64,000 nt of DNA from Neophaeotheca triangularis (Eukaryota). This document shows, piece by piece, positions 1 through 64,000 of the stretch (position 1 is the first letter of the stretch; each line of letters begins with the position of its first letter). Position numbers and translations under genes: made by a program. The notes beneath the pieces were generated by a model, which was given only the letters and a program-made list of their open reading frames with translations, ran no database searches and had not been told where the DNA came from. The DNA is taken from positions 124,001 through 188,000 of the forward strand of contig BAAIJX010000029.1 in assembly GCA_054600435.1 (NCBI GenBank), read 5' to 3'.

Positions 1-1
1 C

Positions 2-712
2 CTCTGCGGCGGTCTGATCTCCTTTGAACGCACCCTGATCCCCATCTCGAAATGGACTTCAATCCCCCTCAACCCCTCCAACTTCACCCACTACCTCACC
101 TCAGGCTACTTCGAAGACTACGCCAAACTCGCCTTCACGCTCGCCGCCCGCGCCATTGACCTCTTCGCCACCTTCCGCGCCAGCGAAGGCGCCTTCGGCA
201 GCGCCTCCACCGACACAACCGCCTACGCCCAAGCTTGGCAATCCCTCTTCACAACGCTCGAAACCTGGTTCCTCCAACGACCACCCGACATGCAACCCCT
301 CACCACCGCCCCAGCAACCTCAACCTCCCCCTTCCCAACCGTCCTATATACTTCCCCCTCCGGCTTCAGCGGCAACCAATTCGCCCACACCACCGCAATC
401 CTAATGCTACAACGCAAACCCCATCGCCACCTCGCCAAACCCAACACCAACAACAACACCATCGGCAGCGGCAGCGGCAAATCCATCCTCTGGCACGCTC
501 GTCAAATCTGCGGAATTGCGCTTAGTAACGACCATCACGGCGGGTGGATGAATAGTATCCAGCCGATTTGGATTGCCGGGAAGCTCATGAGTCATCCGAG
601 CGAGCATCGGGTGCTGCTTGCTTGGTTGGAGAGGGTGGAAGGGGAGACGGGGTGGGCGACGCGGTGGCGGAGGGAGGATTTGAGGGAGTGGTGGGGTGTG
701 GGGGAAGATTGA
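2..712 (+). CDS. 3' part of a fungal-specific transcription factor (C-terminal domain of a Zn2Cys6-type regulator); 5' end outside the window
   Basis: Open frame from position 2 (LCGGLISFERTLIP...) to TGA at 710-712. It contains PFPTVLY...GNQFAHTTAILMLQ...SILWHARQICGIALSNDHHG...QPIWIAGKLMSHPSEH...LERVEGETGW, typical of these C-terminal domains. Confidence 0.7.
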   Translation, partial: LCGGLISFERTLIPISKWTSIPLNPSNFTHYLTSGYFEDYAKLAFTLAARAIDLFATFRASEGAFGSASTDTTAYAQAWQSLFTTLETWFLQRPPDMQPLTTAPATSTSPFPTVLYTSPSGFSGNQFAHTTAILMLQRKPHRHLAKPNTNNNTIGSGSGKSILWHARQICGIALSNDHHGGWMNSIQPIWIAGKLMSHPSEHRVLLAWLERVEGETGWATRWRREDLREWWGVGED

Positions 713-1099
713 GAGGGCGGGGGCGACTTGGGTTGACTGGGTTGTCACTGGGCTTTTGGAATCCGGGGTGATTGCTCTTGGATTTCGGTGAAAGAGAGTA
801 ACACGATGGAAAGAGCGGAGGAGAGAGAGAGAGAGAGATGATGATGGAACGAGACAGAACAAGCGGCGATTGCCAGAGAGGCTGCAACAGTATGCCTGGC
901 CTCCGCTTTACAGATGAGGACTTGTCCTCTCGCAATGTATGTATATCTTACACCAACGCATCCTCCGCGCTAACAAGCGCCCAGCGGCGTGCGCAAACTT
1001 TTTGCTTGACCCCTTGCTTGGACGTCGTAGTGTACGTGTAAAGACTCCCGGATCACGACGTCCGGACACGGCACTCGCCCCCTCCCCCTATCAATTCAC

Positions 1100-2940
1100 T
1101 CAAGCCCAAGCGATCGTCGGAACCAACTCTTCATCACTGATCCGCTGAGCAACACCCTGATACCGCCAAGCTTCAAAATAAGCCTCACCACCACCGGGAC
1201 ACCTGGTCTCACCCGCATCTCCGGCACCGTTGCAAGTGGCATAAAACCCCAACAACGTGCCCAAAAACTGTCCAACCCGGTCGGAGACGGAGGTGACGGT
1301 GACGGGGACGTAGCCGAGCAATTGTCGCGCGTTGGCGTTGCCGGAAGGCCAGGCGGAGAAGGCGTAGTGGGTTTCATTGGCGCTGTAGAGTTCGAGGGTT
1401 ATGGGCTGATCGGTTTGCGCCCAATTTTGGGGCATAGGGATGCGGGTCGTGGTGTCGCTGGTGGGGATGCGGGAGCGGGCGAGGCGAGTCGGGTCGCTGC
1501 CGTCGTAGCTGCTTTCGGCCAGGGAGGTTTGGCGGAGGAGGAAGTCGTAGTGGGCCTGCTCGTGCGTGGTGCTGTTGGAGAGGACGATGCCTAGATCAGT
1601 GTGTTGGTGTTGGGTGAGGAAGGCGGTGATTCCCGCTTCTTGGCAGGGCTGGGTGGGACGGAAGGCTAAGTCGACGCGCAAGTTGAAGTATGTGTGCGAC
1701 TGTCGGCGGCCGACGAACGGGAGACCCGCGCGCCGGTGACGCTGGCGTCATCGGTGTTGACGACACCTGTTAAGTTGACGCGCGCGGGACGGATGCGCAG
1801 GCTTTCGGGGTGTTCTTCGGGGGCCACGGTGAAGGTGCCTTCTTCGGGGTACCTGAAATGCACGAGCTGGGGAGGCAGCTGGCTTCCGGGTAGGAAGTCA
1901 ATGACGTCCCCGTCGCCCGCGAATGGCCCTTCGCCGGCAATGTCGCGGTTGGAAGGCGGGAGTGGCCAACCTTGCATGATACCCTTGATGGGATCGAAAC
2001 GGGGGTATTCGTCAAATTCCCACGTGACTGGTGTCAGGACCGTCTCCCTTCCCATGGGGTGGATGACCCATTCTGGGCCACCGCGAGTCGCCAGGCCCAT
2101 GGACCACCATTGGCCTCGGCTGTCGGTGAAAAGATCGAAATGCCCTACAGTCTGGAAATAGTTGTCCGTACCCGTCGCGCTCAGGTAGGGATTGTCCGGC
2201 CCATCTTCATAAGGGCCATAGAGATTTCGAGATCGGGCAATGGTCACGGAATGCCCGAGACTCGTACCCCCTTCGGCAATGACCAGGTAGTACCAGTCGT
2301 CTTTGATGTAGATGTGAGGGCCTTCGGGATTGGTCCCGGTTGTGCCGTTCCAGATGGACACGGGCGCCGAAACGTTGCCGCTTTCAAGATCGATCGTCTG
2401 CAACACGATACCCTAGGACACGAGATACGTGGAGCCGTCCTTGTCCCAGAACAGCTCGGGATCAATAGCCACAGGGTTCCAAGTCAGGGGATCGTCGGAC
2501 CAAGACGAGCTGTCGAAGGGGTCTGTCGTGGTGAAGATGGTGCCCAGCCCGCCAGACTCTGCGCCAGTCAAGTACAGGTTCGTCAAGAAGAAGGTACCGT
2601 CCCTGTAGCGCAAGTTGGGAGCGTAGAAACCCGACTGAAGGTCGTCCACGTTCCGATCAGCGTTGGGGAGCGGCAACTGGGATTCGCGGGTCCAGACATT
2701 ACTGGCATGCCTCCAGTTGATCAGATCTTTGCTCGCGTAGATTGGAAGTCCAGGAAAGGCGAGGAAGGTGCTGGTGGCGCAGAAATGGGTATCTTGGAAA
2801 TGGCCATCGTTGACGTAGATGCAGCTCGGGTCAGGGTTCCATCCTGGTATGGTGGGATTGAAGAAGGTTGAATTGCTCGAGCGGGAAGCCGCGACGGACG
2901 CTGCGAGAAGCTGCGCGAACAGTAGTGAAGAGCGCTTCAT
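1100..2940 (-). pseudogene. Secreted GH43 beta-xylosidase/alpha-L-arabinofuranosidase, disrupted by an in-frame TAG and a 1-nt frameshift
   Basis: Signal peptide MKRSSLLFAQLLAASVAA and GH43 motifs NPTIPGWNPDPS, FPGLPIYASKDL, FYAPNLRY, IDPELFWD, PEGPHIY, AEGGT, QTVGH, MGRETVL. There is an in-frame TAG at 2413-2415. Near 1727 the frame changes to GLPFVGRRQSHTYFN, the start of the C-terminal beta-sandwich. Confidence 0.8.
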
Positions 2941-3035
2941 GTTGTTGGGTGGGTGACCTGGATCTAGGACTGCTGAAGACGACCTTGTTCCTCGTACCTT
3001 TTGTATGCCCGGCTTGAAGCACGAAGCTACATTGC

Positions 3036-3038
<3 letters not shown>

Positions 3039-3066
<28 letters not shown>
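3039..3066. repeat. (TA)14 microsatellite about 100 bp upstream of the GH43 start
   Basis: Read directly from the sequence. Confidence 0.95.
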
Positions 3067-3070
<4 letters not shown>

Positions 3071-3630
3071 CGTGAATTAACGCGGTGGAGCCCAAAGAAT
3101 CGATTTCCATTGCTCAAAAGATGATTTAGCCGGGTTGGCCGGGAGTAGATGTCGCCATCACCCAGCAACCCGGTTTCTTCATGTTTAGCACCCGTGGGCG
3201 TCCGGGTCTAGGTAGAGGTAAGTAGCAGACGTGACGGTGGAGGTTCCATCCGGAAGAATTGCCCGCTTAAACAATAAAGACTTCCACACGGCTTCTGCAA
3301 GCGACATGCTAATTAGTTGTACCCGTGGACAGCTTTTAACCATCATCGGTCCAGATTGAAGTTTGATGTCAAGTCTTCTTCTTTCGGTCCTAATTAAGTT
3401 TCGTATTCTATCAGCCACAGCACGCTTGACGAAACGCTCAACCCGAATCGGCCGAGCCCTAACCCATTGCCCCGTATTTCCCAAGCAGAAGGAAAAGGGG
3501 TTGTAGTAGTGTATAGTATGTACAATTACATTGGAGGTGCTTTAGCCGAAAATGGAAGCAATGGATGTCCTTCCTCCCGAGAGCACGCGAACGCTAAAAA
3601 CATTTGGTAGCAAGCAACAGGAGATCCCGC

Positions 3631-5313
3631 TCAATGAGAATGGCCATGCCCATCATGCCCGTCATCCTTCTTGCCATTGCCGATTTCAGGCGCAGGCGAG
3701 CAGCAGCTCTTGCCCTCGCCGCAGTCGTCGCCGCACTCGAGCAAGCAAGCATCAGGCTCACGCACCGAACCGGCTTTACTAGCATCACGGCTAGCGAAGC
3801 GCGACTGGCCGCCCTCGCCGTCGGAAGAGTCGTGAGCCGCGTCGCCACCAGCCGCGCTGACGTGATCGTGCTCCGGGTCGAGACAGAACTCCGGCTGGAT
3901 AGTCGATGAGTGCACGCCGTACTCGTGCAAGCAGCGGCGGATGGCTTGGGCGAGCTGCATGTAGCGGGCGCTGCCGTGACCTTGGAAATCAAAAGCGACT
4001 TGTACGTGGAGTGAGGCGACGAGTTTGGTGTCGCTTAGTTGCCAGACATGGAGATGGTGGCAGGAGACAATGCCTGGGAGGTCTTGAATGTCGTCTTTGA
4101 TGTCGTCGATGCTGATGCCAGCCGGGACGGCTTGGAGGAGGATGCGTGAGGCGGCCTTGCAGAGCGGGATGGCGGAGCCAAGGATGATGATTGTGATGAT
4201 TAGGGAGATGGCTGGGTCGGAGTAGAACCGCCAGGAATAATCGGTTAGCCAGATGAAGAGCGCCGAAGCGATGACGCCGATGTTGCCGAGTGCATCGCCC
4301 ATGACGTGCAGGAAGACTCCACGCATGTTGAGATCGCCGTGAGAATGACCATGGCCGCCTTTGTTAGCTTCCTTGGGCTGGTTGTGTTTGTGGTCATGGT
4401 GGTCGATGGATTTGCGCTTGGTGGAGCCGTAGCTGGCGTGGGCGTGTTTGTCCTTGCCGGGGATGAGAGGTTGCTGTTGGGACTCATGCCTATGTGTATC
4501 ATCTTCGTCGTGCTCATCTTCAAGTGCGTTGGTGTCTTCGTCAGACTCGAGTGCGTCTAGACGACTCGCGTCGATGATGGATTTGCGGAATGCGCCTGGG
4601 TTGACGTGGATATCGTCGAAGCCCGAGTAACCCCTCGAGCGAGAGCTGTTCCTCCGCTTGCCAAATCTCGAAGCCCTCCTCCCAGCCGCAAGAGACCCGT
4701 TCTCAACAGCAGTCGCCTCGTTCTCCGCTTGCTGAGCACCAGTGCTCGGCCAAGCTCCAATCCTGTTCTGCGGTAACACATCCACGACATTCCCAGACTG
4801 ATCGGCGGCGGCACTTGTGTCAGCACGAGCGTGCAAGTGAGAGTGCCCTTCCTCGGCGTCCTTGACTCCATCTCCATGTCCGTGACTGTGCCCGCCATGA
4901 CTGTGACCGTGATCATGAAACAAGAAAAGACCCAAAATGTTACTCGCCAAGCCCAAGCATCCCACAATAAGCACAAGTTTTGGTTGTGAGACCTCTTGCG
5001 GCTCCACGAAGCGCTGGATAGCGTCGAGGAAGATGGTGACGCAGAGCGCGACGAGAAAGACACCGTTGACCAGCGCACCTAACGTCTCCGCGCGTTGCCA
5101 GCCGTAGGTGTAGGTTTTGGAGTTGGTCTTGCGGTTGGCGACTTTGACGGCCCAGAGACCCACGCATAGCGAGAGGACATCGTTGAGCATGTGGAAGGAG
5201 TCGGCTACGAGGGCGAGGGAGTGGACCGTGTAGCCGACGGTCAGTTCGAGGAGGAAGAAGGCGCAATCGATGGCCAGGAGAATAGAAATGCGGGTGGATT
5301 TAGAGAGACCCAT
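3631..5313 (-). CDS. ZRC1: Cation diffusion facilitator zinc/cobalt transporter (Zrc1/Cot1 family)
   Basis: Motifs SLALVADSFHMLND, TYGWQRAETLGALVNGVFL and NMRGVFLHVMGDALGN, His-rich loops, and a C-terminal HHLHVWQL. Likely start is MGLSKSTRI at 5313. Confidence 0.92.
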   Translation of the reverse strand: MGLSKSTRISILLAIDCAFFLLELTVGYTVHSLALVADSFHMLNDVLSLCVGLWAVKVANRKTNSKTYTYGWQRAETLGALVNGVFLVALCVTIFLDAIQRFVEPQEVSQPKLVLIVGCLGLASNILGLFLFHDHGHSHGGHSHGHGDGVKDAEEGHSHLHARADTSAAADQSGNVVDVLPQNRIGAWPSTGAQQAENEATAVENGSLAAGRRASRFGKRRNSSRSRGYSGFDDIHVNPGAFRKSIIDASRLDALESDEDTNALEDEHDEDDTHRHESQQQPLIPGKDKHAHASYGSTKRKSIDHHDHKHNQPKEANKGGHGHSHGDLNMRGVFLHVMGDALGNIGVIASALFIWLTDYSWRFYSDPAISLIITIIILGSAIPLCKAASRILLQAVPAGISIDDIKDDIQDLPGIVSCHHLHVWQLSDTKLVASLHVQVAFDFQGHGSARYMQLAQAIRRCLHEYGVHSSTIQPEFCLDPEHDHVSAAGGDAAHDSSDGEGGQSRFASRDASKAGSVREPDACLLECGDDCGEGKSCCSPAPEIGNGKKDDGHDGHGHSH

Positions 5314-5867
5314 GATGCCGAGGTAATGCGTGGTATAGCTGCGATTGAGTGGGATCAAGGAGGTGTGAGCAGGGCTCGCAAGGGAAGCTTGCTCAGTCCT
5401 CGCTGGCGGGATTGGGAAGATCCTGACAGGGTCGGGCGGTTGGCCTTTTTTCACTATCAGCGTTGTATTAAAGGTCCGGCGATAGTGGCAAACATGTCGC
5501 GTAGCGAAATCAACAAGGAGAGGATGAAGAGAGTGTTTGTGAGATGGTGGAGGAGGGGGAGGAATGACGAAAGAAAATAGAGAAGGTACAAGTAAAAGGT
5601 ACAGTAAGGTGCCTTATAGGGTGTGCCGGCATCGGTTGTGGGGCAAACAAAGCTTACAAAGTCATGAAGATAAGATGGATAACTACTATATACCTGGCAC
5701 TCCGACTCTCTACATTAGACGACATTACCTTATTAGTTTTCCGTCCATGAGCTACCGTGCTCCCTTGCGCGACCGTGAAAACCAAGTGCACCGCGTGCAC
5801 GATATTAAGGTATGACCTTTGCACCTCGCCGCGACCCACTCAATCTCATGCTCGGTGTTGAATTTTG

Positions 5868-6594
5868 ATGAAGCACCGACCTCGAGATGAGGTCTCCGGC
5901 GGAGGTACGCCTGGACCACGGTCAACCAGCCGCAACAGCACCATCCCCGAGCCAGAACCCGCCCACCTCAACCCAGAGCACCACGGCAGTGACGACGAGC
6001 GAGAAGCAACCGAACTCCGCGACACCTCCCATCTTTCGCGTCCCGAGCACCAACCTCCGCAGCAGCAGCACTGGTACACCCCTGTGCAGCAATTCTGGCG
6101 ACACCAAATCCAGCTATCCGTCCCGCACGTCGACTGCCGCGACCACCTTGGTAGGCACCGCAACCACCCACTACATCCAGTCACCATGCCGTCTAACACC
6201 CCGCCCCCTCAGCAAACGAACGCACTTTCCTAGGCTACCTGCGCACCTCCGTCGCTCTCGCCATCATCGGCGCCGTCATCGCGCAACTCTATCGCTTGCA
6301 GAATCCGCTCCCAGAGGCTGGCTTTGGGTACTATGGCGTCGGTAGACCGCTGTCGGCAGTGTTTCACTGCTCCGCGCTGGGGGTGACGCTGATGGGAGCC
6401 TGGAGGTTTTGGCAGCAGCAGAGCGCCATGGCTGTCGGGAAAGTGCATGCCGGTGGTTGGGAGGTTTTGGTCGTTATGGGTTGGTCGATTGTGGTGAGTT
6501 TATTTGACATGAGTTGATGTGGGGGTTGGGTGCTGATTCTGTTTGGGTGCAGCTTGTTGGATTCGTGTTCGTGCTGCACTTGGTGCTGGAATGA
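5868..6594 (+). CDS. DUF202-domain membrane protein, 3 exons (introns about 6151-6213 and 6494-6552)
   Basis: Splicing restores CRDHL/ANERTFLGYLRTS (DUF202 signature) followed by hydrophobic helices. Both introns are GT...CTAAC/CTGAT...AG; stop is TGA at 6592-6594. Confidence 0.8.
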
Positions 6595-9500
6595 TGTTGA
6601 AATCATGCCGCCATTCCGCTGGACTTTAACATCGGATTAAACCGGCCTAGTATCTATTTCCAAGGGAGGAGCGATCATCTAGTGAAGCGGTCGTGGGATG
6701 GCGTTATGGCCATCCCGCATCGACCAACCGAGCCTGCTGCCCTTGATGCTGCGGCAGTGCAACCGTATATGCGCTACTGTCATGGTGAGCTAGGAATGTC
6801 CCTTACCCAGCGAGAAACGGCCGGCCATCGGAGACAGCAACAGACTCCAAAGGCAATCAATGCTTTCTTGATTGGGGGACAGGGCGATCTCGACATTGTT
6901 GGCTTACCTTTTCGACTAGGAAGCAGGTTTCGGTTTCTATTTGCAAATGAGTCGAGGTGAACAAAGACGAGATGCTGTTGCCCGGCGTCATCTCGAAAGG
7001 AGAAATAAATGACCTCCGCCGTCGCCAGCAACTCAAAGCGGAAGTCTACTTACCAAGCCTCCGCAAATCATATCCAACGAGCGAAGGTTAGTTGTGCAAG
7101 TGTAATAGCTGAGTCAATATGGAAGAAAGACGACGCCTGACCTGGTCACCCAGCTATTGCTGAATCGACCTTGACTCACTGTACTCTGGTCTTCTGCACT
7201 GCTCGAAAACAACGCATGAATGACGACGTGCTTCACCATCACATAGACTCTTTAGGCGCTGGTCGTGGAATGCCGCTTTGGGCCTATGAGTGCAATGACA
7301 CCCAGCACAAGCCATAGACTCCCCACGGGAGCCAATGCGAGTGTGCTGCATCCTATTTCCCAGTAACCCTACCGCGACCAATCTCGAGAACTCGGTGTTG
7401 GTCCCCCCCAAGACATCCAGATCGATGTCTCCCGAGCGGCGTCAGAGCCAGTGGCCTGGTTTCGACCAGCCACAAGACTTCCTAGGGAACTCGTAGCGAG
7501 TGGCAAGTTGTGGAAGGGGAACGCTGAGGGCCTGACAATGTAGATTCCAAGCAACTCGGTCGGGTCGTCGCTGCTCATCGCCTGCCGAGTCGTTCTCCAA
7601 TGGTGGCCTATTGATTGTATAGATGATCTAGCAAAGCCTCGTTCGTTGTGCAATGTAGTGAACACAGCCGCTGTCCTCTTCTGCAACCTCAGTTTCAAAA
7701 TACAAGTATTTCTTCTCTCGGTGTCGAGCTGGGAGGGAAAGTATAGCGCAGCCCGAAGTGCGCAGTAGCGGGAGGCCCATTGTATCTAGCCGTGATGGTA
7801 CTGTCCGGGGACGCTTCCAGTTCTAAAGCTCGTGCTTGGATTGCCACGGTTGAGATTGGAGCGAGCGCATCTCTCCGCAGACGGCTACTCAGCAAGCACG
7901 GTACGAGCTGTCCCTTCGCAGAGCGAATACGGTCGATCGTTCCGAAGGCAACGTGACGCACGCCATCAAGCCGATAGAAAGGTCGTCGCTTTCAAAAGAA
8001 CGACAACGACTCACTACCCGATCTCGCGGCTGATTAGCACTTGGAGTTTTATCAGCCCTGCCTCTCAACCTACACCAACAATTTCGAAACGGCTATAAAG
8101 CAAGCAACCGACAGACGATTCCACGCAAGGCCAGCTCGCAACTAACGCCCCTCCGCCCTCAACAATATCCACGTGGTTTGGTGCAATATCCAGCAGCTCG
8201 AGGCGTTCATCCGCCTTGCGGCAACGCGCTCCAACACGTGATGCTCACCCCATGCGTGCGGCCGATCGCTAAGGAACGCGTTGGGATCCTTTATACAATT
8301 TATTGCTTAAGCGAGTCGGAGGCGTTGCGTGGGGCGGGCCACTTTTCCCGACCAGGTACGAGAGCCGAGGGAGTGGTGTTACCGCTGTCTGCTCACTACC
8401 ACTATTATCACTACTTATCCAGCCGGTGGTGTCCAGGGTTTTCAGAGCCGGGATAAGGCTGATGGGTTTTGTTCGTGGTCGGCATAGTAGGAAGTGCCCT
8501 TGTTCATAAGATCTGCTGATGAAAGGTATCGCTTTGGACGTTCGAAACTTCGATTGCATGCGTTTGTGTTTGATGCTATGCAGCCGTTTTGATGTTTCGT
8601 TTCGAAAAGTCACTTTGTTCAAATTAAAGGTACGGTATCTGTAGGTGGTTGATTGACTGTGTTCCAAGGCGGAAGGAGTGTTGGATTCTCCCGCGCAGTA
8701 GCGGTTCATATATCGCATTCGCAAGTCGACGTTGATGGCTGCGGATTCAGGGTCGCTGGCATTCCTTCCGCGTGGACTTACCTGGAGCTAATCGATTGCC
8801 TTAGGCCCCTTTCGATCAAGTCGTAGCCTTGTTGGGAGCAAACCTCACCCGTCAAGTTCAAAGATGAGAGGACGGCAACATGATTCCTTCAAGCTCGCGT
8901 GCCAATGAGAAGGCTTACACATGCGGCCAGCTCTTTGACTGGCTGTGGATTTATGGGGTCCGGGTAACCCTACCGAGCTAATGGGAACCGAGGCGTTGAT
9001 CTGTGCACGTCTGTGTCAGGGGTATGATGTATTGTGGATGCGCACATTCGCCCAAGCTGGTGAAATAGGCTTTGACTGAAGAGTCAAGATATAAGGTCTC
9101 GATGAGTTGGACGCATTGAGGCTTGGTGTTGATATCTTGTGATGTTTCTTTCTGGTGCAGTGTTTTACCAGTACAAGGCGGGAGATTGGTGACCAGATTG
9201 GCAGATCCCCTTTTCGGTCTCATGATTAATGGCGCAACAGGATCCGAGGCAGATTGAGTTGCGGTGGCCTTTGTGACGGGAAACGGTGAGGTTTCGATGA
9301 CCGCAGAGAATAAATGCTAATGCCTGCAGTTCGATTCGACGGAAGTGCGCCGACCACGGCCGACCTTCAGCTTCGGATCACAGACTTGCTGATATAGGCT
9401 GTATCATTGCCGCAAACGACGGAGGATGGGGCGCACTTCGCTGGCGATCACGCACAATTTTCCCTTGCCAATGTTGCTCGTATCTTTCCGAACAGGAAGG

Positions 9501-11040
9501 TGGGACACACACCTCGTGGGGAATCGGGATCAGGATGTCTCATCAATCTGGAAGGGGCCAGATTCCATGTAGATAGAACATTCAGGGGCGTGAATATGAT
9601 CCAAGCGTCAGGAAAAACTGATGATCCTCCGCTTGTCTCGAGCAATTGATTGCAATCACTACCTGACAAATGGAAAGCTTTCCTTTTCCGAGCGGCGCGC
9701 GGTCAAAGTCTTGTCCAAGCTCAGCAACTCCTAGAGACGGCCACGGACGACTGGCTTTCGGTGCCTGGCGTACCGCGTAAGGCCCACTTTTGGTGGGAGC
9801 TTGCACTGTGACGCTGCTGCGCAGTTGTTCTCTGTACGACCGTTAAGTGGTAGTAGGAAATTTCTGAGTGTCGACCACTGGATATCTGTGAAGACGTTTT
9901 GACAGGGATCTGCCCCGCGCGCATACGAACTCTGTTGCTCGGCACTGTACTTAGCGTGCTCGTGCGTGCTGTACCTGAGCAGCCAAGCAGAGGCTAAAGC
10001 AGGGCAATGATCCGACTGCACCAACGCGACAGCGCGGCTCAGCGCAGAGCTTCCCGCCAGCCTGTGTCGTGAACAAAGGGATTGCGGAGAGTCCTAGAGG
10101 CCAACAGCAGCGGCCTAGTCGCCAGGTTGGCGGACTCGGACGACCCAAGCAGGACGTCTCACGCTCAATCGCCAACTCAACCACTACTCAGATAAAGTCT
10201 TGATCCCGCGTACAAGAAGGATGCGGTCGTCTTTAAGTGCTGCGACTGGTGCGTCTGCAAAGGCGCTGGCGCCTCACGCCCGCCAAAGGTTGCCCTTGGA
10301 GGATTGCCGACGATCCCCTGTGATCCTGGTAGCAGTAGTGCAGGTGGTTCATGGCGGCCACTGCGGCCCTATCTTCTGCTGCAAGGGCAGTCTGGGAAGC
10401 TCCTCGCGTGGCCAGTGGCACTAGTCGACCTGCATATCTGCATGTCTACGGCGGCGTTGGGTCTGGTTCTGCTCGAGCGTGCTCTTCTTTTCTGGCATTG
10501 TTAGGACGTAAGTCGCCCTCTGATCTCATCCATCTGTATTATCTTTCTGTACATTCAACAGCGCTTGCTTTCCTTTTTCCTGAATACGGGCAGACCATCT
10601 CTCTTTTCGTCACTAGCATCGATAGTCTACGTCGGACGAAAGCCAACGCCACCACTCGTCTTACCACACCTCGCGAGCGCCGCTGCGACCATCGGGTGTG
10701 AGGACTTCCGGATCGTCGACATACGGAAACCGTTTGGATTGGAGGTGGAAGAGAGGAAGGCGAGACGTCGAAACAGAGAAAATTCCCCATGACCTGACGT
10801 TAAGATATCTCTTTGTCCAAACGGGAAGGCACGATGCTTTGAGCGGGGGTACCTTCTTCAAATGCGCCTTCGAAACCAACGTCACCTCTTCCCGGGCACC
10901 TGTAGCCCTCGCCTATAACGACGTTCATCCTCTATAACGACATCTATCACGATACCCCTCACAACGATACCCCCCAACCACCCCCAGCAACATTACACCT
11001 CTCTCACATCGAGTCGACGGTTGCTTCTCTAGTCTCTGAC

Positions 11041-12999
11041 ATGGCTGGCAACTCATCAGCCCTCGTGGGCGACTGTATCCCTCCTTTTCTGGATGCCTCT
11101 CTGTTTCCCCAGGAAGGCGGATGTAGGTCGCTATACTGATCTTCTGCTCATTCTACCGGACTTCATGCTAACCCCGCTGGCACAGTCGTCTCAGGAAGAT
11201 TATGTGCTCCCATAGAAGGACTCGATGGGGATCCCCTATGTTGTCTGCCTTGCCCAACTGCGGACTGGGTGTACCCCGACAGTTTTTCAACTTACAATAT
11301 CGTTGCCGAATGGCTTAACGTCGTCGGCCTAATGCTGATGGTCTTTTTGCTAACATCGTACATCTTCTTGCCGGCACAAAAGACGAGAAGTCACTACCTA
11401 AGCGTCTGCCTGGTAGTCGCCGTGATCATGTTATGTCTCGGCTTCACGATACCACTGGCGGCACAACCGGACCAGTGTTACAATGAGATCACGCCCAACG
11501 ATATGTACTCCTCGATGACTTGCGCGTGGAGCGGCGCATTCATCATTGGCGGAGGGATGTGTGCTGCCATGTGGGTTCTGGTCAGAGCACTCTCGATGAA
11601 TCTCCAGATTTGTTGGGACATCGTGCCGGGGAAGAAATTCTTCTATGCCTCGCAAGCGCTTGGGTGGGGCATCCCAGGTGTCTTGTTCACGGCCACCATG
11701 ACAGTCACAGGCGTGAGCTTCCGCTTTGGAAACGAATGTCATGTGAATCACGACAACAGCATGGCTACCTTTTGGGGTCCTCTAATGGCGATCGCAGGTC
11801 TGGCGGGTATAATACAGCTCATCACTCTGGGTTACTGTATCCACGTCTACCTTAGGAATCTCTGGAGCGACCAGCCACCAACATCGACAACGGGGACAGG
11901 CTCAAACAGCGCCCTACCTTCCTACAACAATAGCGTCCGAACGCAAACTGCAAGAGCGGTATATCGACGTCTAAAGAAGGTGCTGTGGTTGCAATGGCGC
12001 GGGATATGCATAGTAAGCATTATTCTAGTGGACGTCATCTTCTTCAGCACCGTCTTTGTGTACTTGGACTCGCAAGAAAACACCTTGAGCAGCGACATTG
12101 AAAAACTCCAGCCTTGGCTTCGATGCCTAGGACAATATCCGGAGGATAATGACGAATGCGTAGACATGGTTCAAGGCTTGCTAGTAAACGAAGGAACGGT
12201 CGTAGCGGTGCTCCTCCTGCTTTCCGTCGCCGGCTTCCAAGTCTTCATCTTTTTGGTAAGACCATCGATCATGGGAGCCTGGAAAGACTTCTTTCAAACA
12301 CGCTTCGGCAAGCGTCAAGAGTTTGTATCCCTGGACGCTGCCCGACCGAGCGTTGTCCGCACAAACTCAAAGCACGAGCTCCTCCGATACGAACGAGGCC
12401 ACCAAAGCACGACCTTTGAGATGCAACAACCCAACTCCCGAGAACCACCCGCCCACGTCCCAGGCTTCGACTGGGATACTAAGGAGTTCACCTGCAGCCC
12501 AACCCAAACGGTCCTCAGCACCCCCGACGAAACCTACCGCTCACCCGTAACCCGCACCCGCAACTCTCCTGACTTCAGCACAAGCCACGATACTAAATTC
12601 AGCCTCGCCGACTCCACCCACAACACATTGAACCGCAGCCGCTTTGCCGCGGAAACGACACCAGAAGTCAGGAGCGCCCCCATCTCTCCACCCACAACCC
12701 GCCACAACCACCCTCCCGACTACTTCTCCACCCACCGCCAATCCCAAACAGGCACCCATCGAACCCCCTGGGCGGCTTCCAACACGAGCAGCGGCCGTCA
12801 AAGCCACGACCGCGTCTATAAACCACCCACGTCTTCTTTCGCCCAACCCAAGACGCCCTCGCGCCAAAGCAGTGTGCGCAGCCCCGGCATCGATGTCCGT
12901 GAATTGCGGGACGCGGGCTACGCGCGCGGCGGGCTGGGGTTGAACCCGCCTAGTGAGGTTTGGGAAGAGGAGAGCGAGGGAAAAGGAAGGTGGAGGTGA
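11041..12999 (+). CDS. Fungal 7-TM G protein-coupled receptor, GprM/MG00532-like; intron 11123-11185
   Basis: ATG at 11041; splicing gives GGF VSGRLC...CCLPCPTADWVYP. Seven hydrophobic segments and a long S/T/P-rich cytoplasmic tail follow. Confidence 0.8.
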
Positions 13000-13420
13000 G
13001 GTGTATTTTTGATTAGGTACCTTGTTGTGTACGCGACAGAGCGTGCGGTCGTACGAGATGAGGTTGAAGACTAAATGCGAATGGAAGGTGGCACCAGGGG
13101 GCTGAAGACATGTTTCCGGTGAGGAGGCGAGTTTGTATGTACATTTTGTCGCATTATCTGTCTGTTTGTAAAGAAAAGTAGCCGTCCAGGGGTCGGGAGG
13201 GAAAGCCCAAATGGTGGCAAAACAATGTAGCACAACCGGATCTAAGTGGAATAAGCACTTGTCCCAGATGTCAAAAGAAAATCTCAATGATTTGGCATTC
13301 TCCCACTACGAGAGTAGTAATGACTCCATGGAGCAATGCAATTTTTCGCTAATGGTACAACCTCACGCAAAACCTAAACCCATCCAAACCTCGACGAGAG
13401 AGAACTGAGAACCAAACCTT

Positions 13421-15133
13421 CTACAACTCATCATGCCCCTCATCCGTGTCCGGAACTCCCGTGCCCTCAGCCACAGGCTCCCCCTTCACAGTCTGCCCGT
13501 CCGGCCCCTCTCCCGCTTCCTCTTTCGCGACCTTCTCCTGCCCAGCCATCCCCTTCTCCGCAAAGGCATTCATCAACTTCTCCACGGCCGCATCGTCCAA
13601 CTCTTCCAAACCCTCCATTACCAGACCCTCGGGCAACTCGGCTTTAAGGCGCTCGAGCTCCTCTTCCGCAGTCCCGCGCTCGTATGTGGGGATTTCGGGT
13701 TTTTGCTCCAGATCCGCTTCGGGGTCGAGAGGGGGCAGCGAGTCATGGTCCGGCACCAGGGTTGAGGACTCGGGGAAAGGGGATTTTGCCAGGTCGCCCA
13801 TGCGAATGGCGTCGATCCAGTCTTCGAGGGCGGTCATGCCGTAGATAACTTCTGGAGCGCCGTTGGGGGTGGGGGTGTAGACGCGGTACCAGCCGCGTTT
13901 GGCATTGGTGGCGACAATTTCGATGTCGTTCGGGGAGAGGTTGAGCAAGGTGCGCAGGTCTTGGGCCAGGGGCACGGCGTCGGGGAGTTGGTAGAAAGGG
14001 AAGAGGTTGCGGTTTTGGGTTGTGTATTTGTGGTGGATGTCCGAGAGGCTGATAATAGCGGTGTTTTCGGCTTCGGTGGCTTCGCCGCTCGGGTGGAGTG
14101 CGAGGACGCAGGTTCCCGCGCGAGTGTTGAGGCAGGCATGGTGGAGGGCGTTGGTGCTGATCAAGGAGGCGATGGGTTTGGCTTGGCGGAGGTCGATGGG
14201 TTGGGAATGAGGGGACTGCGGGTCGGGCGAGGCCGTGGGGTTGGAGTCGTCTTCGAGACTTTCGGCGGTTTGGGAGGCAGCGGATGCCGCGGCTTCTGAG
14301 GAGGCGTGGGAGGCGGAAGTTTTGCTAAAGGCTGAGGAGGCGCTCTTGTCGCTCTTACTGCTCGAGGTTTTGGACTTCTTTGGCGCAGGATCGGGGTTAG
14401 GGGTCGCGGCTTGAGTGAGGAAGGAGACCATAGCTTCTTTCTTCATCTCACCATCGTAAGTGATGGGGTCTTTGTCGCCGCCGGGGAGGAGAACAAGGGC
14501 TGGGTATTTTTCTACGCCAAAAACCTGGACGGCTTGCCTTTCTGTCTTTCTGATTTGAGCCACGTCTATGCTGCCGAGGAAATCTATGGCGATGGACTTG
14601 AGGAGCGCGCTCGCTGCCCCTTTCTCGCTAAAAAGTATTGCTTTCGGACCATCACCCTCCAAAAAACTCTCGAAATCGCCGTCCTTGACCTTTTTGACGT
14701 GGTTTGGGATTTTGTCGACGACCGAATCCACAATGGCTTTAGCTGTCCTCTGCCCCTGGTAATCCTCGACAATCGGCTTCCCAGGCTTCTTCCCAGGCTT
14801 TACGATCTTCAGCGTGGGGAATCCCTTGACATCCATCTGCCCGCAGAACGGCTTGTTCATCTCTTCATCGCAATTGACGGCGGCAACTTTGGCCAGACCT
14901 TTGAGGTTCTTGGCCGCTTTCTCGTAGGCGGGTTTGAGGTTCTGGCAGTGGCCGCACCATGGCGCGTAGAACTCGACTATGCTGGTATAGTTTGATTTGG
15001 CAATGAGGTTTTGGTAGTTGCTCCCGTCGACGTTCAGGACGCCGCTGTCTTTGCCATAGATGCCGGCGGTCAGGGCGGAGGGGAGAAGGAGAAGGGATGC
15101 CGCAGCTGCGGTTAGGGTGTGGGCGTGCACCAT
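13421..15133 (-). CDS. MPD1: ER protein disulfide isomerase-related protein (Mpd1/PrpA-like)
   Basis: Signal peptide, thioredoxin motif VEFYAPWCGHC, GFPTLK, and a C-terminal HDEL ER-retention signal. Confidence 0.9.
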   Translation of the reverse strand: MVHAHTLTAAAASLLLLPSALTAGIYGKDSGVLNVDGSNYQNLIAKSNYTSIVEFYAPWCGHCQNLKPAYEKAAKNLKGLAKVAAVNCDEEMNKPFCGQMDVKGFPTLKIVKPGKKPGKPIVEDYQGQRTAKAIVDSVVDKIPNHVKKVKDGDFESFLEGDGPKAILFSEKGAASALLKSIAIDFLGSIDVAQIRKTERQAVQVFGVEKYPALVLLPGGDKDPITYDGEMKKEAMVSFLTQAATPNPDPAPKKSKTSSSKSDKSASSAFSKTSASHASSEAAASAASQTAESLEDDSNPTASPDPQSPHSQPIDLRQAKPIASLISTNALHHACLNTRAGTCVLALHPSGEATEAENTAIISLSDIHHKYTTQNRNLFPFYQLPDAVPLAQDLRTLLNLSPNDIEIVATNAKRGWYRVYTPTPNGAPEVIYGMTALEDWIDAIRMGDLAKSPFPESSTLVPDHDSLPPLDPEADLEQKPEIPTYERGTAEEELERLKAELPEGLVMEGLEELDDAAVEKLMNAFAEKGMAGQEKVAKEEAGEGPDGQTVKGEPVAEGTGVPDTDEGHDEL

Positions 15134-15490
15134 GTTGCGTGGAGGTGAAAGGGAGTGAGGTTGATGCCGACTTCGACTTGAGGGATGTGAAGCATCCAGG
15201 GGGTTGTGGTAGTGTGGATACGGAATACTATTATATGTTTCTTATGGCAACTTGTCCACTTCCCTAACAGGACATGTCCAGGCGAGACTCGAGCATGTGA
15301 GGCTGAGGATGCTTTGGCTTTGTGGGGAAGAGCTGGCATCCCTGCATTCCAACGAGCCGAGCCACCTGCGTCCTCCCCACTTTGCGTATACCGCACTGCT
15401 GCCTGCGACATGACTTCCTAAAACATTCGTAGCGTTCCTTTTGTTCGGCAACCTCTTTGCAAGCTACTGATCACAACACTCTTACCCACC

Positions 15491-16831
15491 ATGGCGGCAA
15501 CGGTCCCAGCCAGCCTCAAGACAGCTGACATTCAGCGCTTCGCGACTAGAGCAGCACAGCTCGAGAAGTTCAGGCCCATCGTCTCATATTGGTGTACGTA
15601 CCTGAACTCAAAATACGAAGGGACTCAAAAGCTAACGTATGAGGCAGGCAACTATTACATCGTCCAGAAGATCCTCGGCGCCTCGCTGCACACCTCAAGC
15701 GACGAAGCAATGACCTACACCACCACCCTTATGGACAAGCTCGAGACCGCCAAAAGCGGCAACGCCGAAGACGCTATCCTCGACGATGTTGCTGCCAAAG
15801 CATACATTGAGAACTTTGCCCTCGAAACATTTCAGCGTGCCGACAATGCGCAAACGAACAATCAGGTGACGAAGCAAACGGCAGACACTTTCCAGGCAGC
15901 TATCACTTTCATAGACCTGATGACTATATGGGGCCCGCTGGATCAAGAGTTGAGTGCCAAGAGCAAGTTTGCAAAGTTTCATGCCGTTAGAATTGTGAAA
16001 GCGATCATGGCGGGTCAGGATCCCAATGAGACGAACCCGAAGGTTGAGCCACCGCCCCAACAGCCTACGGTTGAGGATGGAGATGAGCTTGATGTCGAGA
16101 TGGCGGGGATGGAGAACGATGCAAGAAATGCCAGTGGAAGCGAAGGCAATCTAGACGTCTACCATCCGCCTACCGTGGAAAGTGCGCCTGAGAGCAAGCA
16201 ACCCTCGAGACCGGGCTCGACCGCTCCACCGATCCTGCCAGTCGCTTCTCCCAACACAGGAACTGTCTCTACCAATACCGCCCAAGGTATCTCGCCAGTG
16301 GGCTCCGCAGACGACCGCCAGGGCTCCATCGGCGGCGGCTACTTCCCATCAGTCCCAGCCTCCACTTCCACCTACAACACCGCAACCTCGCAGCAGCAAA
16401 GCCCCGACGCCGGGGACACCACTATGCCCTTTCTACCCGATCAGCCCGCGGCTCTCAGCCCGCCCACCGCCCCGCCGAGCGACCAACAGCCTTTCTCGCC
16501 CTCAGACTTCTACAACACTCCCGCCCCCCAACTCCCGCCCTCAGCTCCCGCTTCGCACCCAGCACCAACAGAACGCCCCCATCGCCCGCCACCTGAGCAA
16601 GCCATGGCGCAACCAACACCACACCCCATCTCCCAGCAGCAAACACCCGCACCCGCACCCGCAGCACAAGTCCAAGGTCCGCCGCCACCGGGAGGCTATC
16701 GCACGGATGATGATTCCACCATGGCGGCGCAGAAACACGCCAAGTGGGCGATTTCCGCTCTGAATTTCGAGGACGTGGGTACGGCTGTCAAGGAGCTGAG
16801 GCTTGCGTTGGAGAGTCTGGGAGCAAGTTGA
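15491..16831 (+). CDS. VTA1: ESCRT/Vps4 cofactor Vta1; 54-nt in-frame intron 15594-15647
   Basis: N-terminal MIT-like region (RPIVSYWCNYY after splicing; KSKFAKFHAVRIVKAI...G.DPN) and C-terminal VSL motif AQKHAKWAISALNFEDV.TAVKELRLAL. Confidence 0.92.
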   Translation: MAATVPASLKTADIQRFATRAAQLEKFRPIVSYWCTYLNSKYEGTQKLTYEAGNYYIVQKILGASLHTSSDEAMTYTTTLMDKLETAKSGNAEDAILDDVAAKAYIENFALETFQRADNAQTNNQVTKQTADTFQAAITFIDLMTIWGPLDQELSAKSKFAKFHAVRIVKAIMAGQDPNETNPKVEPPPQQPTVEDGDELDVEMAGMENDARNASGSEGNLDVYHPPTVESAPESKQPSRPGSTAPPILPVASPNTGTVSTNTAQGISPVGSADDRQGSIGGGYFPSVPASTSTYNTATSQQQSPDAGDTTMPFLPDQPAALSPPTAPPSDQQPFSPSDFYNTPAPQLPPSAPASHPAPTERPHRPPPEQAMAQPTPHPISQQQTPAPAPAAQVQGPPPPGGYRTDDDSTMAAQKHAKWAISALNFEDVGTAVKELRLALESLGAS

Positions 16832-17507
16832 TGGTTTCCGCAGGTACAAGAAATAATGAATTGGTAATAGTGTGCGCTTTGTGTAGTGATACCCGTACTT
16901 TTGTGTACTTTACTTGAGGTGGCACCATGCGTGCGCCACAGATACTTTTTATGGGCGAGCTTTGATGTAATGCTTAGTGTATGAGAGGTTTGTGAGGAAG
17001 GTTGCTGGCTGAAGCCTCGTTCCCATAAACTCGAATCGTTCTTTCAAACCATACGGTATCCCCACAACATTAGGCAATGGAAGAGAAAATTGGATGCCTC
17101 GCGATGCTTGCGTACCCAGTTGACGCGAAGGTGTGGCGCGGTTTATGCCAAGCATCATGACGCTGCATAGGGCAGCGAGCAGATCCGACTCTCCGACGTC
17201 CATGTACGCATCGCATGCTCTGGCTGTTCTCACGTCGCTGTTGTTGTACTGACTTCACTTCTCAGCTACTACAAGATCCCGGCATTGTCTTTTCCGACTA
17301 CCAGTCAATCCTCACATGCCCTTCACCTGACTACTCTCGCTCCTTCACTGCCCCTCTCACCGCTCCACGTCTATACCAATAGTTCTGCGATCGTGCTTGG
17401 GACGGGAAACACTGCGTGAAGCTATCCGACTCTTAACTACAGCAATCTGGCGACTTGAGCAAGAGCAAGCCCAGTAGAAGGGCTGAAAACCTCAGTGACC
17501 CGCAGAC

Positions 17508-20500
17508 ATGGTAGGCTGCCACTGCTTCACCCTCGACGAGCTCGAAGCACATATTAACCCACTGCAGGCCGTGACCAAGCGCGCGGGGCGCAAGAAGGAT
17601 GCTGGACAAGGGCAACAAGGCGCAGGAGGGCAGCCGCAAATACGCAAAGCCGCTTACGAGACGTCCAAGAAGAAGGAGGTGGGAGTCTCGGACTTGACAC
17701 TCATCAGCAAAATCTCCAACGAGGCAATCAACGAGAACCTCAAGCTGCGATTCGAGAATGGTGAAATTTATACCTACATTGGCCACGTGCTGGTCTCCGT
17801 CAATCCGTTCCGCGATCTGGGCATCTACACCGATCAAGTGCTCGACAGCTACCGGGGGAAGAACAGGCTCGAGGTGCCGCCGCACGTCTTCGCCATCGCG
17901 GAGTCGGCCTACTACAATATGAAAGCGTACAACGAAAACCAATGCGTCATCATCTCCGGCGAGTCGGGCGCGGGCAAGACGGAAGCCGCGAAGAGGCTGA
18001 TGCAATACATCGCAAATGTCTCCGGGGGCGGTAACAGCTCGATTCAAGAGATCAAGAACATGGTGTTGGCGACGAACCCGCTGCTGGAGTCCTTTGGTAA
18101 CGCGAAGACGCTGAGAAACAACAACTCGTCGCGCTTTGGCAAATACCTGGAGATACAGTTCAACGCGCAAGGCGAGCCCGTGGGTGCGAATATCAACAAT
18201 TATCTTTTGGAGAAGAGCAGGGTTGTCAGCCAGATCAAGGATGAGAGGAACTTCCATATTTTCTACCAGTTTACCAAGGCTGCGAGTCAGGAGCACCGGA
18301 CGAACTTTGGCGTGCAGCAGCCTACTACTTACTCATACACGGCGAAGAGTAAGTGTTATGATGTCAAGGGGATTGATGATACGAAGGAGTTCCAGGACAC
18401 TCTCAACGCAATGAAGGTCATTGGTATGACCGCGGCTGAACAAAACGACGTTTTCCGAATGCTGGCTGCCATTCTATGGGCGGGAAATATTACCTTTGCG
18501 GAAAACGATGAAGGCAATGCCGCAGTTTACGACCAATCTGTGGTGGACTTTGTCGCGTATTTGCTGGAAGTCGAGTCTGCGGATGTCAACAAAGCCGTGA
18601 CTTCAAGGACCGTCGAGACGAGCCGAGGCGGCAGAAGGGGGTCTGTTTATGACGTTCCGTTGAACATTGCGCAAGCCATGTCAGTGAGAGATGCGCTGAG
18701 CAAGGCCATCTACAACAACATGTTCGACTGGCTGGTGCAACGTGTAAACCAGTCCCTGGCGGCGCGCGGCGCTCAAGCGCACAGCATTGGTATTCTGGAC
18801 ATCTACGGCTTTGAGATCTTCGACCGTAACTCGTTTGAGCAGCTGTGCATCAACTACGTCAACGAGAAATTGCAGCAAATCTTCATCCAGCTTACGCTGA
18901 AGACGGAGCAGGAGGAGTATGAGCGCGAGCAGATCCAATGGACGCCGATCAAGTACTTTGACAACAAGGTCGTCTGCGAGCTAATTGAGGAGAAGAGGCC
19001 GCCTGGTGTCTTTGCCGCGCTTAACGATGCTTGCGCGACCGCGCACGCGGATCCTTCGGCGGCTGATCAGACGTTCGTGCAGAGATTGAATGGTCTTTCC
19101 AATCCCAATTTTGCGCCGAGACAGGGGCAATTCATTATCAAGCATTACGCTGGTGACGTCAACTACGCTGTCGACGGCATGACGGACAAGAACAAGGACC
19201 AGCTGCTCAAGGATCTTCTGAACCTCGTAGGCCGAAGTACCAACAACTTCGTCCAGACGCTTTTCCCCGAACAAGTGGACCAGGACAACAAGCGCCGGCC
19301 ACCGACCGCCGGTGACAAAATCAAAGCTTCGGCCAACGACCTCGTCTCCACTCTCATGAAAGCAAGCCCCAGCTACATTCGCACCATCAAGCCCAACGAG
19401 AATAAAAGCCCCACCGAATACAACTCCCCTAACGTCCTGCACCAAATCAAATATCTCGGTCTTCAGGAGAACGTCCGCATCCGTCGCGCAGGTTTCGCCT
19501 ACCGATCAACTTTCGAACGTTTTGTCGAGCGCTTCTACCTCCTCTCGCCCAAATGCAGTTACGCGGGAGAGTACACCTGGACGGGCGACGCCAAGTCGGG
19601 TGTCAAACAGATTCTCAAGGATACGTCGATACCACCAGAAGAGTGGCAAATGGGTGTCACGAAGGCTTTCATCAAGACGCCTGAGACGCTCTTTGCGCTC
19701 GAGACGATGAGAGATCGCTACTGGCACAACATGGCTATCCGTATACAGCGTGCTTGGCGAAACTATCTACGCTACAGGATTGAGTGTGCGACAAGGATTC
19801 AGCGCTTCTGGCGGAAGATGAATGGCGGTGAGGAATTTTTGGTGCTCAGAGATCAAGGGCACAAGATGCTCGGGGGCCGGAAAGAGAGGAGAAGGTATTC
19901 GCTTGTCGGGTACAGACGCTTCCTTGGTGACTACCTTGGTATCGACAACCAGGGCGGTCCCGGGGCAATGCTACGCAGTAACGGCGGTATCAGCTCTGGT
20001 GAGAGAACATACTTCTCATGCAGAGCCGAGACGTTGGTTTCGAAACTCGGTCGGTCGAGCAAGCCGGAGCCAAGGGTGTTGGTCCTTACGAACAAGAATA
20101 TCTACATCATCAAGCAAGCCATGGTGGGCGGACAGCTGCAAATTTCCTCGGAACGAACGATCCCCGTCGGCGCCGTCAAGTTTATCAGCTGCAGCAACCT
20201 CAAAGACGACTGGTTCTCCATCGGTGCCGGCTCGCCCTCGGAGCCCGACCCTCTCCTCAATTGCATCTTCAAGACCGAATTCTTCACCCAACTTCAACAA
20301 ATTACCCGTGGTGCCACACAACTTCAAATCGGCGAGGCCATCCAATACAACAAGAAACCCGGCAAGCCCGCCACGGTCAAAGCCGTCAAGGACTCGCAAG
20401 CGGGCAAGAACGACCTCTACAAGTCTGGACAAGTCCACACCTCTCCCGGCGAGCCGCCTAACTCCGTCTCGAAGCCTACCCCAAAGGGCAAACAGAAACC

Positions 20501-21430
20501 CGCCAAAGCTATCACGAGCGGCAAACTGCTCAAGAAGAGCGAAGGCGGCAAGCTCTCCTCGCAAGCCCGGCCGCCGCCTCAGCAACGCCCCGTCCCGCAG
20601 GCGCAACCCTTGCCGGGCTCAGGGGGCCAGACGGCCGCCCCGAAAACCCAAGACCGTACCGTTCCCGTCCCCCAACCGGCGGGCGCGCTCATGAATGGCG
20701 CCGCCCACGCTCCGAGTGGAAGTAGCAGTGCCCCAGGCCATGCGCGCAATACGAGCACGGCTTCGAACCGCGCTCCTCCACCTCCACCACCCGCCCCAGC
20801 CGCGGCCGCGACCCCTCCCGCCCCACCCAGGGACCCGCAATTCAAGGCCCTCTACGAATTCAACGGCCAAACGAGCGGCGAGCTAAGTATCAAAAAGGAC
20901 GAAATCATCGTCGTGACCCAAAAAGAAAACAACGGTAAGTCTGACCATCCAACCCCCATCAAAACTTAACCTTTCAAAAGACCCCCCCACTAACCTCCCT
21001 CTCCAAAACAGGCTGGTGGTTAGCCCGCCGCCTCGACCACAGCGCCAGCGGCTGGACCCCCGCCGCCTACCTCGAAGAACTCAAAGTTGCGCCCCCACCC
21101 CCTCCGCCCCAGCCCACCCAACACTCCCGCCCACCACCGCCCCCCGCGCCGGCGGCCTCAAGCTCCACGCCGGCAGCAAGATCCAATGGCTCGCCCGCTC
21201 CCGGTGCTGGCAAACCCACGCCTCCCGCCCCGCCGGCTAAACGGCCTGCGGGTTCAGGCGGCAGGAAGCCTGCGCCTCCTGCGCCACCTGCCAGGGACTC
21301 GGGGCATGGGGGCAGTGGTCAGGGGGGTGGGGAGAGTGGCGGTGGGGGTGGTTTGGCGGGCGGTCTGGCGGATGCTTTGAGGAAAAGGCAGCAGGCTATG
21401 AGTGGGGGCCAGGGGCAGGATGATTGGTAG
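17508..21430 (+). CDS. myoA: Class I myosin (MyoA/Myo3/5); introns 17511-17567 and 20935-21011
   Basis: P-loop [34 protein letters not shown] motifs and TH1 domain. The SH3 domain (ALYEF...ENNGWW) is split by intron 2. The acidic tail ends in DDW-stop at 21428-21430. Confidence 0.96.
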
Positions 21431-23167
21431 AGTTTGGGGAGATGTGGATGGGGATGGATGGCAAGAGGGAAGGGAAAAAGCTGTGCTAGGCTGTTGAGTG
21501 GGCTTGGAGGGAGTGGATTGGGATAGAGGAGGGGGAATGCGATGGGATCTTCGATGGAGAGTGTTGTTGTCTTTTATGAACACGAAGATGATGGATTTCT
21601 GCCCGGTGTTGATCAGAAGATGCTGACGAGGATGGCAGACACGCCGCTCAGACGCAAGTTTGTTTTTAGATATGTACCCGTTCGGCCTTTTGAAGCTGTG
21701 TATTTGATGCCATCCTTCCTGACGAGCGATACCTCCGCGGGCCCGAAAGTCTGACCGCCTTGGCGTTTTGGTATAGGCTTCATATACATACAATCAACTT
21801 TAAACACTCATATCTCTATCAAACAATGTCTGAATACACTCCAAAAAAGCGCGCACGCATCGCACAATACCGCTTTGTCGATAGGTTACCATTCCCAGAG
21901 ATTGCACGCAAAGTCGATGGCATAACTCTAGCAGGCGCACGTACGGTATGTCGAAGGGCTTTATAGCGCGCCGGATCAAATAACATCGATAAGGTCCTTC
22001 AAAACATTCATTCTGCACATAGGTCTAGTGCTCCTAGGCGTGTAGAACTAGGGAGTAATCTTTCCGTACGGATCCGACAACGTATACGCGGTCTAGACTA
22101 GGGTCAAGATTAGATAGAGTCTGCTAACCGAACGTTTCATACGACGCGATCTTAGTACTACCCAAACCATATACAACTAACTAAAGATCTTTATAGAACA
22201 CAAATTCAGAACATCCGGCTCTCGGCAAACCATTATAAAGGAGATACAATTAATTCGAAGCGGATTAAACGAAATAGAGGCCTTAAAAAGACACCTCTCG
22301 AAAAGCTAGATTTTAGGCATAGGAAACAGGCAATTAAGACAATTTTGAGCTATAGACAGGATAAGGTGCTTCTCGTATGTATAGACGAGACTGTTATAGG
22401 GTTTGGAGGCTCTCTAACTAGTTATAGCTAACGGCATTATAATATGAGCGTACCGGAGGGTACATTAAAAATCGTCTTAAAGAGCATAGATTTCAAATTT
22501 ACTAAGATGTAATAGGCGGCTGCCTATACTGACACAAGGGTAACACGACCTTATTTAATCTAGATACTAGAGGATGAGATTACTCTAGAGGAACTAAAGA
22601 ACAGACTAGACGAGTCAAACTATCAAATGCGTCAAAAGGTCGAGTAGTAAAGAGCATAGTCAAAAATCCCTAGCATACCCGAATGATAACATCTAGCTAT
22701 ATTGAATTGCTAGGTAATAGAGCATAATAATGCCCTTCCCCTAGGCTAAAAGAGATACTCTAAAAAGCAGTTTACACCGGAGAGAGCATTCAAAACGAAG
22801 GATGTTACTAGAGCTAATCATAAGGGTAGACTAGACCATGTCTACTATGCCTTCAAGGTGTACTAGGACCTATTACTTCTATATATCTAGTAGCTTAAGG
22901 CCCTTAACCCTAGTAAGAGAGTCATTATTACTAAAGACAATGTATTACTACACTATAAGGCTAGGGGGTTACTTACTCTAGAAATAGAGCAGCTTAGTGT
23001 TAAGTTTTTTGACAGGCTAGCTAACTTACATGACCTCTACCCTATTAAGTACCTTTATAAGGATTAGAAGAAGGAGCTTAATAAGTATCGGTTTACTGTA
23101 AAAGGCACAGGCCGTGCTATACAGTATAAAGTAGAAGGTTATATAGTAAGGGTTTGGCAGAGATTAG

Positions 23168-23649
23168 TGTTACGAACACTACGCTGCGCCTAGCGTACAA
23201 TAAGGAATGCTTAGTGGAACCTACGGTCACGGGACAGAGCATATTCAGGTCACGTGACGAGCTTACCTCTGCTTAGTGCTTACCTTTAACTAAGCACTAC
23301 TAAGCAACAGAGTAGTGCTTACCTCTGCTTAGTGCTCACCTTTAACTAAGCACTACTGAGCAATAGAGTAGTGCTCACCTCTGCTTAGTGCTCACCTTTA
23401 ACTAAGCACTACGGAGCGACAGATTATAACGATTAGAGACACGAATCTCCTTTGTATTTAGGTAGCGACATTTCCTAGATAGAGATTTGTGTTTAACTTA
23501 TGTTACAATCTTACTGAAAGGTCTATAGCGACACTTCACGTATCTTTGAAATCCTTACGATAAAGGAAACACCCTTGCTAGCCTTCTTCGATATCTCTCC
23601 TCTTCCGCTACGAGCTCTACCCGTAAGACTACCTTGTAGGATCGCAATA
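23168..23649 (+). repeat. 5' LTR (TGTTACG...GCAATA; terminal CA changed to TA)
   Basis: Aligns end to end with 29955-30436. The differences I compared are C/T or G/A transitions. Confidence 0.96.
23261..23423 (+). repeat. Three tandem 56-bp units inside the 5' LTR
   Basis: Units start at 23261, 23317 and 23373 (GCTYACCTCTGCTTAGTGCTYACCTTTAACTAAGCACTAC...). Confidence 0.92.
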
Positions 23650-23689
23650 CTTTAAACACCCTCTAGGAAAGAGAGATTAATAGGCAAGT

Positions 23690-25909
23690 ATGTCCCTATC
23701 CGATAACCGAGACGCAAGCGTCGCCAGCACTTAACGAGGAGTATCGACTATAACAACTAATAAGGTTGCCAAACTAGACTACTTCTACGGCGAACGCAAC
23801 AAGCTAGACGACTAGGTTAACTAGATGATGATGTTCTTCCTCATAGAAAGCGTTAGTGAGTAGAAGCAACCTCTTACTGCTACTTCTTTCCTTCGTGGAG
23901 AAGCTTAACACTAGATCCGCCTAAAGCTTACGGATTTCCTTATGGAACGAATCGACCCTAAAGGACTGTTCTCGAACTAGAAGTCTTTTGTTAAGGTCAT
24001 CCGCAACGTCTATAGATTAAGCAACGATCGACAAGTTGCTATCCGAATGATTTAGCACCTCACGTAGAAAACGTCTGCCTCTTAGTACACTGCCAAGTTT
24101 CAGGAGTACTTAGCTAAGACCGACTAGGACGACAACGCTCTTATAACTATGTACTACCGAGGACTTAAGGACAACGTGAAGGACGAACTTATACGTCACG
24201 GAGGCGATCAGTTAACGCTCCCCGGTATGATCAAATCGGCGATTAAAGTTGATGACGCTCTCTACGAACGGTTTATAGAAAAACGCCACACTGGACAATT
24301 TCGCGGACGAACTAGCTATACTACCGGCAGCCGGCCTGTCGGTTAGCAACGTCGCAATCCTAATACGATGGAACTCGACTCTACGTAACAGCGTCCTAGG
24401 AAGGGTAGGGATAGAGGACGGGGTAAACAGAATGCCCCGGGCAAGAAACGGAACGGACCGGAATGCTACAACTGCTACAAGATAGGGCACTATGCACGAG
24501 ACTGCCGTGGGAAATAGATGCGCCCACGCTAGGAGGTTAATGCGATTTTGACCCGACAGGATAACGACTCTCCTACTAATAAGAGCCGCGGAGCTTACGA
24601 CATTACCGGAACCTATGAAGAACCGGAACACGACGAACTTCACTAGAGGTTTTACGAAAGGGATTATTGCTTAGTGCACAAAAGTTAAGGACTAGTGACT
24701 AACGGTATATCTACTAAACCTCGGAAGGAAGTGAACGTCATCGAACGAGTTACCCCGAAGTCCGGAACGGACGCGCTAATCGAGCAATACTAGAAGCTTA
24801 GGGAGTTTCACGACGACTTGGTTAGTTATGAGGAGTAGACCGAAGAACACTTTAACCTTATGATTTAAGTAGCCGATCAGATAGCAGATCTGAACGATAG
24901 GATCAAGGCTATAGCAGACGAAGAATCTAAGTAGCCGCGTAAGCCTTAGAAGGAACTTAACATGATGTTAAGACGCTAACCACTATAGTAGTCAAGGGAC
25001 GACGGCAACGCAGCCCGAGGAAGGTCCCTACCTCCATTTGTATAGGAGGACGACAAACTGCAAGAAAACCGAGCACTATCACCGATAATGGCACTACCGA
25101 CACCTGACTTAGAGAACGAAAACATATCTTAAACACCGGAACTTACTGCGATTGTACTAACACCGGAGATTAGCCCCTTAAGACTATCGATGCCTCTAGA
25201 AATTCTAGAATCACAAGAGGATACGACAGTGACGGATTCCGAAGACGACTCCGAATACGAATATACCGACGACGAAGAACCCGACGACAACGACACCTTA
25301 AAGTTCATTGTAGAAGGACCTACACTAATCAAGAAGATGGTTACCTACATCGCACGATCGTACGAAGAAGTGTTCCTAGTGATCTAAGGCAAACGACGCT
25401 TAGAACCTAATCAATTCGAAGCCATGCTTATGCGACTACGAACAATGTTCTAGAACTACCGAAAGGTCGCCGTCGAGTATAACGCCGCCACCTTTGTCCA
25501 GGATAGGCTACTAATAGGAAGCACTTTCTACGGAGAAAACGGCTACATTACACTAGATGGGATACGAATCCTATACACGATGAGACAACGAGTTAAGACA
25601 GTCAAGAATCGTTACAGAGAATTCTAGCTTATCTAGGAGCAGTAGAGAGAAGAAGAGATCACGCTACAAGAAATGAAGAAGCAAGCATAGCATTCCTTGG
25701 ACCAATGGACTATAGTACCACGCGACAAGTTCTTACTACTAGTCGACCGAAAGATGATTCTCGGACACGTCAAAGCAACTATACGAGGACTAATCACCGC
25801 ACATGCAATCTAAGGAAAAGTCACGATTAGACCTCGGGACGGACCCCTTTACTAGGAAGTCTCTCTCGAGACAGCGGATTCATCTACCTACTTCTCAAAA
25901 AACGAATAG
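23690..25909 (+). pseudogene. gag: gag ORF (about 740 codons) with internal RIP stops
   Basis: ATG at 23690. Capsid-like motifs (FYGERNKLDD, YYRGLKDNVKDEL), zinc knuckle CYNCYKIGHYARDC near 24463-24505, and a long in-frame extension to TAG at 25907-25909. Confidence 0.85.
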
Positions 25910-28900
25910 GACCTGTCGCTAAGAGCGAGCGTTAGGAACTGAACAACACAAATGCTTAACACGAAATAGCATTAGGAACGGTCTTCCGAACAACATATAC
26001 TGTCGACGGATACGAAACCTTTGCTATAATAGATTCCGGAGCTAGCGGAAACTTTATCTCGGAAACGTTCGTACGTTAGCATAGGTTAGCTACCTAGAAG
26101 AAAACAGATAGCGGGTACGAACTAATAGCCGTGGACGGCTTATCACTACCCGACGTGGATAGCGAAACAGTACCGCTACTACTTGTCTTCTAAAAGCATC
26201 ACGAGCGAATTGTCCTAGACGTTGTGCCTATAGCTAGACATAACGTCGTTCTGGGCACTCCTTAGTTAGAACGACATAATCCTATAGTGGATTAGAGAAA
26301 ACGAGTACTTACATTCGACAGGTATAGTTACGTCACTATAACCTACCCTGCGCGCCGGTAGCGATCGACGGTAGATAAGAGAAGGCAGATTAACGAAACG
26401 TATCGCTAATCGACCACGATACTAATACGAATTGGATCGGACTCCATAGGTACCGAACTAGCCTAAACGGACTAGCAAGTGAGAGTTGAGGAAGGAAGTT
26501 ACGCACCTTCGGATATCCCTAGAGAATTTAGAAAATGGAAGCGCCTTTTCTAGGAAGAGGAAGGAGCAGCCGCTCTACCTAGACATCAACTATAGGACTA
26601 CCGAATCGACATTTAGCCCGGTGCAAAGATACTATGGGGGCCACTTTACGCGCTATCCGAAAAAGAGCTCGAAGAGCAACGACGATAGCTAGATGAAAAA
26701 ATGAAGAAAGGATGGATTCGACCCTCTACTTCATCAGCCGCTTTACTACCGTTTTTCGTTCCGAAGAAAGGAGGAAAACTACGAATGGTTATCGATTTTA
26801 GACGACTCAACGCGATCACCACTAAAAACCGTTATCTACTGCCTAACATCGACGAGATAAGAGATCGACTTACCGGTTTATACTAGTTCACTAAGATCGA
26901 TCTCCGAGATGCATTCTATTTAGTTAGAATGGCAAGGGGGGAAGAGTGGAAAACAGCTTTTCGAACGCGCTACGGACTTTACGAATTCTAGGTTATGCCT
27001 ATAGGACTCACAAATGCCCTAGCAACCTATTAGCAACTCGTTAACGACATCCTGCGAGACCTACTCGATATCACTGTCATCGCCTACATCGACGACATAT
27101 TAGTCTTCACGAAAGGATCACGAGAACAGCATACTAAGGACGTACACGCAGTATTCGAACGACTCGACAAAGTAGACTTCAGGACAGCACTAGAAAAATG
27201 CGAGTTCTACAAAAAGGAAGTCGACTTTCTAGGCTTTGTGATTAGCACTACCGGGATCCGAATAGACCCGAAGAAAACCTAATCGATCGAGGAATAGCCG
27301 ACACCTAAGACAGTTAAGGACATCTAAGCATTCCTCGGATTAGCTAACTATAATCGGAAATTCGTGTAGGATTACTCAAGGCTCGCTACGCCTCTAACTA
27401 ACCTTACGAAGAAAGACACACCATTCGTATAGGGAAAGATTTAATAACAATCCTTTGACAAGCTTAAGGAGTCATGCACGACTGCCCCTACGCTAAGGAT
27501 GTTTGACCCTAAGAAACCTATCTAAATCGAAACCGATGCCTCTAACAGAGCAATAGGAGCTTGCCTTACGCAGGAGGTTAAAAGCAAACGACACCCTATC
27601 GCTTACTTCTTAAGGAAGATGTCACTAGCGGAACAGAATTACGAGATCTACGACAAAGAACTGCTCGCAATCGTTGCAGCATTGCGATACTAGAGAGTGT
27701 ACTGTGAAGGAGTAACCGGACTGACTATTTACTCGGATCACAAGAACCTGCAATACTTTATAACCACTAAGGAACTGTCACGCCGACAATGTAGATAGTT
27801 AGAGCTACTCGGACAATACAAGTTCGATATAGTCTACACTCCCGGAAAGGACAATAGGCGCGCTGACGCGCTAAGCAGAAGAAGCGACTATATAGAAGGA
27901 CACCTTCTATAGCAACACCGCATACTGAAAGTTAATAAGAACGGAAGCCTAAGCGCTAACCCTTAGGAATTTAACTTAGTACTGCGAGTACTACGGGATA
28001 ACACCGAGGAATTCCCTGTCGAACATAGGAAGTTCAGGGTTCTAAACGAAAGGGAACGCTAGTGCATCTAGGACTACCACGATAGACCTACTAACGGACA
28101 TCTAGGAATCGCTAGAATAGTAGAACACATTAGACGCAACTTCGTGTTCCCCGGAATGAGACAGAAGGTCTTAGAGTACATCAAGAAATGTACGAGCTAC
28201 TAACGAAACAAAGCTTCGAGACACGCTAAATATAGGAACCTACAATTCTAGGAGCTACCGGATCTACCATGGAACGAGGTCACAATAGATTTTATCGTCA
28301 AGTTACTAAGATCTAAGGACCCGTTAACAAGTAAGGACTACGATTTAATTCTAGTTATAGTCGATAGACTTACGAAGTATTCACATTTCGTTCCCTATAA
28401 CGAGACAATTACTATAGAAGAACTCGGATACCTTGTTCTCGACAGATTAGTACGATACTACGGCATTCTAACGGTTCTGATTACGGATAGAGACAAGCTC
28501 TTTACATCTAACTACTAGAAGACCTTGATATTAGCGATAGGAGTGAAACACAAACTCTCGACAGCATTTCACCCTAAAACCGACGGATAGACAGAACGCT
28601 CAAACCAATCCCTCGAAACGTACTTAAGACATTACGTCAACTACGCTCAGGACAATTGGGTAGCGCTCTTACCTATGGCATAGCTCGCACTCAACAATAA
28701 TGCCTTAGAAACGACAGGCACGACTCCGTTCTACGCGAATTTCGGAAAAGATCTAAACACCTTTATGGAGCTAAAGCTAGGACTACTCGCGGAAAGAGCC
28801 CTGCAAACGTCTTCGTAGCTACAGGAAGCACACAAATAGGCGAAAGACAAGATCACATAGTCGCAGCGGCGACTCGAGTTACAAAGACATAAGGACTCCA

Positions 28901-29360
28901 AAACGGCACCTTAGCTAAAGAAGGGGGATAAGGTGTACTTACTTACGAAAAACCTGAAGATAAGGAGACGAACACGAAAACTAGACTATGTCAAAGTCGG
29001 ACCGTTTCTGGTTAGAGAATAGAGAGGAAAAGTCAACTACCTCCTCTAACTCCTAAAAGACGCTAGAGTCTACCTAGTCTTCTATGTATCCTTATTAGAA
29101 CTAGCAGACGCCGAAACACCTATCTAAGATACCTTCTATCACGATCTACTAGAGGAAGAAGCCGAGTACGAGGTCGAAAAGATTCTAGACAAAAACGGTT
29201 AGAACTACCTCGTAAAGTGGAAAGGGTATCCTACAAGCGAGAACACTTAGGAACCTAAGGACAACTTACTTAACTGCCAGAAGATCCTACGGCAATATTA
29301 CTAGGAATTGGACTAAGGTCCTAAAACTCGTTAGGCAGGCCGTCTATCGAAGTCTAAGTA
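25897..29360 (+). pseudogene. pol: pol ORF (protease, RT, RNase H, integrase, chromodomain) in the -1 frame, with RIP stops
   Basis: Protease [43 protein letters not shown] and YIDD (27085); RNase H ETDAS and [12 protein letters not shown]; integrase H-x5-GH, VDRLTKY, TDRDKLFTS, TERSNQ and GPF; chromodomain EYEVEKIL...YLVKWKGY...EN. The 3' end is approximate. Confidence 0.92.
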
Positions 29361-29890
29361 AGAGGATTTAAAGCCAGATCGGGACCCGGTTGATCAGGAG
29401 GAAAGTCGGGATTAAAGAGCTTGTTACTGCCTTCCTCGAGCTCGAGGAGCTCGATGTTACGCTCTTTAATAGCTATAGCCTCTCCCTCCTTCTCCTACAA
29501 ACGGTCTATTTGTTTCTAGAGACGTATTTCCTTAGACAACGAACGATTTGCTTCCTCTTGAGCCTCGGCCACCTTTTGCTAAGTAACAACGGACGTACAC
29601 CGAGCCTCTTCCATCGCCTTGCGAAGACGCTCGTAATCACGACGAAGACGAGCGAACTCGTTCTCCGTTACTCTCACATCGCAAGAAGAAATGTTTCGCC
29701 GTACGCAGGCAGCACACTTTCTAGACCGAATGTGCACCTTGTACATACGACCCGCCTCCCGGCATTGCGTACATTTTCGAACTATGTTAAGAACCGTTCC
29801 GTGCGAATCTAGGAAATTGAATAACTCGTGGCGACGGGTAGTGGAAGATTTCTTTGTTTTGGGTATCGCGTTAATAAAGGAAGATGCCAT
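29270..29890 (-). pseudogene. Antisense third ORF of the retrotransposon (about 206 aa): Zn2Cys6-like cluster, coiled coil and acidic-aromatic tail
   Basis: ATG at 29890. CTQC-x6-Y-x8-CAAC-x7-C, where Y is TAC (revertible to TGC). The five internal stops are all TAG (revertible to CAG or TGG), and the frame runs to TAA at 29270-29272. Confidence 0.7.
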
Positions 29891-29941
29891 TAACTATAGA
29901 ACGAAAGACAAGTAGAGAATAAGCTCGGGACGAGCTAGACT

Positions 29942-29954
29942 AGGAGGGGGATAG
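29942..29954 (+). other. Polypurine tract (plus-strand primer)
   Basis: AGGAGGGGGATAG lies directly before the TG of the 3' LTR. Confidence 0.9.
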
Positions 29955-30436
29955 TGTTACGAACACTACGCTGCGCCCAGCGTACAATGAGGAATGCTTA
30001 GTAGAACCTACGGTCACGGGACAGAGCACATTCAGGTCACGTGACGAGCTTACCTCTGCTTAGTGCTTACCTTTAACTAAGCACTACTGAGTAATAGAGT
30101 AGTGCTTACCTCTACTTAGTGCTCACCTTTAACTAAGCACTACTAAGTAACAGAGTAGTGCTTACCTCTACTTAGTGCTTACCTTTAACTAAGCACTACA
30201 GAGCGACAGATTATAACGATTAGAGACACGAATCTCCTTTATATTTAGGTAGCGACATTTCCTAGATAGAGATTTGTGTTTAACTTATGTTACAATCTTA
30301 CTAAAAGGTCTACAGCGACACTTCACGTATCTTTGAAATCCTTACGACAAAGGAAACACCCTTGCTAGCCTTCTTCGATATCTCTCCTCTTCCGCTACGA
30401 GCTCTACCCGTGAGACTACCTTGTAGGATCGCAACA
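29955..30436 (+). repeat. 3' LTR (TGTTACG...GCAACA), with the same 3 x 56-bp array
   Basis: 482-bp direct repeat of 23168-23649 with TG...CA termini. Confidence 0.96.
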
Positions 30437-30889
30437 ATTAGGAACATTTAATGATTTAGTAGCAAACAAGGCCTCTTTAAGCTACTATAAAGGCCTAGCT
30501 TACAAGTTAAAGCACTCTAATCCACCCTATGGCAATAGATACAAAGATAGCCTTTAAATTAATAGAGCAACACCTTGTCAAAGACCTATACTATACCGAA
30601 GTTCATGCCAAGAGCGGTCAGACTTCCGGGCCCGCGGAGGTATCATTATCAGGGGCTTCCATTCTTATCGATAAAGGAGCTTTCCCCACGTCAGCTCAAT
30701 GCCCTGGGCGAGGTGTTTACCATGACGACAGCTGTGATGCTCTTCTGACGATCCATGGATGGGATAAAGTAATAGAGCAAATAATCCAGATGTACCTAGG
30801 ACAGAACATGCCCTTTTTCTGCTCTTTAATGGCATATTGAGAGCGGGTCGTCGTTGGTCATCGTCGTCGCCATTCCCGCAATTTCCAAG

Positions 30890-32225
30890 ATGCCTTTGAT
30901 GCAACAGCGACTTCTCTTCGCGGGCCGGAGTGCTGCTGCAGCATCATCCACCTGCACGACAGCCACTCGACACATGGTGACATCAGCGAGGATAATTGTG
31001 CCTGCGACTACAAGAGCTGCAGCTGTTTCGAAGAGCCCTCCAGCTGCTGTCACCTCTTCCCTTCCTTGGATGCAGCACAACAACAAGTCCAGCTCAGTCC
31101 AAACCAGCAACAACCGTCTCCAGCAGTTCAACAGACACTTCGCCACCACCGTCCAGAGAAACGAATACAACATGTCCTCCTCCGACCCCCAGGCAAAGAA
31201 CAATGCCGATTTCCAGCTTAGCGAAGTTTTCAATGTCAAGAACAAGGTGGCCCTCGTCACGTAAGAAGCCATACGTCCCATTCCCGGCCGAATCGAAGAC
31301 AACCCACTGACTCCCTTCTCCCCTTCTAGCGGTGGCGGCTCCGGTATAGGCCTCATGGCCGTCCAAGCCCTCGCAGTCAACGGCGCCAAAGTCTACATCG
31401 CCGGGCGCACCGAAGAGAAACTCGAGCGCGTGGCCGAAACCTACGGCAAAGACATCCCCGGGCAAATCATCCCCATTACCGCAGACATCACTTCGAAACA
31501 AGACATCGCCAAACTCTACGAAACCATCGCCAGTAAGGAAAAGTGCCTCTGCATCCTCATCAACAACGCGGGCATCAGCACGCACAGCTTCAACACCGAC
31601 GCCAAATCCGCCGAGGAGCTGAAGAAGGCGCTGTTTGAGGACGAAAACGCCACGTTCCAGGACTGGGACGACATCTACCGCACCAACGTCACGCACTGCT
31701 ACTTTATGACGACTGCCTTCCTCCCGCTGCTGCAGAAGGCCACCGAGCACCAGCACGGCTATTCCGGGACGGTTGTGAACATCACTAGCATTTCCGGCCA
31801 GGTCAAGACGTCGCAGCATCACCCGCAGTACAACGCGAGCAAGGCCGCGCAGATACATTTGAGCCGAATGCTCGCCAATGAGATTCAGGAGAGCGGGCTC
31901 AAGATCCGCGTCAACAACATCGCGCCGGGAGTAAGTTTGCCTTTTCCTCCTCCCTTTGCACTCGTGCTTGAACATCACGCCCTTCTCGCTCATCCGTACT
32001 AACATGTGGCCGCAGGTCTTCCCCTCGGAAATGACGGCCGGCTCCTCTGGCGCCAACCAGAAATCCGCCATCCCAAAGGACAAGTACGAGTCCAAGGTCC
32101 CCGCGCAGCGGCCCGGAAACGACAGGGATATGGCCGGCGCGGTGCTCTTTGCTTGCACCAACCAATACCTGAATGGGCAGACCATCACTGTTGATGGGGG
32201 CTATACGCTTGCAGCGGGGAGGTAA
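30890..32225 (+). CDS. Short-chain dehydrogenase/reductase; introns 31261-31329 and 31931-32015; start at ATG 30890 or 31172
   Basis: Splicing restores VALVTGGGSGIG; LINNAG, catalytic YNASK, IRVNNIAPGVFPSEM and YLNGQTITVDGG follow. Confidence 0.9.
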
Positions 32226-33498
32226 GTGGAAGGGGTATGACGTTGGAGACTTGTCGATGGGGGATGGCAAGAGAGATTGAAAGCAGGCGGGAGGGGGCGG
32301 GGTGTACGATATGCGAAATCCGGCACAATTGTCACGGTGAAGGTCAGGTGGAGGTGGTCGTCTTGAGACCCTCGTGGCACTTTGTAGGATCTTCGAGGTT
32401 AGTGTAATAACGGTCATGAGACTCGGTCGAACCAACTCGCGCTTATATTAGAAATCGAGCTCGTCGCTACCGCGCCTAGGAGAAGTAATTTTGTTCCCAG
32501 TCGTATTTGGAAGCCGATACAGGGGGCTCTGAACGTACATACCTTAGCGTCGACGGACGAAGTGGAAAGTGGTTAGGGTACGAGTTTGGGTTCACCGCGC
32601 CGTTGGGACGGGCAGCACTACCCAATTCACTGAGGCATTATTTAGTGGAAATACCACGAATACCAAAGTCCAAGCAAACGCCATGGAACGACAACGCCGT
32701 TGTCGAGCCATAGCCGTAAACCTGTCACCAAGGCAAAACAGCCAGCCAGCCGTAGAGAGCCCAACAACCGTCGATAAAGCTCTCACTCTCACCCTCTCGC
32801 TTATTCTTCTAGATCCCTACCTATGTAGGAAACCCAGAACCTCTACGGGTTCGTTTGCATTGTGCTCGCTCCGTCTGGACCAAGTAAGGGCAGCTAGTAA
32901 GTCCTGTTTTGAAACTGCATGTATGCATGTATGGTAAGTATGCCAACGTACATCCGTAACCGCCAGTCCGTCTCAAACGACCAAGCAATGCATTCAAAAA
33001 CCTACCTACATAGGTAGCCATCTGGAAAGAAAGGCCTCTTACTTAGATCGGAGAGGTACAGCACACAAAAGCAACCATGTATTTACGCACTACCATTCTC
33101 TACCGTGAAAAACCCGCAATCAAAGGGGCCAAGTCATCACCCCCCCACCGCAGTCCTTGGAAACATTCGCAAAGTTCCGTCCGTTCTCTCCTCGCTATAT
33201 ATGATACCCAGTATGCATAGACGAGCAAGCAAGCAAGCAAGAATTGTACGTGATAAAGTTCGAGAACAACCAGCCTCTCCGCCTAAAACTAGAGCAGCAA
33301 AGGGTTGTCATCCCTTTTCCTTTTTCTTTTCTGCCCGTCTAGACACCTCGCTTGGCGCTCTCCCAAACTTTCACAGCCTCGGCCATGCTTCCGACGACGG
33401 ATGACCCGCTGCATCCCTCTCCTCTCTCTTCCCTCCGAAACCGCTTCTGCTCCCCCTTCCCGACCGCCGTCGACCCCGCCTTCTAGCCATCGAGTCCC

Positions 33499-36400
33499 TC
33501 ATCTAGGCGTCCTGCCCTGACCCTGACCCTGACTTTGCGACCCCTGTCGTTCGAAATACCCCATCCCATACCCGGACATTGCGCCCGGGCTCTGCCGAGT
33601 AGAGTTACGGCGGGAATGGTTGGGGGAATGGGCTGGGGAGAGGTTTTGGGAAGGGGAGTATAGCGGGGAAGGGCCTGGGGACTGGCGGGCTGAAAGGGAG
33701 TGGCCGAGTGTTTGGCTGGGTGATCTGCTGAAGGAGAGGTGGGGTTGCTGGGAGTATTGCTGCGGGGAGAACTGCTGCTGTGGCGGTGGTTGGGCGTACA
33801 TTTGGCCGTATTGTTGCTGAGGTTGGGCGTACTGTTGTAGTTGGCCGTGTTGCTGTAGGTTTTGCTGCTGCTGAGGCTGAGCGAACTGCTGACCGTACTG
33901 CTGCTGCTGCCCATACTGCGACTGCCCAAGCTGCTGCGCCTGCCCATACAACTGTTGGTCCCCATACCCCGTTCCATTCCCGATCCCCTGCTGCTGCATC
34001 CCCATACCATAAAGCGCACTTTCAGCATCCACACTCATCCTCGGGTCCCACTGCTGCCCAAACTGCTGCTGCTGGCCAGGACCCTGCTGCTGCATCATCA
34101 AAGCCTGCTGTTGCTGTTGCTGTTGCAGCTGCCTAGCAGCAATCTCCGCTTCGACCCGACTGCCTCTCAATCCCTTCTTCGCTTCTGCCTTCTCGCGCTC
34201 CCTTGCCGCAATACCGCCGACCAAACCGAAATTTTCATGCTCCTGCTGCTGCTGTTTAGAAGTAGCCGGAGGCAGCATAGGCGTCCCCGTGGCGCGCGCG
34301 ACGTACATTTGCTCTTTGGCGGATAGCTGCCCGCTGCTGCCGTGGTGGTGTTGCGAGAGGTAAGCGCCTGCGCCGCGGGAATTGGGGCGTGAGGTTGGAG
34401 GCGTGGTTTGGCGGTGCTGCGTCCAGTCGCCGGAGAGGGTGCGATTCAGGGGCGGGGTTTTTGAGGTTTGGCGGGAGGGGTGCTGCCGATTTTGCGTCCA
34501 GTCGCCGGAGAGGGTGCGATCCAAGGGCGGGGTTTTTGAGGTTTGGCGGGAGGGGTGATGCGTCCAGTCGCCCGAAAGGGTGCGGTTGAGGGGCGGGGTT
34601 GCGGAGTTTTGACGGAGGGTCTGGAGTTTGTTGGCGCTGGATTGGCGGTTATGGGGGTGTTTGGAGTGTGGAGGTTGTTGGGTGAGAGCGGCTTGGGAGG
34701 CGCGGTGGGCGACCCATTGTTCGGCTGTCATGGATTGTCGGGTTGAAAGGACCGGGGAGGTAGTTTGTGGTTCCCAGGCGATTGCGTTGCGGTCGCCTGG
34801 GGTGTTGCCGCTTGGAGAGCGAGCGCCTGATGGAGTTGTGCGGCCGAGGTCGAAGTAGGACTGGCGTTTTGCTTCGCCAGTGCCCGGGCTGAGGCGGGTT
34901 TGGGGTCTACTACCACTGCCAGGCCAGTCTTTTGAGCTCTCTCTGAGACGATCGGCTGATCGTGACCTGTTGCGATCTCCTGTCATGTTGCCAGGGGTCA
35001 TAGTACCGCTAGTACCTGGACGGTTGCGGCTAGTGGGCTTGTAAGTAAGCGTCGGACCAAAGTCAATGGCCGACATGTCACCCTGCTTGGCAGCCTGTTC
35101 TTGTTGCTCCCACGTGTCGAAGCGGCCAGGCAAAACATCGCGGGAAAGCAGGTTTGGGTCACCCACCGTCTTCAATTTGCCCGCTCGTGGTCTTTCATAC
35201 GATGGTCTGTCTTCTGGGCGGGTAGAGACGCTGGCTGTGCTTGCGTAGTCGGGGGTTGTGGAAGAGGCGTGCGAAATCATCGTGTTGTTACGGTGGTCGT
35301 TGTCATCACCGCCTAGATATCGGTCGAGAGCATCTTGATCTATCAAACCACGCAAACTACCGTGGTGTGAAGACGCTGGAGATGGTTGTCTGTCTGGGAG
35401 GGATGTTTGAGGCTCAAACTTTTCGCTAGAAGTTTCTGGTGCAGGTATACTGCTTGTAGATGTGGATCTAGGCACAGGCTTGCGTGTAATGCTGTGACTA
35501 GAACGAACGGGTACTGGAAGCCCCGGCCTCGACGCTGAATTCTCACTCCCGTCGCTCTGAGATTGTTGGCTAGCCAAAGCTGCTGCACCCATCCCTGCTA
35601 TTCCAGCCGCTATGCCTACACCTCCGGCCTGCAGGGACGAAAAGGTCTCGCTTTCGCTGCCTACCATTGGTGATGCCTCGATAGTAGGTAGCGTCTGGCT
35701 CGTGTCACGAGGTGGGTTGGTCACCAGCCCTTGGGAATGATCAGCAGGCGTCTCAAAAGTTCGGTTGAGTGTAGCTACCCTTTGTCGTATTTGCTCCTCT
35801 GTTGGATTGTTGTCGTCATCAGAGTCGTCTCGTCGAGTCGCGTCTTGCATCTGTTGCAACGTGGCAGCGTCGACATTCGAGTGAGCTCTACGAAGCTCGG
35901 GTGCTTGGTAGGGCTGGTTAGCAGGACGGCTATTGGGGTTGTGCGTCATCGCTGGTGGTGTCAGAACGGGCTGAGGGGCCATCATATTGGGCGACAGGTT
36001 TTGATGGTTCATCTGTTCATAGGTATTTTGAACGGTTGGTATCTCGGCTTCCGAGGCAATTGTGTTCAAGGCTGGCCGAGAGTAGGGCGCGTTGTGTCGA
36101 GGTGGTGCGGGAGGGGTCTCGTCGAAGCTTGGCCTGCTCTGCTCGTACGACAACCTGGAGGGAGTCTCTGATTGGAACTTGCGATAACCCATGGCATCGG
36201 AGGCTGACCGCTTGTGTGGGCTGCCAGTCATTTGTCCATTTGGCGCGGAATCGGTGCGCCTGGGCAACGAGAACGAGTTCTGGCTATACTGTGGCCCAAC
36301 AGGAGATCCTGTCCGCGAAGGAGGACCCGAGTGAGACGGGCTCTCGTCTCCGAACTTCACTCCGGGCCGTCCGCCTGACAAAGAGGTCCTGCTGGTCGTG

Positions 36401-38180
36401 TTACGACGCTGGCCCATCTGTCGCAGACCGCCAGGGGAGTCCTCGCCTGCTGACTGGCTGTTCATGCGAGTCGAAGTCAACTTCTTCAGCTGATTTCGCC
36501 ACTGTCTCTCACTCCAAGCTTGGCTTCCTTGCGTATGGATAAGTCCAGATACGTCCAAAATGTCCAGGTACCCATACCGCCTATCTCTTGGCATTGCGAA
36601 CATGAGCCCTCGCTGGTCCAGAGTGTCCGCAACAAGCTTGTTCGGTCGACCATACAAGCAGAATGTGTCCCAGACCGGGAAAAGCCACCTCATCATCATT
36701 TCGAAGCCCGATACGGCAGCGTGCACTTCTGGCATGATGAAAACGAATCCTTCGGTGGTTGACTCTGGCGTAGTGTGGATGGTGACTAGACCTTCCAGCT
36801 TCACGAGCGTTGACTGGTCAATCAACGGCTTCGACTGAGGGTAGATGGCGTAAACTGCGTAGGCGTCCGTTATCGTAGCAATCGGCTGGGTCTTCTTTGT
36901 CACCTTTCGTGTGTCGTAAAACTTGATGTCGCCCTTTGGTATTGTGACCTTTCTATCGTAGGCACCCTTCTTCAGAGTCTTGGTTTGTTCCTTCATCGCC
37001 TTTTGATAATCTTTCTCATCAGGTTGCGAGACTACGCACCAGCACCTCTTCCACGGTGTTCCCGCTCCAAACCTCACGCGCGCCCAGTCCTCGTGTGCAA
37101 ACTTTGACCGCTCCATGATCGCTTTAATGTTATTCAAGTGCTTGCCTTTTCCGGCGATAAGTGAGCCAGTGTAGGCTTCCTGGAGAGTGGCATGCTCGAA
37201 CATGGCTAGGCGGATTCCCGCAGTCCATTGCGTGAGGGAGTTGAGCGAGTTGAAGTGAAGGAGGTAGCGGTTGTTGGCTGCGGTTGAGATACTGAGGACA
37301 TTTTGCAGGCTGCCGCCTTGTGCGCCGTTCATAGGGAGGGATTCGATCTGACAACCGCTGTTAGCTCCGTAGTGATCAACGGTTGTTGTTGGGACGTACC
37401 ATTTTAATTGAAGCATCACTAAGGTTGACAAACGATGGAACTACCTCTCCATCTTCTCCAGCAGCGTCCAAAGCGGCCGCGTCCCACAGACTCAGCACTG
37501 TGCCCACGAGCTGAGCAAAACATTCTGTCCAAGTGCGGTCGACGCTGGGCCTGCCTCTGCTGTCCAAGTCGTGTAGCTTTAGAAAGTAGCCTTCTTGGTA
37601 GAGTTTGTTGCTATGGCTGTTGAGATAGCTGAAGATGGGAGCCAACTCTGGGGGAGTGTCCTGTGCCACATCAACCATCGGAGGCGTGTATGTCTGCATC
37701 ATGCTGGGCGGTCTGTTGAAAGCACGAGAGTCTGCTCGCGCTCGTGAGGGAGTCCGTTTTGGTGTGGTGGCAGTAGCATTGCCAGTGCCGTCGTTGCTGT
37801 TGAACGACTGGTCGATGGGAGACTGAGGAGCAGGTGAATTCTTCAGATCGGTCTCCAATAGCTGCTGTGAGACTGCTGGGGATATGGCATCGGGATTCCC
37901 ACTGACGGATGGTCGACCAGATGTGGCCTGCCGGGGTGAAGGCGAAGGACGTGTGGGTGACTGGGGGGTTTTCTCGTTGTTGGATGATACCGACGGGCTG
38001 CCCCACTGGCTCATGAAGGAGAGAACTGTAGAGAGTGAAAGAGGGTTGTGTCAGCAGGTGCGCTTCTTGCTGTTGTGGGGGGTGGAAGCAAGGGACAGGC
38101 GCCGAGGCCTTGTATCAACTCGAACCGTTGCGCTGGCTCGTGACTTGATAAATCGTTTACTTACCTCTTGAACGAGGCAT
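33499..38180 (-). CDS. Skg3/Caf120-like PH-domain protein with a long low-complexity, Q-rich C-terminus; introns 38026-38164 and 37348-37399
   Basis: Spliced start MPRSR/VLSFMSQW; LNSHSNKLYQEGYFLKLHDLD, WTECFAQLVGTVLSLWDA, STAANNRYLLHFNS, EDWARVRFGAGTPWKRCWCV and AIYPQSKPLIDQSTLVKLEG. Confidence 0.85.
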
Positions 38181-38364
38181 TTCGGTGGTGCTTGTGATGT
38201 TCGTAACACGGCCCGATCTTTATATACTCTTAAGCCGCGTAATCCGGCGTTGGCGAGTCTTTGCGGTTCCACGCCGGTCCGTTGCACAGCAGGCAGAAGT
38301 CACATGCAGCGGATTTGTTGTAGGTGAAGCGAGCGAGGGCAAGTGCAGGGTCGGAGGGAAAAGA

Positions 38365-38420
38365 GGTAGTAGTAGTAGTGGTGGTGGTGGTGGTGGTGGT
38401 GGTGGTAGTCGTCGTCGTCG
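38365..38420. repeat. Compound trinucleotide microsatellite (GTA)n(GTG)n(GTC)n
   Basis: Read directly from the sequence, upstream of the PH-protein gene. Confidence 0.9.
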
Positions 38421-38652
38421 TTGTAAAGTGCATGTCGTGGACTCGTAGTAGGTCGAAGTGGGGATTACCTGGTACTGTAGTACCTAGCGGCCGAGAAGTG
38501 GGAGTTCACGGAGTTCCAGAAAGCGGGACGAATGACGCTGCGTCAAAGGTTGAAAGACTAGGTCCCGTCCGTGGAGTCGTGCACTCGTGGCGTGGAGAAG
38601 GTTTGGACATGCGCTGAAAATGACATGCACGAGGGAAAGGGTGGAGGGGAGG

Positions 38653-38702
38653 TATTATCATTATTGTTTTTTATTATCATTATCATTATTATTATCATTA
38701 TT
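38653..38702. repeat. Imperfect (ATT/ATC)n microsatellite
   Basis: Read directly from the sequence. Confidence 0.85.
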
Positions 38703-39854
38703 GACAGCTTTGACAAGACAGTGTACTTTACCGTTACCACCAACGAGTGTTGAGATGACGGACTAGTGGACAATGGAAGATTCAAAGAAGATGATCTACA
38801 AGTGAAAGTGCGTTGATGGCGAAGATGACGAATCCCCGACACAAACGGCAGTTCCTAATGGCATGGTATGGTATGGACAAGGTACCTTACTTAATCATGA
38901 TGATAATGTGAATAACACCATGGAGACCATAGGCAGGAAGCTGTCCATTGCCTAGGACCAGGACTAAGGTAGGACGCAGGTGATGATGGATATAATAATA
39001 CCGTACATGCATACTAGGTAGTAGTTTGAGCTGGGCGGACTCGGCAACGTTCTAATCGGGTCTTCCAAGGTTGACTCTTTCCGTCTCTAGGTACCTAACC
39101 TCGTGGAAGTTTGCCACTGACCATGATGGCATCACCAATAAGTTATTTTGAGTCGGTATGAACCTGGGATCCGATGAGTTATTGACAGATGAATAGAGAG
39201 ACGGCGGACAACAATTTTCGTACATGTGAGCCGCTTTAGCCTTTCAACGTTGATACCTCACTACGCCGGCAGTCCAGGCATAGGGCTAGATACGCAAAAT
39301 GCCCTAGAATACGACAATTGGTGTCTCTTTCCGGGCTACGAGGGCAGGGTACAAAAAGTGGGCAAATGGTTCAACGATGCTCGAACCAAATCCCCCTTCG
39401 CTTCACCGTCTCCATCTAAACTTTTACTTTCTTCCTCGAGAGAGATGGCAGTAACAAATGGCAGCTAAGGTATAGGTAGGTAAGTAGAATTAATTCCCGT
39501 AGGTAAAGGTATGGGATGTATAAATGTAAAGGTAGGTATTATGTACTGACTGTACACTCATCCATTATTAGCCGGTGCTCTTCCCCCGGCGAGCGACTGA
39601 CTGCCTGACACGCGACGCGCGCGCGCATTGGGTCAGTCAAGCTCCGACCTGCTCATGCATCAACACATCTTGACCACCATAACAGCATCCCAACGCTTTC
39701 ACGTCGCACATTCGATACCATCGCCGAAACTAATCAAGCCTCCTCGAATACCATTGCTTGCGCATTACCGCCTCCAGACGTTACGAAGCCTCCGTTGCTG
39801 GGCCGGACAAGGCGCAAAACAAAACATCCGAGACCGTCGCATTGTCGCGCCAGC

Positions 39855-41266
39855 ATGGTGCGCACTAAACTGACCGGCAAACAGAGAGCGGTGAAGAGCG
39901 TGCCAAAAAAGCGATCGGCTCTGCCTAGGCCTACTCCCGAGACTGTCGCCGGCGCAGAGCAAGAGGATTCACCTAGGCCTACGAAAGCCACACCCAAGGC
40001 AAAGACCCCGAAGACCAAGGCTGATGCAATCGCCACACCAAACATTGGCACTCCCAACAACCAAGTTCACGAGTTGTCGGATGCGGACCGCGCCAAAATC
40101 AAGAGGTATTTGGACAACACACCGAAGCCCTTCAAGGTGACGGTTCATGCGCCAAACAGAGGGGTGAAGAGAAAGCGAGACGGACAAGTACACGCACCTA
40201 ACATCCAGACCGATCTGTTCGCGCCCGAACTGTCAGTGCAATTCGACATCACCCCGAATAACACTTGGGAGTGTCTGCGAAGGTATAAGAAGTTTACAGG
40301 TATGCGCGACATGACTGCATGCATAGTCTCCCACGCAAATACTAACACAGCGCGCAGTTGGACAGGAAACCGCAGCCGGTCAAGAAAGCATCGGCGTCGG
40401 TCAGTGTGTGCTAGTTAAACACGACGACCAAGATGAGGGCACAGAGGTCGAGGTTGCAGACCAGTGGAAAGCGAAAGTGCTAGAAGTGCGCGCCCTTGAT
40501 TCCGAGCACGTCTATATCCGCGTCGCATGGCTCAATCGGCCAGAAGACCTCGACGAAGGACGCAAGCCCTACCACGGCCAGTACGAGCTCATTCCGAGTA
40601 ACCACATGGACATCATTGACGCCATGTCTGTGGACGGGGGTATGGAAGTTATGGAATGGGATGAAACCGCTGATGATGGGCCCATGCCAGAGGAGCAGCA
40701 GTTCTTTTGGAGACAGACATTTGACGCGCGGACGAGGACACTTTCGGTACGTTTCAATTCCATGTCAACACTTACCTACCACAAGCTAACCACCCAGGCA
40801 GAAACTCCGACATGTTTGCGTCGACGATGCCCCTCAAAACCCCGACGGAATGATAATCCAATGCAGCAGCGCCAAATGCAGGAAATGGCTCCACCTCGTC
40901 TGCATCGCCGAAGACGCCGTCAAAACCGCCGAAACCGACAACGCTCCCGTACGACCACAAGCCACTTCAAACGGTGGCGGCAAAAGAGCCGGCGGCAAGA
41001 AATCAAAGAAGCAGCGGGAAGACACACCTCCTTCTCCTCCCACGCACGACACCGCTCACGACACAGACAAGCGGTTCATCGTCACTCACACTTCCGGCAA
41101 CGGCCGTTTCTTCGCCGGCATCTTGCTGCGGAACACCCTCCCCCATCGCGTCGAGGACATGGAGAAACCGGAGGAATCGCAGATGATCTTCTCGGACGCC
41201 AACGGCGAAAGGGAGATTAGGCCTTTGCGTTGTCTCTTCTGTCAAGAGGTCATTGAGGATGAGTGA
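39855..41266 (+). CDS. BAH-PHD chromatin reader (EPR-1/BP1/EBS-like); introns 40300-40357 and 40747-40801
   Basis: BAH motifs WKAKVLEVRALDSEHVYIRVAWLNRPEDL..GRKPYHGQYELIPSNHMDIIDA. After splicing, a PHD-like region CVDD.PQNPD..IIQCSSAKCRKWLHLVC ... LRCLFC. Confidence 0.85.
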
Positions 41267-42278
41267 AGGCTGGGTGTTTGTTGGGCTATGGAGTCACGAA
41301 TTATGACATGTTCCGCGGTGCGAAGAGATCGTGGACCGTGGCATGGCGCTTGCGCAGGGGCAGACGAGGGCACGATGCATGAACGCTTGCTAAGCTGGGT
41401 ATTTTGGAGGCGCTGCTGTGCGACTGTCCGGTCGTCGATCGCTGCAAGTCGTGGTATACGTGAACGTGTTGCACAGGGCGGCATAGCTTATGGATGTTAA
41501 CCATTAGAACGAGCGGATGTCGCTCCGTGTTTGTTATTTCTACATGGGAGCGCAAATGCTTCTTAAGAACAATCTGTCTCGGCTGCCCACACTTCCAAGG
41601 ATCCTCGCTTAAGGTACCTACCTTAAGGTAGTGTCGGTATGTAATATATTAACTGCCTTGGCACCGGCAAAGGCCTTCGGGCCGGCTGATGAACCGAATG
41701 TTGCAGCAGCGCTGGAGCGGGCCGGGTATTCTGCCGTAGATTAATAATTCCTCGGTACCTCCAGGCACAGTAGGTGAATGCTGAACTGCAATTCGGCGGG
41801 TACCTTACCTAGGTACCTTACAGAGGCGAGACTTACCAAGCCTCGTTTGGAAGGTCAAGAGCCTTTATGAAACATACCTTAGCCTTCGCCCGTGACGTTT
41901 GTTGGTAGAGAGAGCATGATATCCCTTTCTCTCGAGAGACTCGGGTAAACGAAGAGGGATTCGGGATCGGGCGAGCCGCCGGTCGAAAGTAAACGTTAGG
42001 TAGGCTTGATGAGAATGGATACCAGGTGCCCTTTGCTCCCCTTTGAACCCGATAGGCTATAGGTGCTGTCAGACCTCGTAATAATACTTCGCATTGTTGT
42101 CGCCCAAGGCCATAAGTTACCGCTAGGGATTGTCGTCGCCATCGCTAAACGTTCTGGCAGTTATTATAGGCGCGATGATCCCACTCGGCAATACTACTAC
42201 CGGCCACCTCAAACACCCTTTTACTTGATACCGACTGACACTTCTTCTGCTTCTGCTTCCTACCCCTCTCTCTTGTCA

Positions 42279-42293
42279 CTCTCTCTCTTTCTC

Positions 42294-42329
<36 letters not shown>
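42279..42329. repeat. Imperfect (CT)n tract in the 5' region of the epimerase gene
   Basis: Read directly from the sequence. Confidence 0.9.
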
Positions 42330-42331
<2 letters not shown>

Positions 42332-42488
42332 GCTCCATCCCCGCCCGCAGTCTGTCTTTACCGGTAGGAAAGCGTTTGTCTGCGAAACTTTATTGACCTC
42401 CATCTGCGCGCCAATTAAAAGGGGATCATCTCGCATAGCTTCCATTGCTATTGTCTCCTCTGGACTTGACTTGGACTCTACTGTCGGT

Positions 42489-43882
42489 ATGAGTGATAGC
42501 ACTGCCGCCGACACGGCCGACCCCGCATCTAGTGGGAAGCCTGCCGTGTTGATTGTCGGAGGCTTAGGTATGTTTCGAAACACCTTTTACCTTATTACCA
42601 TTCTTGTGACAAGTCGACAAGTATCCGATCATCTACAAAGCTTGCTACCGAGCTTACTACTATGCCACACTCTCAAAACTAACGCGCCTCCTTTTCTCTT
42701 CCATCAGGCTACATAGGCCGACACCTCGCCCACCACATCCACAGCAACAACCTCGCCTCAACCCTCCGCCTAGTCGACAAGCAACTCCCCCAACTCGCCT
42801 CCCTCGCCCCCGAACACGTCGACGCCCGTTCCGAATCCAACTTCCTCCAAGCCGACGCCTCGCGCCCGCAATCCCTCCCTCGAATCTTCGACCTTCCCTC
42901 CGATCCCTCAACCCCCGACCAACCGCGCAACTTCGATTATGTCTTCAACTGCGGCGGTGAAACACGCTTCTCCCAGGACGACGAAGTCTACAAACTGCGC
43001 AGCCACGCCCTCTCCCTCAACATCGGCCAAGAAGCCGCCAAACGCAACTGCCGCGCCTTCATCGAACTGTCCACCGGCACCGTCTACTCCCCCGTACGTA
43101 CCCCCTGCAAAGAGGCCGAAGCCAAAACAGACAAACCCCACACCAAGCAAGCCAAATGGAAACTCGCGGCCGAAGAAGCCCTCTCGGAAATCCCCAACCT
43201 CCGCCTCTGCGTCCTGCGCCTCGCCTACGTCTACGGCCCCTACGCAACCCGCTGGATAGGCACCCAACTAGCCCTCGCCCGCCTCTACCAAGAACGCAGC
43301 AAAGAAAAGCCCGAGAAAATGAAATACCTCTGGAGCGGCGAAATGCGCACAAACACGGTCCACATCGCCGACGCCGTGCGCGCCTGCTGGACGGCAGCGG
43401 AATGGCGCTCCAGCCACAACACCCTCCCGGAAACCGAACTTTCTTCCTCCACCTCCTCTTCCTCCTCCAACCCCTCCTCCCACGCCAACAAATCCTGCGT
43501 CTTCAACATTGTAGACCACAGCCAAACCTCGCAATCCACCATGGCGACCCTCATCCACAACATCTTCGGCATCGAGACGGGTTTCCAAAACGCCTTCGTC
43601 AACACTTTCGCTCGCTTGAATTTGGAATACGTCGTCGACGACGTCAACGACGACACTCTGGACGATTGGGCGGAATTGCAAGAGCGAGCCGGGGTCCGGG
43701 ATCAGGGGGGTGCGAGTCTGAGCCCGTTTATGGAGAAGGAGGTGCTAAGGGACGCGGATTTGAGTCTGGATGGCGGCCGGTTTGAGAGGGTTGCCGGCTT
43801 TCGCTATGAGAAGGAGAGGATTACCGAGGAGGAGGTGCAGCGGGTTATTGAGAGTTATAAAAGGATGGGGTGGTGGCCTTGA
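42489..43882 (+). CDS. NAD-dependent epimerase/dehydratase family protein; intron 42568-42707
   Basis: Splicing restores VLIVGGLGYIGRHLA; VDKQLPQLA, FDYVFNCGGETR, LRLAYVYGPY, NTVHIADAVRA, VFNIVD and SYKRMGWWP-stop follow. Confidence 0.88.
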
Positions 43883-46800
43883 TTTTTTTTTGGGGGGTTG
43901 TCTTTGCCGTTGCGGTTGAGGTTGGAGGAAGGGAGGAGCTTGGGTTAGACCGTTGCTGGACGGTGCGTGGGCTCGAGAATGCAATTTCTGGGTTCGCCGG
44001 CGTGGGCTTGGGGGGGTTTTTTTTTTTTTTTTTGGGGGGGGGATGAATGCATGGATGGACGATAAGATGAGATGACATGCGTGGACGGCCTTTCCCCCTC
44101 CCCCTTTTCCCTTTTCTCTTGCCTTGTTTCTGAAACTTCCCGCGCTTGACGATATACCACCCACCTGTTATTTTACTTCACCGCGTACCCTTTTGCTGAA
44201 AGCCGGAAAAAAAAAAGTCCAGTCCCTCTTTCCCGGACTTTCTTCTTCTTCTTCTTCCTACAGCTCTCACTCTTACTCTTACCAACCGTCGGAGCTCGCG
44301 AGCCCAGCCGGCCACGCAAATACACTACACCCGCTTCTTTAGAGCCCTCTTACCGCCGGCTGTGGAGGTTTCTTACTTGGAAAGTTCGGGGGAGGGGGAT
44401 GCAGGGGCGGTGGCGATGGCGGTGATGGCGGTGGTGGTGGTGGCTCGTCGGTCGTGCTTGGTTGCTGTGGTTGGTTGATCAGTAAGCAGCATTGGTTTGA
44501 TAGAGTGATTTGGGTTGCGTGAACGGCGTGGTGGACGAGGTTCAGTTGGGGGCGGGGGGGACTCTTTAGCTTGCGCTCGGGGCTGTGGATCAGCTATTCC
44601 TTGTACCGGGGGTTCGCAGGCGAGGGGTTGATAGGGTGGGGGTTAAAGCGTCGAGCTGGGCTCTTGGCTGAGGGGTGGTGGCAGGGAGAGGTGGTCTGGG
44701 TCGAACGTAGCCTTGAAGGTACAGCACCGTCGTCGGTGGTCTGCGGAGATTGGGAGCTGGTCGCACGACAGGCAGAGCGGCATTCTTCCTTCCAGTCAAT
44801 CCAACAACGACGGCATTTGCTCTAAGCAGGCTGCTGCGCTGGGTCTCGACAGAATGACGACCGGGACCTTGGAGCCGTTCGGTTCGCCAACGCGGATTGT
44901 GCTGTCGCCTGGGCAACTCGCACACGCGGGGCGAACGGGGAGCTGGACCGGTGCAGTAGTGACAGCAGCAAGTCGGCTCAGCGCGAAAGGGGGCTTCGAT
45001 CCCCTCGACGACGGCGACGACTGACACCAGCGCCGTCACGAGCTACAGGGCAGCGACTCGCTTTTAACAGCAGGAACGACGGACGACTCGACGAACAGAA
45101 CCCGCCCGTCTACTTGGCTTTCGTGCCACCAGCAAACCGCTAGCGCTAAGTCTCGTCGCCCCTGACGACAGCAGCGCCAATGCACTTCCAACGGCGCTTA
45201 CGATCAGGGTCGTCTCCGATCCCCCGGGCGACGGCGGCGCTCTTGCAGACGGCTACCCTCGTCGTCAGCCAGCTAGTCAGGGTGCGAGCTTTTAGTGCCG
45301 ATAGACCGTCCCCATAATGGCGACTTCGGTCTCGATCGGTGCGCTAGCTTAGTCGTCTTCACGGTTCGGCGTGGTTGTGAAGAAGGCTGCTTCGGCTGTA
45401 CCGGCGGGTCGGGTATGCTGACTTTGGCGGATGAGGCCGGCGAGCGACGGCGTGGGGTGTGCGTGGTGGGCTGGGCTGGGTAGGATAGGGATGGGATGGG
45501 ATGGGTTGGGTTTGAGTGACGTGGGTTTAGCCGTCAGGGGGAAGCTAGCATGATGGGCAAGCTCTTACTTGCACGTGGCCGTGCGGTGTTGGGGAGCCGT
45601 GAGGACTTACCGGTGGGATGGATGAGGGAGGAGTGTGTGGATTGTTGCTGTTTAGCGACGAATTGAGGGGTCAATGGGAGGGCTTGCTGGTTTTTGGAGG
45701 TGCTGCATGCCACTGTGAGGGTTGCTAGGTTTGGGGACTGTGGTGTCTGAGTTGTCTGAGGGGCGAAGGGGGGGAGAGACTGCGGAGCCCGTCGATCTGG
45801 ACGATCGGTGACTACCCGACGCTGACCGCGGTGCGTCTGAGTGGTCAAACACAGCGATTCGCCCAATGTGCCAGCGACGCCAGCAGCAGGGCCTGCCGAC
45901 TCGGGACTCATGAGATGCTCTCGTCGAAACCGCGCCGACGGGCTCGACAACGTACCTCGTCTCGTCGCCAAACTCGATAGCGGCGCAAGGGGTTCGCCGA
46001 GCCCCTGACGAGGTTCGTCGAAATGCACACTGCCGCTACAGAGTTCACACCATCGGCGCAAAAGTCCGTTCCCCAGTCGACGGATTGGAGCGACGCCTGG
46101 GCGACGACGGAAGCTGATTCGATCGGTTGCTGGAGTTTTGGGAAGGGCCCGTCGCGCTGCTGCATTCGATGGCTTGCGGATCTAAGGGCTACTTACCTGC
46201 TGCGTTGGCGTTGCTTTGGCGTCGATGGAGCGGCCGGAGCTAGTATTAAATGGCCTGAGGAGGCAAGCGCGTCGCGGGCGATGTCGATACAACCGCATTC
46301 AGAAGTGTATGAGGGCAGCCATGTCCGGCCTCGTCGTCCCGGGCGCGCTGATGTGCTACGCGAGATTCAGCTCGTCAATGGTGATGAAGATTGCGTACAG
46401 GCCTGAAAGGCTGCTGGAAAGGAACGACGAGCTGCGAGCGCCGAGAACCGACGAGCGTCCCAGTCGGAGCGCTATCACGATCGAGTCGCTGGCAGAACTT
46501 TTGGGGAAAGACGAGAATAGCCAGTGGTCGCTAAAAGAGCAGCTTGAACTTTGGCCCAGCAAAAGAGACGCAGTTTTCGGTGACGTTTCTTAATTTTGGC
46601 TCAACAAGGAACTATTCGAGCATGCGAGTTTGGGAGAAGGTGGCGGAGCGGATGTCCGTCACCGGTTCGTTGGGAAGAGGTCACGTTTAGAGTCGACAAG
46701 GTGCGTTATTAGCTCGCCCAGTTCATCAGGGCGGCGCGAGTGTTGCTGCAAGTATTGTGGGAGCGGGAAGCTTTGCTGTAGATTTACGTTATTGACTAGA

Positions 46801-49053
46801 TGGACAGCACAGCGTCTAGTTTAGCAGCAGGACCGGAGTCTGTAAGCCTGTTCGCGAAGATTCGTTGCATCTGTGGCGGTGGCTGGCATGCCTATGCACC
46901 TCATTGATGCTGATGCCCGGAGAGTGCTATGGAGGCTGGACGAGTTGAGGCAGGCACGGTTGCCTTACGAAGGAGCTCGTTGGCCAACCAGGAGATGAAG
47001 TGTTTCAGACTGCTGGCGACGTCGACAGCAAATCGTCGAGCTAGCGGCCTTCACACGGGAGAGGTTTGCGACGACGGCATAATCATCAGTCTACCGACGC
47101 AGCTTCCGCAGAGTAGCTGCTACCAGAGCCTCTCGCATCTCGGACGTGTTCAGAACTGGGCCGACGTTACTTGCTCAGCAAATCATCACTTCACCGATGG
47201 GGGCATGAAGACCGAGCAAGGCCTTGAAAGGCTTGAGGTGGGATCGCAGGAGCTTGCAAGAAATCGGAAAGCAGGTTGTTATTGTTGTTTGACGATACTC
47301 CGACATGGCCGAACAAGGACGCGACTCGCAACGATGGTGTTGCATCAGTGGCCCCGCCGTCGTTCGTCCAGGCGTTGGGCCACGTAACATGTTTACCCAC
47401 CTGTTCGTACATAGCTTGGAGGCTGGGAGGGTTCTACAAACGGTTTGCGAACGCTTTCCCGGTCGACGGAAGGAATGTGTTTAGTGAAGTCAATGCACAA
47501 CGAGGCCCCTGCTTTCCCTTGCCACCTTCGCAGCGAAGGACAGACATCCACGAGAATGGCTTGAATGGTTGTTTTTGCCAGCGGGACGGTGCAACGCGGC
47601 CGCCGAGCTGTTCCATGCGTGCAGTGTTGGTCGATGGTGAAGTCTTCAGCATCGCCCTTCTGTACGTCGGGCGAAAGGGTTGTTGAGGATGCAGTACCTC
47701 GGACGACGCTAGGACGGTTGACAAGTGGAGCCGCAAAAGGCTGAGATGGGGCTTGTAGTCGCTAGTGGGTGAGGAATCACGGAGACGGAACTGCCCTGCT
47801 GTCGTTTGGTGTCGATGTTAGTCGGTTCCCCCTTGCGCAAGCGTTCTGCGTGCGGGTAATGTTTCTAGGTCCTTGCCAAGATGTGCTGTAGGTATGTTTT
47901 AATAGGTATGTACTGTAGTAGGAGGTAGGGTCGCAGTTGTTCGGACCGTCTGCGGGACGGTGAGCTAGAAAGGGCTGCATTCCATGCCAAGTGGAGGTGC
48001 TTGTGGTCGTGTCATATCATGTTCGCACTAGGTACTGCCCAGTCGAACTGGTTTGACACGAGAAACAGGGACGATGGTGGCTTACAACAGAGGAGTGAAA
48101 TCACACTGAAAAAGACTGTGTGTTGTGTTGTGTGGTGGTGGTGGTACTAACACCTACCTCATAGTATGTTCTTGAAGACGCCAAGATCTTCTGTTTTCTG
48201 CACCCGGGCCTGTAGAGACGCAATCGTCACCCTTTCCCCCAATCAACATCAACATCAACACACCTCACCTCACGTATCGACGGCCTCCAACAGTGTCAGC
48301 CGAAGCCCCGTGTCTCGGGACATTCGTCAGAAAAGTGAACACGGATTAAGGTACGGACCTAACTGGCTTGACTCGTCAAAGTTCGACGTTAGGGCCGCTC
48401 CCGTTCATCTCCGCCAGGTACCGTTTCCCGACTCCACTCGCCGCTAACCTTCGCTGCTCCGAAAGCTACGTGCTCCCTTAGCTTCACCTACATTCACCTA
48501 CCTCGCCTTACTACTACTCTATCCTCACGCCATCTGCATCAATCTGTGCTCTCTGTCACTATTCTCTGCATGTTTTCATCTCGACAGTCTCAACACTAAA
48601 ATCCCAAGCGCGCACTGCTGCATGATACCTTGCTAGACCGGCGGATCTATCCTCCTTGATCGACCCTAGCCTGTCGCCGTAAACCTTCGTTCCCCAGCCC
48701 CGAGGCTTCGAGTCCTCTGCTATCTGGCGGACATGGTAGGGCATGTGGCATTAGGTACTCATCGTCACGAAAGTGCAAATCGGTACGCCTGCGCCTTGCA
48801 GAAGTGCTTCCGCATCTCTGGCCGAATGGTCTTCTCGAACGAGCCTCAACGTGATGTGGACTGGACGTGCTTAGATCTTCTCGCGCATGACCGTCGCCGA
48901 GAGTAGTATCGAGTCGTTGACGATGCTACGTTCCAAGGTATAAGTTGTCCTCCATCTTCCTCTTTCCTGCATCTCTCCCTTTTTGCACAGGATTCCATCT
49001 TGAACGGCCTCTCCTTACCAAGTGCGATCCCTCGCACAGCCACTCGCTCGACA

Positions 49054-51336
49054 ATGCCTTCCCTTGTCTCTCTTTCGAGCCTCATCCTGGCGATGGGCTC
49101 TACTGGTTTGGCTCAGTACACTCTCGTCGACGACTACTTTGATGGAAACTTCTTCGACAAGTTCACCTTCTGGGAGGCGTCAGACCCAACCAACGGCTTT
49201 GTCGACTACCAGAGCCGCGAAGATAGTCAGGCGGCTGGCTTGATCGAGAGCTCGCCTGGCAACATCTTCATGGGCGCCGACAGCACCAACGTCACACCCG
49301 GTGGTCGTCCTGCTGTTCGAATCGAAAGCAACGCCGTCTACGACAACGGTTTGATCATCATCGACGTCGACCACATGCCATGGGGCTGCGGTACCTGGCC
49401 TGCGTTCTGGACGTATGGTCCTGTCTGGCCCGATGCGGGAGAGCTCGACATCATTGAGGGTGTCAACGAACAAGAGTCCAACAGTGCAACTCTGCACACT
49501 ACGGCCACCTGCACCATCGAAGACAACGGCCTTTTCACCGGCCAACTCGACACCGACAACTGCGATATCAACGCGCCCGACCAAGCGCAAAACGCTGGGT
49601 GCTCGATTGGCTTCTTCGAAGACAACTCGTACGGTGACGAGTTCAACCAAAACGGTGGTGGTATCTACGCGACCGAGTGGACCGACGACTACATCAGCGT
49701 CTGGTTCTTCCCTCGTGGCGATATCCCGTACGACGTCATCGGCGAAAGCCCAGATCCATCCACCTGGGGACAGCCGCAAGCGAGGTTCGAAGGCAACTGT
49801 GACATCCCTGACAAGATCTACCAGCAAAAGCTCGTCTTCACCAACACATTTTGCGGTGACTGGGCCGGTAACGTCTGGCCTACCAGCTCTTGCGCCTCTC
49901 GTGCCGACACTTGCCAATCCTTTGTCGAGAACAACCCCGAGGCCTTCGAGAACGCTTTCTGGTCTGTCAACGCTCTGCGAGTCTACCAGAACGAAAATGG
50001 CGAAGTGTCGACACCGACTGTGCCCGCTGGACCCACCAGCACCACTGTCGAGGAATCCGTCACCACGATTGTCCCTGAGCCGACCACCTCGACCATTGTT
50101 GAAAACCCAACGACAACCGAAGTCACCGAAATTCCTCCACCGCTCACCACGTCGACCATCATCGATGCTCCCACCACGACAGAGGTCACGGAGCTTCCAC
50201 CGCCTCTCACCACGTCAACTGAGGTCTCGACCATCGCGCCCGTTCCAACTTCCACGACCTCCACTGCTGAAGAGCCGACGACTGCCCTCCCGAGCACAAC
50301 CTCGACCGAAGTTGTCGAGCCCCTGCCAACCACAACCACAACCAGCAGCGAGGTCATCGAGCCCACAGTCCCATCGCTGATAACCTCGCAACCCCCCCTG
50401 GTGACCTCGCAACCCCCCCTGGTAACCTCTCAACCCCCCCTCGTAACCTCCATCCCCCCAATCCCCGGTCTCGAAACCACCACTTCCTCGGAACCCATTG
50501 ACCTCCCTCCGACAACCTCCATCCTCCCCATCTCATCAACCACCACGACCTCCGCTCCCTCGACCCTCCAAACCACCACTCTCGCCCCCCAGCCCACCAA
50601 ATACCCCCACGGCGAAATCCCCTGGTGGCGCTGGGGCGGCCGCCGCAAGCACGGCCACCACGACGGCATCGTCTTCGGCCAGGGCCGCCGCAACTGGGGC
50701 TGGCGCTTCCACAACAGCCACGGCTGGCGCAAATTCTTCGGCCGCCCGGGCTCAGGCGGTTTCGGGAAATGGTGGGGCAAGCAGCCGCCCGCGAGCGCCA
50801 GCGCCACCGTCGGTCCCGTCCCTTTGCCCTCGCAGCCCGCCGGCGTGGAAACGCTGGTCTCGGTCTCGACAACTCTTGCGCCGCCCACGACTGTCGAGAC
50901 TGCGCCCGCCACCACAGACGCCGTCGAGCCCACGCTTGCTCCGACTAGCGCCATCGAGCAACCGGAGCCGGCGCCGGTCCCCACTGCGCCCGCTGCTGGC
51001 GATGGTGTCGACTGGGATGCCGTCGACTGGGATGCCGTGGACTGGAGCGCCGTCGACTGGAACGCTATCGACTGGAGCGCCGTCGACTGGGACAGCGTGG
51101 ATTGGGATTCCGTCGACTGGAGCTCGGTCGACTGGGACAATGTCGACTGGAGCAGTGTGAACTGGGATAATGTCGACTGGGACTCTGTCAATTGGGACAA
51201 TGTCGACTGGGATGCTGTGGATTGGGATGGCGTGGATTGGGATGCGGTGGATTGGGATTCGGTGGATTGGGAGTCGGTGGATTATTCCAAGAGGAAGAGG
51301 GCTGAGGTTATGGAGAAGAGGGCTGCTATGGCTTGA
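49054..51336 (+). CDS. Secreted GH16 endo-1,3(4)-beta-glucanase with a Thr/Pro linker, a cationic Trp-rich segment and a C-terminal DW pentapeptide repeat
   Basis: Signal peptide; FFDKFTF...DPTNGFVDY, HMPWGCGTWPAFW, catalytic GELDIIEGVN, GGIYATEW, TFCGDWAG and FENAFWSVNALRVY. Confidence 0.93.
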   Translation: MPSLVSLSSLILAMGSTGLAQYTLVDDYFDGNFFDKFTFWEASDPTNGFVDYQSREDSQAAGLIESSPGNIFMGADSTNVTPGGRPAVRIESNAVYDNGLIIIDVDHMPWGCGTWPAFWTYGPVWPDAGELDIIEGVNEQESNSATLHTTATCTIEDNGLFTGQLDTDNCDINAPDQAQNAGCSIGFFEDNSYGDEFNQNGGGIYATEWTDDYISVWFFPRGDIPYDVIGESPDPSTWGQPQARFEGNCDIPDKIYQQKLVFTNTFCGDWAGNVWPTSSCASRADTCQSFVENNPEAFENAFWSVNALRVYQNENGEVSTPTVPAGPTSTTVEESVTTIVPEPTTSTIVENPTTTEVTEIPPPLTTSTIIDAPTTTEVTELPPPLTTSTEVSTIAPVPTSTTSTAEEPTTALPSTTSTEVVEPLPTTTTTSSEVIEPTVPSLITSQPPLVTSQPPLVTSQPPLVTSIPPIPGLETTTSSEPIDLPPTTSILPISSTTTTSAPSTLQTTTLAPQPTKYPHGEIPWWRWGGRRKHGHHDGIVFGQGRRNWGWRFHNSHGWRKFFGRPGSGGFGKWWGKQPPASASATVGPVPLPSQPAGVETLVSVSTTLAPPTTVETAPATTDAVEPTLAPTSAIEQPEPAPVPTAPAAGDGVDWDAVDWDAVDWSAVDWNAIDWSAVDWDSVDWDSVDWSSVDWDNVDWSSVNWDNVDWDSVNWDNVDWDAVDWDGVDWDAVDWDSVDWESVDYSKRKRAEVMEKRAAMA
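51007..51288 (+). repeat. 15-bp coding tandem repeat, 19 units, encoding (V/I)(D/N)W-x-x
   Basis: GTCGACTGGGATGCC-type units translating to VDWDA VDWDA VDWSA ... VDWES VDYS. Confidence 0.95.
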
Positions 51337-52434
51337 TGTGGCGGTGGTTGGGTGGTTGAGTGATTGATCGATTGATTTGTTGGGTGGTGTTGTTGGTATA
51401 AGATGAGTGTTACTTTTTTATGAGACTAGATTGATGATATATATCTCTTTGATTTTTATGGACTTCTTCTTCACTACGGTTCGATGTATGTGATTGGGTG
51501 TGCAATGGCCTTGTTTCACTTGAGCTCTCGAACTATGTTGAGGGACTTCACTACTACGGGACCAATCGTGCTGTGCTGGATAAGAACGTTTTGAAAAGTT
51601 TGGATATGCTCCGTCGGCTACGTAGGCATGTACTAGACGTTGGCACCATGCTATACTGCAAAGTAGTGGCTGGCTGTGTATGGGCTGAGCGAAGATCGAC
51701 ACCATACATACCCCATGCAGATCTATCGGACTGGTGCTGCAAGTCTTGGTTGAACCCAGCCTCAGCCTCGCGCCGTCCGAAACCCCATGGGAAAGACACC
51801 GCGCCTAGAAACCGTAACGTTGCGCGTAAGATTGTCTTGTCCAAAGAACACGAGCCTTTGCCAGATCACCAGGGGCGAGTAACGATGACGGTGCCGGGGT
51901 TGTTGTTGGTAGACCTCCGAATGGACAGGTCGATAGGATCTACGAAGCGATCGTCGAAACGCGAATTGGTGGAGGTGCCGTCATCCAACCTGTTCCTCGA
52001 CTCGGCAATGCGCTTGCGGTAGCAAACGCCCTGTTTGTGTTCGTGGAATTTGCAGCTATCGGCGGCTGGGATGAGGGATGGGAGGGTGTTGTTTCTGTTG
52101 CAGCCTGGCACGTTTCAGGTGTCCACCGCCGCTCGAAGTAAGTCGCGCAAGAAGGAAGGTCGGGTGGGTGTCATCGTCGACATGCCGGTGTCCTCCGTGG
52201 GCGGTTGCAGCGTGAACATGGATGAGAGGCTTGCGTGCCGTGGAGCTTTCAACTGTCTGCATCGGTGCGCCAACAGAGGCGACGCAGCAAAGGGGCCTCA
52301 CCGAGGCTTTTCCACGCTCTCACGTTCAGTCGCCGCATGCGTAGGATCGTGTACAAGGAGCATGCAAGTTGGTGGGGTTCTAGGAACCGCGGGTTGACCT
52401 ATTTCGCATACCTGCTACCAAGACTACCTGCTCT

Positions 52435-53178
52435 TCAACCAATATCCATAGCATCCGGATCCGGATCCACCTCTCCACTATATCCCGAGCCATACCCATG
52501 AGCAGTCTCCGTCCCCTGCTCCAAATCACCCTGCTCGTACTTCCTCTCCATATCCTCCTGCCTAGCCTCCTGCAGTGCCTTCTCCCTCGCCCTCTGCCTA
52601 GACTCTAGTATAGCCCTCATAACGCTGCTGCTACCCCCGTCCGTAGTCAAAGACTTTGGCACCTTATACAGCACCAGCTGCTGATCTTCATGATCACCAT
52701 CGACCGCGCTGTTGCCCCGCAGGACATGGTTGGGGATCTTGCTGAGTTTTTTCTCAATGTCGGGTAAGAAGATGAGCTTCTCTCGCTCTTCGCTGGCTTC
52801 GATATCGGCGAGCTCCTCGTCGAGATTGTGGACATAGACGCGGTCGCGCGTTTCGTCTACTTGCATGAGTTCTTCATCTTGCTGGGTAACTCGGGCCGTG
52901 GCCTCGGTGGCTGGCGTAGTAGCTTGGGGAGAGCGGACGGGGATGTAGTAGGCGCTGCTGTTTCCATTGGTGTTTGGTACGCCGCCTGTTGATCAGGGAT
53001 CAGTATACAGACCTCGCAAGCAACGTTGGCAGATGATAGCATTACCAATATTGAGCAGGTTGAAGCGTTTGGTGAAGCGCTGATCATCGTTCAATAGGGA
53101 GTCGTCGGCTGGCCGCTTGGTCCCTCTCTGCTGGCCCTCCCTTTCCCCAGACCTCACCTCTTCCTGATGAGTCTGCAT
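52435..53178 (-). CDS. Fungal hypothetical protein, likely conserved, 2 exons (intron about 52986-53045)
   Basis: A GT...CTGAT...CAG intron joins KRPADD...QRFTKRFNLLNI to MQVDETRDRVYVHNLDEEL...LIFLPDIEK...LVLYKVPKSL. Confidence 0.75.
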
Positions 53179-53346
53179 CTCCCATAACTCAATCAACAGT
53201 ATCTTGCCTTACTGCTCAAAACCACATGCTCGCTGAAGGACAATAATAATCACCATCAACAAAAACTTTCACAGCTCAGCTCCACTTTCTCGTGACTTTC
53301 TTCCCCCCCCCAAAGACAGCCGTAACCGGGCGAGAAAGTGAAGTGG

Positions 53347-56300
53347 ATGGTCTTCGTGGGGAAGTGGCGGAGGAGCTTCCAGAATTTGACTCAGATTCGC
53401 CGATACCACCAATACCAGCACAACTCCCAAACATCGCCTCTGCCGGTTCTACTGCTCGGCAAACGACACAACAACACTCGTCAATTCCCTTTCTCCATCC
53501 ACCAAACACGCATCATGGCCTCCACGACGGGTGAAAAGCCTGAGTGGACGGCTCCCAAAGTCCGTGCGGCTTTCCTCGAGTACGTCGCTGTCCCTGTGAG
53601 GTACCTAGGTATCAATAGGCAGAATGCGCAAAGTGCTGATATTGTGGTACTACTAGCTACTTCAAGCAGAATGGTCACACCTTTGTGCCCTCCTCCTCGG
53701 TGGTTCCGCTCGATGATCCGACCCTTCTCTTCACCAATGCCGGTATGAATCAGTACAAGTCTATCTTCCTGGGAACTGTTCAGCCCGGCTCGGATTTCGC
53801 CTCGCTGAAACGTGCGGTAAACTCGCAGAAGGTGAGTGCAATTATGATCTTGAAGGCTGGGATACCGTGCTGACACTTTACCAGTGCATTCGCGCGGGAG
53901 GCAAGCACAACGATCTCGACGATGTCGGCAAGGACAGCTACCACCACGTGAGTCACAGAGAAACGACCTCAATGCCCAGACGGCAATGCTAATTTGGTGT
54001 TCAGACCTTCTTCGAAATGATGGGAAACTGGTCTTTCGGCGATTACTTCAAGAAAGAGGCCATCACCTACTCCTGGGAACTGCTAACCAAGGTCTTCGGT
54101 CTCGATCCCGACCGCCTCTACGTGACATATTTCGAAGGCAAAGCCGACGCTGGGCTCGAGCCTGATACCGAGGCGCGAGACTACTGGAGATCCGTCGGCG
54201 TTGCTGACGACCATATTCTCACCGGTGACATGAAGGACAACTTCTGGGAGATGGGTGATCAAGGACCTTGCGGGCCGTGTTCGGAAATCCATTACGACAG
54301 GATCGGTGGCAGGAACGCTGCGCATCTTGTCAACCAAGATGACCCGAACGTGCTTGAGATCTGGAATAACGTCTTTATCCAATACAACAGGGAACCGGAC
54401 AGGTCATTGAAGCCCCTGCCAAACAAGCACGTTGATACTGGTCTTGGATTCGAGCGACTGGTCTCTGTACTTCAGAACAAATACTCCAACTACGACACCG
54501 ATGTTTTCACGCCCCTCTTCGAGAAGATAAAAGAAGTCACTGGAGCGAGAGAATACCGTGGCAAGTTCGGCGACGACGATCCAGATGGAATCGACACTGC
54601 CTACAGAGTCATCGCCGATCACGTCCGCATGTTATCTTTTGCCATCGCCGACGGCGGTATCCCGAACAATGTCGGCAGAGGTTACGTCGTGCGAAGGGTT
54701 CTCCGACGTGGCGCACGCTACGCGAGAAAATACTTCAACACGGAGATTGGTGACTTTTTCGCCAAGATCATCCCGACGCTTGTGAACCAGATGGGAGAAA
54801 TGTTCCCAGAGATTCAAAAGAAGCAGGGAGACATCAAGGAGATCTTGTGCGAGGAGGAGCTGTCGTTCGCCAAGACTTTGGACCGCGGAGAAGCCATGTT
54901 CGAGAAGTACGCTCAGCAGTGCAAGATTCGTGATTCCAAGGAGTTGGCCGGTGCGGACGTGTGGCGTCTGTATGATACGTACGGTTTCCCGACAGATCTT
55001 ACAAGGCTCATGGCTGAGGAGAGAGGCTTGACCATCAACGAGGATGCCGTTTCGGAGGCGCAGGAGAAGGCAAGAGAGGCTAGCAAGGGTGAGAAGAAGG
55101 CCGGAGCTGAGCTGGTCAAGCTTAACGTTCACGACATCAACGCCCTGGAGAAGATGCCCGGTGTACCCAAAACCGATGACTCGCCCAAGTTCCAGCGGGA
55201 CAACATTCACGGAAAGATCACTGCCATCTATCACGGCGGCAAGTTCTTGGAAAACACTTCCGAACTTCCCGAGGGCGCGCAGTTTGGCTTGATCCTCGAC
55301 CGAACAAACTTCTATGCCGAGCAAGGTGGTCAAGAATACGACACTGGTCGCATTCTTATCGACGGCGAGGCCGAAGTCGATGTCACCAACGTGCAAGTCT
55401 ACGCAGGCTACGTAATGCACACTGGCTACATGAACTACGGCAGCCTCAAGACGGGCGACGGAGTCCTCTGCGAGTACGACGAGCTCCGTCGCCAACCGAT
55501 TCGCAACAACCACACCGGCACGCACATTCTGAACTTTGCACTTCGCGAGGTCCTCGGCGAGGAGATCAACCAGCGCGGCTCCCTTGTCGCTCCCGAAAAG
55601 ATGCGCTTCGACTTCAGCTACAAGACTAGCATCCCGGATGAGCAACTCCTCCAAATCGAAGAGAAGTCCACTTCCTACATCCGACAAAACAGTGAAGTTT
55701 ACGCCCTCGACGTCCCCCTCGCCACTGCCCGCAACATCGAAGGCGTCCGCGCCGTCTTCGGCGAAACTTACCCAGACCCCGTTCGCGTCGTCTCCGTCGG
55801 TGTTCCCGTCGAGGAACTCCTCGAAGACGTCAAGCGCAAAGACTGGGCCAACGTCTCGATCGAATTCTGCGGCGGAACCCACGTCAAAAACACCTCCGAA
55901 ATCAAAGACTTGGTCATCGTCGAAGAATCCGGCATCGCCAAAGGCATCCGCCGCATCATCGCCTACACCGGCCCGCGCGCCCACGAAGTCCAACGTGAAG
56001 CCGCCGACTGGGACTCGCGCGTCTCGCAACTCGAGAGCATGCCCTACAGCGCCGACAAGGAAGCCACGACCAAGGACTTGCAGCACAAGCTCGGCAGCCT
56101 GGAGATCTCGGCCGTCGCGAAGTCCGCCCTCCGCGACAGCATCGCCAAGGTCGTCAAAGCGAACCTCGACCAGCAAAAGGCCGTCCAAAAGGCCGAGAGC
56201 AAGCGCGTCATGGACACCATCACGGATTACTTTGCGCAAAACAAAGACAAAGCCTCTTTCGTCACCAAAGTCAACGTCGCACCGGGTTCCAAGGCCGTGC

Positions 56301-56596
56301 ATGAAGGCATCAAGACCGTCTCTTCCAAACTCAAGGACAAGACCGTCTACATCCTCGGTGTCACGGACGCCGCCGAAGGCGAGGGAGCTGGCAGAGTCGC
56401 TCACGGCTGCCATGTCAGTGCCGATGCCCAGGCGAAGGGTGCTGATGCGAGTAAGTGGGCGAATGGGGTTGCCGGTGTTGTTGGCGGTAAGGCTGGTGGC
56501 AAGGGTGCGACGAGTTTGGGGCAGGGTGTCGATGGGAGCAAAGCGGATGAGGCAGTGGAGGAGGCTAGGAAGTATCTAGAGGGGCTTGGCTTGTGA
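53347..56596 (+). CDS. ALA1: Alanyl-tRNA synthetase (cytosolic start ATG 53515, putative mitochondrial start ATG 53347); introns 53580-53656, 53832-53884 and 53948-54004
   Basis: [63 protein letters not shown], editing motifs HTGTH and EFCGGTH, and a C-terminal GGKAGG. Confidence 0.97.
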
Positions 56597-57167
56597 GTGT
56601 TGGCGAGTGGGACGAAGTGAATATGGATCGGTGGTAGAGTTGTTTGCTATGCATCGTTTTTGAATGCTTCTTCGTTTTGACGTCCGAAAGGTGTGTTCCG
56701 ACCACAACTTTCTCTTGAGTACGCCTAGTCAACATGGAAAGAAGATAGGGAGAGTCATAATGGTCCATACGACTCTCACACCATCTCTGGTCATGGTCAT
56801 GGTCATCACCGCAAAAGATCCGCATAATCAAGTCAGGACTGCGTTGTCGTAGACAGTTTGATACTCAAACGCTAGCCCTAAGATATCGCATATCATCGGC
56901 TGAAGGGTTCCTTCCGACCTCGGCAACTGAATAATGACTTCGATATCCGCATTCGCTGAGCCGATGATTGCGGGGAGCTCCAGCTTGCTTGCCGAGCAAC
57001 CTCACCTCGACTCGACGATTGAGGTACATCCCAACTTTCCGCGAAGGACAACTCTCTTGCTAAGCAAGGTCAATCGAGAACAGTCTCTTTAGCTAGCAGA
57101 CTGCCCTGTTACAATAAAGTGAGACAGCCCTAGTTCCAGCTCTTCGGCCTCGTTATCCTCTTCGACC

Positions 57168-59087
57168 ATGGCAGCCAGACGAGCCGTCTCGACTCGCACC
57201 CTCGCAAACCTCTCCCTGCGTCCTTCTACAACCCGCGTAGCCTCCCGAGCAGTCTCAAAGATGCCTCAATCCCCAAATGCCTCCACGAATGCAGTCCGCA
57301 GACTACACGCTACGACTTCGCAGCTCCAGTCTGCAGCAGCAGCAACCACCAGCGCTGCTAGCAACCCCACCTCCTACCCGACTACCCACGAACAGATCCA
57401 ACAACCCCTCGACACGCAAAACTTCATTGACAACGCCTTCTCCGCCTCGCAAGCCACTCAATGGATCGACCTCCACGACCCTGCCACCAACAACCTCGTC
57501 ACCCGTGTGCCGCAGTCCACAGACGCCGAACTCCTCGCCGCAGTCGACAGCGCAGAAAAAGCCTTTCCAGCCTGGAAAGCCACTTCGCTGCTCGCGCGCC
57601 AGCAAATAATGTTCAAATTCGTCGCTCTGATCCGCGAACACTGGGACCGTCTGGCTGCGAGCATCACTCTGGAACAGGGCAAGACCTTTGCCGACGCAAA
57701 GGGCGATGTCCTGCGTGGCTTGCAGGTCGCGGAAACCATGTGCGGTATCACGACGCAAATGCCTGGGGAGGTTTTGGAAGTGGCCAAGGATATGGAGACG
57801 AGGTCGTACCGCGAGCCCATCGGCGTGACGGCTGCGATTTGCCCTTTCAACTTCCCTGCTATGATTCCGCTGTGGAGTATTCCAATCGCGGCTGTGACGG
57901 GCAACACGATCATCGTCAAGCCTTCCGAACGGGATCCGGGCGCTATGATGATTCTGGCAGAATTGATCGAGAAGGCCGGTTTCCCGCCGGGTGTTGTCAA
58001 CGTCATCCACGGTTCTGCGAAGACTGTGGATTTCATTCTAGACGAGCCTAGGATCAAGGCCGTGAGCTTCGTCGGCAGCAATAAGGCTGGTGAGTACATC
58101 TACCAGCGCGCTAGCGCCAATGGTAAGCGTGTGCAGGCGAACTTGGGTGCCAAGAATCACGCTGCTGTGCTGCCGGACTGCAACAAGAATCACGCTCTCA
58201 ACGCCATCTCTGGCGCGGCTTTCGGCGCTGCTGGGCAAAGGTGTATGGCTCTCTCGACGCTCGTCTTGATCGGCGAGACAAAGGACTGGGCGCCGGAGCT
58301 TGCGGAGCGGGCTAAAAACTTGTCCATGAATGGTGGTTTCGAGGAGGGTGCGGACTTGGGCCCGGTTATCAGCCCGGAAGCCAAGAAGAGGATTGAAGGC
58401 CTCATTGCTTCTGCGGAGGAGGAAGGCGCGACTATCCTCATGGATGGCCGTGGCCAGAAACCAGAAAAATACCCCAACGGCAATTGGGTAAGCTCCCTCC
58501 CCATCCCATCCAAACCCCTCGACACAAAAGTAACCCCCGCTAACAAAACCCATCGCTCAGGTCGGCCCGACCATCATCTCAAACGTAACCCCAGACATGA
58601 AATGCTACCGTGAAGAAATCTTCGGCCCGGTGCTGGTCTGCCTGAACGTACCGACCCTCGACGACGCCATCAAACTCATCAACGACAACGAATACGGCAA
58701 CGGCGTGGCCTGCTTCACCACTAACGGCGCCACGGCCACGCGCTTCCAGAAGGAAGTCGAGGCCGGGCAGGTCGGTATTAACGTGCCAATCCCTGTTCCT
58801 TTGCCTATGTTTAGCTTTACTGGTAAGTCTACATATCTCAATTCGAGGACGCTGTGATCTGGATATGGATGCCTTCACTTTTGGCTTGAAATGTTGGGAT
58901 GGTTTTGCTGACTACTCCTGTGTGTTTTACAGGTAACAAACGCTCCGTCGCCGGCGGTGGCGCCAATACTTTCTACGGCAAGCCTGGCTTGAACTTTTAC
59001 ACGCAGTTCAAGACTGTGACGAGTTTCTGGAAGAGCGAAGACGCGAGTAGCACCAAGGCTGCTGTGAGTATGCCTACAAATTCGTGA
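57168..59087 (+). CDS. mmsA: Mitochondrial methylmalonate-semialdehyde dehydrogenase (ALDH6); introns 58488-58560 and about 58824-58932
   Basis: Arg-rich presequence; [57 protein letters not shown] and FSFTGNK. Confidence 0.95.
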
Positions 59088-59471
59088 GGGGAGTTTGGTC
59101 TATGACAACGTGAACATTTATGAGCGATGAGGGCGGGTGTTGGGGGTGGGCCGCTTGTTAGGGAATCAAAATGTATACTGATGTCTTTGGGATCAAACTT
59201 GACCGACTGCCACTTGTGGGTGCGGATTTTTTCTCACGTCTCTTCCGTTAGTCTCTAAGGTACAGTTATGTGAGATCTACCCATACCCAGGGGCCATTGA
59301 TGCGATTCCCAAAGGGTGTAGCGTAATCGGAAAGGGCGCTCGGTCCGAGCTTCACGTGCCAAGACAGCTGTATGTAACTTCATCAGTGCTATTCTGGGGA
59401 TAGCGAGCATGAGATGCGTGTTGTAGTCTTATAGCAGCACTGTATTGCATTTCATCGGACTAGGAAATCAT

Positions 59472-60530
59472 ATGCCGAGTACAAAGGAGATCGAGACATC
59501 GTTGCCTCTCACGGCTCCCGCGCCAGTCAGAAAGGCTCCACAAGGATATAATTTCCTTGTCTACATTACTGCAAATTTAGATAAGAAGCAGCGAGAAACC
59601 TTGCAGTTCGACATCCACGACTATTCGAACACCGCAAAAGTCTCGAAGTTCGCGCCAGGCAACTATACAGGAAAATCTATCCGAGAAGTCTACCAGCAGC
59701 ATCTCAACATCCGCGACAACGAGCCAACAGCACACCCGACCCTCTTCATCGTCGCAGATGGCATCGACTGGAAGACGCATGGGCTCCTCGTCCTCGATCT
59801 TGCTGTACGCACCGAAGAGAGACACCCGAGACATGTCATCGGCGTCGTTCGCACAGCCGCGTCTGGTGCCCTGGGGGCAGAAATTCTCGGCATGAACCTA
59901 GAGATCGGGAATAGGACCTGGACGGAGGTCAAGAAGACCGAAATGACCGAGTTTGGCGGCGAAGACCCGCTGTCGAATCGCCGCTACTACCTCGTTGACC
60001 CGCGGACTGCGGAATCGCCTGTGTATGACTCTGTGGTGTATGCCTGGTATAGTCTTGCTAGACGCGGTGGGTAGTACTTCCACCCGCGATGAAACACCAC
60101 TGACTAACCAATTCTCCTTACTGTCGTTTCAGCAAAGGCGATTGCGAGGCTTTTGGAACCAGGAGTAGGCGACATGGACGAGGGGGAATCTCGTTTCGCT
60201 CTACAGGACCGTCCTACTGCTTCCGAAGCGGAACCATGGGACGTTATTAGACGTCAGCATCCGTGGGCTTGCCTCTCGTCGCAGCGGGTGCATCGCTGGC
60301 TGTTGCTTGTAGCTCTTGAGACCGACGCCGATACGGAGAAAGGCATGGCGATCTACAAGGCTAAATGGAATGCGGATCTCTCGGGCTTTGGCTGGGATAT
60401 AAACAAGGCCGATGTGCGCCCGGAGGATAAGGAGAGGCTGCTTGGTGTTATGCCAGAGCTGGAGTTCGTGGAATATGTGTCTGCTAGCAAGGCGTTGGAG
60501 CGGCTGGATGCTATTGATGAGCAGTGTTGA
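59472..60530 (+). CDS. Hypothetical protein of unknown function, 2 exons (intron about 60068-60132)
   Basis: Two long ORFs joined in frame by a GTGGGT...CTAAC...CAG intron; globular-looking sequence with no recognised motif. Confidence 0.65.
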
Positions 60531-60826
60531 TTGGGATTGCAGCTGCAAACGCTCTTCTGCGGGACACATCGTCGGCCATGACAGAGATTATACAGCCACC
60601 ACTGAGGTCTCGAATGCATCCCTTGGCCAAGCTTTTAGCAGCGTTTTCGCAGCCGTGTTGGAGCCAATGTTGTCCCGTCCATGCCACTAGTCAACACCCT
60701 TCTACACCAGAACGAAAGTCTCTTCGGGAACCACCTTGGCACGCCTATTTCCTGCCCAGGGCGTGTTGCGGCACCATGAAAGTCGCAGCTTCGACAAAAC
60801 GCACGAAAATGGAACGCGGGTCAAGA

Positions 60827-63198
60827 CTAGACCAGAATAAACGTCTCCTCCGGAACACCTTGTTCCCGTCTCTTCCGAATCCAGGACCCATCCATGATGC
60901 CGTGAATATAGCAAATCCCGCACCACCAGTATCTTCCGTGTTGACTGGGCACCGGGCGAAGGATGCCAGGCCATTTGAAGCCGTTGAGCACCACCGCAAT
61001 ATCTCCTGGCTGTGTCCCTCGCGGCCCCAGGCCAAAAAAGCCCGTCGATGTCAAGAAGAACTGCCGATTACGACAAGCTGTCGCTGCATTTTCTACATCT
61101 GCTGCCAGGAGTTGTGTAGCTTGCTCGCTCGAGGACTGCTCGCCGGGCTGCGTGCCTCGCAGGTTCTGACTGCTAATTATGCGGTCAAATGCACTCGATG
61201 TCTGTGCGGCATTGCAACGCACGTTTCCAGAGCGGCTGCCCCCAAAGATAGTTGACTTGAACGCCGAGTCCAAACCAGCGTTGTCGCTATAGCGTTCGAG
61301 TGTTGGGGGATGTTTTTGGAGCTCCTCGAGGCAATGGAGCGTCTCTGTCAACCACGATGCGGTATCCTCTTGCGGATGCGGTAGTGGCGAAGCATGGGCA
61401 AAGTCGATAAGCTCGTCGATGCTCACGCCGGTAGTCTTCAGTTCGAGCTCTTCATCGTCATCTTCGTCAGTGCCAGAGGGTTGATACGGTTTTCGGTCGT
61501 TAGCTTTACACCACAGTGCCAAAACATCGGTGTCGGATGAGCTGTCCCACGCCTCGCGGAAGTCGGGTACCCACGAAGGTAGTTGCCCAGAGGCTAGGAG
61601 ACTCTCACGGAATCGAGGTCTCCATAGGACTCTTTCAAGCATCAGAGCGCGCTCTTGATCCACTGCTACCCTGGTGACTTGTGCATAGACTTTGTTCACT
61701 GGCAGGCTGTAGTCCGGCTCGATTCTGGCCTTTGCGTAAGGCGACATAGCAAGCAGGCTGTATATTCGATCATGTTCATGCGAGCATTTGAAGGGGATGG
61801 CTTCCCGCAGTAAGAATGCGAAAGACTTTTGCCTGATCCGGTTGTCTTCTGGGCTGTTCGTTAACCTCGAGTGGTGGTACAAGGTCATGATGCAAAGCAG
61901 GTTACTCTCCAAGATCTTATCGTGGCGGCCCAAGGCCCTTTCAATGAATTTATTGTGTCTTGATGCCCACAGTGCAGCCTCGAGAACAGACCGGAGGCTA
62001 AACGACCAACGATGGTGGGAATGGTTGGTATCAGGTTGCAGCCCAGTAAGAGAACAGAAACACTCATTCTCACTGGCCAACGCTACCTCTTGAAGAACCC
62101 AGAGCCTCCTGCAAGATGTTAACGCTGTTTGCCTGCACTTTATCATGGGGTGACTTACTGGAACCATGGTAACGCTAGTACATTCAATAGCGCATCTTGA
62201 TACTGCGTTGTCAAACCTGGGCTGGCTCTCCTGAAACCACCCTGGAAGAGAGCATCCGAGAAATCCCCTGAATTTCCAAGTGCGGCGGTATTGGTAATGC
62301 GATGCGTCAGTTCCCTGACTGCCACTGCCACCAGTGAAGCGTCGTGTTCGCCAAGGAATATGAGATTCCGGCGACTTCGCCGGTATATCAAGCCCATGAG
62401 TTTGATCTGACTGCTTTTCTCTACGTTGTCCTCCTGAAGGATGCAGATGGCGTCGATCCAAAGCATGCGGTCGTGTCTTTCATCTCGCATACACCTCAGC
62501 GCTGCGTAAGAACTGGCTGGTACGTCCGTTGGCATGAAATCTTCTCGTGTGCCCACAGGGGTGTCTACGAGGAATATAGTCTCTCGACTTGTGGCGTCGC
62601 CCCAAAAATAGGATATCGTCTCGTAACTAGCCGAAGCAGCCATATCCACGTACACGAACCTTGCGCGAATTGGTTGGTCCCAACGGCCAGCTAGCACTTG
62701 CAGTAACCTAATCTCCTTTCTCCGAACACGAAGGGGTCGATATGGTGGGGCTTTGCAGGCTTTCCATACGTATCTCCTGGATCGAATCTCCGCGAGCAAG
62801 GTTGACCCATCGAACAAATGTATATTCGTGTGGAACACGTCGAGGACCGAAAGAGAAGAAGGCGTTAACTCAGGGTACGTTGCAACTGCTAGCAGCCTTC
62901 CTTCGAGCGGAACTTCACCATGTATCCATGAAGTCAGTGGTAGGGACAAGCATCTCTCGTAAAGGCGAACGCCTTTGCTCTCTACGCTCATGCGTATGGT
63001 GGCTTCACCATCGTTCTGCTTGAATAGTCTTGCCGACAACTGATTCTCCTCCCCGTATTTTATGTTAGCAGGCTTTAGTATTGTCTCAAAACCAAACGAA
63101 AATCTGGGAAAGGGAGTGTAACAGATACCGGATTCATCGACGTAGGTAAATTCCACGCTCCGGCGTCGGACGGGAGCTCTACGCGGAAGCGAGGCCAT
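60827..63198 (-). CDS. HET-domain (HET-6-like) heterokaryon incompatibility-type protein; intron 62109-62158
   Basis: YRPL...EIRLL, YETISYFWG, LWIDAICILQED..EKSSQIKLMGLIY, spliced WFQRLWVLQE, DRIYSLL, PDYS, LPSWVPD, FFLTSTGFFGLGP...GDIAVVL and GICYIHGIMDG. Confidence 0.9.
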
Positions 63199-63479
63199 GC
63201 TCTTGCCGAAAAAAAAAAAAAGGAATGGAAGACAGGAACGCGCTCGGAGCTGGCAGTTCAAGACTGTTATAGGCAGGTGCTGCAGGCTGCAGCGACAGCT
63301 CCACGCCACTTCGCTTGAGCTGTTCGCTTCGCCACAATGCATGCATGTCACAAGGCCAACGAAAAAAATGCAAACCAACCTTGGCTAGTAAATACCTATA
63401 CCATACCCACTTCGAGACCAACTTGAAGATCCACCAAACACGACCATGTGCCAAAAAAATAAAAACTAGGGAAGAAAAG

Positions 63480-64000
63480 AAAAAACACCTCAAGCCTGCT
63501 GCGTTCCAAAACCAAGAGTAAGGCGCCGGCACCGCCACTCCACCCTGGAGGTACTCCGTAGCATGAGTGCGACAAGTAAAAGTGCTAACCGAGCCCAAGA
63601 CCTTGGGAGCAACGATCCGGGTGACAATGCTTGTGACGGTGACAACGCCGCCACCTGAGCAGCTGGGGCTGGTGATTGTCGCCCCGGGAGCGGTGGATAT
63701 TACGGTTTCGCTACCGATGGTGATTGTGATGATCTCGCCGGGGAGGGTGATTGCCTCGGCGGGGAGGATGCTGGTTTCGTAGAAGGCTTGGCCGCCGCTG
63801 GTGACGGGTTCGACGATGGCCGGGGGTGAGGGAATGGCTATTGTGACGACCTGGGAGATTCTGATTGGGATGGTGGTTGTGGTTACTGCGGTTGTGCTGG
63901 CGGTTGCTAAGAGGCAGATGATACTGACGACGGTTGAGACGCCGTAGGTGGAGGTGAAGGTCTCGCCGGGGAAGCGCAGGTCGAGATTGCCGTTGAGACG
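63480..64000 (-). CDS. 3' part of a Thr/Val/Ile-rich protein, possibly secreted or cell wall; 5' end outside the window, 3' end uncertain
   Basis: Open minus frame from the window edge (RLNGNLDLRFPGETFTSTYG...ITLPGEIITITIGSETVISTAPGATITSP...) with C-ending codon bias. The frame stays open to 63179, overlapping the HET start, so the true stop is unclear. Confidence 0.5.

Follow-up and report, generated by a model that had tools for sequence, protein, structure and literature searches.

The window, a stretch of 64,000 nucleotides from Neophaeotheca triangularis, contains a chromovirus that has been inactivated by RIP and that carries an additional gene on the strand opposite to gag and pol. Taken as a whole, this locus is probably best explained as a RIP-killed chromovirus copy with a third, antisense gene, which would have encoded a putative zinc-cluster protein that forms dimers. 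Intact relatives of this gene are found in many other elements, where it is under purifying selection.

The element is a 7.27-kb chromovirus (Ty3/Gypsy) at positions 23168–30436 of the window that shows decay by RIP-type mutations (Table 1). Its features are those of a chromovirus: two LTRs, which share 95.8% identity, a target-site duplication, a polypurine tract and a pol gene with the order reverse transcriptase, RNase H, integrase and chromodomain. When the in-frame stops are read as X, pol matches the Pfam families RVT_1 (E 2.6e-32), RT_RNaseH (3.4e-31), Integrase_H2C2 (3.9e-14) and Chromo (6.9e-12), and it is 56.5% identical to the pol of a related locus, L007, across 1143 aa. Within the element, the RIP indices are 1.65 for TA/AT and 0.59 for (CA+TG)/(AC+GT), compared to 0.67–0.82 and 1.12–1.20 in the flanks. 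Other copies of the element were seen via public sequencing runs of the same organism, and the differences between these and the window element are almost all transitions. One of the runs, presumably of RNA, covered just the end of the LTR (30244–30436). Based on the indices, the stops in pol and the transitions, the window element is a RIP-killed copy. The 3' LTR of the window further contains the sequence CACGTG at 30038–30043 and a 56-bp tandem unit that is present in 2.9 copies at 30048–30210. In the related loci, a purine run precedes a TGT in 32 of 33 cases. Inspection by eye revealed inverted repeats like GCTCGGGACGAGC in most of the 18 related loci listed.

Table 1. Features of the chromovirus and of its antisense gene, in positions of the window.
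Feature	Position	Strand	Remarks
Target-site duplication ATTAG	23163–23167 (left copy), 30437–30441 (right copy)		Read directly
5' LTR, 482 bp, TGTTAC...GCAATA	23168–23649	+	
gag remnant	23759–25624	+	tblastn with gag of locus L007, E 1e-49 and 6e-20
pol (RT, RNase H, integrase, SH3, chromodomain)	25900–29304	+	47 in-frame stops, each TAG or TAA
Chromodomain, C-terminal in pol	29167–29298	+	Pfam Chromo, residues 1123–1166 of the window pol translation
Antisense accessory gene, dead copy	29866–29270	-	Five TAG stops; terminator TAA at 29272–29270
Acidic/aromatic C-terminal motif LALNPLTW...G..D.FW, conserved	29377–29318	-	Both Trp codons now TAG
Long helix (predicted coiled coil)	29665–29414	-	Residues 68–151 of relative P0003, AlphaFold2 model
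Six-cysteine motif C-x2-C-x6-C-x8-C-x2-C-x7-C	29773–29681	-	Third Cys mutated to Tyr
Eight extra codons from ATG 29890	29890–29867	-	Outside the conserved protein
Short inverted repeat GCTCGGGACGAGC	29923–29935	+	Directly before the polypurine tract, within the 88-nt spacer between gene start and LTR
Polypurine tract AGGAGGGGGA	29942–29951	+	
3' LTR	29955–30436	+	Presumed site of the antisense promoter

A preliminary description of this DNA had proposed an antisense frame at 29890–29270 that is interrupted by five TAG stops and has a Tyr in place of the third Cys of a zinc cluster, and re-reading of the minus strand confirmed this frame. From the ATG at 29890 to the terminator, it comprises 206 codons, and the distance from this ATG to the 3' LTR is 65 nt, as had been stated. 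The start codon and the protein length of about 206 aa need to be corrected: the native start is located eight codons downstream, so that the protein has a length of about 198 aa. At the native start the window has ATA (29866–29864), whereas the relatives P0003 and P0004 have a Met (P0002 is a shorter gene call that does not cover the position) and other copies in the sequencing runs of the same organism have a C at 29864 on the plus strand, which results in ATG on the minus strand. In the window, the cysteine motif reads CTQC-x6-Y-x8-CAAC-x7-C, where the Tyr codon is TAC (29743–29741). Intact relatives carry a Cys at this position, in agreement with the suggestion that the Tyr is a mutated Cys. 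The five internal stops, all TAG, have their first bases at 29581, 29518, 29497, 29356 and 29323, where intact relatives encode Q, R, Q or E, W and W, respectively. It had been argued that every stop can be reverted to CAG or TGG; relatives do have residues at all five positions, but the stop at 29518 corresponds to an Arg, and two transitions, at 29518 and 29517, distinguish other copies from the window here. The long helical stretch and the acidic/aromatic tail were found as described. With its start and its third Cys lost and five stops in its frame, the window copy is a pseudogene.

We compared a profile of 60 intact relatives to the six frames of the window and obtained a single significant match (E 7e-52), which spans 29869–29282 of the minus strand. 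Besides this match, the search yielded just one row, at 60307–60242, which is at chance level (domain E 6), and the Cys pattern was found in no further frame of the window. By this profile comparison, the window frame is far more than a chance match. It overlaps the end of pol by about 35 nt.

The intact relatives that are nearest to the window copy are three proteins (P0002, P0003 and P0004) with 63–85% identity. The family as a whole comprises 309 clusters (50% identity) at E≤1e-3 and 85 clusters at E≤1e-10. In metagenomes, a profile search with a 14-member alignment detected 56 loci, compared to none with a 3-member alignment; the frame is open over at least 150 aa in 36 of these loci, and in the other 20 it is broken or cut by the contig end. 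Where neighbouring ORFs on the opposite strand were tested, they encoded chromovirus pol in all cases (20/20), and 11 of these were uninterrupted (1151–1258 aa). Of the 44 metagenome loci with at least 400 nt of downstream flank, 41 have a pol in opposite orientation at a distance of -194 to +183 nt. Conservation of the ORF in related elements, antisense and between the chromodomain and the 3' LTR, was thus found as anticipated; the three remaining loci represent one 2.4-kb deletion derivative that contains LTRs, a piece of gag and the antisense gene, without pol. The spacer between the ATG and the 3' LTR has a length of 44–113 nt with a median of 88 (32 loci), and it is 88 nt in the window. 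This place and orientation are fixed across elements whose proteins share only 32–49% identity.

When the whole protein was compared to the ESM Atlas, clusters from Ascomycota were found (score 0.94); the Cys domain alone gave nothing usable there (scores 0.77–0.79). A search of 8000 candidates for longer, fused forms of the family found none; as evidence, this is weak. The one representative of 514 aa (P0085) belongs to the ankyrin-repeat proteins and shares no more than the C-terminal portion with the family. No poly(A) ends were found in the short metagenome contigs. Overall, these genomic comparisons show that the antisense gene is real, widespread and tied to chromoviruses.

To the extent that substitutions reveal it, the gene is also constrained. 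Among pairs of relatives, pN is lower than pS in 464 of 465 cases. The 11 closest pairs, which are not independent of each other, have dN/dS ratios of 0.03–0.15 (dS 0.42–1.36), i.e. below 1 as had been predicted, and pol of the same elements has ratios of 0.05–0.16. In seven more distant pairs, dN/dS is 0.40–0.57 at dS values near saturation (1.41–1.50). The overlap between the antisense gene and pol is no more than about 130 nt; thus, the constraint on the antisense gene is not borrowed from pol. Judged from these ratios, the comparison shows purifying selection on the antisense gene that is as strong as on pol.

Fungal Zn2Cys6 clusters follow the consensus C-x2-C-x6-C-x5-12-C-x2-C-x6-8-C. 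In the alignment of 60 members of the antisense family, the six Cys are the sole invariant columns (60/60), and 76 of the 87 motif-bearing proteins have the pattern C-x2-C-x6-C-x8-C-x2-C-x6/7-C (spacing 6-8-6 or 6-8-7), which lies within the Zn2Cys6 consensus. The loop between the third and the fourth Cys has the signature VH(V/I)RSG(R/K), which is specific to this family. The Pfam family Zn_clus (PF00172) matches 29 of the 60 members at E≤1, below its threshold, where the next most common family matches 10. None of the 60 members reached the gathering cut-off of 21 bits (best 18.2 bits, E 0.0026), and at E≤10 there was no Zn_clus match for the window protein or for the three relatives closest to it. 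When the profile of the domain was compared to the PDB, 10 of the 11 matches were Zn2Cys6 proteins and one was a cysteine-rich spider toxin; LAC9 was found with an E value of 0.022 and all six Cys aligned.

The AlphaFold2 model (pLDDT 86) has a short helix at each CxxC (33–38 and 52–56). The size of the domain is very small, and the fold could simply be one that AlphaFold2 learned for such a Cys pattern. With Foldseek, all 16 rows among the matches listed are Zn2Cys6 domains (best E 0.87, a low score). With VIA-align, the chains with Z≥2 among 48,161 chains are all Zn2Cys6 domains (7/7; best Z 3.0, also low), and LAC9 can be superposed with an rmsd of 1.8 Å over 33 of 33 residues. A short N-terminal helix that is followed by a divergent binuclear cluster of the Zn2Cys6 type is strongly suggested. 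The Zn2Cys6 identity that had been proposed for this protein is partly supported: the Cys spacing, the PDB profile, Foldseek and VIA-align converge on it, whereas Pfam Zn_clus remains below its threshold and each line of support is weak individually.

Following the cluster, the AlphaFold2 model of P0003 contains a long helix at residues 68–151 with pLDDT values of 87–98. The homodimer prediction reached a score of 0.35, compared to 0.05 for the best control; this mark is reached by 21 of 30 proteins that were solved as same-chain pairs and by none of 23 that were solved as single chains. In the dimer runs, the contacts agree by at least 86% and the pLDDT of the partner is at least 73. The predicted interface of this self-pairing comprises residues 71–130. 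Since the residue numbers i and j of the predicted contacts add up to about 200, the pairing would be antiparallel, with one cluster at each end of the dimer, in contrast to the parallel dimers of the Gal4 type. The predictions strongly suggest that a helix of about 85 residues pairs two chains. Similarly, a conserved acidic/aromatic motif at the C-terminal end of the protein is strongly suggested, and the AlphaFold2 model has a short helix at this motif (180–188).

The search of the PDB with the full-length profile resulted mostly in coiled-coil noise. The basic motif of bZIP proteins has an invariant Asn. Weak matches to the bZIP protein C/EBP (E about 0.1) were rejected, as HMMER treated both Asn in the matching part of C/EBP as inserted residues to which nothing in the family corresponds.

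Several other explanations have to be weighed against a selected gene for a zinc-cluster dimer. The antisense frame might have arisen by chance, or it might be a passenger fragment that was captured from a host gene and is now in decay; in both cases it would have no function for the element. The dead copy in the window would fit with this explanation, as would the 20 of 56 metagenome loci in which the frame is broken or cut by the contig end, but it is contradicted by the selection data, in which dN/dS is as low as for pol (0.03–0.15). Further, 309 diverged clusters exist, the six Cys are invariant in the 60 aligned members, and place and orientation are fixed in elements with only 32–49% protein identity and an overlap with pol of no more than about 130 nt. 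The divergence of the relatives also excludes that they represent one recent clone. We thus consider a chance or passenger origin to be very improbable. For the protein itself, it could be argued that the six Cys form another small metal-binding or disulfide module and that the likeness to Gal4 consists of the shared Cys spacing only. The whole family is below the Pfam Zn_clus cut-off, the profile and fold scores are weak in absolute terms, the loop signature is peculiar to the family and a spider toxin is among the 11 PDB matches. Nevertheless, three methods put Zn2Cys6 first and do so nearly exclusively (10/11, all 16 listed rows and 7/7), LAC9 superposes closely over its 33 residues, and the cluster is followed by a predicted dimerising helix, as in Gal4, Put3, Ppr1 and Hap1. 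A module other than a Zn2Cys6 cluster is thus unlikely.

What such a zinc-cluster dimer would do for the element is more difficult to judge. The lineage of ascomycete chromoviruses to which the window element belongs possesses, besides gag and pol, a third gene for a protein of about 190–200 aa, which is located on the opposite strand between the chromodomain at the end of pol and the 3' LTR. The antisense mRNA most likely begins inside the 3' LTR, because the start codon is only about 88 nt away from the LTR edge and the polypurine tract lies within this spacer. As for the protein, it is most likely a DNA-binding dimer. Its role may be the control of the element's own LTR-driven transcription, where the repeated GAGCA-type motifs of the LTR would be the candidate sites; we put this forward tentatively. 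Alternatively, and this too is no more than tentative, the protein could be a genuine zinc-cluster dimer without a role in LTR transcription that steers integration, acts on the cDNA or the particle, or counters host silencing. The evidence for the reality of the gene and for its fold fits equally with such a function. The usual sites of Gal4-type proteins are paired CGG triplets. In the LTRs of the elements, CGG-Nx-CCG pairs show no enrichment (2.23 vs 2.09 per kb), and the density of CGG/CCG is lower in the LTRs than in the element interiors. In addition, the predicted antiparallel rod would keep the DNA-binding heads far apart, which would be more compatible with bridging than with binding at a single promoter site, and the 2.4-kb derivative without pol keeps the gene, which therefore may serve in trans. 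On the other hand, chromodomains act in targeting, and the chromodomain of pol thus already supplies a targeting module. Moreover, the LTRs carry dense repeated motifs, adjoining the start of the gene. As a side observation, the candidate sites in the LTRs are arrays of GAGCA/TGCTC and a palindrome, TCACGTGA. If silencing were countered, the route could be host DNA or host proteins that are bound via the aromatic C-terminal motif. Returning to transcriptional control, the most far-reaching form of the proposal is that a large clade of ascomycete chromoviruses encodes a Gal4-like factor, expresses it by an antisense transcript from the 3' LTR and binds it to GAGCA-type arrays in the own LTR, whereby the balance between sense and antisense transcription would be set. 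This is conceivable, and we regard it as rather doubtful.

Plant and fungal Gypsy elements are already known to contain additional antisense ORFs adjacent to the 3' LTR, which are described as having unknown function (PMC7264820). By description rather than by sequence, the closest precedent is brtn, an antisense gene of Boty-like Gypsy retrotransposons in Botrytis cinerea and Sclerotinia, for which Zhao et al. 2011 (Virology 417:248) is cited as the source (PMC8365987, PMC7264820, PMC4227169, PMC5987419). In line with the suspicion that an extra 3' ORF of this kind could be known already, brtn, as an antisense gene in the corresponding position of fungal Gypsy elements, was published in 2011. 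It has been classed with the antisense ORFs that lie between pol and the 3' LTR and whose function is unknown (PMC7264820), and a transcript from Monilinia matches a truncated Pol together with BRTN (PMC5987419), which fits the position of brtn next to the end of pol. One of the citing papers spells the name 'brtn-106'. Going by these descriptions, brtn and the gene studied here are both extra genes antisense to gag-pol in a chromodomain-bearing fungal Gypsy element; however, the citing literature, in its available parts, mentions no zinc cluster, coiled coil, selection analysis or family breadth for brtn.

In plants, antisense ORFs between pol and the 3' LTR are described for the Ty3/Gypsy elements Grande1, RIRE2, Retand and PvRetro13 (PMC7264820), and Tat elements contain additional ORFs with a plant mobile domain (PMD), a coiled coil or transposase 28 (Tr28) (PMC4408406). 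The gene in the window likewise lies between the end of pol and the 3' LTR and has a conservation similar to that of pol, which places it in this class of antisense ORFs. As portrayed in these papers, the plant ORFs share the place, the orientation, the conservation among copies and the unknown function with the fungal gene, and some have a coiled coil. They differ in the host kingdom and in their domains, which are the plant mobile domain and transposase 28, and none is described there as Zn2Cys6. In the literature that we searched, which largely lies outside the subscription journals, we found no report of a zinc cluster in an ORF of an LTR element.

The only fold matches among those listed are Gal4-type Zn2Cys6 proteins. 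With Gal4, Lac9, Leu3, Ppr1, Put3, Hap1, Pho7 and AlcR, the family shares the Cys spacing, the CxxC helices and, as predicted here, the dimerising helix. In contrast to these factors, it remains below the Pfam cut-off, carries a loop signature of its own as well as an additional, conserved helix at the N-terminus, comprises only about 190 aa without the fungal-specific middle homology domain, and is predicted to pair in antiparallel orientation. Furthermore, its genes belong to retrotransposons and not to the host. An analogy can be drawn to HBZ of HTLV-1, which is a bZIP factor whose antisense mRNA is initiated within the 3' LTR. In both cases an antisense gene abuts the 3' LTR and encodes a dimeric protein of a DNA-binding type (predicted here); the analogy ends there, as protein fold and host differ and antisense transcription of the fungal gene is presumed.

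With these results, a large family of fungal antisense ORFs gains a biochemical hypothesis that can be tested, namely a zinc-cluster protein that dimerises by a coiled coil. For such tests, hundreds of intact natural variants exist, the gene is under selection as strong as that on pol, its distance to the LTR is fixed, and the LTR itself offers repeated motifs as candidate sites. The family's proteins of about 190 aa, which are listed as unnamed or 'hypothetical' in the databases searched, could receive an annotation as products of transposon genes. Should the protein control transcription from the LTR, fungal retrotransposons would have a regulator of their own. An LTR retrotransposon would then possess an accessory gene with an autoregulatory function, comparable to the regulators by which complex retroviruses act on their LTRs. 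The copy of the antisense promoter in the 5' LTR would then fire outward into host genes. Such a regulator would thus bear on the escape of the elements and the timing of their activity as well as on the influence of LTRs on neighbouring host genes.

The window has a G+C content of ~55% that drops to 40–46% at roughly 22–30 kb, and this low-GC stretch contains a complete LTR retrotransposon, whose features are listed in the table. The two LTRs are 95.8% identical, and the pol frame, translated with X at stops, includes reverse transcriptase, RNase H, integrase zinc-binding and Tf2-type SH3 domains and a terminal chromodomain. The LTRs, the target-site duplication, the polypurine tract, the pol domains and the gag remnants identify the element as a Ty3/Gypsy chromovirus. 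Its sequence carries a heavy load of mutations of the repeat-induced point mutation (RIP) type. The TA/AT ratio is 1.65 in the element compared to 0.67–0.82 in the flanks, (CA+TG)/(AC+GT) is 0.59 compared to 1.12–1.20, and the 47 in-frame stops in pol consist exclusively of TAG and TAA. Furthermore, transitions account for almost all differences between the window and other copies in public sequencing runs; for instance, the differences in run X1 comprise 72 C>T, 70 G>A, 53 T>C and 29 A>G changes and six transversions. The 1.2 kb to the left of the element (22000–23167) are also AT-rich and RIP-like (GC 0.386, TA/AT 1.65). This stretch had no match to the gag and pol of the metagenome locus L007 or to the window's own 3' LTR; it could represent the remains of an older repeat or RIP that has spread into the flank.

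Features of the chromovirus in the window
Feature	Position	Strand	Remarks
5' LTR	23168–23649		482 bp
3' LTR	29955–30436		482 bp
Target-site duplication	23163–23167 and 30437–30441		ATTAG, 5 bp; flanks both LTRs
gag remnants	23759–25624		
pol frame	25801–29301	+	translated with X at stops
Polypurine tract	29942–29951		AGGAGGGGGA
56-bp tandem repeats	30048–30210		in the 3' LTR

Between the chromodomain and the 3' LTR, the preliminary description had noted an antisense frame for a Zn2Cys6 protein. The minus strand reads as described: 206 codons from the ATG at 29890 to the TAA at 29270, with five internal TAG codons and the motif CTQC-x6-Y-x8-CAAC-x7-C (Tyr codon TAC at 29743–29741), followed by a long helical segment and then an acidic/aromatic tail. 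A profile of 60 intact relatives, searched against all six frames of the window, gave a single significant match (29869–29282, minus strand, E 7e-52); the sole other row (60307–60242, domain E 6) is at chance level. With a word-indexed search, we found three intact relatives of 158–199 aa and 63–85% identity, all of them stop-free. Aligned to the window frame, they have Cys at the Tyr position, as had been predicted, and Gln, Arg, Gln/Glu, Trp and Trp at the five TAG positions. That the stops derive from CAG or TGG fits most positions but not the one with Arg, where other copies have CGG (29517–29518). Most of the remaining differences from the closest relative likewise correspond to G-to-A or C-to-T changes (M>I, G>R, G>S, D>N, E>K, A>T, H>Y). 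In addition, copies in two runs of organism A retain the unmutated letters at 29742 (TGC), 29517 and 29518 (CGG) and 29864 (ATG). The window has ATA at 29866–29864, where two of the relatives (P0003 and P0004) have Met; the third (P0002) is a shorter gene call that does not reach there. From the intact relatives and unmutated copies it follows that the ancestral frame was uninterrupted, carried all six Cys and began eight codons further downstream than 29890, encoding a protein of ~198 aa rather than the ~206 aa proposed. The window copy of the gene is a RIP-killed pseudogene.

To follow the gene beyond the window, metagenome contigs were scanned with a 14-member alignment, which yielded 56 loci with 32–49% identity to the query. 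Opposite-strand ORFs beside the gene were chromovirus pol in all 20 loci tested. Eighteen of these start directly downstream of the gene, always with the pol end (chromodomain, SH3, integrase) facing it, and two (L006 and L048) lie further away; pol is uninterrupted (1151–1258 aa) in 11 of the 20. Using one such pol as a tblastn query, we detected opposite-strand pol downstream of the gene in 45 of the 56 loci. The expectation that the ORF is kept antisense beside pol was borne out, as the nearest pol edge lies −194 to +183 nt from the match end in 41 of the 44 loci whose downstream sequence extends for 400 nt or more. The remaining three (L046, L047 and L050) are copies of a single 2.4-kb internally deleted element that has two 326-bp LTRs (92% alike), a gag fragment and the antisense gene, without pol (L047 7548–9957). 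Here L046 and L047 have an open gene of 175 aa, and that of L050 is broken. This derivative forms a normal-GC island with AT-rich stretches on either side. Across all loci, a Met-to-stop frame of at least 150 aa is open in 36; in the remaining 20 it is broken or truncated at a contig end.

In ten loci (L006–L009, L021, L022, L024, L028, L030 and L039), the contig end exactly repeats its own start over 123–174 nt. This looks like a circularised assembly of the internal region with a single LTR and fits a multi-copy element or one-LTR circles; because of it, LTR limits in these loci were set from the polypurine tract and not from repeats. In the runs of the source organism, depth is ~800–2000 over the gene, ~5800–14000 over most of the adjacent pol and up to 32000 at the LTR end, and several run contigs leave the window sequence at 29283–29298, exactly at the pol end. 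Related pol-bearing families in this organism thus have a diverged 3' region. One loose contig end, reverse-complemented by hand in the frame of the gene, reads A-D-F-W-D-F-G-A-G, a diverged version of the family's C-terminal motif.

Selection was estimated from 34 open frames representing 31 distinct coding sequences; we omitted L028 and L037, whose frames overrun the family length, as well as the 20 frames that are broken or truncated. We observed pN<pS (Nei–Gojobori) in 464 of 465 pairs, which are not phylogenetically independent. Among the 18 pairs with 0.05<dS<1.5, the 11 closest (dS 0.42–1.36) have a dN/dS of 0.03–0.15, in line with the predicted ratio below 1, and the other seven, near saturation (dS 1.41–1.50), have 0.40–0.57. 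For five of the same element pairs, pol has a dN/dS of 0.05–0.16, and selection on the gene is thus as strong as on pol. As the overlap with pol is at most ~130 nt, this constraint is the gene's own.

An exhaustive HMMER search of 1.84 billion representatives recovered 309 clusters at E≤1e-3, 85 at E≤1e-10 and 14 at E≤1e-30, mostly 160–215 aa long. The proteins are named no more than 'hypothetical protein' in the sources searched, and in the ESM Atlas the closest clusters consist of unnamed proteins of 192–214 aa from Ascomycota. In an alignment of 60 full-length members, the six cysteines are the only invariant columns, and one third-loop Ser is kept in at least 90%. Members share an N-terminal 'SST.RR' helix, the motif 'CD.(R/K)VT..E(F/W)' directly after the last Cys, then a long helix, and the C-terminal motif 'L.P..W ... 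G..D.FW'. The six-Cys pattern occurs in 87 of 154 proteins compared (the remainder includes N-terminally cut fragments), and 76 of these 87 have the spacing C-x2-C-x6-C-x8-C-x2-C-x6-C or x7 as the last spacing. One protein from the search (P0085, 514 aa) has ankyrin repeats at ~230–363 and then a match to the C-terminal two thirds of the family at 369–492, with the first Cys pairs missing; possible explanations are a fused gene model or a host gene that acquired a piece of the retrotransposon gene.

The family has no Pfam match at Pfam's own threshold, and the window protein and its three nearest relatives have no Zn_clus match even at E≤10. Across the 60 members, the proposed Zn_clus (PF00172) is by far the commonest sub-threshold match (29 of 60 members at E≤1, compared to 10 of 60 for DUF5651, the second commonest), but its best score is 18.2 bits (E 0.0026) against a cut-off of 21. 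Among the matched stretches inspected, Zn_clus falls on the Cys motif or just before it. A profile of the Cys region (47 residues, 42 members) had 11 matches among all PDB sequences at E≤10, of which one is a cysteine-rich spider toxin and ten are Gal4-type: LAC9 (the best, E 0.022, six of six Cys aligned), LEU3 (twice), AlcR, Pho7 (twice), GAL4 (twice), PUT3 and a chain named CBF3 subunit B in an entry titled 'nucleosome and Gal4 complex'. The AlphaFold2 model from the 60-member alignment (mean pLDDT 86.2) has helices at residues 8–22, 33–38 and 52–56 (short, one at each CxxC), 68–151 (long) and 180–188 (short). Foldseek found no PDB match at E≤0.001 and 21 at E≤10 (best E 0.87); the 16 listed are all Zn2Cys6 DNA-binding domains and include linker and coiled coil (Gal4, Leu3, Pho7, Ppr1, Put3, Hap1, Lac9, AlcR). 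In a Foldseek-independent all-against-all alignment of a domain-only model (pLDDT 79.9) to 48,161 chains, the seven chains at Z≥2 are all Zn2Cys6 domains, led by LAC9 (Z 3.0, rmsd 1.8 Å, 33 of 33 residues). Each score is weak, as is usual for a domain of ~35 residues; nevertheless, the ranking is specific to Zn2Cys6 in three different methods. This ranking makes it quite probable that the domain is a divergent binuclear cluster of the Zn2Cys6 type.

A homodimer prediction for residues 28–155 scored 0.35 compared to 0.05 for the best control, a mark reached by 21 of 30 proteins solved as one-chain pairs and by none of 23 solved as single chains. Contact agreement between runs was at least 86% and partner pLDDT at least 73; these figures express the confidence of a model and are not measurements. 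The predicted interface runs along residues 71–130, and its best-defined contacts (81 with 116 and 123, 99–99, 102–102 and 95–109) indicate antiparallel pairing, helix orientation being uncertain in such models. Overall, we interpret the product as a putative Zn2Cys6-type dimer containing a coiled coil.

Of 33 loci examined, 32 have a run of purines and then TGT at the LTR edge, and the distance from the ATG to this edge is 44–113 nt (median 88; 88 nt from the native start in the window). This spacer holds the polypurine tract in all 18 loci inspected and leaves little room for a promoter, so that the antisense mRNA most likely starts inside the U3 of the 3' LTR. Most of the 18 loci also have, by eye, a short inverted repeat in the spacer (29923–29935 in the window). 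It is GC-rich and lies a few bases upstream of the polypurine tract (GCTCGGGACGAGC in the window; CTCGAGGACGAG, GCTTCGAGGCGAAGC and similar elsewhere), and may act in plus-strand priming, or serve one of the two convergent transcripts as a terminator or signal.

In the U3 layout common to the element family (loci L001–L047), a TCACGTGA palindrome precedes arrays of GAGCA/TGCTC-type repeats. In 22 of 32 loci, CACGTG, mostly as TCACGTGA, is located 60–130 nt from the LTR edge (30038–30043 in the window). The GAGCA/TGCTC-type motifs are enriched ~10-fold, with 138 in 7,747 nt (17.8 per kb) in the first 350 nt of the LTRs compared to 125 in 67,453 nt (1.85 per kb) inside elements. Some subfamilies (e.g. 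L007) have TGATCA-type repeats instead. The 56-bp repeats of the window contain 12 AAGCA/TGCTT/GAGTA/TACTC forms versus two intact ones and can be read as transition-mutated arrays of this type. Corresponding features are present in the 5' LTR of the window. CGG-Nx-CCG pairs are not enriched in LTRs (2.23 compared to 2.09 per kb inside elements); if the protein binds its own LTR, the half-sites would thus not be of the classical CGG type. It is equally possible that host factors use the LTR repeats. The role proposed in the preliminary description, control of the element by its own protein from an antisense transcript driven by the LTR, is a reasonable hypothesis to which we assign a fairly low probability.

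Plant Gypsy elements are known to have extra antisense ORFs between pol and the 3' LTR (PMC7264820), and the passages on the fungal antisense gene brtn of Boty-like elements in Botrytis and Sclerotinia give its function as unknown (PMC7264820, PMC8365987, PMC4227169, PMC5987419). As far as these descriptions go, the place and orientation of brtn agree with our family, the comparison being one of description and not of sequence. In full-text papers, largely from outside subscription journals and apart from Repbase-type annotations, we found no report of an LTR retrotransposon coding for a zinc-cluster protein. The initial observation and its sequence-level predictions hold, including intact relatives, conserved position and selection. 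The gene belongs to the known class of antisense accessory ORFs of Gypsy elements, here in a variant form; it is a real accessory gene that occurs widely in ascomycete chromoviruses.
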